Shown here: positions 1-64,000 of the stretch, piece by piece
How the letters are laid out: each line of letters begins with the position of its first letter
How positions within the stretch are numbered: position 1 is the stretch's first letter
Assembly: GCA_017514975.1 (NCBI GenBank)
Contig: JAFWIF010000014.1
Location: forward strand, 52,070 to 116,069
Direction: 5' to 3'
DNA: 64,000 nucleotides
From: Candidatus Saccharimonadota bacterium
GTDB lineage: Bacteria; Patescibacteriota; Saccharimonadia; Saccharimonadales; Saccharimonadaceae
Position numbers and translations under genes: made by a program
Notes under the pieces: generated by a model
Told to the model about the DNA's origin: nothing
The model's input: only the letters and a program-made list of their open reading frames with translations
The model's database searches: none

Positions 1-1613
1 ATCTTGCCAATGCGATCGAGGATAGGCTTCGCTTCACTAATGCCGAGCAACAAACAGCAGACGAGATATGCGATAGCGGTAACGATAACGATAATAAAGA
101 ATTTTGGAAAAGTATTGAGGAATGAGTTGTCGACGGCACGCAGAGGGAGTAGCTTTGTCATTAGGTAAGAAACGATACCGGCAATCACAGACGCGAGCAG
201 GATTTTGAGCATAGACTGCCAAAAAATCGGCTTGAAGAGAGTGTTGTGGCTGCGGCGATTGAGGATGACGAGCAAAATACACACTTCTACCAGTGCGGAA
301 ATCGAGGTGGCATAGGCGAGGCCTTCTGGCCCTAGGCCGGTGACACTAAAGAATACCGTAAAAATTACCTGTACGACAAAAGCAGCAACTGAAACGATCA
401 AGGGTGTCCGAGCGTCCTGGCGAGCATAAAAGCCGCGCGCAACAATGTGGTAAACTGATTGAAAAAAGATTGCAACGATAAACGAGGCGAGCACACTGGA
501 TATTTTCGGGTCGCCGCCGTTTTTAATGAAGTTAACGACATAGCCACGCAAAAAGAACGCAATCACGGCAACGGGTAGCGATATCCAAACGATCGAACTA
601 AGAGCGGTGCGCAAAGTCTCGTCAAACTTATCGTGTTCGCCACGACCAGCTTCTTCGCTTAGTTTTGGAAAATAGGCCGTCGAAATAGCAACGCCAATTA
701 GGTTTACTGGCATAGAATGAAGCGAAGAGGCTTGCTGATAAGCGCGAATCGACTGTTCGCCCATGCGCGACGCAAAATTTGTATTGATAATGCTCATCAC
801 GTAATCAATTCCCTGATCAACGGAACGACCTGGCAATAGGCGGAGAACCGTACGAAAACCTTGGTTTTTCCAGTGAATCTTGAAGTCGTAGTCGAAACCG
901 AGACCAATCAAGCCGATAATACTCGTAGTGAGCTGGAAAATCGCACCAAGGACAACTCCGAGCGCAACGCCCATGATGCCACCTTCAAAAATTTGAATGC
1001 CGAAGATGTTGATACCATTTGTAAAAACAAGAATGCCGATTATTATGCCAATGTTGTAAAGCGCGGGAGCGATTGCGTAAAAGAAAAAACGTCCGACGGC
1101 TTGCTGCATACTTGATAAGACTGTGGAAATGGAAAAGAGAAACGGATTAATCGCGATAACGCGCATCATATTGATCGCAAGCGACATTGCAGATTCGTTT
1201 AGTCCTGGCGCAACAACATAGCGGACGAGCGGGTCGGCGAAAATCATAATCACCACAGAAGCAACAAGGCTAATCAGGGCAAGAAAATTGAGCGTGCTAG
1301 CACTCAGCTCCCAGGCGGATTTTTTATTGTTGTTGACTAGGCGCTGATTAAAAATTGGCACAAAAGTGACGGCGAGCGCGCCGGACGTGATAATAAAAAA
1401 GAGAAAATCAGGCACCGTAAAGGCGGCCGTATAAGCATCGAGGCCAGCCGGGTAAGTGTCGTAATACATTGAGTTTAGCCAGCGATCGCGAAAAATACCA
1501 AGCAAGGCAGAAATCAGCGTAGAGCTAGAAATAACCAAGGCGGCCGCCTTAATAGAAAGCTTTGAATTTGCAAGCGAAACAACCGAACGAAAGTGATTTT
1601 TTTTACGCGCCAT
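1..1613 (-). CDS. murJ: Lipid II flippase MurJ/MviN family; the C-terminus lies beyond the window start and the gene is absent from the supplied ORF track
   Basis: My own minus-strand translation from the ATG at 1613..1611 gives MARKKNHFRSVVSLANSKLSIKAAALVISSSTLISALLGIFRDRWL...TVPDFLFFIITSGALAVTFVPIF. The frame stays open to position 1, is polytopic, and has a MurJ-like N-terminal pattern. Confidence 0.75.
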   Translation of the reverse strand, partial: MARKKNHFRSVVSLANSKLSIKAAALVISSSTLISALLGIFRDRWLNSMYYDTYPAGLDAYTAAFTVPDFLFFIITSGALAVTFVPIFNQRLVNNNKKSAWELSASTLNFLALISLVASVVIMIFADPLVRYVVAPGLNESAMSLAINMMRVIAINPFLFSISTVLSSMQQAVGRFFFYAIAPALYNIGIIIGILVFTNGINIFGIQIFEGGIMGVALGVVLGAIFQLTTSIIGLIGLGFDYDFKIHWKNQGFRTVLRLLPGRSVDQGIDYVMSIINTNFASRMGEQSIRAYQQASSLHSMPVNLIGVAISTAYFPKLSEEAGRGEHDKFDETLRTALSSIVWISLPVAVIAFFLRGYVVNFIKNGGDPKISSVLASFIVAIFFQSVYHIVARGFYARQDARTPLIVSVAAFVVQVIFTVFFSVTGLGPEGLAYATSISALVEVCILLVILNRRSHNTLFKPIFWQSMLKILLASVIAGIVSYLMTKLLPLRAVDNSFLNTFPKFFIIVIVTAIAYLVCCLLLGISEAKPILDRIGK

Positions 1614-1692
1614 ATCTGTTGTCATTATAGCATGCCTTGAATAGTTTCCGTAAAAAGATATAATTAGTAGCAAGACACTAAGTGCAATAACT

Positions 1693-2454
1693 ATGGCTAT
1701 ACCGAAAAAAATTCATTATGTGTGGGTTGGGAATGCGGAGATATCTGAACGAGATAAAAAGTTCATTGCAGACTGGCAGATTTTAAATCCCGACTACGAA
1801 ATTAGGCGTTGGAGCGAGCGCGATATAGATTTGAAAGAATATCCATTAGTTGCGCAGGCGATTCAAGAAAAGCGCTGGGCCTTAGCTTCGGATATCATTC
1901 GCATGTATGCGGTTTTTTGTGAGGGCGGATTTTATCTTGATACTGATGTCGAGTTGTTGCGGCCGTTAAATGATTTAGAGCAATACAATGCAGTGGCGGG
2001 TTGGGAATCGTCGACATGGTTTACGACGGCAGTGTTTGGAGCGCGCAAGCATTCGCCTTGGATTCAAAAGGTGCTGCAGCGCTATCATAAGGCAACAATT
2101 CATGGGAAGATTAAAACAGAAACATTTCTAAAAACTGTGCACAGTCTGTCTATTTATGCTCAAGATTTTATACCATTGCGATCCGACGGCAAAACGAGAA
2201 TCTACGATGGGCAGTTTGCGGTGTTCGCGAGAGAGGTGTTTTGTCCAAAACATTATGCTACTGGCGAATTAAAAATTACAGAAAACACGCGCGCAATTCA
2301 CCATTATGAATCGACCTGGCATAATAAAGCCGAGCGCCTCCAATCGACCTTGGGAAAAGGTGCGTTTAAGCTTGCGGGCGAGAGAGGCGTGCGTCCGTTT
2401 GAAAAAATATATCATAAAAATCTCGAGCGCAAGATACGCAAAGAGCTGAATTAA
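1693..2454 (+). CDS. GT32-like glycosyltransferase (DXD sugar transferase)
   Basis: IHYVWVGN start motif; WALASDIIRMYAVFCEGGFYLDTDVEL contains the DXD block typical of GT32/OCH1-like transferases. Confidence 0.65.
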   Translation: MAIPKKIHYVWVGNAEISERDKKFIADWQILNPDYEIRRWSERDIDLKEYPLVAQAIQEKRWALASDIIRMYAVFCEGGFYLDTDVELLRPLNDLEQYNAVAGWESSTWFTTAVFGARKHSPWIQKVLQRYHKATIHGKIKTETFLKTVHSLSIYAQDFIPLRSDGKTRIYDGQFAVFAREVFCPKHYATGELKITENTRAIHHYESTWHNKAERLQSTLGKGAFKLAGERGVRPFEKIYHKNLERKIRKELN

Positions 2455-3629
2455 TCGTCTTGGTTGGGGGGATTTTTGATATCGAAAGGCGTGGCGGCGT
2501 GCGCAAGTGCATATTGATAAAAACCGTAACCGCTGGCAATCGTACCGAGCAGAAACAGCACTCGCGTTGTGATAACGACGGCCGTAGCAAGACCAACTTC
2601 GACGCCAAGTAAGCTCATAACGAAAATCATAGCTCCTTCATAACCACCAACGCCTCCTGGAGTGGGCAAGATGCCACCTATCACAGAGGCGAGAGCTTCG
2701 CCAACCATGATCTGTGGCAAAATTTTTGCGTTGCCCATGCTAATACTAACGACCCAAAAGATTGCAACTTCGAAAAAGCTGTAGAGACATCCCCAGAGAA
2801 TCGGACGGAGCAAGGAGCGGCGATGGCGCTTTGCTACAATCAAATCGTCGTGCCAATCGTCGAAAAATTTATGGACCGACTCGAACGCAAGGACGTTTTG
2901 GTGTTTGCCAAATGTAACTTTTCGCACAATCGCATTGACCGCGCGTGAGAAAAATCGCGCGAAACGCTCGATGCGAGCTCTGCTGGTTGCGATATAAATA
3001 ATAGTGAAAATCGCAGCAAGCGTTCCTGCCGACAATAGGAAGGTGAGAACCACGATCCATTCAGAGCCATCGTGAATGTTTCCGGACAGCGCCAAAAATA
3101 TAACAGCAACAATCGTCTGGAGCTGATTGGCACAAAGCATAATTACAAAACGTAACGCATAAACAAAACTGGCCTGTCCGGCAGTAACACCAAACGGGCG
3201 CAGTCGCCAAATCATATAGCCTAGACCCGAAAAGCCGCTACTTGGGATCGCATGATTGATAAAGTTAAGCTCGAGAGACATCCGCAATAACTCCCAATTT
3301 GAGGCATGCTTGAATTGACGACGGTTGCGCATGTACGAGAAAACAATTTGGCCGGCGCAAAAATACATAAATAGCTGCTCAGGAATCAGAAGGAGAATCC
3401 ACCAAATGTTGGCCGATTTAAGATAATCGAAAGCCTGAACAATCTCGCCACGCGCATTCCAAACGATAATCGCCACAAAGACCAAAGTGATAATGCTAAA
3501 AATAATGCGAAAAGGTGATTTTTTAGGGGGCGAGGCGGGGGCGTTCTTCGGCGCAGAAAGCTCAGACGACGTCGCAGTTGCGCGTTTCTTGTTGTCTGGC
3601 TTCGACGTTTTTTTGGTCTGTTTTGACAT
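2451..3629 (-). CDS. Flippase-like / LPG-synthase-TM (UPF0104) family membrane protein
   Basis: Polytopic protein with a basic N-terminus and the C-terminal motif GILPTPGGVGGYEG characteristic of this family. Confidence 0.6.
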   Translation of the reverse strand: MSKQTKKTSKPDNKKRATATSSELSAPKNAPASPPKKSPFRIIFSIITLVFVAIIVWNARGEIVQAFDYLKSANIWWILLLIPEQLFMYFCAGQIVFSYMRNRRQFKHASNWELLRMSLELNFINHAIPSSGFSGLGYMIWRLRPFGVTAGQASFVYALRFVIMLCANQLQTIVAVIFLALSGNIHDGSEWIVVLTFLLSAGTLAAIFTIIYIATSRARIERFARFFSRAVNAIVRKVTFGKHQNVLAFESVHKFFDDWHDDLIVAKRHRRSLLRPILWGCLYSFFEVAIFWVVSISMGNAKILPQIMVGEALASVIGGILPTPGGVGGYEGAMIFVMSLLGVEVGLATAVVITTRVLFLLGTIASGYGFYQYALAHAATPFDIKNPPNQDD

Positions 3630-3675
3630 TAATACGATTATAGCATGCGGCTCGACAATTCGCTAAGCGCATCAA

Positions 3676-3906
3676 TTACAATAAGAGAATAATGCCAAGC
3701 GCAATCAGCGCAAGGACAACCAAAGCAATCCAAAACCAGCTAGAGCGGCTAGTGCGTTTGGTATTGCGTAGGTATTCAGAATCTTCAACGAGATCCGGCA
3801 TCGCTGCATCGTCACGCGACGTGCCGGTAGTACGTTCGCGAAGGTCGGCAGAAATACGCTCGGTGAGACGAGTGCGTTCGTTATTATTTTCGACTAGTAT
3901 CCCCAC
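3676..3906 (-). CDS. Small tail-anchored membrane protein, unknown function
   Basis: GTG start lies directly downstream of AAGGAGG. The N-terminal part is charged and there is a single C-terminal TM (WFWIALVVLALIALGIILLL). Confidence 0.45.
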   Translation of the reverse strand: MGILVENNNERTRLTERISADLRERTTGTSRDDAAMPDLVEDSEYLRNTKRTSRSSWFWIALVVLALIALGIILLL

Positions 3907-4023
3907 GTAACCTCCTTATTGCTTAACTTTAGTTATTATAACACTCTTGAAGTTTTTTGGAAAATTATGGCTATCAGAGATAATGTGGTATTATATAGAT
4001 ATTATTTTCTAAAAGGAGGAGAA

Positions 4024-5037
4024 ATGGCAACAACGAAAGCCAAGACGGCCAAGAAGTCAGTCGCGAAAAAGCCAAAAGCTCGTGCGACGGAGAAGTCGAA
4101 AACTTCAGCAAAAACTGTCGAAGCCAAAACAGTCAAAAAAGAAAAGGTGGAAGCAAAGGTAACCGAAACAAAGACGAAAGTCGTTTCAGCAAAGGCGACT
4201 AAAGTAAGTCCGGTAAAAAAATTCTTTGCACGAAAGGGCGATCCGAACGAAAATATTATCACGATTTTTAAAGACACAAAAATCATCGGCGCTTTGATTG
4301 CAGAAATCATTGGTACCGCGGTGATTGCAATGATTGCGTTGACACTGGGTCTCTTTAACCCGCTGTATATTATTTTTGCGTATCTCGGTATTACGCTAGC
4401 AACTTTTGCATTATCGGGCGCACATCTTAATCCAATTATCAGCGCGGGGATGGCGGCGAGCCGACGCATTTCTCTAATTCGAGCGATTTTATACATTATT
4501 GCTCAGGTTGTCGGATCGTTTCTTGGATTCTTGCTTATCAATGCGTTCTTTAAAGCTGGCACTGGCGCAACGGCGGCCGAAGACGGCAGCTCAGCAAGCT
4601 TACCAACTCTCACTGCTCTATTTACAGCCGGCGAAGGCGATGATGCAGGGCTAAATAAATTGTTCTGGCCGATTGTCATGATTGAATTTATCGGAGCAAT
4701 CATACTCGGCTTCTTCTATGCGCGCGCGCTAAACTTTAAACGCAGTGCGTTCACTTTTGCAGCAACCGTAGCAACCGGTGTGTTTGTCGCGATGTTGTTT
4801 GCAGTAGTAATCACAAATACCTATCTAGGATTACAAGACAATACTTTTGTATTGAACCCAGCAGTCAGTACTGTTTACGGACTCTTCCCGTCAAGCGCAG
4901 AAGGTTTTGATGGACTAATGAGCGCGCTTTGGCCAATGCTCGTTGCGTATGTGATTTTCCCGATTATCGGCGGAATCTTGGGCTTCTACCTTTCGGATTT
5001 TGCAGCGCAACTATCCGAACAGGAGACAACCGAATAA
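4024..5037 (+). CDS. MIP/aquaporin-family channel with a Lys/Ala/Thr-rich N-terminal tail
   Basis: ATG at 4024 is preceded by AAAGGAGGAG; the track start at 3919 has no RBS. SGAHLNPIISAG and LNPAVS half-helix motifs are present, with six TM segments. Confidence 0.75.
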   Translation: MATTKAKTAKKSVAKKPKARATEKSKTSAKTVEAKTVKKEKVEAKVTETKTKVVSAKATKVSPVKKFFARKGDPNENIITIFKDTKIIGALIAEIIGTAVIAMIALTLGLFNPLYIIFAYLGITLATFALSGAHLNPIISAGMAASRRISLIRAILYIIAQVVGSFLGFLLINAFFKAGTGATAAEDGSSASLPTLTALFTAGEGDDAGLNKLFWPIVMIEFIGAIILGFFYARALNFKRSAFTFAATVATGVFVAMLFAVVITNTYLGLQDNTFVLNPAVSTVYGLFPSSAEGFDGLMSALWPMLVAYVIFPIIGGILGFYLSDFAAQLSEQETTE

Positions 5038-5057
5038 ATCTATTATAGCAACAAGGA

Positions 5058-5087
5058 AAGCACCTAGCGATTTGCTAGGTGCTTTTT
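5058..5087. terminator. Stem-loop terminator between the convergent MIP gene and tsf
   Basis: AAAGCACCTAGC-gattt-GCTAGGTGCTTT is followed by a T-run on the plus strand and is A-flanked on the other side. Confidence 0.6.
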
Positions 5088-5111
5088 GAATGATTGCCTA
5101 AATTGGTAGAC

Positions 5112-5750
5112 TTATTCAGTCACGCCAAGTTCGATGCGCTTAAATTGCTTGATCGTAATGTTTTCGCCGGTTTTGGCGATAGCTTCTTTGATTAGATCGG
5201 AGACATTCTTGCTGTCGTCAAAGACATATGGCTGTGCCATAAGGACACGATCGGAGAATTTCTTAGCGATCTTTGACTTGACGATGTCGTCTTTTTTGTC
5301 GGCAGGCTCTTTACCCGTTAAGCTAGCTGCGGCTTCTTTTTCGGCTTCCGCGTAAATGTCATCAGGGATATCCTCGTATCGAAGCCATTGTGGGTTCATG
5401 CTGGCAACTTGGATGGCGACTTTATGCGCCAAATCCTTAAATTCATCAGTCTTAGCAACGAATGAGGTTTCGCAGTTTACTTCAACGATAGCGGCGATGC
5501 GACCATCATGGACGTAAGCATCAACAACACCTTCACGAGTTTCGCGATCGCCACGCTTTTCAGCTTTCGTTAAACCTTTCTTGCGCATCTCAGAAAGCGC
5601 CTTGTCGAAATCCCCTTTAGCTTCGACGAGAGCTTTTTTCGCATCGGTTAGGCCGACGCCTGAAAGTTCTTTAAGCTTTTTAATTAGTTCTACAGTAATT
5701 TCTTTCGCTTCATTAGCGACTTCTTTGGCAGTTTTTTCGGTTTTTGCCAT
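5112..5750 (-). CDS. tsf: Elongation factor Ts (short form)
   Basis: N-terminal UBA-like segment ELIKKLKELSGVGLTDAKKALVEAKGDFDKA, a core EVNCETSFVAKTDEF, and a position directly downstream of rpsB. Confidence 0.9.
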   Translation of the reverse strand: MAKTEKTAKEVANEAKEITVELIKKLKELSGVGLTDAKKALVEAKGDFDKALSEMRKKGLTKAEKRGDRETREGVVDAYVHDGRIAAIVEVNCETSFVAKTDEFKDLAHKVAIQVASMNPQWLRYEDIPDDIYAEAEKEAAASLTGKEPADKKDDIVKSKIAKKFSDRVLMAQPYVFDDSKNVSDLIKEAIAKTGENITIKQFKRIELGVTE

Positions 5751-5789
5751 TTTTGCCTCCTTTTATAAGTCTATTTTACTAAATTTTTA

Positions 5790-6500
5790 CTAATCTTGAG
5801 CTTTTTTGGCTTTTTGCGACTTGCCTGCTTTGATGGCCTCGGCAAAATAACCAAAAATTAATTCAACAGCCTTAATCGCGTCATCATTGGCGGGGATAGG
5901 ATAATCGACGGCGCTCGGGTCGCTATTCGTGTCGGTAATAGCAAAGACAGGAATATTGAGACTTTTAGCCTCTTTGATAGCGTTCTTGTCTTGAATCGTG
6001 TCAGCTACAATCAGAGCAGCCGGCTGTTCGGTCATATCTTTGATGCCACCATAACGCTCGTTGAGAAGATCGATTTCTTCTTGGTAGCGTTGCACTTCGA
6101 GCTTGTTGTAGCGTTTTTCGAGTTCCCCGCTAGCCATACGGCGTTCGAGGTCTTTGAGTTTGCGAATCTGTTTATTGATTGTTTCGACGTTAGTAAGCAT
6201 ACCGCCAATCCAGCGAACAGACACATAAGGCATCTCGACTGATTCAGCGGTCGCTTTGACGACAGGCTTGAGTTGTTTTTTGGTGCCAACGAAAAGAACC
6301 TTCTTGCCTTTTGCGGCTAAATCCGCAATAACCGGAAGTGCCGTATCGAGAGCGTCGACGGTTTTCTCGAGATTAATAATGTGAGCGCCTTCGCGCTTGC
6401 TGTGAATATACGGTGCCATTTTTGGATGCCAACGGCTAGTTTTGTGGCCAAAATGCGCACCAGACACCAAAAGGTCTTTGATGTTAATCTGTACAGGCAT
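5790..6500 (-). CDS. rpsB: 30S ribosomal protein S2
   Basis: LLVSGAHFGHKTSRWHPKMAPYI and WIGGMLTN signatures. Confidence 0.95.
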   Translation of the reverse strand: MPVQINIKDLLVSGAHFGHKTSRWHPKMAPYIHSKREGAHIINLEKTVDALDTALPVIADLAAKGKKVLFVGTKKQLKPVVKATAESVEMPYVSVRWIGGMLTNVETINKQIRKLKDLERRMASGELEKRYNKLEVQRYQEEIDLLNERYGGIKDMTEQPAALIVADTIQDKNAIKEAKSLNIPVFAITDTNSDPSAVDYPIPANDDAIKAVELIFGYFAEAIKAGKSQKAKKAQD

Positions 6501-6621
6501 AGTTACCTTTCTCCTTTAGTTCATCGAATATATTGTTATTTCCGACAAACTTGCTTCGTTAAATTAATAATACATTTATTATTATATCATATTTTTCAGA
6601 AATGTGGAAAAATGTAAACAG

Positions 6622-9096
6622 CTACTCGCGCGGCATATCGGTGGCGCGAATCATCTCCGGAGTAATGTGGAGAGTGGTACCAGAGGATACGTAGCCGGAC
6701 AGTACGGCGCGGGCCACGATATTCTCCACGGTGCTCTGTACGACTCTGCGCATTGGTCTCGCACCGAGCTTCGGGTCGTAGCCACGCTCAACCAAAATCG
6801 CCCGCGCCTCATCGTCGAGAGCAACGGATATTCTCTGAGGTTCGAGGGTTTTGTTGACGCTGATTAAGATTAGATTGACGATCTGTAGCAGATCCTCTTT
6901 TGATAGAGGCTTAAAAATACAGATTTCGTCAAAACGGTTGATAAATTCAGGCTTAAATTCGTTGTTCTGAATCAATTCGTCTAGCAGTGATTCTTTGATT
7001 TCTGATAAATTTAAGCCTTGATCGATGTAATTGCGAATTTGGTTTGCACCAGCATTACTTGTCGCAATCACGATAGCATCACGAAAACTTACCTCGCGAT
7101 TTTTGACGTCGCGCAAGATACCTTCATCGAGTAGCTGTAAAAGCGTTGTTAGAACCTGAGGATGAGCCTTTTCGATCTCGTCTAGCAAAACAACGGAAAA
7201 CGGCTGCTTCATGACTTGGGCGGTAAGGCTGAGCGGATCGGTAGCGCCGTCCGCAATGAGACGATTTACGCTGCCCGCATCGACAAATTCGTTCAGATCG
7301 AGGCGAACAATCTGGCTTTCGCCATGAAAATAAACTTCACTTAACGCTTTTGCGAGCTCTGTTTTGCCGACGCCAGTTGGGCCGAGGAACAAGAATGTAC
7401 CAATCGGACGTTTTTCGTTTCGCACGCCCGCAGCCGCTCTTCGCAAAGCATCGCTCACCGCCGAGACGGCATACTCTTGATCGACCATGCGTTGATGGAT
7501 GAGCGTCTCAAGATTGAGGAGTCGATAGCGCTCTTCGTCGTCTTGCGAAGCGCGCATTTTTACGCCATAAGTCTTCTCTATGGCACGTTGTACAGATTCG
7601 GCAGTTATAAAACCGTGCTCTTCGGCAAAGCCGGCGGCCGACTCAAGCAAGTTAAGGGCGCGCCCTGGCATCTCCAAATCGTGGATGTATTTCTCGCTTA
7701 AACGATAAGATTCGGACAAAGCCCAGTAGGTATAGGTGACTTTGTGCTGGTATTCGAGATAGGGGACACGATCCTGCATAACACGCATCGTATCGTTGGC
7801 GTCGGCTGGACTAACAACAATCTTATTGAGAGTATTGGCAAGTGAACTGTTTTTTGTGGATATTTCGAGGAAACGCTGCTGATCCATTGTCATAATGACG
7901 CGGAGTCGTCCAGCTTCTAGGATAGGCAAAAGTATATTTGCAATATCAACAGAGCCAACTCCTTCCTCAAAGAACAACTGCGCCTCATCGAGCCAGATAA
8001 TTATATTTTTGGCGGCAAAAGCTTCTCCGAGAATATGCGACACGAGCCCCTCGAGTTCGCCGCGACGCCCCGCGGCAGCGATCAGGGCAGCAGCATCAAG
8101 CTTGAAGACTTGACGGAATTTGAGCCTTGACGATATTTTTCTATCGGCGTCGAGAATAGCGCTGGCAAAATGGTGGACGGCCGTCGAACGACCAGTACCA
8201 GCCGCGCCGACGAGGGCGACATTTTGGCGTCCGCCAGATGAAAAAATCTGAATCATTTGATCGACAATTTCTGCAGTCGACGAGAGACTGGGTTGCACAG
8301 AAGCCGCAACGCCGTCAGAGCGAGAAATATTTTGACCAAACTTTTGGAGTAGCGGCGTGTAGCCGAACATCAAATCGCGCCCAAAACCGCCCGTATGACG
8401 AGGTTTCTTGAGGCTTTTAACAATTCCGTGTAAATAGTTGTACCAAACAACCCCGCCGCGTAATTCTGACTGCTCAAGCTTAAGGCGGCGCAATAATTGC
8501 TCGCACGACGGATGAGTCTCGACAAGAGCAAGCGACAAAATGGCGCCCGTGATTTGTTCTGAGTCGGTGGCATGGCGAATTTCAAGTGCTTTCTCGAAAA
8601 TCGCCTCAAGGTTTTCGTCGGCGTCCGCGACAATGAAATCAAGAAACTGCGCCGTGATACCATAACGAGCAGCAAGAAAGATGCCGCTAGGTGTTTCAAA
8701 GACAATTTTTGCGAGTTTTTGAGGAGTGGGGTGGCGGTCGAGGCGCGATAGAACTTGGTGAGATAGTAAGTCGTTAATATTGTCGCTGTCAAGGTGGCGC
8801 ACAAACATATCTTTAAGATCTAGATGGTACCAAAAGAGTAGCATCATCACGCAAACAGCGACAGCGAGAAGAAGCCAAGCAAGCGGCTCGCGCAACCAGA
8901 ATAGAATCCCTGACAACACAAAAGCCGCTATCATACAAACAATCAACATAATACGGACGAGCTGAGGTCGCAACACGCTGGCAAAACGCGCCGTGCGAGC
9001 ACGCGTATGGTTGTAGTCGAACATAATCATGGTAAATGAACCCCCATAAAGAAGCAAACCAAGCAACAAACTGGCGCCAAAGGCAAAAATGGCCAT
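6622..9096 (-). CDS. Membrane-anchored Clp/Hsp100-type double AAA+ ATPase with a degenerate first Walker A (alternative start at 9030)
   Basis: N-terminal TM helices. D1 has GAAGTGRS plus IIIWLDEA. D2 has GPTGVGKTELAKAL plus VVLLDEIEKAHP, and there is a C-terminal D2-small segment GARPMRRVVQ. Confidence 0.7.
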   Translation of the reverse strand: MAIFAFGASLLLGLLLYGGSFTMIMFDYNHTRARTARFASVLRPQLVRIMLIVCMIAAFVLSGILFWLREPLAWLLLAVAVCVMMLLFWYHLDLKDMFVRHLDSDNINDLLSHQVLSRLDRHPTPQKLAKIVFETPSGIFLAARYGITAQFLDFIVADADENLEAIFEKALEIRHATDSEQITGAILSLALVETHPSCEQLLRRLKLEQSELRGGVVWYNYLHGIVKSLKKPRHTGGFGRDLMFGYTPLLQKFGQNISRSDGVAASVQPSLSSTAEIVDQMIQIFSSGGRQNVALVGAAGTGRSTAVHHFASAILDADRKISSRLKFRQVFKLDAAALIAAAGRRGELEGLVSHILGEAFAAKNIIIWLDEAQLFFEEGVGSVDIANILLPILEAGRLRVIMTMDQQRFLEISTKNSSLANTLNKIVVSPADANDTMRVMQDRVPYLEYQHKVTYTYWALSESYRLSEKYIHDLEMPGRALNLLESAAGFAEEHGFITAESVQRAIEKTYGVKMRASQDDEERYRLLNLETLIHQRMVDQEYAVSAVSDALRRAAAGVRNEKRPIGTFLFLGPTGVGKTELAKALSEVYFHGESQIVRLDLNEFVDAGSVNRLIADGATDPLSLTAQVMKQPFSVVLLDEIEKAHPQVLTTLLQLLDEGILRDVKNREVSFRDAIVIATSNAGANQIRNYIDQGLNLSEIKESLLDELIQNNEFKPEFINRFDEICIFKPLSKEDLLQIVNLILISVNKTLEPQRISVALDDEARAILVERGYDPKLGARPMRRVVQSTVENIVARAVLSGYVSSGTTLHITPEMIRATDMPRE

Positions 9097-9407
9097 AAAA
9101 TAGCTAGAACAAGACTGATAACGAGCTCGACGACAAACAGAATCGATCCCGTTATCAAGATGGCGAGACGCACGATAGCGCCGATAATGCGCGACAATAA
9201 GCGATCGAGAAAATCTCGGAAGCGCATATCGAGCGAGCCTTCGCTATATTGATTTGCGGAAATTTGGCGAAAAGGGGAAAAAAGCGTGCGAATCAAGAGA
9301 CCAAAAGAGAAAAAATCAGCGGCGCTACGTAACTTTCCAATCAAACCTAGTACAAATTGTTTCCAACCTTGCGAATACCACCACTGAAAAAAATCAATAA
9401 AAAGCAT
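9027..9407 (-). CDS. Small polytopic membrane protein, apparently translationally coupled to the AAA+ gene
   Basis: Its TGA stop (9029..9027) overlaps an in-frame ATG (9030..9028) of the downstream AAA+ ORF as ATGA. The C-terminal half is hydrophobic. Confidence 0.45.
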   Translation of the reverse strand: MLFIDFFQWWYSQGWKQFVLGLIGKLRSAADFFSFGLLIRTLFSPFRQISANQYSEGSLDMRFRDFLDRLLSRIIGAIVRLAILITGSILFVVELVISLVLAILWPFLPLAPVCCLVCFFMGVHLP

Positions 9408-9463
9408 ATACGGTTATTGTATCATAGATTCAAAGTGAGAATTTGTGGTAAAATTAGGAGCAA

Positions 9464-9540
9464 GCACCCGTAGCTCAGCGGATTAGAGCACTAGTCTTCG
9501 GAACTAGGTGTCACAGGTTCGAATCCTGTCGGGTGTACCA
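9464..9540 (+). tRNA. tRNA-Arg (anticodon TCG), CCA encoded
   Basis: Hand-folded cloverleaf: GCACCCG/CGGGTGT acceptor, CTAGT-CTTCGGA-ACTAG anticodon arm, ACAGG-TTCGAAT-CCTGT T arm. Confidence 0.9.
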
Positions 9541-9549
9541 TTTTTATTT

Positions 9550-10062
9550 ATGAACTTGATATTGATAATTGTTTTTATATGCGTGCTGATTTTTGGATTA
9601 GCGGCGTTTACAGGTGCGCCTTATGTGCCGTCACATAAAAAAGAGCTGCAAATTGCCTTCAAAAAATTATACCGCCTATCGCCGCAAGATTATATCGTCG
9701 ATTTGGGGGCGGGCGACGGCATGGTTTTGAAGGTCGCGAGTGAATTTGGGGCAAAAGGGTTGGGGATAGAAATTAATCCACTGTTAGTAATGATAGCAAA
9801 GTGGCGTCTGCGTAAAGATCCCAATATGGAGGTTAAATTTGGAAATTTGTTTGCAACCGAATTGCCAAGTGAAACAAGTTTGATATACGTTTTTGGTGAA
9901 TCGCGGGATATTACAAAAATGGTCGACGTAGCACTCAGACATACGCGTAGATATCATAAAACGGTTTATTTAATGTCTTATGGTTTTACGGTGCCTGGCC
10001 TAAAAGTTTTCAAGAAAAATCGTGCCCTCTATCTCTATCAGATTAAAGACGAGAGCATTTAG
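9550..10062 (+). CDS. Class I SAM-dependent methyltransferase with an N-terminal TM helix
   Basis: Motif I is VDLGAGDGMVL. I trimmed the start to the ATG at 9550 because the track start at 9508 lies inside the tRNA. Confidence 0.6.
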   Translation: MNLILIIVFICVLIFGLAAFTGAPYVPSHKKELQIAFKKLYRLSPQDYIVDLGAGDGMVLKVASEFGAKGLGIEINPLLVMIAKWRLRKDPNMEVKFGNLFATELPSETSLIYVFGESRDITKMVDVALRHTRRYHKTVYLMSYGFTVPGLKVFKKNRALYLYQIKDESI

Positions 10063-10075
10063 TGTAGCAATTTTT

Positions 10076-10630
10076 TTATTTTGCCTGCGAGAAAGCGAAT
10101 GAGCCAGTTAGCTCTAAGTCGATAGGAGTCTCAGAGACATCAGCTTCGGAAAGATATTCGACACGAACTACAGCGTCGTGACCCCGGCTCTTCGATGTGC
10201 TGAGCGGCAAAGAGAGGTCGTTGGCGGTCTCAGTATAATCGTCGCCGTCATAGCTAATCGTGTAGCGTACTTTACCGACGTATTCGTCTGGTATATCAGA
10301 TAGGGCAATCGAATCGAGCACGGCATCATAGTCGCCATCATTGACAAGCGAGACCTTAAACGAGCAAAAATCGCCTGGTTGATTCAGCTGTACGCCAAGC
10401 ACGTAATTTGTATCCGTAAACTCAAGTTTTTTGGGAGACACGCTGTTCTCGGCGAGTTCGTAAGTTGTGTCGTCAAAGCGGACACTCCAACGAGCAACGC
10501 TTGAATCCGGGAGTTGTCGCTCAATCACCGAAAAAGACTGCGCAAGAAAAACTGACCCAATTATGATAAAAATAACAACAAAGCCCAACAGCGAAATCAT
10601 AACCAGATGAAAATTTTTTAGTTTTTGCAT
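10076..10630 (-). CDS. Signal-anchored secreted protein, unknown function
   Basis: N-terminal TM (LVMISLLGFVVIFIIIGSVFL) followed by a beta-rich acidic domain. I recognised no motif. Confidence 0.45.
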   Translation of the reverse strand: MQKLKNFHLVMISLLGFVVIFIIIGSVFLAQSFSVIERQLPDSSVARWSVRFDDTTYELAENSVSPKKLEFTDTNYVLGVQLNQPGDFCSFKVSLVNDGDYDAVLDSIALSDIPDEYVGKVRYTISYDGDDYTETANDLSLPLSTSKSRGHDAVVRVEYLSEADVSETPIDLELTGSFAFSQAK

Positions 10631-10692
10631 AATAATTAATGCCCTTCCCTTCTTTTTTTAAATTTTAGCATAATCGTTTTGATGATGCAATT

Positions 10693-12486
10693 TTATGGCG
10701 TAAGATTGACGCGGCGCTTAGCGCTCCCCCAGTCGCGTACGTCAGTAAAACGATCAAGCGCATCAGCCATCTGGAGATTTTCAGAGTAGATGTCGATATT
10801 TTGCGCAAAATAATAATCAAGGCTGGAGCGATAAATGCCAATCGCCGGCACATCGTTGAGCCAATATTTTAGAAAAGTTTCATACTTGTTTTTGCGAAGG
10901 TTTGCTCGTGAGGTCGAGCGCGCGGACAGCAGGGCGTCGTCGACGAGACTATTGCTATACTCACTAAAGTTCCATCCTTTTTCGCCAGTTTGCGTAGAGC
11001 TATAGTATACGAAGGGATCGACATTAATGCCTAAGTCAACTTCATAGAACAGAATATCGTAGTCTCTCGGCTTAATGACCGCCGAGAAGAAATCGACGGA
11101 CGCCGAGGAAGATTCATCAAACTTGTTCATCGCAACATCAAAACCGAGAGTACGTAGCTCGCGCGCAAACCGCTCAGCGGAGTCGCGAATAACCGGCCGA
11201 TCCTGAACAGCAAGCTTGAGAGTGACGCGATCACCATTTTTGTCGACGAGCTCGTCATTGTCAAAGCTATACCCCGATGCTTCGAGTAGTTTTTTTGCCT
11301 CAGCGATGTCGTAGCCGGGTATCTCTGGAAAACTTAAATCCTCGAATTGATTAGGCAGGATAGGATAATCAAGCTTTAATTGCGCATCGAGACCGTCGCG
11401 AACTGTCGCCATATTAACGCCGCGCTGGATAGCGCGACGAACGCCCGCCTTGCCCATGACACCACTTTCGCTTCTGAGATTGAGAAAAGCAAAAACACCA
11501 CCGTTTAAAGCACTCGTACGGCGCTTAATGGTGTCTGGCAAACTGGCGGCAGTCTCGCGGTTCAGAGCGGCGGTTGCCGTAATCTTGGAATCTCTAAGGT
11601 CCGAGACGATACCGTCAACATCATCGTAAGCGCGCAAGGTGAATGAGCTTAGTTTGGCTGGGCGAAGAAAATAATGTTCATTACGAGTCAGGTAGATTGT
11701 TTGCTTCTCGGAATTGGTAGAATTAGTAGTCTGCAGGACATTGAGGACAAACGGCCCCGAAGTAACTGGCTCGGTTGAGAATTTGCTTTCATAGATTAGG
11801 TTAGGCTTCGTGTCGCCCAAAACGTGCTTGGGAACGAGCGGAAACTCTAAGCTCTCCATAAAATCTGCATACGCAGATGGCAAGACGAACCTAACAGTGC
11901 GCGCATCGAGTCGTTCAATTTTAACATTGGAGAAATTTTTAGAAACCATAGTCTTTGCCGAGCTGTCATTGATAAGATCAAAGGTAAATATTATATCGTC
12001 GGCAGTGATTGGCTCACCGTCAGACCATTTGAGACGCTCCTTCAAGACAACCGTCCAGCTTTTACTACTTTCGTCCGTGGTGACAGACTCGGCCAACTCT
12101 GGCTTGAGGTGACCACTTCGGTCTAGAGAGACGAGATTTGCGAAAAGGAGTTTTGACAGCGTTTTTTCGGCGTCTGTTGTTGCATAAAGCGGATTCATCG
12201 AGTTAATCTCGCCAATAACCCCCTCGCTGATATCGCCGCCGCTCACATAGGCTTCAGTCTCAAAAGAGTCGCGATACCAAAAAATCTGGACAACAGCCAA
12301 TAAAAAAACTACCAAAACGAGAAGCGCCCATTCGATGACCCAAAGACGCACTTCGCGCACATTGCTGAGTCGCTGAATAAAATTTGAGACAAAATGACGC
12401 TCAGACCGGTCGCGCAGCTCATAATAGCGAGCCGCAACGCGCTTTCGCCGTTCTTGCTGCCCACGCTTTTTTGATGATTTTTCCAT
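10693..12486 (-). CDS. ABC-transporter substrate-binding protein, family 5 (peptide/nickel type), membrane anchored
   Basis: Basic N-terminus plus a TM, then an SBP_bac_5-like body (LKWSDGEPITADDIIFTF, GPFVL). Confidence 0.7.
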   Translation of the reverse strand: MEKSSKKRGQQERRKRVAARYYELRDRSERHFVSNFIQRLSNVREVRLWVIEWALLVLVVFLLAVVQIFWYRDSFETEAYVSGGDISEGVIGEINSMNPLYATTDAEKTLSKLLFANLVSLDRSGHLKPELAESVTTDESSKSWTVVLKERLKWSDGEPITADDIIFTFDLINDSSAKTMVSKNFSNVKIERLDARTVRFVLPSAYADFMESLEFPLVPKHVLGDTKPNLIYESKFSTEPVTSGPFVLNVLQTTNSTNSEKQTIYLTRNEHYFLRPAKLSSFTLRAYDDVDGIVSDLRDSKITATAALNRETAASLPDTIKRRTSALNGGVFAFLNLRSESGVMGKAGVRRAIQRGVNMATVRDGLDAQLKLDYPILPNQFEDLSFPEIPGYDIAEAKKLLEASGYSFDNDELVDKNGDRVTLKLAVQDRPVIRDSAERFARELRTLGFDVAMNKFDESSSASVDFFSAVIKPRDYDILFYEVDLGINVDPFVYYSSTQTGEKGWNFSEYSNSLVDDALLSARSTSRANLRKNKYETFLKYWLNDVPAIGIYRSSLDYYFAQNIDIYSENLQMADALDRFTDVRDWGSAKRRVNLTP

Positions 12487-12711
12487 TTAACCTGTAATTA
12501 AAATTGCTAAGATAGAAACAATAAAGACGACGGCCACGACGACAGTTACATTAAACATTGACTTCTCGAGGCCACGCCGCTCGGTATATAATTCGCCAGA
12601 ACCACTCAGTCCTGCGCCAAGAGAGGCGCCGCGCTGCTGAAGCAATACGAGAATAATTAACAAAATCGCAGAAACAAAAGTTATAGTCGTCAAAATCGCA
12701 GTGATGTCCAT
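12487..12711 (-). CDS. secG: Preprotein translocase subunit SecG
   Basis: 74 aa with two TMs and the central LLQQRGASLGAGLSGSG motif. Confidence 0.7.
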   Translation of the reverse strand: MDITAILTTITFVSAILLIILVLLQQRGASLGAGLSGSGELYTERRGLEKSMFNVTVVVAVVFIVSILAILITG

Positions 12712-12802
12712 AAGATTATTTTACACGAGATGAATACAGTTTGACAAGTACTTTACTTTAATGAGTCTATCCTGAGACTGAGTCCGTATCGTAATAACGA
12801 GG

Positions 12803-15800
12803 CTACTGAGCGACGCAGCGGACGGAGAGGCCGTCAGCCCTGTGACCGTAGAAGTTTCGGGGGCCGACGTTGCTACTGCCGAAGTACAGGCTGGGGGCGT
12901 AGCTCGTACCATTTGCGGTAGAAGACCAGAAGAAGCCTTGGCTGCCCTGATAGTACTGCGAGCCAGTGTAGTAGTAGTAGCCTGAGAAGGGGAAGCTAAA
13001 CGGAACGTTTTGCATTGTCGTGCTGCCAGTACTTCCGTTTAAGGCGTAGGTCGTCGTCAGTAGATTGTAGTAGCTCTTCGTTCCTGTATTACTTGGTAGT
13101 TGCCAGCCCTTCGGACATATCGACTGGTCAGCCTCCTCGCCGCTTCCCATTGTCGCTAGCCCTGTTCCTGCCGTTGCCGTATACCAGTTGTAAAGGTTGC
13201 CATAGGTCGTAGCTCTATCCGCGTAAGTTGCATGTTGCGAGAAATCATACATATGCTTGATGTTGGTCGTGTTGCTAGAACCACCTTCATTCCACGCAGC
13301 TCCTGCTTTAGTTTGCGCTGCTGGCATCGTAAAGTTTTGGCTGACGTTTGAATCTTGTGGGGTGAGAACGAGCGGATTCGCTTCGGTAGAATTGTCTCCA
13401 AGGTCGAGGTTTTGCGTCATCCAGCAGTTTCCATCGGCAAGTTTGGAGACAGTGTAGCTTTTGTTGTCGCGGGGGTCGAGAAGAGTGGCGGTGGGAACAA
13501 GGGAAGCGTCCGTAGAGTGCGTGGTTGTAGTGGTACGAGCGGAGACCGAGGGGGTGGTTTCGGCAGCACAGATGGCCGAAGTCATCTCTTGCATGGTCGT
13601 AATGCCGCCAAAAGTCGGGCCGCGTGGAGTCCATGATTCACCTTGCATGGTTTTTTCGACGGTGAGTTTTTCCCAGGTCGGATAGAGCGTAACGTCCGCA
13701 GAAGGCATAATGAAGGAGTCGTTGTTAATGGTGAGATCGGTCGGCGATACGACATGCCAGCCAGCGAAGACATAGTCGGCGCCGACGCAGGTCGGAGTTT
13801 TTTCGATAGTAACAGTCGTGCCGACGACGTAATGGTTGCCACTTGGCATGTTGGCAATACTAGTACAGGCGTCTGAAGAGGAAATGGTGCCAAAGACTAC
13901 ACCTTTTAGAGAGAAGGAGGGAGGGAGAGCGTTACTTGGAGTGACGAGCTTCGTGGCGGCAAAACCAAAACCAGCGAGAAAAGAGAGCGCGAGAAGGCGA
14001 AAAATAAATTTGCGAGTTTTGTTTGCGGCGAAAGAGGTTTTCTTCGAGCAAGACGCAATAGAGATGGGATTTACTATTCGCTTCGGAGCGAAACGGGAGC
14101 GACGCAAGCTTTTCAAGTGACTCATCGCGAGCTTGGTCCACGAAAACTTCTTGGCGAAAAGGAAGAAAGAAAGGACAGCGCCAGCAAGGAGGCCGGAAGC
14201 GATGAAGGGGAAAATGTTAGTAAAAGCAGCGGTTGGTGGGGTGCTGTTTTTTGACCAAGTGGCGACGATTTGGTTATTTTCCTTATAGGCGGACGCTTGG
14301 GCGTCGGTAGCAGAGCTGCCATAATCGAGGACAGCGGTGCGCTGATCGGTAACAGCAGAAGTGTAATCTTGGGGCACGACGACAGTAAAGAGATTGGCGA
14401 CTCTACCACTACCGTCAACAGGAGAAACAGCGTAACTTGCATCAGATGCGGACATATTAATCGTGTATTTTGTATCAGTGGAGATATTGGAGAGAGTGAG
14501 TTGTTGGTTGTGCTTTAGGTAGACCATACAGATGCGCCCGTAAGTACAGGTGGTGGGGTTTACGAAAGAAATGTTCCCGTTCCCGTAGCGAATACTGCCC
14601 TGGTCAAGACCAGAAAGCGCATAGGTTTCACCTTCGATGCCGTCACTAAAGTCGAAGATATAACGAAAATATTCGGAGGTGTTAGCGAGGTCGCCTTGGA
14701 CGAGGCTTTTTAAGGTCAGAGTGGTCTTTGGCGGATCGGAGAATTTGATTTTTACGACAACATTGCCGCTCGGCATAACGAAAGAACCATTGCTGGTGGC
14801 GGAGTTGCCCTCAACGGTGGCACCTTGGACGGTGTAGCTGAGGAGTCGGTAGCCGTCGAACGTTGATTGAGGGAGAGGCGAAATGAGATTAACGATGGAT
14901 CCTGGAGCGTAGTTGGTTTCAGAAGGGAGCGCAAAGCTACTCGGCGCGCGACCGTCGAAGACATAGGAAACTTTGTAGATATCGGCTTTAGACCAGGTTC
15001 CTTCAAGAGTAAGGTTTTTTGTAGGCATAACGAGAGTGTTGTTGGAAATGGTGGCGTCAGTAGTAGTCCAGCCGTTAAAGACGTAGCCGTCGACAGGAGC
15101 GGGCGTGGGGAGCTGAACAGAGAGACCAGATTGAATGGTCTGGCTAGCGGGGAGCTTGGCGGAGACAGGGGCGTCGCCGGTATAGGAGTAATTAAGCGTA
15201 TAGTTATCCGATGAACTTTCATCGCCGATATAAGCGTGGACGGTTTCGGAGAAGAAAGTGCCGTTTTGGTTTGCGATGGTGGCGGTATTAAAGAAATCTT
15301 GGCGGCTGACGGTGGTGGGTAGAGTTGGAGTCTTGGTCTTGATTTCATATTTTACAGTACAAGTTTCGCTGAGACCGGTAAGCTTAATGGTAGCGACACG
15401 AGTCGAGGCGTCGTAGGTCTTGCTGAGGGTGCTTTGGTTAGAGCAGCCTAGAGCCTGCTCGGTACCAAAAGCGAGAAAGGTGAGACCGTCGGGGATTTTA
15501 TCAGTAACAACAACGAGTCCACTTGCGTCATTTGGATTCGAGAAAGTACCATAATCGACAGTAAGGTAGTAGTCGAGAGCAGAATTCTCCTCGAGTCGAG
15601 TACCGCTCGTAACGTCGCCGTAGGCGAAAGATTGGTTGTCTCTGGTATCTTTAAACAGAAATGCTAGAAACGAGCAGGCAAGAAGCACGAGCGAAGCAAA
15701 GACGACGCAGAAGAATTGTTTCTGCTTTTTTGTTCTTCTAAATACCCCCCCCCTAAACGGGGATTTGCTCAAGGAATTTTGCCGACGAGCTCGGCAAAAT

Positions 15801-15817
15801 AGCGAAGATAAGGACAT
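12803..15817 (-). CDS. Composite surface protein: signal anchor, InlB-B/Listeria-Bacteroides repeats, a pilin-like Ig domain, an internal TM-basic loop-TM, and a C-terminal Fibrobacter-type (FISUMP) domain
   Basis: YVFNGWTT and YVFAGWHV repeat motifs; GDLANTSEYFRYIF; C-terminal DPRDNKSYTV...YGNLYNWYTA...CPKGWQLPS...FWSST...GLSVRCV. The RBS is AAGGAG with the ATG at 15817. Confidence 0.7.
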   Translation of the reverse strand: MSLSSLFCRARRQNSLSKSPFRGGVFRRTKKQKQFFCVVFASLVLLACSFLAFLFKDTRDNQSFAYGDVTSGTRLEENSALDYYLTVDYGTFSNPNDASGLVVVTDKIPDGLTFLAFGTEQALGCSNQSTLSKTYDASTRVATIKLTGLSETCTVKYEIKTKTPTLPTTVSRQDFFNTATIANQNGTFFSETVHAYIGDESSSDNYTLNYSYTGDAPVSAKLPASQTIQSGLSVQLPTPAPVDGYVFNGWTTTDATISNNTLVMPTKNLTLEGTWSKADIYKVSYVFDGRAPSSFALPSETNYAPGSIVNLISPLPQSTFDGYRLLSYTVQGATVEGNSATSNGSFVMPSGNVVVKIKFSDPPKTTLTLKSLVQGDLANTSEYFRYIFDFSDGIEGETYALSGLDQGSIRYGNGNISFVNPTTCTYGRICMVYLKHNQQLTLSNISTDTKYTINMSASDASYAVSPVDGSGRVANLFTVVVPQDYTSAVTDQRTAVLDYGSSATDAQASAYKENNQIVATWSKNSTPPTAAFTNIFPFIASGLLAGAVLSFFLFAKKFSWTKLAMSHLKSLRRSRFAPKRIVNPISIASCSKKTSFAANKTRKFIFRLLALSFLAGFGFAATKLVTPSNALPPSFSLKGVVFGTISSSDACTSIANMPSGNHYVVGTTVTIEKTPTCVGADYVFAGWHVVSPTDLTINNDSFIMPSADVTLYPTWEKLTVEKTMQGESWTPRGPTFGGITTMQEMTSAICAAETTPSVSARTTTTTHSTDASLVPTATLLDPRDNKSYTVSKLADGNCWMTQNLDLGDNSTEANPLVLTPQDSNVSQNFTMPAAQTKAGAAWNEGGSSNTTNIKHMYDFSQHATYADRATTYGNLYNWYTATAGTGLATMGSGEEADQSICPKGWQLPSNTGTKSYYNLLTTTYALNGSTGSTTMQNVPFSFPFSGYYYYTGSQYYQGSQGFFWSSTANGTSYAPSLYFGSSNVGPRNFYGHRADGLSVRCVAQ
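15745..15753 (-). repeat. G9 homopolymer (coding strand) inside the signal-peptide n-region; the frame is currently ON
   Basis: Counted directly as nine C on the plus strand. It encodes R-G-G in PFRGGVFRRTKK. Confidence 0.9.
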
Positions 15818-15867
15818 GGTGGAGACTCCTTGTTTTCGTATGTTTATTTTGACCTAATTGTATGCTT

Positions 15868-15928
15868 ATAGTAGCAAAATTCGTAGATTCCGTCAATGCT
15901 TGACTTTTTTGAATTTTTGTGCTATAAT
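15868..15928. promoter_or_regulatory. Back-to-back divergent promoters (cassette copy 1)
   Basis: Minus strand: TTGACG (15896..15891), 17 nt, TACTAT (15873..15868), then leader AGGTCAAAATAAACA (15855..15841). Plus strand: TTGACT (15900..15905), 17 nt, TATAAT (15923..15928). Confidence 0.5.
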
Positions 15929-15934
15929 GAGGAG

Positions 15935-15971
15935 ATAGTAGTGTCTTTAGATTCCTGAAGGCGCGGTTTTT
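15935..15971 (+). ncRNA. Candidate short hairpin-terminated transcript (copy 1)
   Basis: A 10-bp stem GTGTCTTTAG-ATTC-CTGAAGGCGC is followed by GGTTTTTGG, starting about 7 nt after the plus-strand TATAAT. Confidence 0.25.
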
Positions 15972-15974
15972 GGA

Positions 15975-17327
15975 TTAGGAGAGGGCGTCTTTGCGCTTTA
16001 AGAGAGTGTGGTATTGGACGGCAAAGCGATGACTTTCATCATCGATACGGGAAAGAAGTTTGGCAAGGTGGCTATCGGAGGGAAATTCGAGAAGGTGAAA
16101 TTGGTCGGGAGCGGCGAGTCGAGAGATTGGGGCTGAAATAGTTGTGGGATAGTAGATTTTGACGGGGGCGTTCTTGCCGTGGTCGCCACTTTTGTCGCGG
16201 GCAATAACGGGGATGTTTTCGGGAACGAGAAGGGGGAGGACGGCGGCAAGCTGGGCTTTGGAGCCGTCGAGGAGAATGAGATCGGGGCGACCCCAGTCGC
16301 TCAGATGACGGAGACGACGAGAAAGAACTTCGCGGAGCGATTCTGGATCGTTGTTTTGCTGTTTTTTTAGCTTGAAGCGACGATATTTAGTGCGATCGGC
16401 AACGCCATTGATAAAACATACCATTGAGCCAGTAACATTGGTGCCGGATTGGTGACTAATATCGTAACCCTCAATGCGAACGGGGGGCTGGTCGAGATTT
16501 AAGAGAGATTGAAGATCTTTTAGAGCTTGGTCGTTGGAAATGTCTAAAAATTCTTTGTCAGAAAAGACAATTTTAGTGCCGATACCTTTGATGCCAAACA
16601 GCTGATTGCGATATTTTGCTGCAAGTTCATAATCTTGATTTAGAGCCGCCTCGCGCATTAGTTTTTCTAGGTCGCGTAGTAATTTTTTGCGACTTCCCTT
16701 TAGATAAGAGACCAAACGGCGCAAGCTGCGACGATACTCGAGTGGAGTTGTTTTGCCGATTTCGATGCCTGGAGTCAAACCAAGATCAGTATCAAGAGTT
16801 TTGCGTCCGCTATAAGGGCGATCATAATACGGGAATACTTTGCGAAGAATGCGGAGAGCGCGCGTAATTGCGGTCTTGCCATAATACGGACCATAATAGT
16901 CGGCGCCGTCATCTTCTGGGTTGCGAGTAATTGTAAGATCAGGAACATCGGCTTTCATATTGATGCGAACATAGCTGACGCTTTTGTCATCACGGAGAAG
17001 AATGTTCCATTTTGGCTTGTAGCGCTTGATCATTTCGCTCTCTAAGAAAAGCGCATCCATCTCGGTATCGACTACGAGCCAATCGATGTCGGCAATTTCG
17101 GCGACGAGAGCACGCGTTTTGGGGTCTTTGCGTTCTGGGCTTTGAAAATATTGGCGAACGCGATTTCTAAGGATAGCGGCCTTGCCGACATAAATGACCT
17201 GACCAGTCGCATCTTTATGAAAGTAAACACCTGGCTCCTTAGGCAAAGCACGCAAGGTGTCGCGCAAGTGCTGAGACAAGCCACTGCGGCGGCGCCGAGG
17301 CTCGTGCGAAGTAGCGTCCGAGGACAT
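15975..17327 (-). CDS. uvrC: Excinuclease ABC subunit C, short form without the C-terminal HhH region
   Basis: GIY-YIG block (GVYFHKDATGQVIYVGKAAILRNRVRQYF), a UVR segment (YELAAKYRNQL), and an RNase H-like endonuclease region. The protein ends at 450 aa. Confidence 0.8.
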   Translation of the reverse strand: MSSDATSHEPRRRRSGLSQHLRDTLRALPKEPGVYFHKDATGQVIYVGKAAILRNRVRQYFQSPERKDPKTRALVAEIADIDWLVVDTEMDALFLESEMIKRYKPKWNILLRDDKSVSYVRINMKADVPDLTITRNPEDDGADYYGPYYGKTAITRALRILRKVFPYYDRPYSGRKTLDTDLGLTPGIEIGKTTPLEYRRSLRRLVSYLKGSRKKLLRDLEKLMREAALNQDYELAAKYRNQLFGIKGIGTKIVFSDKEFLDISNDQALKDLQSLLNLDQPPVRIEGYDISHQSGTNVTGSMVCFINGVADRTKYRRFKLKKQQNNDPESLREVLSRRLRHLSDWGRPDLILLDGSKAQLAAVLPLLVPENIPVIARDKSGDHGKNAPVKIYYPTTISAPISRLAAPDQFHLLEFPSDSHLAKLLSRIDDESHRFAVQYHTLLKRKDALS

Positions 17328-17330
17328 CTC

Positions 17331-19148
17331 TTATACCTTTTTGGCGGCGCGCTTACGTAGTACGGGGTCAAGTTCACGCTTTCTCAGGCGAAGGTTTTTC
17401 GGTGTAACCTCTAGCAATTCGTCGTCCATCAAGAAGTCTAAACATTGTTCGAGCGAAAGCTGCGTATGAGGAGTGAGCTGGATGGCGCCGTCGGAAGCGT
17501 GCGTGCGCATATTGGTGAGTTGCTTTTCGCGGCAGACATTTATATCGAGTTCGTCCTTTTTCGAAAGGCCAACAATCATGCCGCGGTAGACTTCGACTTG
17601 CGGCGGAATGTAGAGAATACCGCGCGCCTGAGCGGAGTCAAGAGCATAGGCGGTCGAAACGCCATTTTCGGAAGCAACCAAGGCGCCGTTTCGCTCTTGC
17701 TGGAAAGGCGCAGTAACAACTCGATAACCGCTCGGCAGACTATTCATAATAACCGTACCGCGAGTCTCGGTAAGGAGAGTATTGCGGAGACCGATAAGAG
17801 CAGCCGTAGTAATACGATATTCAAAACGAGTGCTGCCAGTTGGTAGGATTTCTTGAGACTTTAGGTCGGCACGACGACGGCCGAGTTCTTGAGAGACGGC
17901 GCCAACAAATTCGGTCGAAACCTCGATAGTTAAATCTTCGACCGGCTCCTCTTGATGACCATCAACGGTCTTGTAGACAACTTCGGGACGACCAACTTCG
18001 AGCTCGTAGCCTTCGCGACGAAGAGTCTCAATCAGGACAGAAAGATGAAGTTCGCCACGGCCAGAAACTTTGAAGCCAAGACCTTGAGGAGTAAGTTTGA
18101 GAGCAATGTTGGTTTCAAGCTCTTTTTTGAGACGATCGCCGATTTGGCGGGAAGTGGTAAAATCGCCTTCCCTGCCCTTTAGAGGTGAAGTGTTTGGGCC
18201 AATATAGATGCTCATCGTGGGAGCTTCAAGCTCGATTGTAGGGAGAGCTTCGGGATTATCGCCAGAAGCGATAGTGTCGCCAATACTGGCATCGGCAAGA
18301 CCAGCGAGCGCCACGATATCGCCGGCGATGGCTTCGGTTTGTTCCTCGCGAGTCAGACCACGATAAGTAAAAACGCGTTCGATTTTGCCCTTTTGAACAG
18401 TTTGGTCAGGCTTGATAATACTAACAACTTCACCGCGCTTTAATTTGCCGCGAAAAATTTTACCAATAGCATAGCGACCAAGATAACTGTCGGAAGCGAG
18501 AGCAGCGACGAGAAGTTGGGCGCCCTTCGAAGCATTGTCGTCGATGCGCGGGGCAGGAATTTCGTTGACGATTGCCTCGAAGATGACTTTGAGATCCTGA
18601 TCTAAATCGGTAGTTTTACCAGCGCGCCCGTCGCGCGCGATTGCGTAATAGACTGGATACTTGAGTTGGTCTTCGCTGGTTGCAAGCTCAAGGAAAAGAT
18701 CAGCAATCTCGTCTTCGACTGCGGCGATGCGAGCGGCAGGTTTATCGATTTTATTGATGACGACGATAGGCTTAAGCGATAGCTCGAGGGCTTTTTTGAG
18801 GACAAATTTGGTTTGAGGCATCGGGCCCTCTTGGGCGTCAACGATTAGGAGAACGCCGTCAGCCATATTAAGCGTACGCTCGACCTCGCCAGAAAAATCA
18901 GCGTGGCCTGGAGTATCGATGATATTAATCTTGTAGCCGTCGTAAAAAACTGCGGTTTGTTTCGCGGTAATAGTGATACCTCGCTCGTGTTCCTGGTCGC
19001 CAGAGTCCATGATGAGAGTTTGATTCATCTCGGCTTGGTTTTCACGGAAGGTGTTACTCTGTTTCAAGAGGGCGTCAACGAGCGTGGTTTTACCATGATC
19101 GACATGGGCGATAATAGCGACGTTACGAATGTTGAGAGAGTTTTGCAT
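17331..19148 (-). CDS. typA: Translational GTPase TypA/BipA
   Basis: [41 protein letters not shown], and a full-length BipA-like C-terminus. Confidence 0.9.
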
Positions 19149-19307
19149 CTAATTAGGCTTTCTTGTTTGTAGTTTTAGAAATCTTGGGCTGCGACTAAAA
19201 GAGTTTTCGGAGCGGGATTTTGCACTCGTTGACCTCGCCTGAATAGCAGAAACTTCCGGCACTTTTGATATTAATAACTTTTAGAATGAGCCTAAAATTT
19301 CTATTAC

Positions 19308-19384
19308 TGGTGGGTCGTGCAGGAGTCGAACCTGCGACCTTATCTACGTCAAAGATACGCTCTAGCCAACTGAGCTAACGACCC
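19308..19384 (-). tRNA. tRNA-Val (anticodon GAC), CCA encoded
   Basis: The reverse complement folds as GGGTCGT/ACGACCC acceptor, TATCT-TTGACGT-AGATA anticodon arm, GCAGG-TTCGACT-CCTGC T arm. Confidence 0.9.
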
Positions 19385-19470
19385 GAACAAGTGAATTATA
19401 TCACGATTGCGAGGAGAGCGCAATCGAATGTCGCCGCCGTGGCGTTGTTTGCCTTGGCTCGCAAGAATGA

Positions 19471-22224
19471 TTATTTTGATTGGCGCAATCTTTGCGCGAT
19501 CAGTACGACGCCGCCGAGACTCGTGACGGCTACAGCAATCGCGCCGAGAGCGGGCCAGGCCTTGGTTGAGACAGTGAGACCAGTTGGAGGCGGGGCGGCC
19601 TTGGTGTTCGTGAAAGCGATGGAAATATCCGAGCCTAGAGAATTTATCGTGTAGCGTCGGCCGTTGGTACTAGTTTGTCCGACTTTGTAGCTTGTTTCGT
19701 AGCCGTCAGGGGCATAATCTACTTCTTCGATTTCAATCTTTGAGCCAGCCGGGAGAGTAGTGAGCTGTTTAATATTGCGATGCTTGAGCGTGAAGGTATA
19801 ACTGCCATCGTTGTTAGAAGTAAAGCCTTCGAAATTTGAGAGGTCGACAAGGTCACCGCTTCCGCCGTCTTTGGTAACCTTTATTTTATAGGTGAAATCT
19901 TTTGAGGTGTTGGCGAGGTCGCCTTTGACGAAGTTAGAGATTTCGAGGCCGTATGAAGACTTTGAGTTGACAAAAGTGGAAGTAATGTCGCTGTCGCCGA
20001 TAACGCCATGATCGTTGGTTTTCGAGGTCAGAGTCCAGCCTGTTTTGTTTTCTTCGATAATTTCATATTCATAGCCTTGCGGAAGCTGCAAGGTCTTGGT
20101 ACCGTTTTGCGGCAAGGAGAATGAATAGTAGCCGTTCTCATCGGGCTGACCAAAGAAAGAAGAGAGGTCGTATGGTTTTCTGTAGAGTAAACTAGATACT
20201 CCCTCGTTTCCTTCCGCGCCGCACACGAGGCTTGGACTTCTCCAACCATTTGGGTTCTCATACCAATAGCCGTCATCAGAATACCACTCACCGTATCCGC
20301 CAGCGCTATACCATTTATACTCGTTGATGTTTTTGCCATTGATATTTAGATCTATGGTACGCTGTAGTCCATTGAGGTAATTCCACATATCTAAAGCTTT
20401 CTCGAAGTCATCAGAATCACGAGTCTTGCTCTCACCCCAAACCGAGCGTCTATGCCCGCTCGCGGCGTCTATTAGTCTACCGTTAATCTTGGTGGTAGCA
20501 TCCGTAAGTCTTACCGTTATATTATGAGTAGAGCCATCATCCCCTTGGGAGTAAATATATTCCTCAAAATACACACAACCATAATCAAATGCTCTAACTT
20601 TATAATTAAATTGATCGCTCGTATTTATGTCGGTTTCTTTCTTAATAGTAAGATTTTGTTTGGGTATCTCTTCGAATACAACATTAATAATATAGTCCTT
20701 TTGTATATTGCTTAGACTATATAGACGATTCGTCTCGACAGACACATCGATGCCGACTCCGTCGACGGTTAAGCTTTTTATTCTGTATCCTTCGTTGGGC
20801 CGATAATATATATTCTTTGAGGCTCCGTAGGCAACGGTCGTAGATTCGGTAATTGTGCCATTAACGGCACTCGTAGTTATGTTGTACTTTGGAACGATTA
20901 TATACGGGTCAGCCGCTGTGCCGGTGCCACCGTCGTAGGTTGTACCGGGCCTTAGAGAGATGACTGGACGTACGCCGAGCAGAGAATAGTAGCCTGCAAG
21001 GTGGGTCGCCCAATCGTTCGTCATGGCGCCGCCTGGATTAAGACTAGCAACTGATACATACCTAACGTTAGGCACAGTATAGTGGCTTGGCGACATCGAC
21101 CAATAGGGCTCGCCCGTGTCACGGGCAGTGTTATTATTTATCATACTCATCTCGCTGGCGGTCGCTAATCCTATGGGGTAAGTTAGTTTTGCTTTTGTGT
21201 TTTCGACAGAAAATTGATCGGTCAAGTTCGTACAGCTATAATCGTTTGTAATGCCCGTAAACGTAAAATATGACCAAGTTCCGTTAGGATTCCAACCGCC
21301 AGAGTTGGTATTTTTTGGAGAACGATCATTGCAATAAACAGCGTCCTCTAAAAAGGCTGTGTATCCGGTTAAGTTGTTTCTGTACCAGTTATCGACTACC
21401 GTCTTGATAGCGCTATTGTTCGTATTAACATTATCTGCATAGAGCATATCGTGAATAGCTTGCTCAATGGTCTTACCGCCACTAAGTTCGATATACCAAT
21501 CGCTTCGGTGATAGTATCTTACGGTCTCACAAGTACCAGTACCGTTATTGCAGCTATAGTGATGAGTATTGTCTATGTATACGTCAGTATCAATCAAGGT
21601 ATATACGCCATTAGAATATGCGACTCCATTGCCAGCTAAAGTTCCGCTGGCGGGCGCGCCATACTTGTCTGGATATTGAACATTATACATATAACCAGCA
21701 TTAGCCAACGATGGAGTGCTAGCATTAGATATCCAAGTTTTGTTAATAATGCCTCCATAGGGCATACTGCACGTGGCTGAAGACGTGGAGTTGCCATTAT
21801 AAAGAAGTTTTATGCCGCCAGTATCGGTCGTTCTTATCATCTGCCAACACTTGCCGGCAAACACAACATTCCATTTATCCAAAAGCTGCTTGCCCTGCGT
21901 TGTGTCGTTTTCGATTGGGGTCGTAAAGTAATAGATGTCTTTTGGGCCTGCGCCAGCTAAAGTATCGTTGTGTGCGCCAGTATATTTGGCGGCGAGACCA
22001 CCTGTTTCGGCTTCGTTTTTAATAACGTTATAGAGGAGATTTTCGGGTTCGCTTGTATTGCTTGATTCGGCATGAGAATGACGAGTTGCGAGGAGAATTG
22101 CGCCAGTGGCGACGACGAGAAGGACGGAGAAAAGCGAAAAGAAAAGAAGTTTGCGTTTTTTGGTAAAGTTGCTGCTTCTTCTATGTGATATTAACCCCCC
22201 CCCATTACGCAAAAAGATTCCCAT
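19471..22224 (-). CDS. Large surface protein: Cys-rich N-terminal domain, pilin-like Ig domains, PPTG-type C-terminal sorting signal
   Basis: Start moved to the ATG at 22224 because the track start (TTG at 22296) is the promoter -35 box. Signal anchor KKRKLLFFSLFSVLLVV; GDLANTSKDFTYKIKV; C-terminus PPPTGL plus TM plus RLRQSK. Confidence 0.7.
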   Translation of the reverse strand: MGIFLRNGGGLISHRRSSNFTKKRKLLFFSLFSVLLVVATGAILLATRHSHAESSNTSEPENLLYNVIKNEAETGGLAAKYTGAHNDTLAGAGPKDIYYFTTPIENDTTQGKQLLDKWNVVFAGKCWQMIRTTDTGGIKLLYNGNSTSSATCSMPYGGIINKTWISNASTPSLANAGYMYNVQYPDKYGAPASGTLAGNGVAYSNGVYTLIDTDVYIDNTHHYSCNNGTGTCETVRYYHRSDWYIELSGGKTIEQAIHDMLYADNVNTNNSAIKTVVDNWYRNNLTGYTAFLEDAVYCNDRSPKNTNSGGWNPNGTWSYFTFTGITNDYSCTNLTDQFSVENTKAKLTYPIGLATASEMSMINNNTARDTGEPYWSMSPSHYTVPNVRYVSVASLNPGGAMTNDWATHLAGYYSLLGVRPVISLRPGTTYDGGTGTAADPYIIVPKYNITTSAVNGTITESTTVAYGASKNIYYRPNEGYRIKSLTVDGVGIDVSVETNRLYSLSNIQKDYIINVVFEEIPKQNLTIKKETDINTSDQFNYKVRAFDYGCVYFEEYIYSQGDDGSTHNITVRLTDATTKINGRLIDAASGHRRSVWGESKTRDSDDFEKALDMWNYLNGLQRTIDLNINGKNINEYKWYSAGGYGEWYSDDGYWYENPNGWRSPSLVCGAEGNEGVSSLLYRKPYDLSSFFGQPDENGYYSFSLPQNGTKTLQLPQGYEYEIIEENKTGWTLTSKTNDHGVIGDSDITSTFVNSKSSYGLEISNFVKGDLANTSKDFTYKIKVTKDGGSGDLVDLSNFEGFTSNNDGSYTFTLKHRNIKQLTTLPAGSKIEIEEVDYAPDGYETSYKVGQTSTNGRRYTINSLGSDISIAFTNTKAAPPPTGLTVSTKAWPALGAIAVAVTSLGGVVLIAQRLRQSK
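22195..22203 (-). repeat. G9 homopolymer in the signal-peptide n-region; the frame is currently ON
   Basis: Nine C on the plus strand. It encodes GGG in MGIFLRNGGGLISH. Confidence 0.9.
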
Positions 22225-22267
22225 CTGTTTTTTCTTTCTTTGTTTATTTTGACCTAAGCTTGGTTTT

Positions 22268-22328
22268 AGGATAGCATAGAGTTTTGATTCCGTCAATGCT
22301 TGACATTTTTTAGTTTTTGTGATAGGAT
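22268..22328. promoter_or_regulatory. Back-to-back divergent promoters (cassette copy 2)
   Basis: Minus strand: TTGACG (22296..22291), 17 nt, TATCCT (22273..22268), leader AGGTCAAAATAAACA (22255..22241). Plus strand: TTGACA (22300..22305), 17 nt, TAGGAT (22323..22328). Confidence 0.5.
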
Positions 22329-22334
22329 AGAAAG

Positions 22335-22371
22335 ATGAATGCCTCGAGGCGACGAGAGGTGAGGGTTTTTT
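22335..22371 (+). ncRNA. Candidate short hairpin-terminated transcript (copy 2)
   Basis: AGAAAGATGAAT, then a GCCTC-10 nt-GAGGT stem, then GAGGGTTTTTT. Confidence 0.25.
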
Positions 22372-22421
22372 GATAGTTTGGTTGAGTTATATGCTTGGTG
22401 CGAAGAGCGTTTTTGCGGACT

Positions 22422-24940
22422 TTAAGCTTTGCGCCTAATGAGAAAGATGGCGGCGAGGAGGCCAGCAAGGCTTGAGCCGAGAATAATGAAGGGGAGCTTG
22501 AGGGCAGATTTTGAGTGATCGGAAGTTTTTGGGTTAGAGTCTAGGGATTTCGGAGTAGTAGCCTGACTGTGCTCTATAGTCGTGGTGTTTTTTGAATCTT
22601 CGGTGATTTCAGTGTTTTGTGTAGGATTGTCTACAGGTTTTTCTGCGGGGGATTGATCTTTTTGCCAGTTAGCAGTGAAAGTTTTGTCGCCAGTAGTGCC
22701 TTTGGGGATTTGAAGCTGCTTTTGAGGAGGAGAGTTTGGGTCATCAGCGTCAGTCCAGCCGAGAAAAGTGTAACCTGGGCGGGCAGGAGTAGCGAGAGTG
22801 ATAGTGTCGGATTCGATAGTGTAGACAGAAGGATTGTCGGGGGAGTTGGTGGCGGGGCTGGTTGGGCCGTCTGGGCTAGAGGAATCGTCAGGATTAGCGG
22901 GGGCGTCATTGAGATTGTAGGTGATTTGATAGTTGATGGTCTCCCAAGTTGGCGCAATGGTGAGGTTTGAGGTGACACTATCGTAGGACTTGTTCCAAGC
23001 TTTGAAGGTATAGCCGGTTTTGGTGGGGCTGACGGGAGGGGTGGCGGAGGAGCCATAGGGAATGGTTTCGGTTTTTAAGGCAGTGCTTTCGTCATCAGTG
23101 AAAGTAACGGTGAAGATACGTTTATTGGCGAGGAAAAGCTTGACCCCCTCGGTGTCGGAATTTGAGATGGTGAATTCGGGACTGATGAGAGCCTCTTGAT
23201 CCTGGTCGTAACATTGAGTAGCAGAGTTCGGGCAGGAGTCGGCGCTAGCGGAGAGAGAGTAGACGGAACTAGCGGGGGCGGTCTGGACAAGGCGATAGGT
23301 GCCAGTGCCGAGGTTTTGGAAATCTACCTGACCGTCGGAATTGGTTTGGCGAGAGAGAGGATTGCTGTCGTTTGGAGTATAATCCTGCCAAGTGATATCG
23401 TTGCCAGTTCCCTGTTTGAGCTGAAGCTTTAAGGTTGCGTTTTCGAGAAGACGCTTGGTGTCGCTATCCGAAACGAAGGCGGAGACGGAGAAAGTTGGAG
23501 GAGTAACGATAGCGCTAGGATCGATACTTTCGATAGTGACGGTACGAGTGCTTGGCTTTGATGACACGCCGTTACGGGTAATGACGGCGGTCGACTGGAA
23601 GGTGCGGTCCTCTAGAGCGGTACCATAATCGCAAGCAACGTACGCGGTGCTGTATGGGTTTTGCCCCAATGCGCTATTTTCGCCAAATGCAGAGAGGTAA
23701 GCTTGGACGAGGCGGCCGTAATCCTCGGCGTCGGCGTAGCCGTTATTGATGTGGTACTTTGCGGCCTTGTCTGCCCATGCTTCGGCGCTTTGTTGCGGAG
23801 TGTCGATCCCGACACGACCATGATAGATAATAAAAGTCATAGAATCGCCGTTATTATAGTAGCCGTATTGGCGCGGAGTCGCGGTAACTCGAGATTTAAA
23901 ATCGCTATACGATTCGTTAGATGTGGGCTTTATTTCTGTGTATTCGCCGGTGATGGTGGCATAGTTGTAGTTAGAGCTTGATAAAGTGAGGTCGTCTAGG
24001 TCGTAAACTATACGAGCAGACGCAATAATTGAGTGGATATTCATAGCGATTGCATCTTGGCAAGTAATCTCGATGTAAGTATCGGACGGCTCTGGAGAAT
24101 AGCTGTCCCCTTCAGACTCGAAAAGACTTTTTTCGATAGCGTGCGCAGTGCCATCGACGTAATAGTAGACCGCTCTGTTATTGGATTTGGTAGAGAGGTT
24201 ATAGCCGTTGTGTATAGAGAGAGGATTAAGCGTGCGTGGATTAACGAAAAAGTTGATTGAGGTTTCGGGCTGATTGTTGAGACGAATTTGAGTATAACGA
24301 AAATCGTTGTTGCCGATTGGATGGAGAGTGCTACCTGTGTTGATGTGGATATTCTGCGCGCCAGAGCGCCCAGCCATGTTTTCATTAAAGACAAAGCGGA
24401 TAAGTGGTTCGCCGTCCGGAAAGACAGTATAAGAACCGACAGTCGTGCCGGATTCGCCAATAACAGGAACGGCGCCCGAAGCGACTCGCGAGACACTGCC
24501 CTTAGTAGACTTCAGGGCGATATCTACAGTATCGTTGCCAGTGAAGGTGGCGCCGTGCTTTAGGGACAAGTCTAATACTAGGCTCAGCGCGGTAGCTTCG
24601 GAAGTATTAGACTTGACCGGATAGTCGTCGGGATTCGTGGAAGCGTTTTCGCCAAGGATAGTGCTGATTTCGCCATTGGTAGCGCCAGTTAAGGTGTAAC
24701 TTTTAAGGGTTACTTCTGCTTCGAGAGACTGAGCAGAAGTAGCCGGGGCTATTAAAGCTACGAAGGAGAAAGATAAGGTCAAAATTGAGATAATGAAGAA
24801 TGGTTGAAGTTTGCGGAGTTTGAGAAGAATGTGGGGAGTTTGGATTTTTGGCTTTCTCGAGAAGCCAGATACTATGGTGTTTAGTAGACTTTTATACCCC
24901 CCCCCATGGAGATTAATGCGGTGCGAAATAGAGAGAACAT
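22422..24940 (-). CDS. MSCRAMM-like adhesin, phase-variable and currently frameshifted (OFF) at a G9 tract
   Basis: AAGGAG plus the ATG at 24940 opens MFSLFRTALISMGGG and stops 5 codons after the tract. The large ORF 22422..24782 is in the +1 frame relative to that ATG. It contains a Cna-B/SpaA-like domain, two Listeria-Bacteroides repeats, and NPKT plus TM plus RRKA. Confidence 0.65.
24897..24905 (-). repeat. G9 homopolymer that puts the adhesin gene out of frame
   Basis: Nine C on the plus strand. There are 158 nt between the upstream ATG and the first codon of the long ORF, which is 2 mod 3, so G10 or G7 would restore the frame. Confidence 0.9.
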
Positions 24941-24992
24941 GGCGTGGAGACTCCTTTGTTTTTATTGTTTATTTTGACCTTGTTATTGTTTT

Positions 24993-25092
24993 AGAGTAGC
25001 AGAGTTCTTTGATTACGTCAATGCTTGATAATTTGTTAGATTATTTTATTATAATGGTTTTGCTTGACATTTTTGGGGTTTTGTGATACAAT
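24993..25092. promoter_or_regulatory. Divergent promoters (cassette copy 3, with a duplicated plus-strand -35 region)
   Basis: Minus strand: TTGACG (25021..25016), 17 nt, TACTCT (24998..24993), leader AGGTCAAAATAAACA (24980..24966). Plus strand: TTGACA (25064..25069), 17 nt, TACAAT (25087..25092). Confidence 0.5.
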
Positions 25093-25098
25093 AGAAGG

Positions 25099-25147
25099 AT
25101 GTAGCGCCTCGAGGGAGCGAGAGGCGTGGGGTTTTGGTGGTTTTCGG
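25099..25147 (+). ncRNA. Candidate short hairpin-terminated transcript (copy 3)
   Basis: AGAAGGATGTAG, then a CGCCTC-10 nt-GAGGCG stem, then TGGGGTTTTGGTGGTTTT. Confidence 0.3.
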
Positions 25148-25156
25148 AGGCAAAGT

Positions 25157-27451
25157 TTAGCGACGGCGTTTGATGAGTTTATAGCCGAGAATGATACAGG
25201 GAGAAGAGAACAGAGCGGTAAAGATGGGGCCGAAAGGTGAGGCGGCGATGGTTTTGGGATTATCGACGGTAGCTTCTGGGTTTTGCTGAGCAGGTGCGGG
25301 GTTTTGAGTTTCCGGAGAGTCGGTCGAGCTAGAGCTTGAGGTCAAGTCTTGGTCGGCGGGATCAGCAGGAGTATTAGGGTCGGCGTCGTCAGGATTAGTA
25401 ATTTCGCCTGGATTGACTGGATTATTGGGATTAGTTGTGTCGTCGACGGGAGCGACATCTGGGAGCGAAAGTACTGGCCATGATTTGGTTTGATTTTCGT
25501 CGATATTTTCCCACGAATCGTTGATGACCGCCTCTGATTGATCTTGGTTGGTTAGCTGAAGGTATAGGCTGATCTGGTCATTATCGAAACTGGCTCGGGG
25601 GACTGACAACTCTGTAATGACAACACCATCACTGTTCTGGTTAATGGATTTTGTGAGCGACAAGGTATTGCTCGTGATAGAATTTTTAGTCGATGTGATC
25701 GTATGGGTCTTATTGGCATCTTGTAGTTCAATGCGAACCTGATCGCCGTTTGTAAAATCTTGGTCGTAGTGCTCGATGAGAAAATAAACTTTTTCGTGAT
25801 CGACGCAAGTTTTTAGATGGGCCTGAGCCTGGCTTTTTGAGCCCACAAATAAGGATTGTTGGACGTTTGACCAGTCGGATGGGGAGCCGTCTACTACGGG
25901 AGCGCAAACGTCGACAGTGTATGAATGGTTGAGGTGGACTTTACGATAATTGATGGAGCGAGGGGAGCTGGAATTAGTGCTAGAACTGGAATCGGGATAG
26001 ACCGCAAGGAGATCGTCGGCGTCATCTAGCTCGATAGAACCCCACGAGCCACCTTCTAGGACGAGCTGGTGGCTTGACTGAGGGTCGCCAATAATGCCGG
26101 CATAGAACTTTCCTTGCGTATTATAGCTAACGACGACTTCGCCTGATGGAAATTGCTGAACGTAAGGCGCGGCACCTGGAGCGGAAAACTGACTGAAAGC
26201 TTGGGAGTCGCCGGAGTAATTGGCGCGATTGCGAGGATCGTTTATTGCAGGATTTTCGCGTAAGCTATTTTCGCGCAAATCGGCAAGACTAATCCCAGAA
26301 GCGTTCTTGAAATCATAATTTTGACTATAAGTCGAGGTCGAGATACTATAGCCGCTCGGAAGCTGATAATTATCAGTCAGAGACCACATTTCGAAAGCAT
26401 AGAGAATGCGGCCGTCGATAAGCTTGGTTGCAACTGGCATCTGGGCAGTATAATAATTGACGTCTGAATTGGCAGTTTCGCTAAAAAGCGTACCGGTATA
26501 ATGGTAGGCTAAAGCGGAGCCCTGAGTCCAAGTTTTGCCGTTGTCGCTCGAGACGATAACGCCAACAGCGCCAGTGTTGTGTTTTACTAACTCATTGCCG
26601 TTCGCGTCCTTGACGCTAGCGCGATTATTGTTAATACCATTAGAAAACGCCATGACGATTTCGTCGCCATTTAAGATAGCGTGAGGCTCCCAAGGAGTAG
26701 TATTGTCGTGATAGATAGTTTGACCAATATCGAAACTGTGGCCTGTGGGGGTGCCATCAGGATTGATTGAAGGTATTATTTCCCCGCTGTCAAAAATTAG
26801 TTTTCCGGTTGATTCGTTGAGCCGAGCGCGTTTCGCAACGAGGCCATTTAGTTCGACGTGTGTACTTAAATGATGGAATGAACGATAAGCTGCATATACA
26901 AGCAGCGAGCCATCTTTCAAAGGAAGAGCGTCGCAGTTTTGGAAGACGCGAAAATCACGGCCAACGGCATTTTCTTGTACAAGGCTTGGCGCATGGTAGG
27001 CAAAGGATTCCCAAATAATTTCTGGGGTTGTCCAGGTTTTTAGATCCTTACTGGTAGAGTATTGAATCACAGTACCGTTTGAGTTTGGGTAAATACCGGT
27101 CACGCTAGGTGATGATGGATAGTTCCCGGCGTGCCAAAATAAAATATAGGTATCGCCTAGTTTTTTTAGGCGAGGATATTGTTTGATCAGGCGTTCATTT
27201 TCGGGGGTATTATCGTATAGAGACGAGAACGGGAGATGCCCTAAAGAGCGAAAATCTGGCTCTAGATTGGCGTTAGTTGCAACCGTCGCCTTGGCTGAGG
27301 AGTCAAAATTTGAAGCAAACAAAAAACCAAGACTGCCGATAAATACAAAGACTAGAACCGCAAATATGGTTTTTGGGATTTTAGACTGGAGGGGCGTTCT
27401 TTTAGCAGACTTCCTCTTTAAAAAATCGAATTCGCCATGCAAGCATCGCAT
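25157..27451 (-). CDS. Surface-anchored BNR/Asp-box beta-propeller glycosidase (sialidase-like) with a CBM9-like module
   Basis: Asp-boxes STSKDLKTW and SSDNGKTW; C-terminal DGSPSDWSNV...HEKVYFLIEH; a P/D/T-rich linker; NPKT plus TM plus KRRR. Confidence 0.6.
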   Translation of the reverse strand: MRCLHGEFDFLKRKSAKRTPLQSKIPKTIFAVLVFVFIGSLGFLFASNFDSSAKATVATNANLEPDFRSLGHLPFSSLYDNTPENERLIKQYPRLKKLGDTYILFWHAGNYPSSPSVTGIYPNSNGTVIQYSTSKDLKTWTTPEIIWESFAYHAPSLVQENAVGRDFRVFQNCDALPLKDGSLLVYAAYRSFHHLSTHVELNGLVAKRARLNESTGKLIFDSGEIIPSINPDGTPTGHSFDIGQTIYHDNTTPWEPHAILNGDEIVMAFSNGINNNRASVKDANGNELVKHNTGAVGVIVSSDNGKTWTQGSALAYHYTGTLFSETANSDVNYYTAQMPVATKLIDGRILYAFEMWSLTDNYQLPSGYSISTSTYSQNYDFKNASGISLADLRENSLRENPAINDPRNRANYSGDSQAFSQFSAPGAAPYVQQFPSGEVVVSYNTQGKFYAGIIGDPQSSHQLVLEGGSWGSIELDDADDLLAVYPDSSSSTNSSSPRSINYRKVHLNHSYTVDVCAPVVDGSPSDWSNVQQSLFVGSKSQAQAHLKTCVDHEKVYFLIEHYDQDFTNGDQVRIELQDANKTHTITSTKNSITSNTLSLTKSINQNSDGVVITELSVPRASFDNDQISLYLQLTNQDQSEAVINDSWENIDENQTKSWPVLSLPDVAPVDDTTNPNNPVNPGEITNPDDADPNTPADPADQDLTSSSSSTDSPETQNPAPAQQNPEATVDNPKTIAASPFGPIFTALFSSPCIILGYKLIKRRR

Positions 27452-27504
27452 CGTTCTGTCCTTTTTTGATTCTTTGATGTTTATTTTGACCTTGTTATTG
27501 TTTT

Positions 27505-27533
27505 AGAGTAGCAGATTTTGAGGATTTCGTCAA
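27505..27533 (-). promoter_or_regulatory. Cassette copy 4 promoter (unidirectional)
   Basis: TTGACG (27533..27528), 17 nt, TACTCT (27510..27505), leader AGGTCAAAATAAACA (27492..27478). The TGA stop of the upstream 1622-aa gene lies inside the -35 box. Confidence 0.5.
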
Positions 27534-30500
27534 TGCTTATTTTTAGCAAATACTTTACTGGAAACATAGATTGCGCATAGAGTAAATGCGCCGAACGCAG
27601 CAAGCAAGATGAGCGGTTTTTGATCTAAGGATACGCCAGTTATAACGGTCTCACCTTTATTGTTTATATATGTAACGCTTTGGTCTTCTTCTAATGGCTG
27701 TTTGGTGATAGTATTTCCCGTCGTAGTATCCCTAATAACACCGCCAGCCGTCTTGGCGATCTGATAACTCTCAGTGTATTCGGTGTCCGTTTCTACGATT
27801 GTGTATTTATAACCTCTGACGATATTTTTTATAGTCGCCGCTTCGTTGTGTTTGAGCTTGATAGTTGAGCCGTTATCGATTTCGGAAGACGAGCCATTTT
27901 TTTCTACGGTAAGCTTTCCTTCTAAAGGAGTATCATCGTCGTAAACAGTAATGCGATATTCAAATTCCCTATTAACGTCTGCCAAGCTACCGGTCACTTT
28001 CTTTTTGATAGTTAAATTATGTTTTATTTTTTCGTTTTGAATGTTTAAGGCGACTTCTTTTGTGGTGTTATTTCTCGCAATCACTACGGTTTTGTCCTCT
28101 ATCGATTGGTAATTTGCGGGAACTGCTTCGTGGAGAATATAGCTTCCTGCGGGAAGGTGCTCAAATTTAGCTTGCCCTAAGGTATCGGTATTTTTAGTGA
28201 CATTAAGCTCTTCGCCTAAATCGGAAGTTCCAGACAAAGTAAAGCTTACTCCAGACATCGCCTCACTGGTGTCTTTGTCCGTTTTATTAATCGTTAAATC
28301 ACCGTACGCTTTTGTGTTTGTTCTGGCCTCTTCTATGATGGGCATATAGTCGACTGATATAGAGTGGTTTTTGTGGACATCGTCAAAGACTACTCTGACC
28401 TTCTTAGGATTAACGCTGTCTTTGGTAAAGGTATATGTCTTGCCGCCAAAGACATAAGTAGCTACGCCGTCGCTAAACGATAGATTTTTAAACATTACGG
28501 TAATTCCATCAATTGTGATTTTTTCGATCTCCCAACCGTCGTCCGGTACCATAGCTAAGGTGTTTGAGTCGCCTATACCCATAGACACATCGCGCCGAAT
28601 TGGGCTCATTGAGCAATTGTCGAGATAATCATAGGCTTCGATATATAAATCGCCGCCAGTACCATGCGCCTGTTGAAGCCGAACGTAAACCGACGAATCG
28701 AACAAAGTTGTGCCGACGTTTCTAAGGTCATTTACCGTTGAACTACCAGTCCACCTTAGCGTAGAGCCTTTGGAGTCTAGAAGAACGGCAAACCCAGTAT
28801 CAAACGTACCGTTGTCAGCTCTTTTGGTGGTATATCTTTTTCCGCTTCGAGCAGCATAAGCGGTAGCATCTTGAATGGTTGAAAAACCGTTTGAGTTGTT
28901 ATTGGTTCCACCTATTTTTTTGCCAGCTTCGTCTCTCGTGCTGTGGTATGTAAAAGCGCTAAAGCGTATGCCGTCAGCATTTGATCCGTTAAACCTTCTC
29001 TCTGCATCGATCGCCATATCGCGCCCAAATACATAACCCTCGTAAATACTGCCAGTCATGCTTGCGTGGTCATACTTTGGAATTACGGCGAAACTTTTAG
29101 AACCAGATACAATCTCCATGCCCTCTGCATATTCGATGCCACCAGATCTCCTTCCCCAAACATTTTCGGCGCTTGCCAAATCTAAATCTTTAGCGGAATA
29201 CGAGATAATACCATCGACGGGATTATTGTTTTTATCTACCACCTGGATAGTAAATGTCTTAGAATTTCCTATGGCGTTGCGCATCTTGAACGTACCGTTC
29301 GCGGAATCAGTGTTTTTGTTGCTAGCGCTTGGGCTAAAAACGTACTGAGGCCATCTCATGGTTTCTCTACCGCCATTGTTAAACTCTATCTGAATGCTGC
29401 TGTTGAGGCTATTCGCATTTTCTTGGACGACATAGGGGACATTTTCGAGTTTATCAGTCGCCGATTCCATGGTCATTTCGTTAACCGTAAACACTACATC
29501 TCCGATTGACCCATCCGGCAATACGGCAGCATCATAATAAACAATCTGATAAATATATCCGTCTACGTCGTTGGTGATAACATTTTGTCCAGCATGTTCG
29601 CCAGTCTTATAATATGAGACTTTGGTGTTTCCATATTCTACTACGCTATCGTCGTTGTGCTCGGCGTCCGTAGTCGCGGTATCACCGTTGTTGATTAGCG
29701 CCGCATAGCCCTCGTCTGTTAACTGGCCAAATTCAGGAGTACCATATGCTCCTGGAGCGCCCACGCCTTTTATGTACGATTTTAATGACCCTAAATACGC
29801 AATCATACCATTATCGTCTGCGCGGCCCGTATATATATCGTCAGAAATCTTAGCTCCATCGACCCCGATTTCGCTATCGCCTTTTTTAACTAAATGGAAG
29901 GGGCTATTTTCTGGAAAAATGAGCGAGGCATTATTGAATTTGATTTTATTGCTGTTAATAAATACGTTTCCATACGGAAGAATTTTGGCAAAATCGTTAG
30001 GGTCAGAATCTAGATCTGTATGCGGTGGGCTGTTTTCTTGGATGGACGATTTTGCGTTCCCTCCAATATATAAGCCGCCATCAAGCTTTTTCTCATAATA
30101 GCTCTTGATAGTAGAATATGTCCCACTGTCGCTATCGTAATCATAGTATACATAATTTTCGTTGTTGTTATAGACTGCGCAAGCATCTTGGTTAGTTACG
30201 GTAGAGGAGCCCTCGTCTAGCGAAGAGCCGGTTGCATTAAAATTGACATCGTAGACCACGTCATCGAGTTCGTACCCAGACGGAGCTTCAATTTCTTGGT
30301 AATGATAGGCGCCAAGAGGTAAATCTTTAATCGTGTACTCACCGTTACCGTCAGTAGTAAACTCTGACTCTACCGACTGTCCGTCTAGCGTTTCTCCCCA
30401 GAAACGATATTTGGCGTTAGGGAGGAGAGTGTTATCGGTCGCGTCGCGTTTAGTTAATTTTAAGCTTCCTTTGGCCAAGTTATCTTCCATAACAACGGCA

Positions 30501-32398
30501 TCAAATGTTTCGCTTTGCTCTGTGTAGTTTTGTTTTGCTTCTTCACCGAGCGTCTCGTATGCTTTTTTGCTAATGACATCTCCTGTCTCGTTGTGCTTAT
30601 AGGTTGTGCGCGTTATGGTTTGGCCGCCCGACGTTATCTCGCCGTTGGACACCGTAAAGCTAACAGGGTTGGCCAATTTATATCCTGTCGGAGCAATCTT
30701 TTCGGCAAATTGGTATGTACCATTTTCTAGGAATAATTCGTAATACCCATCCACCGAACGAAATGACGCTACCGGCATTCCGCCTTGATTGATAATCATC
30801 CATGCATCTTCCAAGAAGTCTCCAGACTCTTTATCTACTTTGGCGAATTTGTATCTTGGCTTTATTTTATTTTTCATAATTACGGTCTTGTCGTCAACCT
30901 CTCCTTCGCCAATATATAATTTGCCATCACGCACAGAAAACTCTATGTCCTGCGCACCGCGATAACCGTTTGGTGCAGAAATCTCGTGAAGCGTATAGGT
31001 ACCGTCGGAAAGAGGCAGTACGTGTCCGCTACCATCCGTTTTCCATTGCGATTCTAATGAATTCCCTTCTAGCACCCTCATCACAGCATTAGACAGCGGC
31101 TCGCCATTTTCGTCGGTTAATTTGATAGTAATATCTACGGGATCTTGCGCGTTGACAAAGACGTGGGTTTTATCGGCGCTAAGCGTTCCGCTAGCCACAG
31201 ATAATCCTTTATCGCCATCGATACTATAAACATGCCACCCTGATGATTGAACCTCCTTAATCTCATATTCAAAGCCACTTGGGATATCGATTGTTTGATG
31301 GTTTTCCGAATTAGACTCTAGTGTAAACGTATATTCATTGTTGCCGCTAGGCGTTAAACCTTGGCGAGATAGGTCGACATAAGTCGTTGTTTCTGCTTGT
31401 GTTTTCCAGGCTTTTACTTTAAAAGTAAAATCTTGATCATGAAAGCCGCCCTTAGTCTTTTTTTCTACGGTTATTTTTTTACCAACATATTCGTTAGTGA
31501 AAGTCTTGGGGATGTTAGCCTGAACCGATTCGACTCGTAAACCGTTCAGCTCTATATCGCCAGCCCCGCTTAATCCCACCTGATAAGAAGAATTAGTTTC
31601 CGTTCCATTAAAAGTATAAGTATAACTATAAGGCACCCATCCGTCAGATTTATTTATAGTAATTGTTTTTGAAAAGATAGCCTTGCTCTGGCCGCTATCC
31701 CAAATTCTGATAAGGGCTTTTGCGGAATTATACGTCGAATCGACTGGGATTCTGACGTAGCCACTCAACATATATTCATTGCCATTTTTGTATGGTAGCT
31801 GGTTTTGCCCCCAATCTTTATTTCCGGTTGTATTGTTTAAGACTCTAAATACCGTTTCTTCATCAGTCGGCGTATCATTTAAAGAAACGATGCTTCCCGT
31901 ACCATTTCCGCCAGACCTAAGCGACCATCCACCAATAGGCCAAGTGTATCCGCCTAGGTGGTCGGCGTTTGGATTATTTGTATTCTTTAGAATGTTTTCG
32001 GTTGCGACAATGTTACCGTTGGCATCTCTGCTTACTTTGACGCTTATGTCGTAGCTATTAGGTGTGGCCCGGTATAACGGGTTGTCGTCTTCGGTTATCT
32101 TATAATAGTATATCTTTCCGACATCGGCATTTTTAAAAACAATCTTGTCGAAAGGAATGTTTTCGCCAATATTGCTCGTAGTGGTATTGGCCGGCAGGGG
32201 CCCGCCATTTGTACTACTAATGGTAAAATCGAACATGCCGTCTTCTAGGGTCTGACCGGTTAAGGCCTTGTTTAATGTTGGAGCCCACTCGACAGAAGTA
32301 GTACTAGCTCTAGCTTCAGAAGCGCCAAAAATGAAGCTGTTACACAACGCCAACAGCATGATAGCCAGACAGGCAAACCATGCTTTTTTATTCGCCAT
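27530..32398 (-). CDS. Giant (about 1622 aa) adhesin/pilin-like protein with isopeptide-type Ig domains, a CBM-like module and a large uncharacterised core
   Basis: AGGAGG lies 9 nt before the ATG at 32398. Signal peptide ...FGASEARA. FctA/Spy0128-like segment (GMFDFTISS...GKIYYYKITE), several SpaA/Cna-B-like repeats (GTYTLHEISAPNGY, GAYHYQEIEAPSGY, GSYILHEAVPANY). C-terminus VITGV plus TM plus KNKH. Confidence 0.7.
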   Translation of the reverse strand: MANKKAWFACLAIMLLALCNSFIFGASEARASTTSVEWAPTLNKALTGQTLEDGMFDFTISSTNGGPLPANTTTSNIGENIPFDKIVFKNADVGKIYYYKITEDDNPLYRATPNSYDISVKVSRDANGNIVATENILKNTNNPNADHLGGYTWPIGGWSLRSGGNGTGSIVSLNDTPTDEETVFRVLNNTTGNKDWGQNQLPYKNGNEYMLSGYVRIPVDSTYNSAKALIRIWDSGQSKAIFSKTITINKSDGWVPYSYTYTFNGTETNSSYQVGLSGAGDIELNGLRVESVQANIPKTFTNEYVGKKITVEKKTKGGFHDQDFTFKVKAWKTQAETTTYVDLSRQGLTPSGNNEYTFTLESNSENHQTIDIPSGFEYEIKEVQSSGWHVYSIDGDKGLSVASGTLSADKTHVFVNAQDPVDITIKLTDENGEPLSNAVMRVLEGNSLESQWKTDGSGHVLPLSDGTYTLHEISAPNGYRGAQDIEFSVRDGKLYIGEGEVDDKTVIMKNKIKPRYKFAKVDKESGDFLEDAWMIINQGGMPVASFRSVDGYYELFLENGTYQFAEKIAPTGYKLANPVSFTVSNGEITSGGQTITRTTYKHNETGDVISKKAYETLGEEAKQNYTEQSETFDAVVMEDNLAKGSLKLTKRDATDNTLLPNAKYRFWGETLDGQSVESEFTTDGNGEYTIKDLPLGAYHYQEIEAPSGYELDDVVYDVNFNATGSSLDEGSSTVTNQDACAVYNNNENYVYYDYDSDSGTYSTIKSYYEKKLDGGLYIGGNAKSSIQENSPPHTDLDSDPNDFAKILPYGNVFINSNKIKFNNASLIFPENSPFHLVKKGDSEIGVDGAKISDDIYTGRADDNGMIAYLGSLKSYIKGVGAPGAYGTPEFGQLTDEGYAALINNGDTATTDAEHNDDSVVEYGNTKVSYYKTGEHAGQNVITNDVDGYIYQIVYYDAAVLPDGSIGDVVFTVNEMTMESATDKLENVPYVVQENANSLNSSIQIEFNNGGRETMRWPQYVFSPSASNKNTDSANGTFKMRNAIGNSKTFTIQVVDKNNNPVDGIISYSAKDLDLASAENVWGRRSGGIEYAEGMEIVSGSKSFAVIPKYDHASMTGSIYEGYVFGRDMAIDAERRFNGSNADGIRFSAFTYHSTRDEAGKKIGGTNNNSNGFSTIQDATAYAARSGKRYTTKRADNGTFDTGFAVLLDSKGSTLRWTGSSTVNDLRNVGTTLFDSSVYVRLQQAHGTGGDLYIEAYDYLDNCSMSPIRRDVSMGIGDSNTLAMVPDDGWEIEKITIDGITVMFKNLSFSDGVATYVFGGKTYTFTKDSVNPKKVRVVFDDVHKNHSISVDYMPIIEEARTNTKAYGDLTINKTDKDTSEAMSGVSFTLSGTSDLGEELNVTKNTDTLGQAKFEHLPAGSYILHEAVPANYQSIEDKTVVIARNNTTKEVALNIQNEKIKHNLTIKKKVTGSLADVNREFEYRITVYDDDTPLEGKLTVEKNGSSSEIDNGSTIKLKHNEAATIKNIVRGYKYTIVETDTEYTESYQIAKTAGGVIRDTTTGNTITKQPLEEDQSVTYINNKGETVITGVSLDQKPLILLAAFGAFTLCAIYVSSKVFAKNKH

Positions 32399-32584
32399 AT
32401 ACAACTACCTCCTATTCCCTATGGTACTCTAAAAGTAACCATATCCTTTTAGATATTTTAGCACAGCAAGCGAATAGCACGCAAGTTGAAGTTGCGAAGA
32501 ACGGGCATATGAGCAGCTATGCGCATACTCTGGGCGCAAGAATTTTGCATTTTTTGAAGTTTTGCGGTATATTAGGTTATGATT

Positions 32585-32661
32585 GGGTCCGTAGCTCAGC
32601 TGGTTAGAGCACCTGCCTTTTAAGCAGGGTGTCGTGAGTTCAAGCCTCACCGGACTCACCA
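32585..32661 (+). tRNA. tRNA-Lys (anticodon TTT), CCA encoded
   Basis: GGGTCCG/CGGACTC acceptor, CCTGC-CTTTTAA-GCAGG anticodon arm, GTGAG-TTCAAGC-CTCAC T arm. Confidence 0.9.
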
Positions 32662-32682
32662 AGATTTAGTTATTAATACCGA

Positions 32683-32716
32683 AACAATCCCGCGCAATCG
32701 TGCGGGATTGTTTTTT
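32683..32716. terminator. Strong stem-loop terminator after tRNA-Lys, also facing the convergent small gene
   Basis: AACAATCCCGCGC-aatc-GTGCGGGATTGTT followed by TTTTTG. Confidence 0.65.
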
Positions 32717-32737
32717 GTTCTTTTACGACTAAGCTGT

Positions 32738-32995
32738 TTAACGTTTGCGTTTTTCGCTGCGATGATTAAGAATGGCGAGATTTACAAATGCGAATACGCT
32801 GATAGGAGATAGGATAACGATAGTTGAAAATGGTGAAAAATCTAAAGCTTTGGCGCCTTGAATTGAGGTATTGCGCGACACAGACAGCGCGTCGGCGTCC
32901 TGATGCTGTTTTGCAAAAAAGTCATAAAGTATACCGCTGGCAATCACCGAGGCTGCAAAGAATAGAAATAAGACGAGTGTTTTTTTACGCTTCAT
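32738..32995 (-). CDS. Small two-TM membrane protein, unknown function, carrying a degenerate copy of the surface-gene promoter cassette
   Basis: MKRKKTLVLFLFFAASVIA signal/TM and a C-terminal TM plus KRKR. The RBS is AAAGGAG. Confidence 0.5.
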   Translation of the reverse strand: MKRKKTLVLFLFFAASVIASGILYDFFAKQHQDADALSVSRNTSIQGAKALDFSPFSTIVILSPISVFAFVNLAILNHRSEKRKR

Positions 32996-33046
32996 AAGTT
33001 TGACTCCTTTTGTGTTTGTTTTGATCGCAGTTCTTGGGTTAGTTTT

Positions 33047-33075
33047 AGGTTACCAGACTATCGCTATTCCGTCAA
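33047..33075 (-). promoter_or_regulatory. Cassette copy 5 promoter (degenerate leader)
   Basis: TTGACG (33075..33070), 17 nt, TAACCT (33052..33047). The leader is the related CGATCAAAACAAACA. Confidence 0.4.
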
Positions 33076-33109
33076 CGCTTTTAGCGTCGAATCTTGGACC
33101 GGCAAAAGA

Positions 33110-34237
33110 CTAGTCGCTCGTGTCGACGTCTAGGGTAATGTTGACGGTGTATTTGCTGAAATGCCGTTGGACTGCATGGCAAATATCACGATAGATTGCG
33201 TCGCGGTTTTTGGCGCGAAAGTCGATAATAATATCAAAACTAAGCGTCTTGCGGCGCTCGTCTATGTAAAATCCGTGCATTTGCAAAACTTCGGGGTGCG
33301 AAAAGACGATTTGCTCGACGGTAGCTTTTGCCTTGGCGACACGCTGGTTGTTTGGATCGACCGAGTAGACACCGATTGTATGAAGCATGACGCCAAATTT
33401 GTCAGCGATGTTGCGGGTGATATTGCGCGATGTGTGGTCAATTTCTGCTGCCGTCATCGTGTCTGGTACTTCAATGTGAATCGAGCCGAGATATTTGTCT
33501 GGACCGTAGTCATTAAGCATTAAGTCAAAAGCGCCATGAACCTGTTTTTCTTTCAGTACCTCTCGTTTGATTGCGAGTGCTAATGAGCCATCGACTCTAG
33601 CGCCGAGGACTTTGGTGATAGATTCCCTGATTAAATCCAGACCGGTTTTGATAATAAGGATTGAGATTAGGATGCCGACGTAGGCTGCGAGGTTGACGTG
33701 AAACAGTAAATAAATAATAGTCGACGCGAGCACGGAGCTGGAAATGATTGCGTCATTGAGCGCATCGGCGCCACTGGCAATTAGAGAATCCGATTTGACG
33801 CGTTGGCCAGTTTTTTTGACATATAGTCCGAGAGTAAGTTTTACGATAATGCCGACTGTTAAGATAATAAGCGTAGTCGCATTATAATTTACTGCGTCTA
33901 GTGAAAAAATCTTTTTTATTGATTCAATTAAGGTAGTTACTCCAGCGTATAGCACAATTGTCGAAACCGCTAAAGCTGTTACGTACTCGATTCGCCCGTA
34001 GCCAAAAGGGTGTTTGCGATCTGGGGCTTTGCTGGCCAATTTTGCGCCAACAATCGTAATAATACCAGACAGAGCGTCGCTAAGATTATTGATAGCGTCA
34101 GATACGATTGCGATCGAATGAGCAAGGACGCCAACGGTAATTTTAAACCCAACTAAGACTATGTTAGTGACGATACTAATGAGGCTTGCCTTGACGACAA
34201 TCGTTTCACGAGAAGTAGCCATAGCGTCATTATACAC
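33110..34237 (-). CDS. Cation diffusion facilitator (CDF) family metal efflux transporter
   Basis: HSIAIVSDAINNLSDALS and DALNDAIISS TM motifs, plus a C-terminal cytoplasmic domain. Confidence 0.75.
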   Translation of the reverse strand: MYNDAMATSRETIVVKASLISIVTNIVLVGFKITVGVLAHSIAIVSDAINNLSDALSGIITIVGAKLASKAPDRKHPFGYGRIEYVTALAVSTIVLYAGVTTLIESIKKIFSLDAVNYNATTLIILTVGIIVKLTLGLYVKKTGQRVKSDSLIASGADALNDAIISSSVLASTIIYLLFHVNLAAYVGILISILIIKTGLDLIRESITKVLGARVDGSLALAIKREVLKEKQVHGAFDLMLNDYGPDKYLGSIHIEVPDTMTAAEIDHTSRNITRNIADKFGVMLHTIGVYSVDPNNQRVAKAKATVEQIVFSHPEVLQMHGFYIDERRKTLSFDIIIDFRAKNRDAIYRDICHAVQRHFSKYTVNITLDVDTSD

Positions 34238-34262
34238 TGGTTGACTATGCTAAAATAGCAAT

Positions 34263-35069
34263 ATGAAAAAAGTTCTATTCCCTGAAGCAAACAACGATTA
34301 TATTCGGGCTGCCGCAAAACAGCTAGAAGATGCGGTAGTCTGCGCACCGATTCTTGAAGCGCAATCGTTAAAGGATGCGTGCTTTGCTCTCAAAAACAAT
34401 CGCGCGGATGCGTTGGTGGCAGGAGTGGATTTTTCTTCGCGAGAGGTGATTTTGGCGTGTCGTGATGATCTTGGTTTGGCAAAAGAAGCGTATCGCGATG
34501 GAGAAGAGAAGCCTCTTTTTTCAAGTTTATTTGTGTGCGACTTTGCGTCTGGCTCAGCAGAGAAAAATCGTTATATTCTTGCCGACGGGGCCACTTGCAA
34601 AAATCCTACTGCGGCGCAGCTCGCACATATCGTTCAGCTAGTTCATGCGGCATCACTAAAACTACTCGACGATAAGCCGCGCATCGCGATTCTTTCGTTT
34701 TCGACCTTCGGTTCAGGCGGACGCGATCCGTCGATTGACAAAACAAAGGAGGCATTAGCGATTCTCCGTACAGAGTCTCCCGAAATAATCGTTGATGGCG
34801 AAATGCAGCTTGACGCCGCCGTAAATCCGCGCATAGCTGCGAAAAAAGGCCCAGATTCGCCAGTTGCTGGACGCGCTAATGTCCTGATTACGCCAGATTT
34901 GAATTCTGGAAATATTCTTTATAAGTCATTTGAGCAGTTCGCAGGTGCACGGGTTGCTGGTCCGATTTTGCTTGGCTTTGCGCAACCGGTGTCCGACTTA
35001 TCGCGTGGATCGACGGTAGAAGATATTGTCTTTACGACTGAATGTCTTTTGCGTCTTGCGAAGAACTAA
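34263..35069 (+). CDS. Phosphate acetyl/butyryl-transferase family protein (PTA_PTB), short form
   Basis: The C-terminal part reads ANVLITPDLNSGNILYKSFEQFAGARVAGPILLGFAQPVSDLSRG, typical of Pta. Confidence 0.65.
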   Translation: MKKVLFPEANNDYIRAAAKQLEDAVVCAPILEAQSLKDACFALKNNRADALVAGVDFSSREVILACRDDLGLAKEAYRDGEEKPLFSSLFVCDFASGSAEKNRYILADGATCKNPTAAQLAHIVQLVHAASLKLLDDKPRIAILSFSTFGSGGRDPSIDKTKEALAILRTESPEIIVDGEMQLDAAVNPRIAAKKGPDSPVAGRANVLITPDLNSGNILYKSFEQFAGARVAGPILLGFAQPVSDLSRGSTVEDIVFTTECLLRLAKN

Positions 35070-36834
35070 GTGCTTTGGCGATGTGAATCTGGTATTTTTT
35101 TGCGGTGCCGTGCTTGTCGGGATGGTAAAACTCGCCAATCTGCTCGCCGCCCAAGGCCTCGATTGTCTTCCAAGATGCGATATTGCTTTTCATAACATCT
35201 AAAACGACTTTTTTGAAGCCAAATTCCTGACATTTTTGTAAGCCTAGGTATAAATTGATTTTGTTGTAGCCTTTTCCGCGCTCGGTCGGTCGAATACTGT
35301 ATGATATGTTGCCGCCATATTTTTTGAGACGCTCGTTTAAATTTAGGCGAATATTGATCGCGCCAATAAGTCTATCATCGCTTTTTCTAACTAAGAAAAA
35401 CGTTTCTGCGGTAATATCTTCTGTGTCGTTCTGGCGCTTCTTATCGATACGTTGCTCCAGCCAAGCTTCGTAATCGCCATCAAATTCGTCGAGGCCCGCA
35501 AAGCCAATACTGGGCGACTCATACTCGCGAAATTCCTCAATCATCGCTAAGGCTTCAGGCTTCCTTTTTAGGCTAGGCGTTTCTAAATAGAATTGCTCGT
35601 GTGCGAGATTGTGCGATATTGCCTTTTGGTGCGCCTCTAGCTCGTCAATACGCCCGCGCATATCGCGCAATGTATTCATATAGTACAGAAAGGCATCGAA
35701 CGGCGAATCGTAGGGAGAGAAATAAGCGTGTACGTCACCATCACTAAAGTATTTCGTGCACATATAGTAAGGGTGATCACTGGTTTGCAGGCGACGCCAA
35801 TCTTCGGTGAGGCGGGGATTGTTAAGTTTTAGGACTGATTCTTTTAGGTCATAAATGCCCTTGAGTGCTTCGTGTTGCATCGAGTTGCCGAGCCAAGCCG
35901 TCAAGTCGCGTTCGGTGTCTGCCCATGTAACTGTCCACGGCATAGAAATTTCCGCCTTTGGTTCAGCGCTATCGCAAGCTTCCGAAACAGTTAGGAAATT
36001 GTTGTCACTATCTCGATCCCAACGATAGACGAGGTGCTCAAAAAACTCAAAAATACCCGTATCTTCCCAGATATTTTCACCAAAGGTCTCGAAGTCCATA
36101 AACAAATTGATCAGCGGCCCGCGCAAAGTTGCGGTTTCGAGCCATTGAATGTACTTATCTACCGTGAGCGGCCATTCTTTCCAGTTGCGATCCGAAAAAC
36201 GGAAAGCAATATCATCCGAAAGGCGGTAATTTTTGAGTAAAAGCTTAATATTTTTACAGCCTTCCGGTCGATAGACGAAGTTTGGACTGCGCCACTCTAA
36301 AACCTTGTCCCAGCCTTCTGCAAGAATGCCCTTCATGCCAAAATCATCAGCCCACCTCGCTAATTCATTGTTGTAAGACAACTCAGTATTGCGCAAAACG
36401 CGCGTTTCGACACCAAACAAATCGCGAATTTTGGCTTGGTGCTGGCGAATCTGCGCCTCGAACTCGGCGCGATCATAAAAGAAAGCCAAAGAATGATAGT
36501 AAGTCTCGGCGATAATTTCAACACGTCCGCTCGCAGTAAGGCGCTTGAGGGTTTCAATAATATCTGGCCCCCATGCCTCAGCTTGCTCAAGAAAAGTTCC
36601 GGTAATGGAAAGCGAGAATTTAAAACCTTCGTAAAGTTGGATGCACTTCTCTAATCGAGCCAACATCGGCCGATAAGACTTCTCGGCGACTTTCTTAAAA
36701 ATGCGCTCGTTGTTGGTGCCGGCATGCCAATCTTTGTCGTTCCAATAATCGTGGTCGTGTCCGACTTCAAAAATATTATAGTGTTTGACGCGATAAGGCT
36801 GATGCATGTGCATATAGAGAACAATAGAACGCAT
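35032..36834 (-). CDS. GH57 alpha-glucan-active enzyme fused to a C-terminal GNAT acetyltransferase module
   Basis: N-terminal LYMHMHQPYR and MDFETFGE GH57-type blocks. From residue about 415 (nt 35592 downward) a complete GNAT module resembles the stand-alone ORF at 55273..55875 (YSIRPTERGKGY versus YGIRPTERRKGY). Confidence 0.7.
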   Translation of the reverse strand: MRSIVLYMHMHQPYRVKHYNIFEVGHDHDYWNDKDWHAGTNNERIFKKVAEKSYRPMLARLEKCIQLYEGFKFSLSITGTFLEQAEAWGPDIIETLKRLTASGRVEIIAETYYHSLAFFYDRAEFEAQIRQHQAKIRDLFGVETRVLRNTELSYNNELARWADDFGMKGILAEGWDKVLEWRSPNFVYRPEGCKNIKLLLKNYRLSDDIAFRFSDRNWKEWPLTVDKYIQWLETATLRGPLINLFMDFETFGENIWEDTGIFEFFEHLVYRWDRDSDNNFLTVSEACDSAEPKAEISMPWTVTWADTERDLTAWLGNSMQHEALKGIYDLKESVLKLNNPRLTEDWRRLQTSDHPYYMCTKYFSDGDVHAYFSPYDSPFDAFLYYMNTLRDMRGRIDELEAHQKAISHNLAHEQFYLETPSLKRKPEALAMIEEFREYESPSIGFAGLDEFDGDYEAWLEQRIDKKRQNDTEDITAETFFLVRKSDDRLIGAINIRLNLNERLKKYGGNISYSIRPTERGKGYNKINLYLGLQKCQEFGFKKVVLDVMKSNIASWKTIEALGGEQIGEFYHPDKHGTAKKYQIHIAKALSSSQDAKDIQS

Positions 36835-38060
36835 CAGAAACGATTCCTTTTGTGACGTCTAACTTCGTCGTAAATTTGAATACACTTGCGCGCGACATCA
36901 TCCCACGAGATACGTGTGTACTCGCGGCGAATACCATCGCGCAAAGTATAGCCAAGCGCAGGACTCTCGGCGATATTGACTAAAGCGCTAGCTAGCTTGT
37001 CTTCGTCCCAAAAATCGTATTTCACGATAGAATGCAAGATCTCGCCAACGCCAGACTGTTTAGTAATAACGAGAGCATTGCCGTGATGAGCCGCTTCGAG
37101 AGCAGTAAGACCAAAGGGTTCCGAGACCGACGACATGACGAAGATATCGGAGATACTATAAATATCGCGTAGCTGTTTGCCGCGTATAAAACCAGTGAAA
37201 ATTACATTTTGGGAGATGCCGAGCTCGGCGGACATTTTAACTAACTGTTCACGTTGTTCGCCGTCACCCGCAAACATAAAGATCATCTTTGGGTGAATCA
37301 TGATAGCGCGAGCGGCGGCACGCATAAGGTGGTAAAGGCCCTTTTGTAGCGTAAAGCGCCCGACGGTTGAGACGATCGTGTAGCCTTGCTTTTTGAGGTT
37401 TTCGAGATATTGGTAACTCGAACCGTCATAGCGATAGTCGACCTCGTCGTCTGGCATCTCGAAAGCATTATGTGCGACATCGATTTTGTCGGCTGGTAAC
37501 TTGTAGCGCTCAATGAGAATATTTTTCGTAGCTTGACTCACGGCGATAATCTTATCCGCCCAAACTAGACCTTCGTATTCGATCTGGTGAATCAGAGGAT
37601 TGCCGCCATTTGCGCCGCCGCGATCGAACTCGGTCGCATGAACATGGGCGATGAGCGGAATACCGTAAAGCTTTTTGGCGAGAATACCGGCTTCGTAAGT
37701 AAGCCAATCGTGCGCATGGATAACGTCCGGCTTGTAATCCATCAGATATTGTTTGACGAACTGACAATAATCCCTCTGGAGATCGCGAATCGAATAAAGG
37801 CGATCCTCGCGGGCGACCCTGAAGCGCTTCTCTTCTAGGCCTTTATTGTCGTAAGCCGATCCTCCGTAACGAAACAGCGGATCGATACGCGTTGCGGACA
37901 AGACGCGCATATAGTCGAAATGATGCTCAGCTTCGTAAGGTACCACGAAATCGATATCCGCACCCAATTTCGCTAAAGACTTTGACAAATTGAGACAAGC
38001 GACACCAAGCCCACCACTATTGTGGGGCGGTAATTCCCATCCTAGCATCAAAATCTTCAT
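36834..38060 (-). CDS. GT4/GT5-type glycosyltransferase (glycogen/alpha-glucan synthase-like)
   Basis: MKILMLGWELPPHNSGGLGVA start and the C-terminal block EPFGLTALEAAHHGNALV. Its TGA overlaps the GH57 ATG as TGATG. Confidence 0.7.
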   Translation of the reverse strand: MKILMLGWELPPHNSGGLGVACLNLSKSLAKLGADIDFVVPYEAEHHFDYMRVLSATRIDPLFRYGGSAYDNKGLEEKRFRVAREDRLYSIRDLQRDYCQFVKQYLMDYKPDVIHAHDWLTYEAGILAKKLYGIPLIAHVHATEFDRGGANGGNPLIHQIEYEGLVWADKIIAVSQATKNILIERYKLPADKIDVAHNAFEMPDDEVDYRYDGSSYQYLENLKKQGYTIVSTVGRFTLQKGLYHLMRAAARAIMIHPKMIFMFAGDGEQREQLVKMSAELGISQNVIFTGFIRGKQLRDIYSISDIFVMSSVSEPFGLTALEAAHHGNALVITKQSGVGEILHSIVKYDFWDEDKLASALVNIAESPALGYTLRDGIRREYTRISWDDVARKCIQIYDEVRRHKRNRF

Positions 38061-38435
38061 CTACACCAAGTATAGCACTTTACAAGATAAACGCAAGCGT
38101 CATCATCGATAAGGCCATCTGGGCCGTTAAAACCGCATTTTACCTCTGTAATGCGCGATAGTTTTCCACATTTGTGTTGTAAAAAATACAGAATCGTTTT
38201 GCGAGCAAGGTCGTATGTTGTAAAAAATAATAATACAGATATAGAAGTAATCGGCGTAGCGCCGGAAGCGTGCTGTTTGCATTTTTGATAAAGCTTTGCT
38301 ATAATAGATGTAACTTATTCAATTACTTGTTACGCAACTAAACAAACTCTACGCTGTAGATTCAGGTTTTTTACGTCAAAAGTGTGGGAATTTGTAATGT
38401 AACTTGAATATTTTATTTTAAAAAAGGAAGGATAT

Positions 38436-40565
38436 ATGGATAAACAATCTGAAGCGAACCGTCGCGCAAAGCTACTAAAAATGCGCGCAGACCGTTTGCC
38501 CGACATCAAGAAACAGTTTGAAGAAAACCAAAAACGCAACTTTAACTCTAACTTTGCGCCTGGCGGAAAAGATGCCGCGACGCCTACCAGAGACGCTGCG
38601 CGCGGACGCAACGCTATAAAGACGCCTCATAGCCGCACGCGTAGCCAAAAAAATACAAAAAGCTCGACGGATAGCAAAAAAGACATAAAGTTGATGGTGT
38701 CAACGCGAAAAGGAGAAATGGTCCACCATCAGAGGATGTTGAGCCAAGACGTCAATGCGCAAGCAACGCAACATATTATTGGCATGCCGGTCAATAAGTC
38801 TCGCTATAATGGAAATAACGGAAACCAGTTGACGATGAGTCAGGTGCGCGCAGCTCGACCGCACAAGGATGCCGTACGAATTATCCCGATTGGTGGCCTG
38901 GGTGAATTCGGCATCGGCAAGAACATGACTGCAATCGAATATCAGGGGGAGATTATCTTAGTAGATATGGGTACATTGTTTGCGGACTCGGATTACCCTG
39001 GAGTCAATTACATGATTCCCGACTCGAAGTGGCTGACCGATAACCGCGAAAAGGTAAAGGCGATTCTCTTTACGCACGCCCACCTCGACCATATCGGGGC
39101 GTGTCGACATCTACTGCCCTTTTTTGGTAATCTAGTGCCAATTTATGCAACAGAATTTACATTAGGCATGATCAAAAAACAGATGTCTGAGCTTTCTGAT
39201 GTGCCAGATCTCAATTACCATGCTGTCGACCCGTTAAAACACGAGCAGATAAAGGTGTCGGATCATCTCTCTGTAGAGTTTGTCCATATGCTACATTCGA
39301 TTCCGGGCAATACGTCAATCGTAGTACGTACACCAAACGGCACAGTTCTCCTATCTGGAGACTGGCGCTTTGAGGAAAACCCAATGGACACACCCGCTGA
39401 TTACGCGCGCCTACGGGAGATTGCCGACTCAGAGGGCTTTGCGCTCATCTTAAACGAATCGACAAATATCGACGTTCCGGGGACACATCCGCACAGCGAG
39501 TACGATGTTGGCGACAATATTGGTCGCGTGATGGACAACTATGCGACAGGGCGAATTATCGTTTCGTGTTTCTCGTCTCAAGTAAAACGTATCGAATTAA
39601 TACTAAACGAAGCAGCAAAGCGTGGTCGCAAAGTTGCGTTTGCGGGCTTCTCGATGATTAATAACGTCGAGGTAGCACTACGCGCAAAAACTATTAAAAT
39701 TCCTAAAGATACAATCTTTAAAATGGAAGATATCGTGAAGCTGCCAGATGAAAAAATTACAATCGTTTGTACTGGCTCGCAAGGAGAGATGAACGCAGTG
39801 CTATCTCGCATGGTGACTGGAGCGCATCGTTTTATTAAGATTAAGGCAAGCGATACGATTATCTTCAGCTCGAGTCCAATACCTGGAAACGAACCGCGCG
39901 TGATGAATACGGTAGACGGATTGTTGCGCGAGGGAGCACAGGTTATCCAGCACAATAAGACACATCTCACCAATATTGGCCCATTACATCTCTCTGGACA
40001 CGCATACTACGAAGACCATGTGAAGTTTGTCACCGATCTACATCCAAAAAACTATATGCCTTATCACGGCGAGTTTTACATGCTCGAACATAATGCGGAG
40101 ATGGCAGAAAACGTAGTCGGTATCCCACGCGATCATATTATTGTGGCGGACGACGGCGATATCGTGGAGCTAATGCCAGACCAAACAATTCACAAGAATG
40201 GACGCATCCACGTCGGGAACAAGCTATATGACGACGCCGATCAACAAGTCAATGAGGCTGTCGTTAAAGACCGCATCCACATTTCGCGCGAGGGGATTTT
40301 TGTCGTCGTTCTAACGATTAGTAAAAAAACCGGTTGCCTCGTAAAAACCCCAGACATCATTTCACGCGCTTTTATCTATCTCGACAACTCGGAGGAATTG
40401 ATAGGCAAAATCCGTCACTATCTTCGTGCAAAAACGAGCCGCAGTAATACTGGGCCAGTCGATGTGAAGAAGCTCAAAGATGAGTTAAAGGAAGACGTGA
40501 CGCATCTCTTGTTTGACGTAACTGGACATACGCCGATTGTTATTCCCGTTATTAATAAAGTTTAA
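38436..40565 (+). CDS. rnj: Ribonuclease J with a roughly 150-aa basic N-terminal extension
   Basis: RBS AAGGAAGGA. Metallo-beta-lactamase motif THAHLDHIG, beta-CASP region, and C-terminal domain. Confidence 0.85.
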   Translation: MDKQSEANRRAKLLKMRADRLPDIKKQFEENQKRNFNSNFAPGGKDAATPTRDAARGRNAIKTPHSRTRSQKNTKSSTDSKKDIKLMVSTRKGEMVHHQRMLSQDVNAQATQHIIGMPVNKSRYNGNNGNQLTMSQVRAARPHKDAVRIIPIGGLGEFGIGKNMTAIEYQGEIILVDMGTLFADSDYPGVNYMIPDSKWLTDNREKVKAILFTHAHLDHIGACRHLLPFFGNLVPIYATEFTLGMIKKQMSELSDVPDLNYHAVDPLKHEQIKVSDHLSVEFVHMLHSIPGNTSIVVRTPNGTVLLSGDWRFEENPMDTPADYARLREIADSEGFALILNESTNIDVPGTHPHSEYDVGDNIGRVMDNYATGRIIVSCFSSQVKRIELILNEAAKRGRKVAFAGFSMINNVEVALRAKTIKIPKDTIFKMEDIVKLPDEKITIVCTGSQGEMNAVLSRMVTGAHRFIKIKASDTIIFSSSPIPGNEPRVMNTVDGLLREGAQVIQHNKTHLTNIGPLHLSGHAYYEDHVKFVTDLHPKNYMPYHGEFYMLEHNAEMAENVVGIPRDHIIVADDGDIVELMPDQTIHKNGRIHVGNKLYDDADQQVNEAVVKDRIHISREGIFVVVLTISKKTGCLVKTPDIISRAFIYLDNSEELIGKIRHYLRAKTSRSNTGPVDVKKLKDELKEDVTHLLFDVTGHTPIVIPVINKV

Positions 40566-40643
40566 TTGCGTGTGCTTTTAATTGCGCGACTTGCGTGTGC
40601 TTAGCAAAGTGCTATAATAAGCATAAGCTAAAAGGGAGAAATC

Positions 40644-41369
40644 ATGTCAAAAACTGACGATTCGGCATCAAAAACAGCTGCCGACAAAGCAAAGCAAAGC
40701 ACCGTACGCAGCTCCGCGCATCGCACCACGAGCACAGACGATAGTCAGCCAGAGCACTGCTCAGGATGCAATTGTCACAATCGCGAAAAGAGTGCGCCCT
40801 ACTATCACTGTGGTGGCAACGTTGTGGTAGTTTGTATCTTTACTGCTATGCTGACGGCTATCTTAGTAGTTTTGATTTTCGCATTCTGTCTTTCGACGTT
40901 TGCAAAATCATACTCTGCCAATCATGCACCAATAAACAACTATCAAAGTGGGCGCTATGAAGATGCGGTCGCACGAGAAACTGGCGCTGATTCTGGCGAC
41001 GAAGTCGATCTCGGCAATGTTGCTGGTCGAAAGATCAATCTTGATGCGGTCGCGATGCTTGATTACCTCTCGCGTGATGAAAGCGCATTTATTATGCTAT
41101 CAACGAAAGATTGCGCCGAATGTAACGCGCTTTCGGAAAATGTCGAGAAGCTTCTTATCTCCCACCCTACCGCTACTGTTTACGAGACTATTGTCGACAA
41201 CCATACTTCGCTGACTGACGACGAGTCTAGGGTCGTCGAGGCTCTCTCTACCGATGATCGCTACCCGGCGTTTCTTTACCTCAAAGATGGCTGCGTCTAT
41301 GATCGCCTCGACAATCTTAATGACGAGGACGCCCTGAAAACTTTCATCGAAAAATACAGCCAGTCCTAA
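40644..41369 (+). CDS. Membrane-anchored thioredoxin-fold protein (CxxC) with a Cys/His-rich cytoplasmic N-terminus
   Basis: RBS GGGAG. There is a TM at about residues 60-85. The external domain has STKDCAECN, and the N-terminus has HCSGCNCH...HCGG. Confidence 0.4.
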   Translation: MSKTDDSASKTAADKAKQSTVRSSAHRTTSTDDSQPEHCSGCNCHNREKSAPYYHCGGNVVVVCIFTAMLTAILVVLIFAFCLSTFAKSYSANHAPINNYQSGRYEDAVARETGADSGDEVDLGNVAGRKINLDAVAMLDYLSRDESAFIMLSTKDCAECNALSENVEKLLISHPTATVYETIVDNHTSLTDDESRVVEALSTDDRYPAFLYLKDGCVYDRLDNLNDEDALKTFIEKYSQS

Positions 41370-41450
41370 ATTCTTAACGTAGACCGCCCAGACAAAGCGC
41401 CCTTTGCGAGAAAACGTCTAGTAGAGGTCAATATCTGCTAGAATAGCACT

Positions 41451-42131
41451 ATGGATCAACTAATCTTCGTAGATAAGCCTGCTGGTATGTCTAGCTTCGG
41501 TGCGGTTGCTCGCGTTCGGCGCATTTTATCCGAAAAGGCCGGCAAAAAGGTCAAAGTCGGCCATACCGGCACGCTTGACCCCTTTGCGACTGGTCTCCTT
41601 ATCCTTCTTGCTGGTAAGGCGACGAAGCGTGCTCCCGAATTTCTAAAACTCGACAAAGTCTACGAGGCCACAATCTATCTCGGTAAGAGCTCTACTACTG
41701 GCGACCCTGAAGGCGAAATTACTTCAACCGCCCCCAACGCCGAGGCCGGTAGCGATTCTGCTTTAGTCTCAAATATCTCAAAGCAGCATATTCTCGACAC
41801 GCTCCAATCTTTTACTGGCAAAATCACTCAAACTCCCCCCATTTTTTCCGCTATCAAAATTAACGGCGAGCGCGCCTATCGCCTTGCCAGAAAAGGCGAG
41901 AAAGTCGCAATACCTACTCGTGAGGTTGAAGTTTACTCGATTGAACTTCTTGACTTTTCTCTGCCGTTAATCAAAATCCGTACCCATGTCGGCTCTGGTA
42001 CTTATATTCGTTCTCTCGCTGTTGATATCGGAAAAGCCCTCGGCTGCGGAGCTTATCTGACCGCGCTCCGTCGTACCAAAATTGCTGATTACGACCTCGC
42101 CGACCTCCCCCTCTTTCCGCTCCCCGAATAA
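41451..42131 (+). CDS. truB: tRNA pseudouridine(55) synthase TruB (short form)
   Basis: KPAGMSSF and VGHTGTLDPFATGLL catalytic motif. Confidence 0.85.
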   Translation: MDQLIFVDKPAGMSSFGAVARVRRILSEKAGKKVKVGHTGTLDPFATGLLILLAGKATKRAPEFLKLDKVYEATIYLGKSSTTGDPEGEITSTAPNAEAGSDSALVSNISKQHILDTLQSFTGKITQTPPIFSAIKINGERAYRLARKGEKVAIPTREVEVYSIELLDFSLPLIKIRTHVGSGTYIRSLAVDIGKALGCGAYLTALRRTKIADYDLADLPLFPLPE

Positions 42132-42139
42132 TCTATAAG

Positions 42140-42181
42140 CCAACCAAAACTCTGCGTCTTCAGAGTCTGAAGGCGCTACAT
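42140..42181 (-). ncRNA. Candidate short hairpin-terminated transcript (copy 4)
   Basis: The minus strand reads AGAAGTATGTAG-GCGCCTTCAG-ACT-CTGAAGACGC-AGAGTTTTGGTTGG and starts about 7 nt after the minus-strand TATAAT. Confidence 0.3.
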
Positions 42182-42187
42182 ACTTCT

Positions 42188-42248
42188 ATTATAGCACAAA
42201 ATCTAAAAAATATCAAGCATTGACGGTATCCTCAAAAACTGCTTAAAT
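42188..42248. promoter_or_regulatory. Back-to-back divergent promoters (cassette copy 6, plus-strand gene)
   Basis: Plus strand: TTGACG (42220..42225), 17 nt, TTAAAT (42243..42248), leader AGGTCAAAATAAA (42260..42272). Minus strand: TTGATA (42216..42211), 17 nt, TATAAT (42193..42188). Confidence 0.5.
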
Positions 42249-42298
42249 AAAATTACAATAGGTCAAAATAAAAAATACAAAAATACAAGGAAACATCT

Positions 42299-45200
42299 AT
42301 GCTTTTTCGAGGTGCCCCTAAAAAGGCGAAACTTACGAAACTACGTTTATCTATCCTAATTTTCGCCTTCGCTGTTATCGGCATCGCAATAACCAGTGTC
42401 GCGCTTGAGTCGAAGGCTCGCCTCTCTGCCTTTGCTGACACCTATCAAACTATTGCTGCGCCTAGCGTTAACAATGGCGCATCCTTTGACAACTATACAT
42501 TGACTCCCGACAACTCGAGTATTGCCGACCCCACAATCCTAAAAGACGGTAATTCGTATTACATCGCAAAGACTACGAGCTGGCGCGGCGTGTATATTCA
42601 TAAATCTGACGATTTTAAAGACTGGAAAACTGGCTTTTATGGACTCTCCTGTAATGCTAATTTCACCGGTAGCGGCGACGATACGCGCATTACGCAATTT
42701 TCCTGTCCTGGTCACGATTTTACTAGCGAGCTGTCTAGTGGCCAGACGGGGGTTGGCTTCTGGGCGCCAGAGATTTACAAGCACAATAATAAATTCTATC
42801 TTTTAGTGACTTATATGCCGACGTTCGGCAATGCTCCTCGCGACCGCTATGCTCAACTGTATCTTGCCGAAGCTGATACACTTTCTGCTGGTAGTTTTAC
42901 GAACTTTCGACATATCGATGTGGCTGCTCAGCACGTTATCGATGGTAATCTGTTCTTTGATGATGATGGACGCATCTATCTCTATTTCAAAGACGAAAGC
43001 GAAGCTAATAATTGGACAATTAAAGTCGTCGAACTCGATGCGAACTTCAACCGCAAGACCGCTCCAAAAATCGTCTTAAATAGCAAGGAGCTCGGTTGGG
43101 AAAGTAGCTTCAATGAGGGGAGTTGGATGATGAAAAAGAATGGCACTTACTATCTAATGTATTCGGCGAATTATTATAAATGTACTGACTACGAAATCGG
43201 TTACGCGACTGCGACCTCGCCAACCGCACTCTTTGAAAAACAAAACACTGCGTTCCCGCTCCTAAGCGGTTATGATGCGAATCTTAAATGTGCTCGCAAT
43301 AACGGCGAGATGGGTTCATGGGATAGCGACAATCATGTCTATGGCACTGGCCATCATTCTGTATTAAAAGTTTCCGAAGATGAATATTATATACTCTATC
43401 ACTCAATCAACTACAATGATGGCAGCCCGGCGACTTTAGACGAGAAATATAAGAATCGTCGCCTAAATGCCGACCGCCTCGGTTTTGATAGCAATGGTCG
43501 CATTTTCGTCAACGGTCCTACCACGCGTAAGCAGCCCCTACCCTCTGGCACAAACGGCTTCTATCAACTTTCTAATAACTACTATTCTCTAAACGCTAGC
43601 GGTAGCACTAATGCCGACGTCCTCCGCGATAAAATCAACTACAATTCGAAAAACACCGCTGAAGTCTTTAATGCCGCCCCGACCTCTACCGTCGGCTCGC
43701 TTACTACCGATACTTTAACTTATACGCTCAACAAACGCATGGATATTGCGGACATCTGGCTCTATGCTAACCCTGCCAAGTCCGAACTCTCGCGTATGCA
43801 GACCAGTACTGCCCAAGGCGCCGCACCAAACTTTTCGGGTGTTACCGCCGACGTCATAATAAACAACCAGTACATCATGCAGGACGTTAACCTCGGTAAT
43901 GATGCTGTTGCAAAAATTCAACTCCCCAATGCTAGTCAAATTCCTACGCATATTGGCACAATCAAAGTAAAACTCTCCAAAGCTACGCCTTTGACCGAGA
44001 CCATCCTCGTCTCAAACACTCTCAAGACTTACGAAGACCCCGTATCATTCTGCGCTATCACCTTCGACGCTAACGGTGGAAATACTGCCTCGACGCAGCT
44101 TGTCAGTTGCGGCGGCTCTCTGTCAAATCTCCCCTCGTCAAGTCGCGACGGCTATACTTTTGACGGCTGGTATACTGCTAAAACAGGCGGCAATAAGCTC
44201 ACGACCGCCACTGTCATCAATAACGACATCGTTTACTACGCTCACTGGACGCAGAACCCAACAATCAATGCGCAATGTAGCGATATCGACTACGGCGAAA
44301 TCGTATTTATCGGTGATTCATATGGTAATGCCTATAATGCCGAAAATTTGCGCACCAATGTAATTGAAAAGTCATGGCCAAACCAAACGGCCGCTCTTCT
44401 CGGCGCGCAAAATTTCGTCAATATGTCCTACGGCGGAGCGGGCTTTGCAAGAAGTGCAAATAGCGTCGCGGACACCTATTTTGACACAATGATTGGCCTC
44501 ACCGCAGATAAAGTCTCTGATAAAGCAAAGGTTCGTTGGATTGTAACTCAGGGCGGCTATAACGATCAAAGCAAAAGCTCGACCGACATCCTCGCTCATG
44601 CTGCCAACTTCTCGTCAGCTGCTACGAGTCTGTATCCAAATGCTCGACTTGCAATCGGTATGATTGGCTGGGATTTACGCGAAAATATCCAGAACCAAAT
44701 CACCAACAATTCTCTACCGATATACCGAACCATCGCTGAAGATTATGGCATGCAATATATCGACGGTTCCGATACGACTCTTCATAATCGCCCAGAATAT
44801 TTCTCAAACGACAATTTCCATCCGAACGTTACTGGCGAGCTTGCCATCGCCGAACATACCGCAAACTTTCTCTGTGAGAATACCCTCAATATTAATTATC
44901 ATGTCGGCAATGAACTGAGCAAAACTATCTATACGACAGGAAAAACCAATAAAGTCAAGAGCATTTCCTCGACCGCTAGCCGCAGCTTTAAAGGTTGGGC
45001 GACTAGTCCTGACGGCGCAGTGAAGTACGCGGGCAATACACTCATTAACGACGACTTCATTAAGGCCAATAAAGTCGTTGACCTCTATGCGGTCTTTGCA
45101 GACATTCATTCCGTTGCCTTCACCGACGGCCAAGGCAACACTCTCAAGACCGAAGCCGTCGAGCATGGCTCTTCTGCTACTCCGCCTGCTAATCCTAGCC

Positions 45201-45850
45201 GTCCCGGTTATACCTTTGCTGGCTGGAATAAATCCCATGATAATATTGCATCTGACACCGTGATTGAGGCCGCATGGACTCCTCACGTTCTCTATGTCCG
45301 CTACAACGCCAACGGGGGCATCATGGCCGAAGAACACGATAGCAACATCAGCCTTGATCAAGACGGCTGGGTCGTCAACACTAACGTTGGTTGGGCTAGC
45401 GACGAAGCCGGCAATTACCGCGGTCGCTTTGGTGCTTATGGTGGCAGTATACTCAATACCGGTCTTACCGATTACAATAACTCTAACTATCTTAACCTCA
45501 TTCGCGCAGGTCATCATATTGAGAAAGGTAAGGAATGGAACACTAAGCCAGATGGTACAGGCATCAGCTATAATCAAGCCACCGTTTATCAAGTGTCAGA
45601 CCTCGCCGACCTCGCTCATTCCGACCAAACCCTTATCCTATACGCCAATTGGCAACAAGACCCTGTGGAAAAACCTGTGGAAAACCCTACTGCTCAACCC
45701 TCTTCGCAAAATAATTCTCAGAAAGCTAAAGCCGCTATCAGCAACCCTAAAACTGCCAGTAGCGACAGCCTCCTCAAGCTTATCGTCGCCGCTCTTGTCG
45801 GCTCCAGCACGCTCGCTGCTCTCTACTTTATATTTCTCCGTCGCCGTTAA
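42299..45850 (+). CDS. Surface-anchored multi-enzyme: GH43-like propeller, Listeria-Bacteroides repeats, SGNH/GDSL esterase, NPKT sorting signal
   Basis: FWAPEIYKHNNKFYL and NEGSWMMKKNGTYYLMYS (GH43-like); DGYTFDGWYT and PGYTFAGWNK repeats; VFIGDSYGN...GGYND...DNFHPN (SGNH); C-terminus NPKTAS plus TM plus RRR. Confidence 0.7.
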   Translation: MLFRGAPKKAKLTKLRLSILIFAFAVIGIAITSVALESKARLSAFADTYQTIAAPSVNNGASFDNYTLTPDNSSIADPTILKDGNSYYIAKTTSWRGVYIHKSDDFKDWKTGFYGLSCNANFTGSGDDTRITQFSCPGHDFTSELSSGQTGVGFWAPEIYKHNNKFYLLVTYMPTFGNAPRDRYAQLYLAEADTLSAGSFTNFRHIDVAAQHVIDGNLFFDDDGRIYLYFKDESEANNWTIKVVELDANFNRKTAPKIVLNSKELGWESSFNEGSWMMKKNGTYYLMYSANYYKCTDYEIGYATATSPTALFEKQNTAFPLLSGYDANLKCARNNGEMGSWDSDNHVYGTGHHSVLKVSEDEYYILYHSINYNDGSPATLDEKYKNRRLNADRLGFDSNGRIFVNGPTTRKQPLPSGTNGFYQLSNNYYSLNASGSTNADVLRDKINYNSKNTAEVFNAAPTSTVGSLTTDTLTYTLNKRMDIADIWLYANPAKSELSRMQTSTAQGAAPNFSGVTADVIINNQYIMQDVNLGNDAVAKIQLPNASQIPTHIGTIKVKLSKATPLTETILVSNTLKTYEDPVSFCAITFDANGGNTASTQLVSCGGSLSNLPSSSRDGYTFDGWYTAKTGGNKLTTATVINNDIVYYAHWTQNPTINAQCSDIDYGEIVFIGDSYGNAYNAENLRTNVIEKSWPNQTAALLGAQNFVNMSYGGAGFARSANSVADTYFDTMIGLTADKVSDKAKVRWIVTQGGYNDQSKSSTDILAHAANFSSAATSLYPNARLAIGMIGWDLRENIQNQITNNSLPIYRTIAEDYGMQYIDGSDTTLHNRPEYFSNDNFHPNVTGELAIAEHTANFLCENTLNINYHVGNELSKTIYTTGKTNKVKSISSTASRSFKGWATSPDGAVKYAGNTLINDDFIKANKVVDLYAVFADIHSVAFTDGQGNTLKTEAVEHGSSATPPANPSRPGYTFAGWNKSHDNIASDTVIEAAWTPHVLYVRYNANGGIMAEEHDSNISLDQDGWVVNTNVGWASDEAGNYRGRFGAYGGSILNTGLTDYNNSNYLNLIRAGHHIEKGKEWNTKPDGTGISYNQATVYQVSDLADLAHSDQTLILYANWQQDPVEKPVENPTAQPSSQNNSQKAKAAISNPKTASSDSLLKLIVAALVGSSTLAALYFIFLRRR

Positions 45851-45852
45851 GC

Positions 45853-46833
45853 CTATTCTATAAATACGGTTCCATAGTAGCTTACGAAAAATGCCAACAT
45901 CATCACCCCTTCAATGCGACTAATTTTCCGTTTCTGGAACGCAAAGGCAAACAAAACGATTGCCGAGATTGCGAAGGTGAAAATATCAATTGCAGAGAAG
46001 CCAGTAACGTCAACTCCGCCAAACATCACGGCTGGGACTCCTAATACGACCGCAATGTTAAAAATATTGCTGCCGATGATGTTTCCGATAAGGAGTTCTT
46101 GTTCACCTTTTTTGGCTGCCATAACAGACGTTACTAGTTCTGGTAATGAAGTGCCGAAGGCAATCACCGTCAAAGAGATAATCCTTTCGCTGACACCGAA
46201 GGTATGCGCGATTTCCGTTGCAGACTCGACAACTAAGTGGCTTCCAAGAATAATGCCTGCAAGACCCAAGCCAACAAACAATAGTGATTTTGCTAATTTG
46301 TATTTTGGTCGCTCCTCCACATCTTCGGCGCGACCGCGAATCGCCGTCTTCACTAAATAGTAGACGAAAAATATAAAAAACATAATTGTCGTAATACCGT
46401 CCGCGCGCGAAAAATAGTCGTCCGATGCACCGTTGAGGGTGCTGTCTAGAATTAAGTTGACGAGCAAGCCCGTCAGAAGAATATAAAACGGAATCTCTTT
46501 GATAACAGTCTGCCTACGTACGACAACGGGGCGAATCACCGCAGCGAGGCCGAGAATCAAGAAGATGTTCAAAATATTACTACCGATAACGTTTCCCAGC
46601 ACCATATCAGAGCTGCCGCTTGCAAGGGCTTTGATACTGACGGCGAGTTCCGGGGCGCTAGTTCCGAACGCAACAATCGTCAAGCCAATCAAGATTTTTG
46701 GAACTTTAAAATTTTGAGCTGTGCTAGACGCGCCATCGACAAAAATATCTGCGCCCTTGATGAGCAAGGCGAAACCTACCACCAAAAGTATTATTTGCAA
46801 GACTAACATAATGACGTTATTATACCACGCCAC
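45853..46833 (-). CDS. Ca2+/Na+ antiporter, CaCA (YrbG-like) family
   Basis: Two alpha-repeats, FGTSAPELAVS...GNVIGSNILNI and FGTSLPELVTS...GNIIGSNIFNI. Confidence 0.8.
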   Translation of the reverse strand: MAWYNNVIMLVLQIILLVVGFALLIKGADIFVDGASSTAQNFKVPKILIGLTIVAFGTSAPELAVSIKALASGSSDMVLGNVIGSNILNIFLILGLAAVIRPVVVRRQTVIKEIPFYILLTGLLVNLILDSTLNGASDDYFSRADGITTIMFFIFFVYYLVKTAIRGRAEDVEERPKYKLAKSLLFVGLGLAGIILGSHLVVESATEIAHTFGVSERIISLTVIAFGTSLPELVTSVMAAKKGEQELLIGNIIGSNIFNIAVVLGVPAVMFGGVDVTGFSAIDIFTFAISAIVLFAFAFQKRKISRIEGVMMLAFFVSYYGTVFIE

Positions 46834-46875
46834 TTTGCGCCTAATGGTGCTAAAATACTATTAATCGTATCGATC

Positions 46876-46951
46876 GCGCGCGTAGCTCAGTGGATAGAGC
46901 ACCAGTTTCCGGAACTGGGTGTCGTAGGTTCGATTCCTATCGCGCGTACCA
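46876..46951 (+). tRNA. tRNA-Arg (anticodon CCG), CCA encoded
   Basis: GCGCGCG/CGCGCGT acceptor, CCAGT-TTCCGGA-ACTGG anticodon arm, GTAGG-TTCGATT-CCTAT T arm. Confidence 0.9.
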
Positions 46952-46964
46952 TTTGCATATGATT

Positions 46965-47552
46965 TTATGGCGAAAGCCGCTCGAGTCGCGCCATGCCAGA
47001 CGCAACGGTTAAGCGAAACAAGTCGCGATTGTTGCGGTAAAAATCCATAACTGCCCTGCTACTACCTGGCAATGCAGGGTTTTTATAATCGTGTACCATG
47101 ATAATGCCGCCATACACTATCTTTGGCGCAACCAATTGAAGACTTGAAGCAATTGAACTGTAAAAATCCCCGTCCAATAATGCAAAACAAATCGCTTCTG
47201 GTAAATCCTCGGCGCGCAGATCTTCGAACCAACCCTTGCGAATCGCTGGTTCTGGTAGTCGACGTTTTCTAAACTCTCTCAATACAGCATCCTTACTCGC
47301 TTTTAATGCACCGGCGCGAAATAAAGTGCCCGTTGCCGAAACATCTTCCTTTTGCTTCTGCGGTAGACCTTCAAAAGAATCGTATAGCCAAAGCCATTTA
47401 TCTGGTGTATTGCTTAGAGCTTCGGCAAGCAGCACCGAGGTCTCTCCCCTATAACAACCAAACTCAACAACGTCTCCTGGGAGGCCAACCACTCCTTCTA
47501 ACTCTTGGATAATTCGCTGCGTTTCTTCATCGCGCATCTGTTTGTTTGACAT
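46965..47552 (-). CDS. TylF/macrocin-O-methyltransferase-family SAM methyltransferase
   Basis: PGDVVEFGCYRGETS, LWLYDSFEGLP and LDGDFYSS blocks. Start taken at the ATG at 47552 (MSNKQMRDEE). Confidence 0.6.
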   Translation of the reverse strand: MSNKQMRDEETQRIIQELEGVVGLPGDVVEFGCYRGETSVLLAEALSNTPDKWLWLYDSFEGLPQKQKEDVSATGTLFRAGALKASKDAVLREFRKRRLPEPAIRKGWFEDLRAEDLPEAICFALLDGDFYSSIASSLQLVAPKIVYGGIIMVHDYKNPALPGSSRAVMDFYRNNRDLFRLTVASGMARLERLSP

Positions 47553-47627
47553 ATAGATATTATATTTATTTTCGACTTTAAAGTCGAAAAATTGTGCTAT
47601 CATGGAATGAGAAAAAGCGAGGTATAC

Positions 47628-48854
47628 ATGAAACATGTCAAACGAACTTTGATGCTACTTGCAATTTTTGCAGTGTTTGGGTTTGCGCGCAGTCTTGCGC
47701 CCGATTCTTCGCCCGCTTACACAGCCTTCGCAAGTCAACCTAATACCACCGACAACAACGCAGCAACTTCAGAAAAGGCGTCGTCAGACGATGCGGCAAA
47801 TACCGCCGATACAGCCGCTGTGCCTTTTTTGGTGAGTCTAAGCGAGGACGGCGAAAAAAATGATACTTGGTTGGATTTTGGCTTGGCCAATGAACTTGGA
47901 AAAACATATACTGATCGTTTTTTCGTCAAAAATCTTTCGAACGAAGAACTGTCATTAGATCTAGAAGCGGCCGACATAGGGGAGTCGAATTTAGATGATA
48001 AATATAAGGCTACCGACTGGCTAACAATTGTTGGTGGTTCTAGTCGTAAAATTCCGGCACACGAAATGATTGCAGTCAATCTTCGCCTAAAAGTTCCGTC
48101 CGAGTCCGTGGTTGACGGAAGTCATTATTTGCGTCTCGTAATTAAGGGTAATGGAGCCGAATCAAACTTAAAACTTAAGATTACCACTACTACGAAAGAT
48201 GCCTCGGCGACTGATTTTTTGCCACGCGCAACGCTCACTAAAAGAACGCTTCCGATTATTAATCTTGACCGAAAAGTTGCCTCATCAGTACGCATACGCA
48301 ACCAAGGTACGATAGGATTCTTTGCACAATGTAGCCTGCGTGCAAAAAAGGCGTTTGGAGAAGGCGAGCTATCCGAATGGCACCAACTGCATAACGCCAC
48401 ACCCGACACCGCGTTGGCCAATATTACGCTCGTAGAGGCGGAAGCAACCAAGACCAATTCTAATCCTGATAACAGCAACCAAGAACCAAGCGAGACAAGT
48501 ACGGAGCAGGCCGCGGACAACGATAAAACCACGACAGATGCAGATGCAGACATAGCAAACGGGACGCGCGTGGCGACGATTAGTGGTGGCGAGGAAGTTT
48601 TTCCTGAGCAAGAAACAACAATCCTTTGTGACGGAGAAATTGCAAACGGCATTTATCGCGCCGAGCAAACCGTAGCATATGTAAACGCAGAAAGCAAAGC
48701 GGTGGTTTCGTCGATAGAGCGCACAATCTTAATAATGCCAGCAATGATGTTTTGGTCGATTTTCGCTCTTCTGATAAGTGTAGCTGTAATCATAATTGTC
48801 GTTTTAGCGCGTCGCAAACGCCGAAAATCTAAGCCGGCATCACATAGCGCATAA
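47628..48854 (+). CDS. Secreted, C-terminally anchored surface protein, unknown function
   Basis: GAGG RBS plus the ATG at 47628. Signal peptide MKHVKRTLMLLAIFAVFGFARSLA, and a C-terminal TM plus RRKRRKSK. Confidence 0.5.
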   Translation: MKHVKRTLMLLAIFAVFGFARSLAPDSSPAYTAFASQPNTTDNNAATSEKASSDDAANTADTAAVPFLVSLSEDGEKNDTWLDFGLANELGKTYTDRFFVKNLSNEELSLDLEAADIGESNLDDKYKATDWLTIVGGSSRKIPAHEMIAVNLRLKVPSESVVDGSHYLRLVIKGNGAESNLKLKITTTTKDASATDFLPRATLTKRTLPIINLDRKVASSVRIRNQGTIGFFAQCSLRAKKAFGEGELSEWHQLHNATPDTALANITLVEAEATKTNSNPDNSNQEPSETSTEQAADNDKTTTDADADIANGTRVATISGGEEVFPEQETTILCDGEIANGIYRAEQTVAYVNAESKAVVSSIERTILIMPAMMFWSIFALLISVAVIIIVVLARRKRRKSKPASHSA

Positions 48855-49007
48855 GCAGAAAAATAAACATGGCAAAGATAAAGAATGAGATATCGCCATT
48901 TGGGGAAAATTTGACAGATAATGCCGTGTCTATTGTGGACAAGTTTTGCCGCATATCTCAATATCGGAATCGCGGTACTGAACTAAAACGAGCTGATAGG
49001 GCATAAA

Positions 49008-49496
49008 GTGAAAAAGCTAACTATATCTACTTCCGTTATAATTGCGATAATTATCTCCGTTGCCACTACAACAATCATGCTAAACAATAAAGAACCAGAT
49101 AAAGATCCGAGACTCTCGCCTACGACAAGCCGAACAATTAGCAATCAAGAAACGGTCGCAACTAAAATGTATGTCAATATAGACAATAAGAAACTTGAGG
49201 TAGATTTAGAAAATAACCCAACAGTTTCAGCCCTAGCAAACATGCTACCATTAACGCTTTCAATGAGCGACTTAAACGGTAACGAAAAATTTGCATATCT
49301 AAATGAATCTCTGCCAACAAACCCTTATACCCCAAAGCATATCGAGACCGGCGACGTCATGTTATTTAACGATAACTGCCTCGTTATCTTCTATAAGTCT
49401 TTTGATACGAATTACAGTTATTCAAAGATTGGGCACATTAATGATTTACCAGAATTGAACAACGAAGACATTTCGGTCATTCTAGATAGAGAATAA
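49008..49496 (+). CDS. Cyclophilin-like-fold protein with an N-terminal TM anchor
   Basis: LEVDLENNPTVSALANMLPLTLSMSDLNGNEKF...GDVMLFNDNCLVIFY matches my memory of the cyclophilin-like superfamily of small Firmicutes proteins. Confidence 0.45.
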   Translation: MKKLTISTSVIIAIIISVATTTIMLNNKEPDKDPRLSPTTSRTISNQETVATKMYVNIDNKKLEVDLENNPTVSALANMLPLTLSMSDLNGNEKFAYLNESLPTNPYTPKHIETGDVMLFNDNCLVIFYKSFDTNYSYSKIGHINDLPELNNEDISVILDRE

Positions 49497-49497
49497 T

Positions 49498-49872
49498 ATG
49501 CAAAAAAGTCGACAGATTGATACGATTATGGACTACATCCGAGCCGAATACGGCGCCGAACCAGAATTCCTGTGGCCAGAACGCTATCCTAGCTATGCGG
49601 TCTTCCGACATAGGGAAAATCGGAAATGGTTTGCGCTGGTCGCCACCATCTCCAGCAAGAGCTTGGGAATGAAAGACGATAAATTAATTGACGTCGTTAA
49701 TCTTAAGTTTGACAAGAGTCAGACTTATGACTTTGCGGAAACGAGCGACCATATTTTTCCGGCATATCACATGAATAAAAATAACTGGATCACCGTTTGG
49801 CTCGATGGCGCCCTATCAGACGAACTAATATTCGGACTGATTGAGAAAAGCTTTGCGCTCTCAGCTCAATAA
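49498..49872 (+). CDS. MmcQ/YjbR-family protein
   Basis: EPEFLWPERYPSYAVFRHRENRKWFALV...NLKFD...FPAYHMNKNNWITVWLDG. Confidence 0.55.
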   Translation: MQKSRQIDTIMDYIRAEYGAEPEFLWPERYPSYAVFRHRENRKWFALVATISSKSLGMKDDKLIDVVNLKFDKSQTYDFAETSDHIFPAYHMNKNNWITVWLDGALSDELIFGLIEKSFALSAQ

Positions 49873-49939
49873 AGCACTGCTCTTCTATGGACGCAATAAT
49901 TTATTCGTGTAACGGCAAATAAGTAGCCGGCTGCGTTGT

Positions 49940-51283
49940 TTATTTGAGCAAAGTACCATTTACATAGAGTTTATAGTTGTTTGTATGAATATTGCTATTG
50001 CTTGTATCGGCATTCGTAAGCGACTTAACGTAAGTATCGCCTGTTAAAGTTATCGAGCTAGAATCATCCAAAACAAGCTCGACCTCGCCGGCGTTATCGC
50101 CGTTAATGGCGCCGGTAAATGATGAGCCGTTAGTAAGATTCATAGTGAGCTTAGAAATCGAATCCACGACTATGTTGCCGGCAGCCTTTTGGTTAGCCAT
50201 ATTCAGTATAACGGTACCACCATTACTGCCAGACTTACCCCAAGAATCTGTTTGGATTCTGAGTAAATTGCCAGTATCGTCTCGATTTACGATCGTATTG
50301 TTATCAAGGTTAATCTCGGCAGTAGTATTTGTTACATAAAAGCTGTCACCCTTATTGGTGGTAATAGTGGAGCTTTTGGCGGTAAAGACAGCCTTACCAG
50401 AAGCCGCGTCGCCCGACATGGATTGATACAGAAAAATGTTCTTGTATGTAGTCGATTGACCATTGAGAGTATTGTTTGTATCGGTTAAGTCGACGTTTTC
50501 AAGCGTAACGCTGTTTTTTCCTTCAATAACGACACCCTCTGAAGCGGTTGCGGTAAGTGTGGCGTTTTTGACCGTAATATCTGCCGTAGAGTAAATTGCC
50601 GGGGAGCCTTTTCCGGTCGTCTTGTAGGTGCCCTTATCGACAGTAACGGTGCCGCCGCCGCGATCGGAGCGAATCGCCGCACTAGACGTACCAGCGGTGG
50701 TAATGGTAAGATTTTCAGCACTCATAGTTCCGCCGCCTGTGATCATAATTCCGCCAGAATTATTCTTGTTGGTCGTAATGGTAGAGTCAGAGATATTGAT
50801 CGTGGCGCCGTCAGACGTTGAGTTGTTAGTGGTCGCAGAACCGCCAAAGCTGAATACGCCATTTGCACCATTAGCGTCGGTAGTAATCTTAGCGTTCTTA
50901 ATGGTCAAGTTGGCTCTACTTTTTGCGACAATTGCAGAGTTGGTGCCGTAAAAGCTTGTATTGTCTCCATCATCCGAATCGCCAGTTTTTGCGACTGTAA
51001 TGTCCGATAAATTTGACCTTAAATTGCCAGAAACCAAAATTGCGTTCTGATTACTACTAGTCGACGAATAGCTGCCGCCCGTGATATCTTCGTCGGAGGT
51101 TATTTCTTTTGCCGATGAATAAGATACAGACGAAAGGTTATTGCCGGGACTCATTGAGCCGTTAACCCCAGGCGAACCTTTACTGTTGTTTACGGCGTGC
51201 ACAATAAAGAACCATAGGACGCCTAATATGACAGTGAGCACAATAATTATACCAATGGACAAGAGAGTCTTTTTATCTTTCAT
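49940..51283 (-). CDS. Signal-anchored parallel beta-helix protein (Cthe_2159-like carbohydrate-binding family)
   Basis: N-terminal TM, then repetitive T/S/G/N-rich beta-helix-like turns (ITTAGTSSAAIRSDRGGGTVTV, VKNATLTATASEGVVIEGKNSVTLENV). Confidence 0.5.
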   Translation of the reverse strand: MKDKKTLLSIGIIIVLTVILGVLWFFIVHAVNNSKGSPGVNGSMSPGNNLSSVSYSSAKEITSDEDITGGSYSSTSSNQNAILVSGNLRSNLSDITVAKTGDSDDGDNTSFYGTNSAIVAKSRANLTIKNAKITTDANGANGVFSFGGSATTNNSTSDGATINISDSTITTNKNNSGGIMITGGGTMSAENLTITTAGTSSAAIRSDRGGGTVTVDKGTYKTTGKGSPAIYSTADITVKNATLTATASEGVVIEGKNSVTLENVDLTDTNNTLNGQSTTYKNIFLYQSMSGDAASGKAVFTAKSSTITTNKGDSFYVTNTTAEINLDNNTIVNRDDTGNLLRIQTDSWGKSGSNGGTVILNMANQKAAGNIVVDSISKLTMNLTNGSSFTGAINGDNAGEVELVLDDSSSITLTGDTYVKSLTNADTSNSNIHTNNYKLYVNGTLLK

Positions 51284-51312
51284 GTAATTCTCCTTATTAG
51301 CTTTGCAATTCG

Positions 51313-51573
51313 CTAGCTGTTGTTTTCTGATGAAGAACCGTCGTCGCTTGGTTGTTCTGGTGGGGTACCGCCTTGGCTATTGTCGCCGCTTGGCATTTCT
51401 GGCGGAGTGCCACCGGGCGCTTGCATAGACGAATCGCTACACGAGCTAGTGTTCGCGCCAAGCGTCTTGATATATACGAGCAAACTTGCGGTTGAAATAA
51501 TTGCACCAATTAATACGCCAATAATGAATAAAATCACTTTTCCTTTGACGGTTTTTTCGGTAGTTTTTTCCAT
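51313..51573 (-). CDS. Small single-TM protein with a Pro/Gly/Ser-rich tail (paralog 1)
   Basis: KVILFIIGVLIGAIISTASLLVYI parallels the neighbouring ORF. The RBS is AGGAGGAAAA. Confidence 0.5.
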   Translation of the reverse strand: MEKTTEKTVKGKVILFIIGVLIGAIISTASLLVYIKTLGANTSSCSDSSMQAPGGTPPEMPSGDNSQGGTPPEQPSDDGSSSENNS

Positions 51574-51610
51574 AATATTTTCCTCCTAAAATACTTGATT
51601 GATGAATAGC

Positions 51611-51895
51611 TTATTGCTGTGACTTTTGGTCATTCTGCCCTTTTTGAGGAATCGCTCTTTGATTGTTTTGACCTCTTTGGTTGTCGGGTGGATTATTGGG
51701 CATGTTTGACGAAGAGCTGGGCTGAAATTGTGAAGGTTGATTGGCTGGTCGATTGCCAGCAACATTGATGCCGATTAGAAGTGACGAAGCGGATATGACT
51801 GCGCCGAGTAAAACTCCAATTACGAATAATATGATTTTGCTTTTGGCGGAATCTTCTGGGGCGTTATTTTCCTTATTTTTATTGTCTTCTACCAT
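51611..51895 (-). CDS. Small single-TM protein with a Pro/Gln/Asn-rich tail (paralog 2)
   Basis: KIILFVIGVLLGAVISASSLLIGI. The RBS is AAGGAG. Confidence 0.5.
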   Translation of the reverse strand: MVEDNKNKENNAPEDSAKSKIILFVIGVLLGAVISASSLLIGINVAGNRPANQPSQFQPSSSSNMPNNPPDNQRGQNNQRAIPQKGQNDQKSQQ

Positions 51896-51946
51896 GGCAA
51901 TAATCTCCTTATTAATTTAATTTCTAAGCAAATTATGACTGGCGTT

Positions 51947-51990
51947 ACTGAAAGAAAGCTGAAAAGGAGCTGATATTTATTTTCAGCTTT
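51947..51990. promoter_or_regulatory. Three CTGA-core direct repeats at 11-bp spacing plus an inverted copy, in the divergent intergenic region
   Basis: CTGA begins at 51948, 51959 and 51970. AAGCTGAAAA...TTTTCAGCTT is an inverted repeat (51955..51990). Confidence 0.35.
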
Positions 51991-52043
51991 ATTTTAGCTA
52001 TGGAAGGCACGATTATATTATAATTTAATGAAGGAGAAGCACT

Positions 52044-52703
52044 GTGAGAGTACTCTATGTAGAAGATGCAACTTTCCTAGCTGAGGCCGTAAAGCACAAT
52101 TTGGAAAAAGAAGGAATTACGGTCGATTTAGCTAGTGACGGCGAAGATGGTCTAGAAAAGGCGGTTGATGATATTTACGACTGTGTTGTTTTAGATATTA
52201 TGCTGCCAAAGCTATCGGGCACAGATATCCTGTTGCGCATGCGTGAAAAGAAAATTCAGACGCCAGTTATTATGCTCTCTGCGCTGTCGGAAGTTGAAAC
52301 GAAAGTCGAACATTTAGATCACGGCGCCGATGATTATTTAGCTAAGCCATTCAAGACCGCTGAGCTAGTAGCAAGAATTAAAGCTCTAATTCGTCGCCCG
52401 AAAAATATCGACAGTTCTACTCTTTCGTATGGAGATTTGGTGCTTGATAAAAACAGCGCCACGCTAAACGGCGAACAATTAACTGCCAAGGAAACCGAAA
52501 TTATCGAGGTGTTCATGAAGGCACCAGAAACGTTGGTCAACAAGGAGCACTTACTCGCAAAAGTCTGGGGCGAAGATGGTCTAGGCGAGGACAACTACAT
52601 TGAAACTTACGTTTCGAGACTACGCAAATTACTCAAGAAGGCACATAGCAAAACCAAAATCGTGACGATTCGCGGATTGGGTTACAAGATGACGGATAAA
52701 TAA
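52044..52703 (+). CDS. OmpR/PhoB-family response regulator
   Basis: GAAGGAG plus a GTG start. Receiver VVLDIMLPKLSG, and a winged-helix C-terminus IRGLGYKM. Confidence 0.85.
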   Translation: MRVLYVEDATFLAEAVKHNLEKEGITVDLASDGEDGLEKAVDDIYDCVVLDIMLPKLSGTDILLRMREKKIQTPVIMLSALSEVETKVEHLDHGADDYLAKPFKTAELVARIKALIRRPKNIDSSTLSYGDLVLDKNSATLNGEQLTAKETEIIEVFMKAPETLVNKEHLLAKVWGEDGLGEDNYIETYVSRLRKLLKKAHSKTKIVTIRGLGYKMTDK

Positions 52704-52705
52704 AA

Positions 52706-53662
52706 ATGTTTAGAAAACTTCGTAACCGAATCATTTTAACCACGATGGTCGTTGCGACAGTGGTGTTGCTCTTATCCGGCACGATTATTATGCTATCTGC
52801 GTCTACGATGCGCCCAGAGCCGAAGCCTCATCCTGAACTAAATAATAATTCAGCGATGGTGCGTCGAGACGACGAAGAATTAAGAAAGTTTATTGAGACG
52901 GATCGCAAGGAAGGGGACGCGCGATTACTCGCAACATTACTGTGCGTCGGCACCGTGATTGAGTTGGCGGTGTTTCTGATTGTATTTTACTTATCTCAAA
53001 AAATAGTTGAGCCAGTGAAAGATTCCTACGACAAACAAAGAGTATTTATTGCAAATGCATCGCACGAATTAAAAACACCGTTAGCCGTCATCCAGGCAAA
53101 CATTGAAGCGCTCGATGTCGATAAAGATAATGAAAAATGGAAGAATAATATCGAAACCGAGGTCAACCATGCTAATAAACTAGTGCTTGACTTGCTGCGG
53201 CTGGCGAGAATGGATGCTGGAAGTATAAAAAAGAGTCGGCCTGAAGAAGTCGATTTGGAAGCGGAAATCAAAAAGCGCATCGAGCTATTTCAGCCAAAGT
53301 TCAAAGGCGCCATTAAGTTTGCGTCGACAAATAATTACGTTGGAATGCTTCCGAAACAAGACGTGCTACAAGTCTTAGATATTCTACTCGACAACGCAAC
53401 AAAATACGGCAACAAAAAGATTTCAATTTCCATAAAAAATACAAGCATATCAATCTCCAATGATGGCGCCGAGATTACCGAAAAAGATTTAGAAAAAGTG
53501 TTCGATCGTTTTTATCAAACGGATAAAACAAACGAAGGCTCCGGGCTCGGGCTGGCGATTGCGAAAGCAATCTGTGAACAAAATGACTGGGCGATCAATT
53601 GCAAAAGTGAAAAAAACCGCACATGTTTTACCGTCATGTTTGCCGAAAAAAGATGTACCTAG
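52706..53662 (+). CDS. Sensor histidine kinase (two TMs, HisKA plus HATPase_c)
   Basis: H-box ANASHELKTPLAVIQ, N-box LDNATKYG, G-box GSGLGLAIAK. Confidence 0.85.
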   Translation: MFRKLRNRIILTTMVVATVVLLLSGTIIMLSASTMRPEPKPHPELNNNSAMVRRDDEELRKFIETDRKEGDARLLATLLCVGTVIELAVFLIVFYLSQKIVEPVKDSYDKQRVFIANASHELKTPLAVIQANIEALDVDKDNEKWKNNIETEVNHANKLVLDLLRLARMDAGSIKKSRPEEVDLEAEIKKRIELFQPKFKGAIKFASTNNYVGMLPKQDVLQVLDILLDNATKYGNKKISISIKNTSISISNDGAEITEKDLEKVFDRFYQTDKTNEGSGLGLAIAKAICEQNDWAINCKSEKNRTCFTVMFAEKRCT

Positions 53663-53861
53663 TTGGCCGGTCTTCGGGAAACAAAAAACTCTTTAGATTC
53701 ATTGTGTTTTCGGAATGGCAAGGGGCGGATAGAAGTTTAGCTACAATCTAAAGACTAAGAAAATGATATAATATTTTTACGGGTAAAAGAACACTTGCTT
53801 TCATCCTAGTCGCCGTTGACCTCCTCGCAATAACTGCAGGAGAAGATTGGACTAAAAGCCT

Positions 53862-53924
53862 ATGAGCCTTATCGTTAATATCTATTACACCGGCGAAAAC
53901 GGCTCTGCTAGACAAGCGCGTTGA
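53862..53924 (+). pseudogene. 20-codon remnant resembling the N-terminus of an ABM/quinol-monooxygenase-like protein
   Basis: MSLIVNIYYTGENGSARQAR then a stop. A shifted frame continues KFTKEIS. There is no full-length ORF. Confidence 0.3.
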
Positions 53925-54003
53925 CAAGTTTACGAAAGAGATTAGCTGAATACATCGTTAATTTATTGTACTGCAAAAAACTAGGTAATAAGACTTGAGC
54001 GAT

Positions 54004-55032
54004 TTACCAATTCTCGTATCTTTGGTTTTTATTGATGGCGGCGATATCGTTCATTTCTGTTGAGGTAAGTTCGAAGTCGAAAATGTCGAAATTTTCGGCG
54101 ATGTGATCGGGGTTGCTAGAGCCTGGAATAACAATATAGCCAGCCTGAATTTGCCAGCGTAAAATAATTTGGGCGGGAGTTTTGTGATATTTTTCGGTAA
54201 GAGCGACAATGGTCTCATTGGTGAAACTTTCCTCGGTGTGACCGCGACCACCAAACGGATACCAAGATTCGATCTTAATATTATCTTTTGCGGCGTACTC
54301 TAAAAGCTCAGTATTTTGGTAGAAAATGTGGTTTTCGTTTTGGACAAGCGCGGGAGTGATAGTGGCAAAACTTAGGACTTCGTTTAGCTCGTTCGGAGTG
54401 TAGTAATTTGAAATGCCAATTGAGCGGATTTTACCATCTTTTACGCCCTGTTCAAGAGCTTTGTAGGTGGCCCGATTATTAGTTCCTGGCTGGTGAATAA
54501 GGAGGAGATCGATATAGTCGGTCTGGAGTTTTGCGAGCGATTCGTCGATCGAGGCGTAAGCGCGGCTGTAATTTGAAGGCATGACTTTGGTAGTGATAAA
54601 AATATCTTTGCGAGCGATGAGACCTTCGTCGATGGCGCGCTTCATGGCTTTACCGACGCCAGCTTCATTACCGTAATATTGTGCCGCGTCGATAAGGCGA
54701 TAGCCAACTTTAATCGCGGTATAGACCGAGTTCTCGGCGGTTTCATTGTCGAGAGTCCAGGTGCCGAGCCCAAGCACGGGCATCTCGTAGCCGGAGTTAA
54801 GCTTGGTAGTGGGGGCTGGGGCTGTATTTGATGTGGTAGGGTTTGGCATGATGGGGCTCTCCTGTGGGAGCTGGTTAGTGTTGGTTGGAGTATGCGCGAG
54901 ATTGACGATAATAATTGTCACTATAACAACTGCAACGACTATACCGATAATGAGGCTTGTGATTGGAAAACTAATATGCGGACCAGTTGGTCTTGGAGCT
55001 AGCGAGTCGTTGCTGTTAATATTTTCCTCCAT
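54004..55032 (-). CDS. Aldo/keto reductase with an N-terminal TM anchor and a Pro/Thr-rich linker
   Basis: The AKR core begins at KLNSGYEMPVLGLGTW and continues with IDAAQYYGNE and LLIHQP. It is preceded by about 75 aa that include the TM ITSLIIGIVVAVVIVTIIIV. Confidence 0.75.
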   Translation of the reverse strand: MEENINSNDSLAPRPTGPHISFPITSLIIGIVVAVVIVTIIIVNLAHTPTNTNQLPQESPIMPNPTTSNTAPAPTTKLNSGYEMPVLGLGTWTLDNETAENSVYTAIKVGYRLIDAAQYYGNEAGVGKAMKRAIDEGLIARKDIFITTKVMPSNYSRAYASIDESLAKLQTDYIDLLLIHQPGTNNRATYKALEQGVKDGKIRSIGISNYYTPNELNEVLSFATITPALVQNENHIFYQNTELLEYAAKDNIKIESWYPFGGRGHTEESFTNETIVALTEKYHKTPAQIILRWQIQAGYIVIPGSSNPDHIAENFDIFDFELTSTEMNDIAAINKNQRYENW

Positions 55033-55046
55033 ATAATATATGGTAG

Positions 55047-55121
55047 CATTTTAGTTCCCCGCATGGTGAACCTTATCCATGCGGATCGAGCAAGAAATAT
55101 AAGCAGTGCCGCGGTAAATAA
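55047..55121 (+). pseudogene. Orphan 3-prime remnant encoding a SEC-C metal-binding motif
   Basis: In frame after a TAG: HFSSPHGEPYPCGSSKKYKQCRGK then a stop. There is no start codon or upstream ORF. Confidence 0.4.
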
Positions 55122-55272
55122 GCTCGCAAACCCACATAAAGCAAGGGGAAAACGCGAGTTTTTTCTTTGCTAAAAAATTGCGAAAAATCCTCAAAAATTC
55201 ACTTTAGATAACTTTTCACAGGTGTTTTCGAAAGACAGAAAATATGACATAATTAATATAGGATGTGAAAAA

Positions 55273-55875
55273 ATGGAAAAATTTTATTTAGAATTACCAA
55301 CGATCGGAAGAAAACAAGAAGCATTAGATTATTTACAAGAACATGTTGATAACGGCTCTGATTTAAATGGAACTGGCGGATTAAAAGATTGTTTAGAGGG
55401 AATAACTTATGAAGAATGGTTAGATGATGTTATTAAATTGCAAGAAAAAGAATATGCAGAATCTAAAAATAAAGTAACTGGTACAACTTTTTTCACAATT
55501 AGAGAAAGTGATAATAGAATTATTGGCATGGTAAATCTAAGACATTATTTAAATGATTATTTAAAAAACTTTGGTGGTCATATTGGTTATGGAATTAGAC
55601 CTACTGAAAGAAGAAAAGGATATGCAAAAATTCAATTATATCTAACACTAATCGAAGCACAAAAACTAGGAATTGATAAAGTAATGGTAGATTGTGTCAA
55701 TACAAATATTGGTTCTGAAAAAACGATTTTAGCATTAGGGGGAGAATTTGATAGACAGGTTCACGAAGATAATAGAGATGTGACATTAAATAATTATTGG
55801 ATAGATGTTAATGAATCTATAGAAAAATTCAAAGATGAATATGAGCAGTATGTAACAAAAGGAAAAGTTAAATAA
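55273..55875 (+). CDS. GNAT acetyltransferase (stand-alone paralog of the GH57-fused module), in an AT-rich islet
   Basis: FFTIRESDNRIIGMVNLRHYLNDYLKNFGGHIGYGIRPTERRKGYA. Start taken at the ATG at 55273. Confidence 0.75.
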   Translation: MEKFYLELPTIGRKQEALDYLQEHVDNGSDLNGTGGLKDCLEGITYEEWLDDVIKLQEKEYAESKNKVTGTTFFTIRESDNRIIGMVNLRHYLNDYLKNFGGHIGYGIRPTERRKGYAKIQLYLTLIEAQKLGIDKVMVDCVNTNIGSEKTILALGGEFDRQVHEDNRDVTLNNYWIDVNESIEKFKDEYEQYVTKGKVK

Positions 55876-56025
55876 TTATGGACGAAAAGGAATAATAAAT
55901 AATCATTATAATGATTATGAGGAGGGCAACAGATTTACTAAAGACAATTATCGTAGTTTATGAATATATAGTATCTAAAACTTATTTCGAAAAATATATA
56001 AAACCAGGAGATTCTAGGAGTTGAT

Positions 56026-56610
56026 ATGATGGGCTTTAAAAAAATGAGGGAATATACTCACGAAGAATTTGTAAATTTGATATTAAGCTTGGATGAACAA
56101 CAATTATTGGAGTTAAGCGCTAAATATGGTGGTTACCCTGTTCTACTTAGAATGGCTTTAGATGAGAGAATTAGTCACATACCATTTATTCAAACAGGAG
56201 CGGCTATCATTATAAGAAATGAAAATGGTCAAATTCTTTTACAAGAAAGAGCTGATAGAGATAAATGGGGGCTTCCAGGTGGATGCCAAGATTTAGGAGA
56301 AGATTTAAGAATCACTGCAGTAAGGGAAGCTTTTGAAGAAACAGGAATTAAACTTGATCCTAATGAAATTGAATTAATTGATACTTTATCTGGTGAATCT
56401 AGAAAGAATAGTTATCCGAATGGAGATATTGTCTATAATAATACATCATTATATTTAGCTGATGTGTCAATGGAAGATGCTTCTAATTTAAAAGGCGATT
56501 CTGAAACTAAGAGATTCAGATTCTTTAATCCTGAAGAAGTACCTGAAAATTTAATGGATGCAGATTTAATAAAATCATATGTTAGTTATATAAATAAAAG
56601 ACATAAATAA
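56026..56610 (+). CDS. NUDIX hydrolase
   Basis: AGGAG RBS. Nudix box GLPGGCQDLGEDLRITAVREAFEETGI. Confidence 0.8.
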   Translation: MMGFKKMREYTHEEFVNLILSLDEQQLLELSAKYGGYPVLLRMALDERISHIPFIQTGAAIIIRNENGQILLQERADRDKWGLPGGCQDLGEDLRITAVREAFEETGIKLDPNEIELIDTLSGESRKNSYPNGDIVYNNTSLYLADVSMEDASNLKGDSETKRFRFFNPEEVPENLMDADLIKSYVSYINKRHK

Positions 56611-56781
56611 GAACATCTCTCCACGCTTCCAAAACGCTTATGCTTAGTGTTTTCGAACTGATGTAATAACTTCAAGTTAATTGCAGTGCAGAGTTCTGCG
56701 CCTTTCTCCAGCGAGAGGGGGTAGCCCCTCATATTTTATGCGCAGATTCTACATAAAGGCTTATAGCTTTGCTGGAGCCGT

Positions 56782-56840
56782 AGAGGCTTAAAACAATGAC
56801 AATGAAGAAAATAAAAGAAATGCAATGTCAATGGTATAAT
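56782..56840 (+). repeat. 59-nt direct repeat, copy 1 (extended -10 promoter-like, or the start of a small ORF)
   Basis: AGAGGCTTAAAACAATGACAATGAAGAAAATAAAAGAAATGCAATGTCAATGGTATAAT differs from copy 2 at 3 positions. Confidence 0.8.
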
Positions 56841-56990
56841 TATAATGCGTGGCGACACGATGTTCTATAAGAAAGGCGTTACAGATCCGGATTACTGTGT
56901 ACTAAAATTCACCGCAACAAACGGCCGATATTTATTGTGACCTAAAAACCGAAGACTTCAAAGTGTAATCAAAAAAACGAAAGGGAATAA

Positions 56991-57458
56991 ATGTACAAAA
57001 AAGAATTCATGGAAATCGCAGTAGATGAAGCAAAGGACGGCATCCTCAATCATGATGGCGGACCCTTTGGCGCGGTAATAGTAAGAGATGGCGAAGTAAT
57101 TGCGTCGGGGCACAACCGAGTGCTTTCTTTCAACGATTCGACTTGCCATGGCGAAATTGACGCAATACGAAAAGCGGAGAGTAAACTTGGAACTTATGAC
57201 CTCTCGGGCTGCGAGCTTTATACTACAGGGGAGCCTTGCCCGATGTGCCTTGCAGCAATTTTATGGGCAAATGTCGAAAAGGTATATTATGGATGTAGGC
57301 TGAGCGATAATGAAGAAATTGGATTTCGCGATGCTAAGTTTGATAAGATGATGGGCGGAAGATCCAACTTGTCTGAAGGCTTTATGGAAGAAAAAGACCG
57401 AGACCTATGCCTCAGCATATTTGAAGAATACAAAAAAATGGAAGCAAAAAGGTACTAA
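56991..57458 (+). CDS. CMP/dCMP-type zinc deaminase (guanine deaminase/TadA-like nucleoside deaminase)
   Basis: CHGEIDAIRKA (HxE) and EPCPMCLAAI (PCxxC) zinc motifs. Confidence 0.8.
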   Translation: MYKKEFMEIAVDEAKDGILNHDGGPFGAVIVRDGEVIASGHNRVLSFNDSTCHGEIDAIRKAESKLGTYDLSGCELYTTGEPCPMCLAAILWANVEKVYYGCRLSDNEEIGFRDAKFDKMMGGRSNLSEGFMEEKDRDLCLSIFEEYKKMEAKRY

Positions 57459-57476
57459 TAAAAATAAGCGCCCCGC

Positions 57477-57535
57477 AGAGGCTTAAAACAATGGCAATGA
57501 AGAAAATAAAAGAAAAACAATGTCAATGGTATAAT
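57477..57535 (+). repeat. 59-nt direct repeat, copy 2
   Basis: AGAGGCTTAAAACAATGGCAATGAAGAAAATAAAAGAAAAACAATGTCAATGGTATAAT. Confidence 0.8.
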
Positions 57536-57579
57536 AGTAACTATAATATTGAGCAATTATATCTTTAAAGGAGACCTCT

Positions 57580-57840
57580 ATGGCATTACAGCTAACCGAC
57601 GAATGGGATAAAGTATTCGAAAAAAGCGACATAGTAAACCACAGAAAGGCTTCTTTCAAAAACCATTTCGGAATCGAAATAGCGGCAGATTTATACGAAC
57701 CAAAAGAAAGAAACGGTAAGTTGCCGGCAATTGCTATATCTGGACCATACGGCGCAGTTAAAGAACAGTCATCTGGCCTCTACGCTCAAACCTTAGCGGA
57801 ACGCGGTTTTTTGACTCTAGCTTTCGATCCTCGAAATTGA
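57580..57840 (+). pseudogene. N-terminal fragment (86 aa) of an alpha/beta hydrolase
   Basis: AAAGGAG RBS. The sequence ...LPAIAISGPYGAVKEQSSGLYAQTLAERGFLTLAFDPRN ends at a stop where this family normally continues for more than 200 aa. The convergent gene begins 68 nt later. Confidence 0.5.
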
Positions 57841-57907
57841 TGCACAAAAAAGGGTGATTTGATGGGCGAAATTTGCCTATCAAATCTATCCATGCTCAAA
57901 AACTAAC

Positions 57908-58885
57908 TTATTTGGTCTCTGTCCTAACTTCTTGATGCAACTTCGCAAATTTCTTTGATTTGTTGTCGAGTTCGTCAAACTCTTTTTCGGTGAGTTTTTC
58001 TTTCATCCCTGATTCGATGAAGTTGCGCAGTACCCCCACCAAGATGAATGGTCTTACGAAGGTGGAGTGGATGATGAGCCACATGATTACACCGCCGATT
58101 CCGGCTGCGATTAATTGTAAGTCGTTTGGATTGGTTAAGAATTCCATGCTCCCGTCTTCGGCCGCTAGCTCTGTGAACTCGTTTGCTAGTGCAGTAAATG
58201 CTTCTGGGAACGCTAGCGTGATGAGATAGAATAGGCCGAAGAATACCCCGCCAACCACTAATAGAGAAAGGGTTCCCAGACCAAAGATTCTTCCTAAATT
58301 CTTTGCCAAAGTTTTGCCATTTTTAAAGAATAACACCCCGCCCTCAAGTGTAGCTTTAGTTGACTTTTCATCTTTTCTATAGAACACCCAACCCAAACAA
58401 CAATCACAAAGATATCCTACTACGACATTGATAGCACTTGAGATTATGCTACCAATCGTGCTACCAGTGTCGCCACCAATGGCGTTGCCGACTGCCGTGA
58501 TTGCTTTGCCGATCTCGTTAAAGATTCCCTTGATGACGTTTGTGACTGCATAGTAGGCTGCTACCGTTAAGAATCGTTCCTTGACGATTTTTTTACCTTC
58601 ATTGTACACGTCGTCTGGTAGCTTCCCGTCCGCGATTGCGCGTGTCATCATGGCGATTTGCCCGGCTTTAAAGATGTATGAGAAGAAATGCGATACGATA
58701 GCGACAATTATTATGCCAATTATAATGCCTATAGCTAAGCCAATTAATCCGTTGTTGGCTGCTTTATCTGCCAAGAAGAAGCCTGCCGATGAGACTAATA
58801 TTATTATGATGAATGCAAAGACATTCCATAGGAAACGTCTTAGTGAGAAAGTTAGTGTTTTTTTATAGATTGCTTTATTATCCAT
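57908..58885 (-). CDS. Polytopic membrane protein, unknown function
   Basis: 325 aa with several TMs. There is a Gly/Ile-rich helix GLIGLAIGIIIGIIIVAIV and a CDCC motif. Confidence 0.5.
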   Translation of the reverse strand: MDNKAIYKKTLTFSLRRFLWNVFAFIIIILVSSAGFFLADKAANNGLIGLAIGIIIGIIIVAIVSHFFSYIFKAGQIAMMTRAIADGKLPDDVYNEGKKIVKERFLTVAAYYAVTNVIKGIFNEIGKAITAVGNAIGGDTGSTIGSIISSAINVVVGYLCDCCLGWVFYRKDEKSTKATLEGGVLFFKNGKTLAKNLGRIFGLGTLSLLVVGGVFFGLFYLITLAFPEAFTALANEFTELAAEDGSMEFLTNPNDLQLIAAGIGGVIMWLIIHSTFVRPFILVGVLRNFIESGMKEKLTEKEFDELDNKSKKFAKLHQEVRTETK

Positions 58886-59151
58886 AATACCTTACCCTAA
58901 ATTATGTATTATTATACCACATCATAATAATCAAAATAAATCGTTTATACTGGTAGTGAAGAAACTTGTCAAACCGTCACCACTCATAAACGAGTAGATA
59001 AGGCCATAATTAATATATACTAAACTAAGGACACTGAAGAGAATTCGAGGAAGGGGTCGTTTTTCGTATTTGCTAAGGAACTTTGCGGACAAAATGGATG
59101 AAAAATATTTTGCGAAAGTCAAAATCATCGTACTCGATTTATAGTAAAATT

Positions 59152-59186
59152 TAATAAATAAAAGAAGTCCCATTGGGACTTCTTTT
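59152..59186 (-). terminator. Rho-independent terminator of the 59221..59622 gene
   Basis: The minus strand reads GAAGTCCC-AAT-GGGACTTC followed by TTTTATTTATT. Confidence 0.65.
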
Positions 59187-59220
59187 ATTCCTATGGTGAG
59201 GGGGCAATAAGATGTACTAA

Positions 59221-59622
59221 CTATTTATTCTCTTTCCTCACTTGAGCAAGAAAATAAAGACCTATTGTATCAATAATGAAGTCGAGCGACAAGAGGCCCG
59301 TAACGCCAGTTTTTGTAGTAAAGAAAGTTACAATAGCGCTGACAATACCCAAAATCAACAAAACTCCATAAAGTGTACCGTCGCTTTTCTTAGCTGCAAC
59401 TCTTCCTGCAAGCCAGAAATACCACAAGTTGAGCAGAACAGTTACTCCGGCTGTAATACCAAGTTTTATCATTCCTTCATTACCACCTAGACTTTCTTCC
59501 AAACCGTTGCGAAGTTCTGGCATGGCGAAACAAATAATTGTACCGATAGTATAAAATGCAGCAACAATAATATAAATCCAACTAAATGATTTCATTGCTT
59601 CATACGATGATTTTTTTGACAT
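59221..59622 (-). CDS. Four-TM membrane protein, unknown function
   Basis: 133 aa, with AGGAG 7 nt before the ATG and a hydrophobic profile. Confidence 0.5.
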   Translation of the reverse strand: MSKKSSYEAMKSFSWIYIIVAAFYTIGTIICFAMPELRNGLEESLGGNEGMIKLGITAGVTVLLNLWYFWLAGRVAAKKSDGTLYGVLLILGIVSAIVTFFTTKTGVTGLLSLDFIIDTIGLYFLAQVRKENK

Positions 59623-60036
59623 ATATATTGCTCCTTAATTGAATATATTGTACTTTAAGTATATCACGATACCGTGAAATATCAAATACTTGTGCTTTAA
59701 TCTTGAATAAAAAATAAAAATCTAAAGGTCTTATTATAGTGGTGAGCGTTGCAGGGAGATTCTTGATGCAGCAGACGACAGAACGCGCCGTATCTGTGCG
59801 GTAGTTGATTGGATTTGGGAGCACCCGGAATACAACCCCAAGACGAAGGTTATCCCGAAGAAGGATTACCCTGTTTTAGTAGATGTTGCATTCTAATCAG
59901 GAATCACAAGGAGATGAACATTGAACCAATGTAAAGGAATAACTATTCCTGCAATGTCATTGAAAGCACCTCGTAGTTAAGCATAAGCTATTTGACTAAC
60001 ACGCGTAATTATTGCGTAATATGATATAATATAGTC

Positions 60037-63009
60037 ATGAAACTGAAAGAGCTTTTTAATAAACTTGCTCAAAGGACCCATTCGGACAATGAGGTCAATC
60101 TTCTTTCATTCTCTCCCCAAAAAACGCAAAAACCTAACCAATATATACTTAGACAAATAAAGGCCGCTACTAGCATAAAAAACCGACGAGATAATAATAT
60201 AGCACTTGATGGAGATTATGGCGTCGGAAAAAGTAGTATATTATACAGCCTAAAGACAGATTTCAGATGGCGTATTGTTAATCGCCCAAAAACCATTTCA
60301 TTCCTTTCGTTTTTGGCAGATAAAAATGATAACGAAAAGAATCAGGACGAAGAGCATAAATCAAAAAATGAAAATGCCAAAAGAGATAGGATAGATAGTA
60401 AATATTTACAAAGTGAAATAATAAGGCAACTATATTATGGAGAACGAGCTAATAAGCTTAAAGGGAGCGGCTATAAGAGGATTGGCAAACATTATCTTTT
60501 TGGGTCTCTTTTTATAAGTATGATTCTAGGGACATTCCTATTGCTCCAAATCTATAACATTAATGCTATTACCTTTATTAACGCGCTCATTGAGTGCGCC
60601 GAAAGAGGCATTAATCCTGGCATGCCCAACATTTATGCCTTAGTGTGGATCATAATAGTCATAATACTTACGTTGTTGATTAATGCAGTTTTCAAACTCA
60701 TAGCGAATGGAGATATCAAGAGCATATCCGCCAAAGATCTCTCGATAGAATTATCCGATTCAGAACCGGATTTCAACCAGCTTATTGACTTATTGATCTA
60801 CTATTTTCGCAAAACCAAGCGACGCGTTATTATATTTGAAGATCTTGATCGTCTCCAAAATCCAAAAATCTTCGAAGAATTACGCCAACTCAATTTTACG
60901 CTCAACAACAGAATTAAACCTTTTGGGACTATCAAGTTTATTTATGCCACTAGAAGCGATTTGTTCATCGCGAATGCAACACAAGATACTGGTATAGAAA
61001 AAATTAATACTAAGGTGTTCGACCTAATTATTCCGGTTATTCCATTTCTAACAAAAGTTAATTTCAGCAATGTCCTCCAAGACGAATGCAAAACAATTGG
61101 CCTAGATTGGAAAATAAATGGAATTGAAAACATACTAAGCCGCCATACTTCCGACATGAGAGTCGTAAAAGCGGTTCTTAACAATATACTCGTCTATAAA
61201 AATACCTTCAATTTGCAAACTGATGACGATTATAAGAATGCTGCGGCACTATCTGTCCTTCGCGTCTTTGCACCAAATGACTACATGAGATTATCGACTG
61301 GAGATAGCTTATTAGATTTTACGAGAGAACATTGTTTGATTAAAAAAGAAGCGAGTATTAAACAGGCACGAGAAAGACATACGCCGGAATATAAGATTAA
61401 GCAAAACTCCAAAACTATATGGACGGCAATCAGAAATATAGGTAATCAGTTACCACAGAATGCTAATCCTCAGCATATCGTAATAAACAATGAGCAAATT
61501 ACAGCAAATAACGACTCACTAATAAAGATATATAAAACTGAGCAAAATTCAAATATTCAAGTCTACTGGGGAAACTACGGGCAAAGAAATTACAACACGC
61601 AGCAAATCAGAGACATCATCGCGCCATATACAAAAGAAAACCCCTCAGGCACTCCAATTGAAAAAGAAATTAAAGAATTGGCAGAAAGAGATTGTTTTAC
61701 ATTTTATGACGATTCAATTGCTTTAGCAAACGAAGGATCTGATAAGAAAACGCAAGCGATCGTAAAAGAGCTATTGGAGAACGCTTTCGTAACGGAAGGC
61801 TACACTAGGTTTATAACACAAGCAACCAACATGGATAAGGATGTAGATCAGGCCTTACGGTATATTTTTGGATATATACGTAGCAATAAAAGAAATGACG
61901 AGTATGTGCTTAGCCCCGAAACAGCGACTGAAATAATGACCCGAATAGACAATACAGATTTACTATCGGCCGGAATGTACAACTATAACTTATTCGACTT
62001 TATAATCAGAAACATCGATCAATACTCAAACAAACTAGACCGTATATTGCAAAATGCAAAAGTCGAGCTTAGTTCATTTATGGACTTTTTTGACAATTAT
62101 TGCCACAAGTATAAGAGCGAACTGGAATCCGAAAGCTGCACTGGATTAAATGAACCCGTCATAATGGATCTTTCAAAAACAATTCCCCCAGTATTTTTAA
62201 CTATGAAACTGGCTAAGATGTACCCAGGGGAGCTGATGGCAAAAATATCGCAATCTACCCTAAAAGACACAAACGCAAAAGAAGTAATTTATAATATTGC
62301 CGTCATTAACCTTGACGATCCGTTAAGTTTAGTGTTAGAAGAACACGACCGTAGCTTCCTAACATATTATGCTGATACAATCATAAAAAATGAGAATGGA
62401 AAAGAAAATCTATTCAAATTATTTATAGCTAACGATATTCCAATCAACGATCTGAAAACCTTTAATGTATCAAGCGATGACGTCAAAAACTATTTAGATA
62501 AAATACTAATCGTAATTAACGAGCAAAACCTGGCTATACTTGAAGACGATGTCTTGATAAATTATATATCTACGCACCAGCTAACGGCAGACGGCTTTAA
62601 AGCAATAATGAATAGTGACAAGGCCAACGTAAAACATCATGTTGTAAAGAATATAGAAAAGGTTGTAGCGAACGATAGTCTGCCAGGACGCATACAAGAA
62701 GCCGCAGCATACATTTACGAAAAGAAAATATCACTTACTCAAGACGAGCTATTTCAATATGCTGGAAAAACTAATACGAAAAATCTAATTGGAATATCCA
62801 TAATTCCAGACCTAACAAGAGAAGAAATCGTAGCCGTTATGGCTAAATGCGACGATGGCAATCTTAGTAAAATTCAAATTAAAAACTCACTAATTAAACT
62901 TAGCTCAAATAAAAGTAACGAAATATTCGCCGAAAAGCTTGAATCATTAGGTCTAGTAAGGCGCCAAAATAGCCGCAATCATAAAATAATCAGACTCCAA
63001 GTATTATAA
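60037..63009 (+). CDS. KAP/YobI-type P-loop NTPase with two TM helices inserted between Walker A and Walker B
   Basis: Walker A is GDYGVGKS (res 59-66). TM helices lie at about res 152-172 and 199-221. Walker B is VIIFEDLDR (res 264-272). A roughly 700-aa alpha-helical C-terminal region follows. Confidence 0.7.
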   Translation: MKLKELFNKLAQRTHSDNEVNLLSFSPQKTQKPNQYILRQIKAATSIKNRRDNNIALDGDYGVGKSSILYSLKTDFRWRIVNRPKTISFLSFLADKNDNEKNQDEEHKSKNENAKRDRIDSKYLQSEIIRQLYYGERANKLKGSGYKRIGKHYLFGSLFISMILGTFLLLQIYNINAITFINALIECAERGINPGMPNIYALVWIIIVIILTLLINAVFKLIANGDIKSISAKDLSIELSDSEPDFNQLIDLLIYYFRKTKRRVIIFEDLDRLQNPKIFEELRQLNFTLNNRIKPFGTIKFIYATRSDLFIANATQDTGIEKINTKVFDLIIPVIPFLTKVNFSNVLQDECKTIGLDWKINGIENILSRHTSDMRVVKAVLNNILVYKNTFNLQTDDDYKNAAALSVLRVFAPNDYMRLSTGDSLLDFTREHCLIKKEASIKQARERHTPEYKIKQNSKTIWTAIRNIGNQLPQNANPQHIVINNEQITANNDSLIKIYKTEQNSNIQVYWGNYGQRNYNTQQIRDIIAPYTKENPSGTPIEKEIKELAERDCFTFYDDSIALANEGSDKKTQAIVKELLENAFVTEGYTRFITQATNMDKDVDQALRYIFGYIRSNKRNDEYVLSPETATEIMTRIDNTDLLSAGMYNYNLFDFIIRNIDQYSNKLDRILQNAKVELSSFMDFFDNYCHKYKSELESESCTGLNEPVIMDLSKTIPPVFLTMKLAKMYPGELMAKISQSTLKDTNAKEVIYNIAVINLDDPLSLVLEEHDRSFLTYYADTIIKNENGKENLFKLFIANDIPINDLKTFNVSSDDVKNYLDKILIVINEQNLAILEDDVLINYISTHQLTADGFKAIMNSDKANVKHHVVKNIEKVVANDSLPGRIQEAAAYIYEKKISLTQDELFQYAGKTNTKNLIGISIIPDLTREEIVAVMAKCDDGNLSKIQIKNSLIKLSSNKSNEIFAEKLESLGLVRRQNSRNHKIIRLQVL

Positions 63010-63060
63010 TTAATACAGAACACCGCTTAATGGCGCAACCTCTAAAGAAACGGGGTTATT

Positions 63061-63525
63061 ATGGCAAAACGCCACCCATTCAAGAAAGTAAAACCCGGCG
63101 AACCGATACCGGTTACCGCTCGTGAGCTCGAAAGTTTCATGCTCGAACATAACGGCAGATTCAATTCGCGCGATTACGACAAGTTCGAACGTATGGAGCT
63201 AATGGAGTCGCCCGTCCGCGACGCAATCCACGAATTAAAGACTTATTCCCTAGAAACACTAGCACAGCGCTTTGATATACGCCTTTTTGGGCGCGGTAAG
63301 CGCGTTTTTGCAAGGTTAGATGCCGAAGACGACAAATGGTACTACTTTTCCCTCGCATACATTCCACGCGCGCTAAACAACCGCGACGTGAATGACGCGA
63401 TGGTTCAGATGTTTTTCATAGGTAAGTGGCGCGTTTGCAAGCTTTCGCTCTGGGCCGAGCCGGAAGATATTAACCATTACGGCGACGATTCTAACAAAAC
63501 ATTCTATCATTTAGTCAATAGATAG
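63061..63525 (+). CDS. Hypothetical protein (154 aa) downstream of the KAP NTPase
   Basis: The ORF shows coding-like composition. I recognised no motif. Confidence 0.4.
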   Translation: MAKRHPFKKVKPGEPIPVTARELESFMLEHNGRFNSRDYDKFERMELMESPVRDAIHELKTYSLETLAQRFDIRLFGRGKRVFARLDAEDDKWYYFSLAYIPRALNNRDVNDAMVQMFFIGKWRVCKLSLWAEPEDINHYGDDSNKTFYHLVNR

Positions 63526-63707
63526 CATCCACTTGGACACAATTGGGTTTTGAAAGTTATTGTGCAGAAAAAGAGGTGGGATTTTTTCTTGACACGAAAC
63601 GGTGAAAATTATGAATTTTCGGAAAAACACTACAATATTATACAAAATTGTTGCGTTTTGCGATATTATGATATTAGAAAAAGCTTATGCTAAAAGGAAA
63701 AACAAAC

Positions 63708-64000
63708 ATGGCAAAATTTAAAACAGAAGACGAAGTTCGCGACATGGACAAAATAGCTCTCGGATTTAATACCCAGGAGCAACATGTTAAGCAAGGTACT
63801 GGTCAACTTACGACATTCAATCAATTAGGGTTTGTCGGCATTAACGATAAACCTGATGGTTGGTATATTCCTGAGAACAAAAACGCGGTTGCCATTTTGC
63901 TTGAGACGAAAAATAGCAATGAAGATATTGAATCGCAAAAATGCGTAAATGAGATCAAAAAGAACTGCACTGTCCTCATAAATAACGGCTATTCTAAAGT
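63708..64000 (+). CDS. 5-prime part of a PD-(D/E)XK nuclease-fold gene (restriction-enzyme-like N-terminus); it continues beyond the window end and is not in the ORF track
   Basis: My own translation gives MAKFKTEDEVRDMDKIALGFNTQEQHVKQGTGQLTTFNQLGFVGINDKPDGWYIPENKNAVAILLETKNSNEDIE..., with a PD...ExK arrangement (KPDGW...LLETK). The RBS is AAAGGAAA. Confidence 0.4.
   Translation, partial: MAKFKTEDEVRDMDKIALGFNTQEQHVKQGTGQLTTFNQLGFVGINDKPDGWYIPENKNAVAILLETKNSNEDIESQKCVNEIKKNCTVLINNGYSK

Follow-up and report, generated by a model that had tools for sequence, protein, structure and literature searches.

Saccharibacteria have tiny genomes with few regulators and attach to host bacteria by means of their surface proteins. 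In a 64-kb stretch (hereafter the window) of one such genome, that of an uncultured Candidatus Saccharibacteria (TM7) organism, four large surface-protein genes are preceded by a strong promoter oriented away from the gene, with a hairpin and a T-run following almost at once. This raises the question of what a promoter that appears to lead nowhere might be for. A sequence-only reading had taken the four units for a candidate family of small RNAs, naming a transcriptional insulator and a promoter-competition element among the other possible roles. Our preferred answer, to which we give a probability of roughly 45%, is that the units belong to a self-insulated divergent promoter acting in cis, the RNA of ~35–40 nt being a by-product.

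The outward promoters within a two-faced module

The four units span 15900–15973 on the plus strand (site A), 22300–22372 (+, site B), 25064–25137 (+, site C), and 42216–42144 on the minus strand (site D). Each opens with a promoter where the sequence-only reading had placed one: TTGACT-17-(TGc)TATAAT at A (15900–15928, +), TTGACA-17-(TGa)TAGGAT at B (22300–22328, +), TTGACA-17-(TGa)TACAAT at C (25064–25092, +), and TTGATA-17-(TGc)TATAAT at D (42216–42188, −). All four have a TG-extended, sigma-70-type −10 element and a 17-bp spacer. TG aside, the match to consensus is 10/12 at B and 11/12 at the other three sites, and a promoter scan of the whole window returned exactly three 11/12 matches, which are those of A, C, and D. 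Moreover, a strong promoter followed by a hairpin and a T-run within 30 nt was found in the 64-kb window only at these four sites. The same type of extended −10, TGnTA(A/T)AAT, precedes three of the window's four tRNA genes. This kind of promoter is therefore plausibly active in this organism, and we infer that the outward promoters drive transcription. As had been claimed, no gene lies downstream on the same strand, the four promoters facing only the 3′ ends of upstream genes encoded on the opposite strand. At site C, a 39-bp tandem duplication has given rise to a proximal outward promoter (TTGATA-16-TATTAT, 25025–25052, +), which stands back to back with the gene-ward −35 at 25016–25021. The duplication moved the near-consensus outward promoter further out, with the hairpin still directly downstream of it.

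Alignment revealed that sites A–D are paralogous copies rather than independent events, and that they form the outer half of a single module of ~150–190 bp. The module is present five times (A to E), its inner half being the promoter and conserved 5′ UTR box, often with poly-G, of five surface genes. Read along the surface-gene strand, the outer half is composed of an A-run, the hairpin, 12 nt, the outward −10, 17 bp, and the outward −35. A TGC/GCA triplet leads into the inner half, where the −35 TTGACG, 17 bp, and TGc-TAnnnT are followed after ~13 nt by AGGTCAAAATAAAC, then by a variable 5′ UTR with a ribosome-binding site and the ATG. The −35 hexamers of the two promoters stand back to back with 3 bp between them, in a GTCAA-NNN-TTGAC palindrome, and the predicted inner and outward start sites lie ~74 bp apart. 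For example, at site A the palindrome is GTCAA-TGC-TTGAC, and the gene-ward −35, 3 bp from the outward one, belongs to the promoter TTGACG-17-(TGc)TACTAT (15868–15896, −), which would drive the surface gene at 12803–15817. The fifth copy, module E (27479–27540, −), has kept the inner promoter and UTR box and is missing both the outward promoter and the hairpin. The stop codon (27530–27532) of the upstream gene, which encodes a 1,624-aa pilin-like protein, overlaps its conserved −35 block.

The 5′ UTR box is found on the gene strand at 15842–15855 (−), 22242–22255, 24967–24980, 27479–27492, and 42260–42273, with a pairwise identity of 0.97. It lies ~35 bp from the invariant −35 block, and TTGAC occurs three times per module, ~51 bp apart. 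The box might serve a regulon of surface genes, either as an operator or as an RNA element.

The window has a GC content of 44.7%. It encodes large surface proteins at 12.8–32.4 kb and at the 42.3-kb locus, in which SpaA, Listeria-Bacteroides repeat, DUF7601, and GH43 domains are found. The five module-driven proteins share only 24–41% pairwise identity, confined to short domain stretches, which argues that the module has been kept or spread independently of the coding sequences. Within the first 12–25 codons, surface genes A, B, and C contain a poly-G(9) tract on the gene strand (15745–15753, 22195–22203, and 24897–24905). The tracts of A and B are in frame. That of C throws the reading frame off, so that a stop occurs at codon 20; an ORF of 786 aa would be recovered with G10 or G7. 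These tracts look like slipped-strand phase variation. For surface protein B, the closest homologues (44–45% identity over ~42% of the query) are encoded on two contigs of a low-GC gut organism, one of them from a Hadza sample; named homologues, lower in the list, come from Bacilli bacterium MAGs. Both contigs carry poly-G at the same early position (L012 6041–6049 and L013 4421–4430); the two samples differ in tract length, G9 versus G10, and the gene call changes accordingly. This suggests that protein B belongs to a family of horizontally shared, phase-variable surface genes. The module was not found upstream of the protein B homologues in gut and rumen Bacilli MAGs.

The gene upstream of the module is co-directional with the surface gene in all four cases: uvrC at A, other surface genes at B and C, and truB at D. 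Consequently, the hairpins sit where a terminator of the upstream gene would be expected. The opposite-strand stop codon lies 1 nt (A), 50 nt (B), 19 nt (C), and 12 nt (D) past the closing GG or G of the tail, at 15975–15977 (−) for uvrC, at 25157 for the surface gene upstream of C, and ending at 42131 for truB. In relatives, the corresponding loci are the tightly spaced uvrC-holin-secG-SBP and RNase J-PedC-truB-prfB, and no hairpin follows uvrC or truB there. UvrC and TruB of the window have 100% matches named as Candidatus Saccharibacteria, and the next-best relatives share only ~70–76% identity; the C-terminal residues of both proteins and the position of their stop codons match those of the relatives. 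Since the loci of relatives are contiguous and hairpin-free, the module and its gene were inserted directly after the conserved uvrC and truB stop codons, and the hairpin and T-run are the outer edge of the inserted segment. An ancestral uvrC or truB terminator was considered as the origin of the hairpin and rejected because relatives have none. The inserted segments span 12803–15975 and 42132–45850 and interrupt operons that relatives have in unbroken form; of uvrC-holin-secG-SBP, this genome lacks the holin-like gene. Other assemblies of the same organism are 100% identical, which leaves no population variation to use.

Hairpins, T-runs, and conservation on the outward strand

The hairpin follows the outward −10 after 12–13 nt (GAGGAGATAGTA at A, AGAAAGATGAA at B, AGAAGGATGTAG at C, and AGAAGTATGTA at D), and a run of four to six T comes next on the same strand, in agreement with the sequence-only reading. 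At site A, the hairpin is GTGTCTTTAG-ATTC-CTGAAGGCGC (15941–15964, +), with three G-U pairs, and the tail is GG-TTTTT-GG (T5 at 15967–15971, ending at 15973). Site B has TGCCTC-(10-nt loop)-GAGGTG (22340–22361, +), with two wobble pairs, and AGGG-TTTTTT-G (T6 at 22366–22371, ending at 22372). Site C has CGCCTC-(10-nt loop)-GAGGCG (25105–25126, +) and TGGGG-TTTT-GG (T4 at 25132–25135, ending at 25137). Site D has GCGCCTTCAG-ACT-CTGAAGACGC (42176–42154, −), with one C-A mismatch on the outward strand and perfect pairing on the truB strand, and AGAG-TTTT-GG (T4 at 42149–42146, ending at 42144). The four RNA sequences proposed earlier are all present. They had been listed in a different order from the promoters, and we have corrected the pairing.

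Folding energies of the outward-strand hairpins are −8.2 to −12.9 kcal/mol. When the two strands are compared, the hairpins of A, B, and C are more stable on the outward strand and that of D on the opposite one. At A, a hairpin forms only on the outward strand (−12.6 kcal/mol on the plus strand vs. −0.6 to −1.2 on the minus strand); at B, it is weak on the sense strand (−4.8 kcal/mol); at C, the values are −16.6 (z −3.3) on the plus and −9.6 on the minus strand; and at D, the truB strand reaches −15.2 kcal/mol (z −4.7). Substitutions at the stem base are mostly C to T when read on the outward strand. There they preserve pairing as G-U, and on the opposite strand they produce A-C mismatches; D is again reversed. 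The basal helix is paired in 92.6% of cells on the outward strand vs. 77.8% on the opposite strand, a difference that is not statistically significant with four copies.

An intrinsic terminator typically has a U-rich tract of ~7–9 nt that begins 0–2 nt past the stem. The four units have the stable stem-loop on the transcribed strand and lack an adjacent U-tract of 7–9 nt, their T-runs being only 4–6 T long and lying 2–5 nt past the stem, behind a spacer that is mostly G. Outward-strand T-tail scores are 0.45–1.41, compared with 3.3–4.4 for canonical terminators in the same window. Among the latter, those at 5059–5083 and after tRNA-Lys (32683–32712) have the T-run directly after the stem, and GAAGTCCC-ATT-GGGACTTC (59164–59182) is a perfect bidirectional terminator with T-runs on both strands. 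This last element, at the junction of two minus-strand ORFs (58931–59173 and 59221–59622), serves as an internal control for the canonical layout. Only site A comes near to it, if its stem is extended by G-U wobble pairs. Since the T-runs lie 2–5 nt from the stem, termination at A–D would be non-canonical; the units had been called hairpin-terminated, of which the hairpin and T-run on the outward strand hold good, and the U-runs do not adjoin the stems as that term would imply. The sense-strand tails are CU-rich, with T-scores of 1.2–2.45 and no U-run, and A is unfolded on that strand, so the units are not bidirectional terminators of canonical type. The earlier remark that the U-runs are on the wrong strand to end the convergent genes is borne out, runs of 4–6 T being present on the outward strand only. 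We regard termination on the outward strand, possibly partial or factor-assisted, as the better reading.

Which parts of the unit are conserved was assessed by mean pairwise identity among copies A–D. Against a background of 0.45–0.51 in variable segments, identity is 1.00 in the inner −35, 0.81 in the outward spacer, and 0.78 in the outward −10. It falls to ~0.6 in the 12 nt after the outward −10, to 0.64–0.67 in the stem bases, and to 0.45 at the hairpin apex, and is 0.67 in the tail, where the TTTT core is invariant in all four copies. Two earlier statements need adjusting. The conserved tail stands insofar as its T4 core is invariant, and the supposedly conserved 5′ segment after the −10 is at ~0.6 only. 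Likewise, stems that differ yet stay paired were reported, and pairing is indeed largely kept and the apices differ; the stem bases, however, are homologous (GCGCCT...AGGCGC in all four, the apical part being switched between two types), and D has the C-A mismatch. Constraint thus appears to act on the outward promoter and on having a hairpin and T-run, and not on the sequence of the RNA. Because only four paralogous copies and identical assemblies are at hand, and orthologous copies were not found, covariation and pair counting have no statistical power here.

Insulated promoter or small RNA

In the self-insulated promoter that we favor, the inner face (TTGACG-17-TGnTAnnnT and the 5′ UTR box) would drive the surface-protein gene, and the outer face, a stronger near-consensus TG-extended promoter, would initiate away from it. 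A polymerase leaving outward would transcribe ~5–7 nt, then the hairpin, then the short U-run, and would release a dead-end RNA of ~35–40 nt. The hairpin and U-run would act as a built-in insulator against antisense transcription into the upstream gene, which would allow the module to sit 1–50 nt behind the stop codon of a co-directional gene. The module E copy, which abuts its upstream gene and is devoid of outward promoter and hairpin alike, favors such a pairing of the two. In turn, the strong outward promoter may set or limit the firing of the surface-gene promoter in cis, and might also block read-through from the upstream gene. A polymerase typically covers about −55 to +20. With predicted starts ~74 bp apart, the two promoters therefore probably cannot be occupied simultaneously. 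The idea of steric competition is weakened by site C, whose strongest outward promoter is displaced outward by 39 bp and is probably beyond steric range. The cis effect on the surface-gene promoter is proposed from this arrangement, as is the benefit of having an outward promoter at all. Against the favored reading stand the offset T-runs, the hairpin of D, which folds better on the opposite strand, and the consideration that a merely harmful outward promoter could more simply be lost by mutation than insulated. Still, the ideas of an insulator and of promoter competition fit the anatomy of the module better than the small-RNA label.

That label, which in its strict form would have the product pair in trans with mRNAs or bind a protein, perhaps coordinating the surface genes, seems to us unlikely. 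A very strong promoter, a hairpin, and a U-run with no gene downstream are admittedly the minimal layout of a small-RNA gene; the promoter is conserved above background; an 11-mer, ATGTAGCGCCT, is common to C and D; and at C, the hairpin-adjacent promoter stayed near-consensus after the tandem duplication. However, with a start 6–8 nt past the −10, the predicted RNA is ~35–40 nt long, rather than the 40–50 nt first estimated for what is indeed a short hairpin/U-run unit of about 40 nt, and its 5′ tail is only 5–7 nt. The purine block AGAAGG would then be mostly untranscribed discriminator. A conserved single-stranded seed is not apparent, since identity in the initially transcribed segment is ~0.6, no higher than in the untranscribed spacer (0.81), and drops to background at the apex (0.45). 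Complementarity to the surface-gene leaders or elsewhere in the 64-kb window is limited to chance-level 9–11-mers, none of them common to the copies. No unit matched Rfam at any threshold. A covariance model built from the four copies, with which the window was scanned with filters off, detected no further copy there, nor in 110 kb of other loci (relatives, the two contigs with homologues of protein B, and flanks of this genome). This earlier suggestion thus yielded nothing beyond the original four. A further copy was likewise not found in ~12 kb of this genome flanking the window, and a strong promoter-to-terminator unit was not found in ~50 kb from three relatives (~75% UvrC identity). When the module was sought by exact pattern in GTDB representative genomes, JGI metagenomes, and IMG/VR, there were no matches or only chance ones in unrelated GC-rich or coding DNA, and blastn searches of PLSDB plasmids and GenBank phages did not find it. 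In the collections searched, the units are therefore confined to this strain, and a trans-acting family, as originally proposed, is not borne out. We know of no earlier small-RNA family in the Saccharibacteria phylum, and a literature search found none. The covariance model also gave a weak match at 24823–24851 (+; 17.7 bits, E 0.08; AGAAGAATGTGGGGAGTTTGGATTTTTGG), which resembles unit C without its hairpin. This match falls in the leader-coding part of gene C and is probably due to chance.

If termination were inefficient, a long antisense RNA stabilized by its 5′-proximal hairpin might damp the upstream gene, which we consider quite unlikely. U-runs offset from the stems and poor tail scores would favor read-through, and the hairpin lies ~5–7 nt from the predicted 5′ end, as do the stem-loops that protect bacterial mRNAs. 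At B and C, the upstream genes also encode surface proteins, so that one might damp its neighbor. At A and D, however, the RNA would act on uvrC and truB, housekeeping genes that there is no obvious reason to silence. Further points against this reading are the invariant T4 core, a tail at 0.67 vs. 0.45 for background, and an element that ends exactly at the T-run. It is improbable, too, that the hairpins are (bidirectional) terminators of the upstream genes, with the outward promoter an incidental feature of an AT-rich UP-element region of the surface promoter. The hairpins do occupy the expected position, the outward spacer corresponds to about −45 to −62 of the surface promoter, D is perfect on the truB strand, and the pyrimidine-rich sense tails score no worse than the outward ones. 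The weak or nearly absent folding of B and A on the sense strand and the restriction of the T-runs to the outward strand count against it, as do the hairpin-free uvrC and truB loci of relatives, which imply that the hairpin came with the module. Furthermore, the −35, the exact 17-bp spacing, the TG, and the −10 have been kept in four diverged copies, beyond what an AT-rich accident would leave.

The least probable explanation is a relic. Reduced genomes carry remnants of deleted genes, and the units could be the promoter and terminator of a small divergent gene, deleted before the module was copied, and have no present function. An ATG-TAG pair between the purine block and the hairpin, which had been noted for two copies, is indeed present, namely in C and D; in B, an ORF of 12 codons runs through the hairpin. 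However, the SD-like AAGGA abuts the ATG with a spacing of 0–1 nt, so that there is no credible ribosome-binding layout. A start-stop mini-ORF was also rejected as an explanation in its own right, the ATG-TAG occurring in two copies only, with the SD-like block against the ATG and the likely start site inside. In addition, an identity of ~0.8 in the promoter vs. ~0.45–0.5 in neighboring segments argues for ongoing selection and against a relic. Readings as an integron attC-like site or as terminal inverted repeats were dropped by eye because the core motifs are absent.

Relation to known promoter and terminator arrangements

The module appears to be a portable variant of divergent promoters combined with insulating terminators, specific to this Saccharibacteria lineage. 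As in divergent and bidirectional promoters, two sigma-70-type promoters fire in opposite directions from one short region; in such systems, a polymerase in one orientation can exclude the other, and one direction often yields a non-coding RNA. The bidirectional promoters of Warman, Grainger, and colleagues reportedly have overlapping −10 elements, with starts ~18 bp apart. Here, by contrast, the −35s are back to back (3 bp) and the starts ~74 bp apart, which places the module outside that class, and the non-coding direction is the stronger one, with its own hairpin and U-run 12–13 nt past the −10. In those promoters, the key elements are described as coinciding on opposite strands (bioRxiv 10.1101/2020.01.31.928960). 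The outer edge resembles insulating intrinsic terminators in having a GC-containing stem-loop followed by a U-run, placed against transcription into a neighbor, and differs from them in its short (4–6 U), offset (2–5 nt) U-run and modest stems (−8 to −13 kcal/mol). Competition for RNA polymerase upon divergent initiation is documented in Escherichia coli, where it affects the level and noise of expression (PMC12825309).

A strong outward promoter beside a weaker gene promoter, giving a short stem-loop RNA, is reminiscent of IS10 pOUT and its RNA-OUT, which is stable. However, the IS10 promoters pIN and pOUT are oriented toward one another, and the antisense target of RNA-OUT is the transposase mRNA at its 5′ end, whereas here the promoters diverge and our duplex and seed search found no sequence complementary to the neighboring mRNA in the short RNA. 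In vitro, on promoter-terminator units of 38 bp, polymerase does not leave the DNA and is able to start again from a nearby promoter in either orientation (PMC6978380 and PMC7957599). The units described here resemble these in their ~38-nt transcription unit ending at a (putative) terminator hairpin; the recycling units, unlike them, are synthetic E. coli templates, and no natural element is known to have been assigned this role. It is conceivable, as a long shot, that the outer face serves as a "polymerase launch pad." The near-consensus promoter would capture polymerase, which would terminate after ~38 nt, probably still with sigma, be released on the DNA ~110 bp from the surface-gene promoter, and reinitiate there by one-dimensional diffusion and flipping. 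The same long odds apply to a lineage-specific family of very small RNAs controlling the phase-variable surface genes of an episymbiont.

If the self-insulated promoter is correct, it would show how new phase-variable surface genes can be dropped behind housekeeping genes without disturbing them. The module would also lend itself to studying, in a natural setting, how polymerase competes or is recycled between divergent promoters.

Two observations concern other parts of the window. An unrelated promoter repeat occurs in two copies (56770–56850 and 57470–57550; ...AGAGGCTTAAAACAATG.CAATGAAGAAAATAAAAGAAA..CAATGTCAATGGTATAAT...), the second of which has a minus-strand hairpin (57465–57485) with an adjacent T-run just upstream of the promoter, between two plus-strand genes; a promoter facing this hairpin is not evident there. 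At the end of the window (60037–64000 and L009 4150–7259), a gene for a YobI-type ATPase of 990 aa precedes type I restriction-modification genes (N6_Mtase and Methylase_S) and a gene for an RHH protein, a cluster that is probably a defence island.

Follow-up and report, generated by a model that had tools for sequence, protein, structure and literature searches.

A Tmn-like YobI-family transmembrane NTPase encoded among defence genes of a Saccharibacterium

The locus and its genes

Genomes of Saccharibacteria and other CPR bacteria comprise about 0.8 Mb, and little has been charted of their antiviral systems other than CRISPR and restriction-modification. The longest contigs seen in our analysis measured 780 kb. 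The window studied here, the whole stretch of 64,000 nt that was analysed, belongs to a Saccharibacterium near Candidatus Nanosyncoccus. Close to its 3' end lies a complete gene for a 990-aa transmembrane P-loop NTPase, followed by a short conserved gene in the same orientation. The features of the locus are as follows:

59732..63619, + strand, block shared with the Saccharibacteria contigs L005 and L012 at approximately 91–92% nucleotide identity (blastn)
60022..60030, + strand, extended -10 promoter-like motif TGATATAAT, 6 nt 5' of the ATG, from conservation in the orthologue alignment
60037..63009, + strand, complete NTPase gene, 990 aa, YobI-family (Tmn-like) transmembrane P-loop NTPase (ORF listing, PF20693, PADLOC Tmn, hhalign)
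60172..61314, + strand, YobI-ATPase domain including the membrane insert, residues 46–426 (Pfam match; 28% identity to E. coli Tmn)
60211..60234, + strand, Walker A motif GDYGVGKS, residues 59–66; G64/K65 are the counterparts of G66/K67, which are essential in Tmn
60490..60555, + strand, transmembrane helix 1, residues 152–173 (hydropathy, AlphaFold2 helix; equivalent to 157–177 in E. coli Tmn)
60556..60630, + strand, predicted extracytoplasmic loop, residues 174–198, with the topology inferred from charge distribution
60631..60702, + strand, transmembrane helix 2, residues 199–222 (hydropathy, AlphaFold2 helix; equivalent present in E. coli Tmn)
60826..60852, + strand, Walker B motif VIIFEDLDR, residues 264–272; D269/R272 are the counterparts of D276/R279, which are essential in Tmn
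61315..62106, + strand, region homologous to the Tmn proximal arm, residues ~427–690, helices plus a small beta-rich domain at 478–520 (hhalign, AlphaFold2)
62107..63006, + strand, clade-specific C-terminal helical array with an alpha/beta end at residues 951–990 (AlphaFold2, pLDDT 85–93)
63061..63525, + strand, conserved 154-aa island 'anchor' gene, GC 48%, 52 nt downstream of the NTPase gene

The NTPase ORF begins with ATG and, at 2973 nt in DNA of 35% GC, is far longer than expected by chance; 259 homologues of its product were detected. Its GC content of 35.5% compares with 46% in the rest of the window (46.2% in the first 50 kb), and its GC3 of 0.35 with about 0.5 for core genes, in agreement with the original prediction, made from the DNA letters, that the gene is AT-rich relative to the core genome. 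The ATG is preceded by no Shine-Dalgarno sequence, and the mRNA is possibly leaderless. The promoter-like motif is kept ahead of orthologues whose proteins are just 53% identical; its assignment draws on conservation only, since a generic promoter/terminator scan was not enriched over shuffled sequences. The region also harbours a recurring intergenic element containing the string GATTCGAAC, for which RNAalifold gave no convincing structure, while an Rfam scan of positions 59000–64000 returned just one sub-threshold chance match. The element was considered as a tRNA fragment or att site and rejected, as ARAGORN found no tRNA and the sequence mismatches the flanking tRNA-Lys. Short inverted repeats flanking the gene were attributed to chance.

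The upstream element, the NTPase gene and the 154-aa gene together occupy the single block of approximately 3.9 kb listed above, the flanks of which differ among contigs. The surroundings were expected to be an accessory region rich in remnants, and two gene remnants bear this out: an 86-aa ORF (57580..57840) that retains only the N-terminus of a Peptidase_S15-type hydrolase, which in L009 has 341 aa, and a 52-codon fragment without a start codon (59738..59893) from a small DpnD/PcfM-like gene. Two downstream genes had been described as an unknown 154-aa gene and a restriction-like nuclease gene. The former proved to be a conserved landmark of the island. The ORF that follows it runs off the end of the window; in the identical metagenome contig L001 it encodes a 608-aa REase-MTase of the type IIG/IIB kind and is followed by a 356-aa specificity subunit, so that the supposed nuclease is the N-terminus of an REase-MTase fusion.

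The island is linked to a tRNA-Lys gene that bears an att-like scar. At the equivalent locus of three further contigs (L019–L021), Fic/SLFN/Abi_alpha genes take the place of the NTPase gene; the locus is delimited by the gene for a 133-aa membrane protein, 91% identical, on one side and by the 154-aa gene, 85% identical, on the other. Close relatives thus carry other cargo at the same position, and the universal conservation of a housekeeping gene, which the original prediction had named as a reason to abandon a defence role, was not seen. The neighbours comprise GmrSD and a type I restriction-modification system in L005, a type I restriction-modification system and Fic in L012, and a C5/N6 methyltransferase fusion in L009. 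In Nanosynbacter they are MazG-like, GIY-YIG-SLFN helicase and ThsB-TIR genes, and the NTPase gene abuts the core gene for RNase J. Neighbours vary among L005, L006, L009, L012 and the window, which leaves no conserved operon partner. Defence neighbours are present in every context examined, and the proposed defence-island setting is borne out by restriction-modification and Abi genes adjoining the gene wherever it was found. A phage or prophage origin of the gene was rejected: relatives were absent from IMG/VR and GenBank phages, and PHROGs gave no match.

Domain architecture of the NTPase

The N-terminal domain matches the Pfam family YobI-ATPase (PF20693) with 217.8 bits, far over the gathering cut-off of 27 bits, and residues 46–426 align with profile positions 8–362 of 363. 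The family is named after Bacillus subtilis YobI, a protein outside the comparison made here; its profile covers the N-terminal domain only and is silent on the arms. The two-helix insertion within the P-loop domain that characterises YobI proteins is present. The protein had been predicted to be a KAP/YobI-type NTPase. Profile searches with both models support the YobI part of this assignment, while KAP membership in the strict sense is rejected, as a Pfam scan of the 990-aa protein gave no match to KAP_NTPase (PF07693) at E ≤ 1. The PADLOC PifA model reached only E = 0.0099, confined to the N-terminal domain, and a distant member of the clade (P0254) gave a weak KAP_NTPase score of 24.4 bits (cut-off 20), which shows relatedness and not membership. 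In the literature, YobI is treated as a family phylogenetically distinct from KAP. An NCBIfam search of the protein yielded nothing informative.

Walker A (residues 59–66) and Walker B (residues 264–272) lie where they had been predicted and are both invariant throughout the family alignment. All family-invariant and catalytic residues are retained, and the ORF is intact. Kyte-Doolittle hydropathy exceeds 1.6 in just two segments of the whole protein, ~152–175 and ~195–222, both located between the Walker motifs, and AlphaFold2 places helices over them (152–173 and 199–225). E. coli Tmn and members of the family are likewise hydrophobic at the corresponding positions. Hydropathy and the structure model thereby confirm the pair of transmembrane helices expected to separate the two motifs. 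The flanks of this pair are rich in Lys and Arg and the 25-aa loop is slightly acidic, as read from the sequence; on the basis of this charge distribution we predict a topology with both termini inside, which fits a cytoplasmic location of both Walker motifs. Within the family alignment, variability peaks in a 30-residue block (residues 181–210, weighted entropy 2.16 bits over 121 family members) that the predicted outer loop overlaps.

The second most variable stretch by entropy, residues 421–570, falls in the region homologous to the proximal arm, where AlphaFold2 reaches a pLDDT of about 80 over residues ~430–540. Beyond it, the model predicts an array of about 20 short helices from about residue 650/690 to 950, which is presumed to be the trigger-sensing distal arm. 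The last ~300 aa showed no PADLOC or BLAST similarity to the Tmn arms. A search of 1.84 billion representatives with residues 427–990 as query found only 29 relatives. Those that are full-length and were tested all carry a YobI domain, which describes a rare clade of proteins of about 1000 aa. A Foldseek search of the AlphaFold2 model against the PDB gave nothing at E ≤ 1e-3 and only weak solenoid/AAA+ matches, and a sequence-profile search of the PDB gave nothing meaningful.

Comparison with Tmn and other defence NTPases

In Tmn, a YobI-family NTPase that acts as a single-gene defence system, two transmembrane helices interrupt the P-loop domain (Wu et al. 2026, preprint, PMC13001434); the original prediction had named it as a KAP-type single-gene antiphage system. 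Functional Tmn is reported to confer NTPase-dependent protection against phages, to form a decameric membrane complex and to show ATP turnover with Mg2+ export and plasmolysis; its cytosolic arms, proximal and distal, are alpha-helical, the distal one being solenoid-like (PMC13001434). The mechanism rests on a preprint and a map of 11.6 Å (PMC13001434). As a reference we used the E. coli plasmid protein WP_001683567.1 (1273 aa, annotated as 'anti-phage transmembrane ATPase'), whose residues agree with all 11 published mutant positions. Its identity to the window protein is 28% over residues 54–392, including the transmembrane insert (E = 2e-25), and a profile alignment with hhalign extends over 633 columns (probability 100%, E = 2.4e-53), up to family position 686, equivalent to Tmn position 761.

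Substitutions at G66/K67, Y262, D276/R279, N297, K325/F326 and R374, introduced singly or as double mutants, abolish Tmn defence (PMC13001434). Eight of these nine NTPase-domain residues are kept in the window protein (G64, K65, Y255, D269, R272, N290, K326 and R375), and the ninth, F326 in Tmn, is conservatively replaced by V327. Both proteins have the same YobI-type NTPase with the transmembrane pair between Walker A and Walker B at equivalent positions, an alpha-helical C-terminus (predicted here), a single-gene organisation without a conserved operon, and a setting among defence genes or mobile DNA. However, the window protein is 283 aa shorter; its distal arm comprises about 300 aa, compared with about 510 aa in Tmn, which implies a different trigger specificity.

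The published Tmn set was defined by a PADLOC Tmn HMM match with E < 1e-10 and at least 50% coverage (PMC13001434). The window protein matches this model with E = 7.6e-29 and 98.2 bits, well under the E-value limit. Both matched stretches lie in the N-terminal 438 aa, the best of them corresponding to profile positions 260–423 of 1273, and the C-terminal 552 aa alone gave no match to the model. Because only about one third of the model is covered, namely the NTPase part, the protein falls outside the published definition, and automated tools may therefore overlook it as Tmn. The same model covers positions 1–1273 in true Tmn and 26–684 in a Sinorhizobium homologue. The host is a CPR bacterium, a group missing from the published Tmn distribution, of which Pseudomonadota, Bacillota and Bacteroidota account for 99%, alongside one archaeal genome (PMC13001434).

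KAP proteins (PF07693), such as PifA of the F plasmid and the enterococcal EF_KAP, are likewise membrane-associated P-loop NTPases linked to phage defence, and the C-terminal regions of KAP defence proteins, of unknown fold, are needed for activity (PMC13552941). Avs/STAND NTPases share the logic of combining an NTPase with a helical-repeat sensor of a phage protein in a single large polypeptide. In contrast, they are soluble tetramers of another NTPase class whose effector domains are separate, and no sequence relationship between them and the window protein was detected.

Discussion

The protein is a divergent, shorter relative of Tmn, and its gene is swappable cargo in a Saccharibacterial defence-gene hotspot. 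We consider it probable that the gene product, a member of the YobI/Tmn family, is a membrane-integrated protein that combines antiviral sensor and effector in a single polypeptide. Taking E. coli Tmn as the model (PMC13001434), we propose a scenario in which (i) the NTPase oligomerises in the membrane, with the NTPase cores forming a cytoplasmic hub; (ii) the variable helical arms would bind an early phage protein; (iii) this binding would raise ATP turnover, possibly coupled to the export of ions (Mg2+); (iv) the resulting energetic and osmotic collapse would stop phage replication. The neighbouring restriction-modification systems would provide a second layer of defence. Oligomeric state, pore and ion export are pure analogy, because the NTPase domain is modelled by AlphaFold2 at low confidence (pLDDT 30–60).

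The locus adds to the Tmn/YobI family a phylum that is absent from the published distribution; here a Tmn-like gene of 3 kb has been kept, has diversified and is exchanged within a hotspot of its own. It also suggests abortive or 'pause'-type membrane defences in cells that need a host for nucleotides. The clade would escape the coverage rule behind the published Tmn set, and with its short distal arm it is a naturally compact variant on which the part played by Tmn arms in specificity could be studied. A first phage directly targeting a CPR bacterium was reported only in 2026 (PMC13578794).

It is rather unlikely that the gene belongs to a conflict system with a non-phage target, serving plasmid or integrative-element exclusion, island addiction, or an interaction between episymbiont and host via the outward loop. 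The hypervariability of this loop would suit such a role, the relatives are Saccharibacteria, obligate epibionts whose phage biology is barely known, and the island beside the scarred tRNA gene is prone to recombination. Yet all characterised relatives are antiphage proteins, classical antiphage genes are the neighbours, and profile searches of the 990-aa protein detected no secretion or adhesion domains.

A partnership of the NTPase with the 154-aa protein, as sensor, regulator or antitoxin of a two-gene system, has a lower probability still. The two genes are adjacent and co-directional in the window, L005, L008, L009 and L012, they share one block, and the last ~90 residues of the NTPase are, like the 154-aa protein, unusually conserved between the window and L009. 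However, we reject a two-gene system, since each gene can be present alone and the two disagree in GC content and divergence. The 154-aa gene also turns up where there is no YobI gene, immediately downstream of Abi_alpha or in the vicinity of AbiTii, and Nanosynbacter YobI genes lack it, with a MazG-like gene next to them instead. Its GC content is 48% as against 35.5% for the NTPase gene; identities of the 154-aa protein and the NTPase are 94% and 53%, respectively, in one comparison and 59% and 91% in another; and the 90%-identity clusters contain 1646 and 61 members, respectively. The 154-aa gene is an independent conserved landmark of the island and not a dedicated partner of the NTPase. 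The AlphaFold2 model of its product (pLDDT 57.7) was not good enough to search for related folds.

A housekeeping membrane ATPase or transporter that lies near defence genes by chance is very improbable. The family is frequent in oral metagenomes, with more than 100 clusters at 45–47% identity and one sequence on 125 contigs, and the Nanosynbacter gene borders on core RNase J; in a motif-based scan of one genome per species, however, it was found in only six species-representative genomes, all of them Saccharibacteria, alternative cargo sits at the same locus in close relatives, the L013 homologue is frameshifted, and the composition is foreign to the genome. Least probable of all is that the gene was once acquired and is now a decaying relic without function, as gene stubs in the surrounding region and the frameshifted homologue in L013 might suggest, given the intact ORF with its complete catalytic and family-invariant residues, the occurrence of an identical protein on several independent metagenome contigs and the conserved promoter-like motif.

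A more speculative scenario, to which we give little weight, concerns the island as a whole. The NTPase gene may be one cassette in an undescribed integron-like array of defence cassettes at tRNA-Lys(CTT), in which YobI/Tmn-like, Abi_alpha, AbiTii, Fic, DUF1706 and deaminase genes would represent unrelated defence cassettes. Each would be preceded, in the same orientation, by an element of ~110–250 nt ending in an extended -10 promoter, and the cassettes would be shuffled by recombination, for which these elements and the conserved 154-aa anchor gene would be the sites. Separately, and with as little weight, the short-armed Saccharibacterial YobI clade might respond to a class of trigger other than that of Tmn, possibly sensed at the cell surface via the hypervariable outer loop. 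The tRNA-Lys island and its anchor gene could serve as bait for further CPR defence genes.

Family assignment and relation to Tmn

The NTPase gene (window 60037..63009, + strand in the ORF listing) encodes a 990-aa product, for which the original prediction had described Walker motifs separated by two transmembrane helices and a low GC content. These elements were all borne out, with 35.5% GC in the gene against 46.2% in the window's first 50 kb, and GC3 of 0.35 against about 0.5 in core genes.

NTPase residues 59-66: Walker A, GDYGVGKS
NTPase residues 264-272: Walker B, VIIFEDLDR

The sole two strongly hydrophobic segments (about residues 152-175 and 195-222) both lie between Walker A and B and correspond to helices 152-173 and 199-225 of the AlphaFold2 model. 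Their Lys/Arg-rich flanks and the slightly acidic 25-residue loop between them fit a predicted N-in/C-in hairpin with both NTPase halves cytoplasmic. Pfam YobI-ATPase (PF20693; cut-off 27 bits) matches residues 46-426 at 217.8 bits, taking in profile positions 8-362 of 363, and Pfam KAP_NTPase gives no match at E<=1; of the proposed KAP/YobI membership, the HMM search thus upholds YobI and not KAP. The PADLOC Tmn model matches at E=7.6e-29, while an NCBIfam scan returned nothing informative.

Tmn has been described as a YobI-family NTPase, a family whose signature is two transmembrane helices inside the P-loop domain (2026 preprint, PMC13001434). It assembles into a decamer in the membrane, has two helical arms (proximal and distal) and detects the RIIB protein of phage T2; it raises ATP turnover and exports Mg2+, with plasmolysis as the outcome (PMC13001434). 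A tblastn search of plasmids with the N-terminal 438 aa of the NTPase returned 628 records, most of them enterobacterial. The E. coli protein WP_001683567.1, used here as the Tmn reference, is annotated as 'anti-phage transmembrane ATPase', scores 2059 bits against the full PADLOC Tmn model and carries the matching residue at 11 of 11 positions mutated in PMC13001434. The NTPase aligns with it at 28% identity over residues 54-392, transmembrane insert included (E=2e-25). Nine NTPase-domain sites abolish Tmn defence when substituted in single or double mutants; eight are kept (G64, K65, Y255, D269, R272, N290, K326 and R375), and the ninth, Tmn F326, is V327 in the window NTPase. We conclude that the NTPase almost certainly belongs to the YobI/Tmn family. 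It shares the Pfam family of Tmn, but it is shorter, its distal arm is clade-specific and its host phylum is absent from the published Tmn distribution; the protein itself has no categorically new feature.

Reach of the homology

BLASTP and the PADLOC Tmn model detect only the NTPase domain of the window protein, and a PADLOC Tmn search with its C-terminal 552 aa by themselves finds nothing, so that the NTPase falls below the HMM coverage of at least 50% used for inclusion in PMC13001434. A profile of the window family with distant relatives of about 1000 aa, compared with a profile of five plasmid Tmn proteins, aligned over 633 columns (probability 100%, E=2.4e-53), pairing family positions 23-686 with Tmn positions 36-761 and the invariant family Y589 with the invariant Tmn Y628. 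Judged by the extent of this alignment, homology to Tmn runs on through the proximal-arm region; the final ~300 residues had no match to Tmn in the same comparison. Searched exhaustively with HMMER, 1.84 billion representative proteins yielded just 29 relatives of residues 427-990. Ten of these were scanned, among them all the full-length proteins tested (~970-1010 aa); each has an N-terminal YobI-ATPase domain, and PADLOC Tmn matches each solely via that domain.

The AlphaFold2 model, built from a 19-sequence alignment, has a mean pLDDT of 67.7 with a poorly modelled NTPase domain. Residues 430-540 form helices and a small beta domain (pLDDT ~80), and residues ~650-990 an array of about 20 short helices closed by a small alpha/beta unit (pLDDT 85-93), a predicted layout resembling the arm plan described for Tmn. 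Foldseek against the PDB returned nothing at E<=1e-3, the weak top matches being solenoid proteins and AAA+ ATPases, and a sequence search of the PDB was empty. Across 121 family members the NTPase core holds the most conserved blocks; the most variable block, residues 181-210, takes in a large part of the outer loop as predicted (174-198) together with the beginning of TM2, followed in variability by residues 421-570.

Distribution

Taxon-named relatives are all Saccharibacteria (TM7, CPR). Identity is 91% for the copy of a Candidatus Nanosyncoccus MAG (L012), 53% for those of a second Nanosyncoccus genome and of a Saccharibacterium from sheep gut, and 46% for those of Candidatus Nanosynbacter. 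When 185,579 species, represented by one genome each, were scanned by motif, at least six genomes carried the family, a lower bound set by the patterns of the scan. IMG/VR and the GenBank phages yielded no copy. On the related contig L013 (9956-12932), a 61%-identical homologue is split into overlapping 721-aa and 287-aa ORFs, making it a frameshifted pseudogene unless the assembly is in error.

A defence hotspot bounded by tRNA-Lys

A 154-aa gene and a restriction-like nuclease gene had been placed 3' of the NTPase gene, and the same order recurs on the identical metagenome contig L001, where a 356-aa specificity subunit and a small RHH gene follow.

Window 63061-63525, + strand: 154-aa gene, 48% GC
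Window 63687-64000, + strand, continuing at L001 4150-7027: 608-aa REase-MTase of type IIG/IIB kind, ORF cut by the window end
L001 7598-7674, - strand: tRNA-Lys(CTT), ~3.1 kb past the window end, island boundary

The ORF that the window end cuts off is the REase-MTase N-terminus (PDG...ETK motif). The complete protein fuses a PD-(D/E)xK nuclease to an N6-adenine methyltransferase (PADLOC REase_MTase_IIG) and, with the type II specificity subunit, is a BcgI-like type IIB/IIG restriction-modification system. The 3' end of the tRNA points into the island and is repeated exactly over 16 nt about 130 nt away (L001 7455-7470), an att-like scar. Nanosynbacter has an identical tRNA-Lys(CTT) ~5.8 kb 3' of its YobI genes (L006, L010, L011), and MazG-like, GIY-YIG-SLFN helicase and ThsB-TIR genes occur there between RNase J and the tRNA.

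The accessory, defence-island setting of the original prediction is supported by the varied neighbours of the NTPase gene: GmrSD, Imm32, DUF4268 and a type I R-M system in L005, Fic and a type I R-M system in L012, and a C5/N6 methyltransferase fusion in L009. Direct evidence of presence and absence comes from L019-L021: the interval there has the same borders as in the window, the 133-aa membrane-protein gene on the left (91% identical) and the 154-aa gene on the right (85%), and Fic, SLFN_AlbA_2 and Abi_alpha stand in place of the NTPase gene. Given this other cargo and the split homologue on L013, the NTPase gene is accessory cargo of a defence hotspot and not a housekeeping gene.

A two-gene system with the 154-aa gene was also considered and rejected. 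In L009 the 154-aa gene is 94% identical to that of the window and the NTPase only 53%; in L012 the former is disrupted and 59% identical and the latter 91%. The 154-aa gene is also present at loci that have no YobI gene, where it follows Abi_alpha or lies near AbiTii, and it is missing next to the YobI genes of Nanosynbacter. Because identity and GC are discordant and each gene occurs without the other, we conclude that the 154-aa gene is a conserved island landmark and not an NTPase partner. It holds a central position in Saccharibacteria defence islands, where the Abi-type genes upstream of it and the restriction-modification systems downstream vary. Its family is abundant in metagenomes, mostly 80-95% identical with many truncated copies (1646 sequences in the 90%-identity cluster); the protein had no family match in any library scanned, and its AF2 model has a pLDDT of 57.7. 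L005 carries an inserted DUF4268 gene, beyond which the 168 nt at the 3' end of the 154-aa gene occur a second time.

Proposed mechanism

The NTPase probably has a defence role; a non-phage conflict role, a housekeeping ATPase and a relic gene are all weaker explanations. A specifically Tmn-like mode of action, drawn by analogy, is more tentative and somewhat doubtful. We propose that (i) the NTPase would oligomerise in the membrane; (ii) its variable arms would recognise a phage protein; (iii) recognition would trigger ATP hydrolysis, possibly with ion export; and (iv) energetic and osmotic collapse would arrest infection, possibly in synergy with neighbouring systems. The protein extends a recently characterised defence family to CPR bacteria, in which the locus brings a well-defined defence hotspot to light.

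Expression signal, repeats and cassettes

An extended -10 motif (TGATATAAT, window 60022-60030) lies 6 nt 5' of the NTPase ATG, upstream of which there is no Shine-Dalgarno sequence, and is kept 5' of orthologues down to 53% identity. The motif points to autonomous transcription of the gene, perhaps without a leader; as a generic promoter scan showed no enrichment, this is a reading by inference. An island-specific intergenic element of ~110 nt also ends in an extended -10 (TGGTATAAT); the window's 64 kb hold three copies and no further one.

Window 56760-56836, + strand: intergenic element
Window 57473-57531, + strand: intergenic element
Window 59760-59967, + strand: intergenic element

Further copies occur in related loci, and the element always lies 5' of + strand island genes. 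It has no conserved RNA structure; a portable promoter is one possibility, a junction at which cassettes recombine another.

A 52-codon fragment without start codon (window 59738-59893, + strand, 49% GC) lies 5' of the NTPase gene. It shares homology with the C-terminal end of a 72-aa gene, which is DpnD/PcfM-like at its N-terminus (PF14207 in homologues). In related loci, copies of the fragment share its orientation, 150-500 nt 5' of unrelated cargo (YobI, DUF1706/TfoX, Fic, Abi_alpha).

L005 8530-8646 and 9703-9855: fragment copies
L009 9687-9803: fragment copy
L012 2057-2203: fragment copy
L017 667-783 and 3056-3172: fragment copies
L019 5747-5965: fragment copy

A 68-nt direct repeat (window 56778-56845 and 57473-57540, 91% identical) flanks a cytidine/dCMP deaminase gene (56991-57458) on both sides, which gives the deaminase gene, too, the look of a cassette; its product weakly matches the PADLOC dCTP-deaminase defence model (E=1.3e-8). 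An 86-aa ORF (57580-57840, + strand) retains only the N-terminal part of a Peptidase_S15/alpha-beta hydrolase gene, which is full length (341 aa) at L009 6258-7283. The left flank of the hotspot encodes two predicted multi-pass membrane proteins, of 325 aa (57908-58885, - strand) and 133 aa (59221-59622, - strand), which have no match in Pfam, PADLOC or PHROGs and are both kept in related contigs (69% in L009, 91% in L019). Just 3' of the minus-strand 133-aa gene, a perfect 16-bp palindrome (AATAAAAGAAGTCCCA / TGGGACTTCTTTTATT, window 59157-59189) is probably a terminator hairpin.
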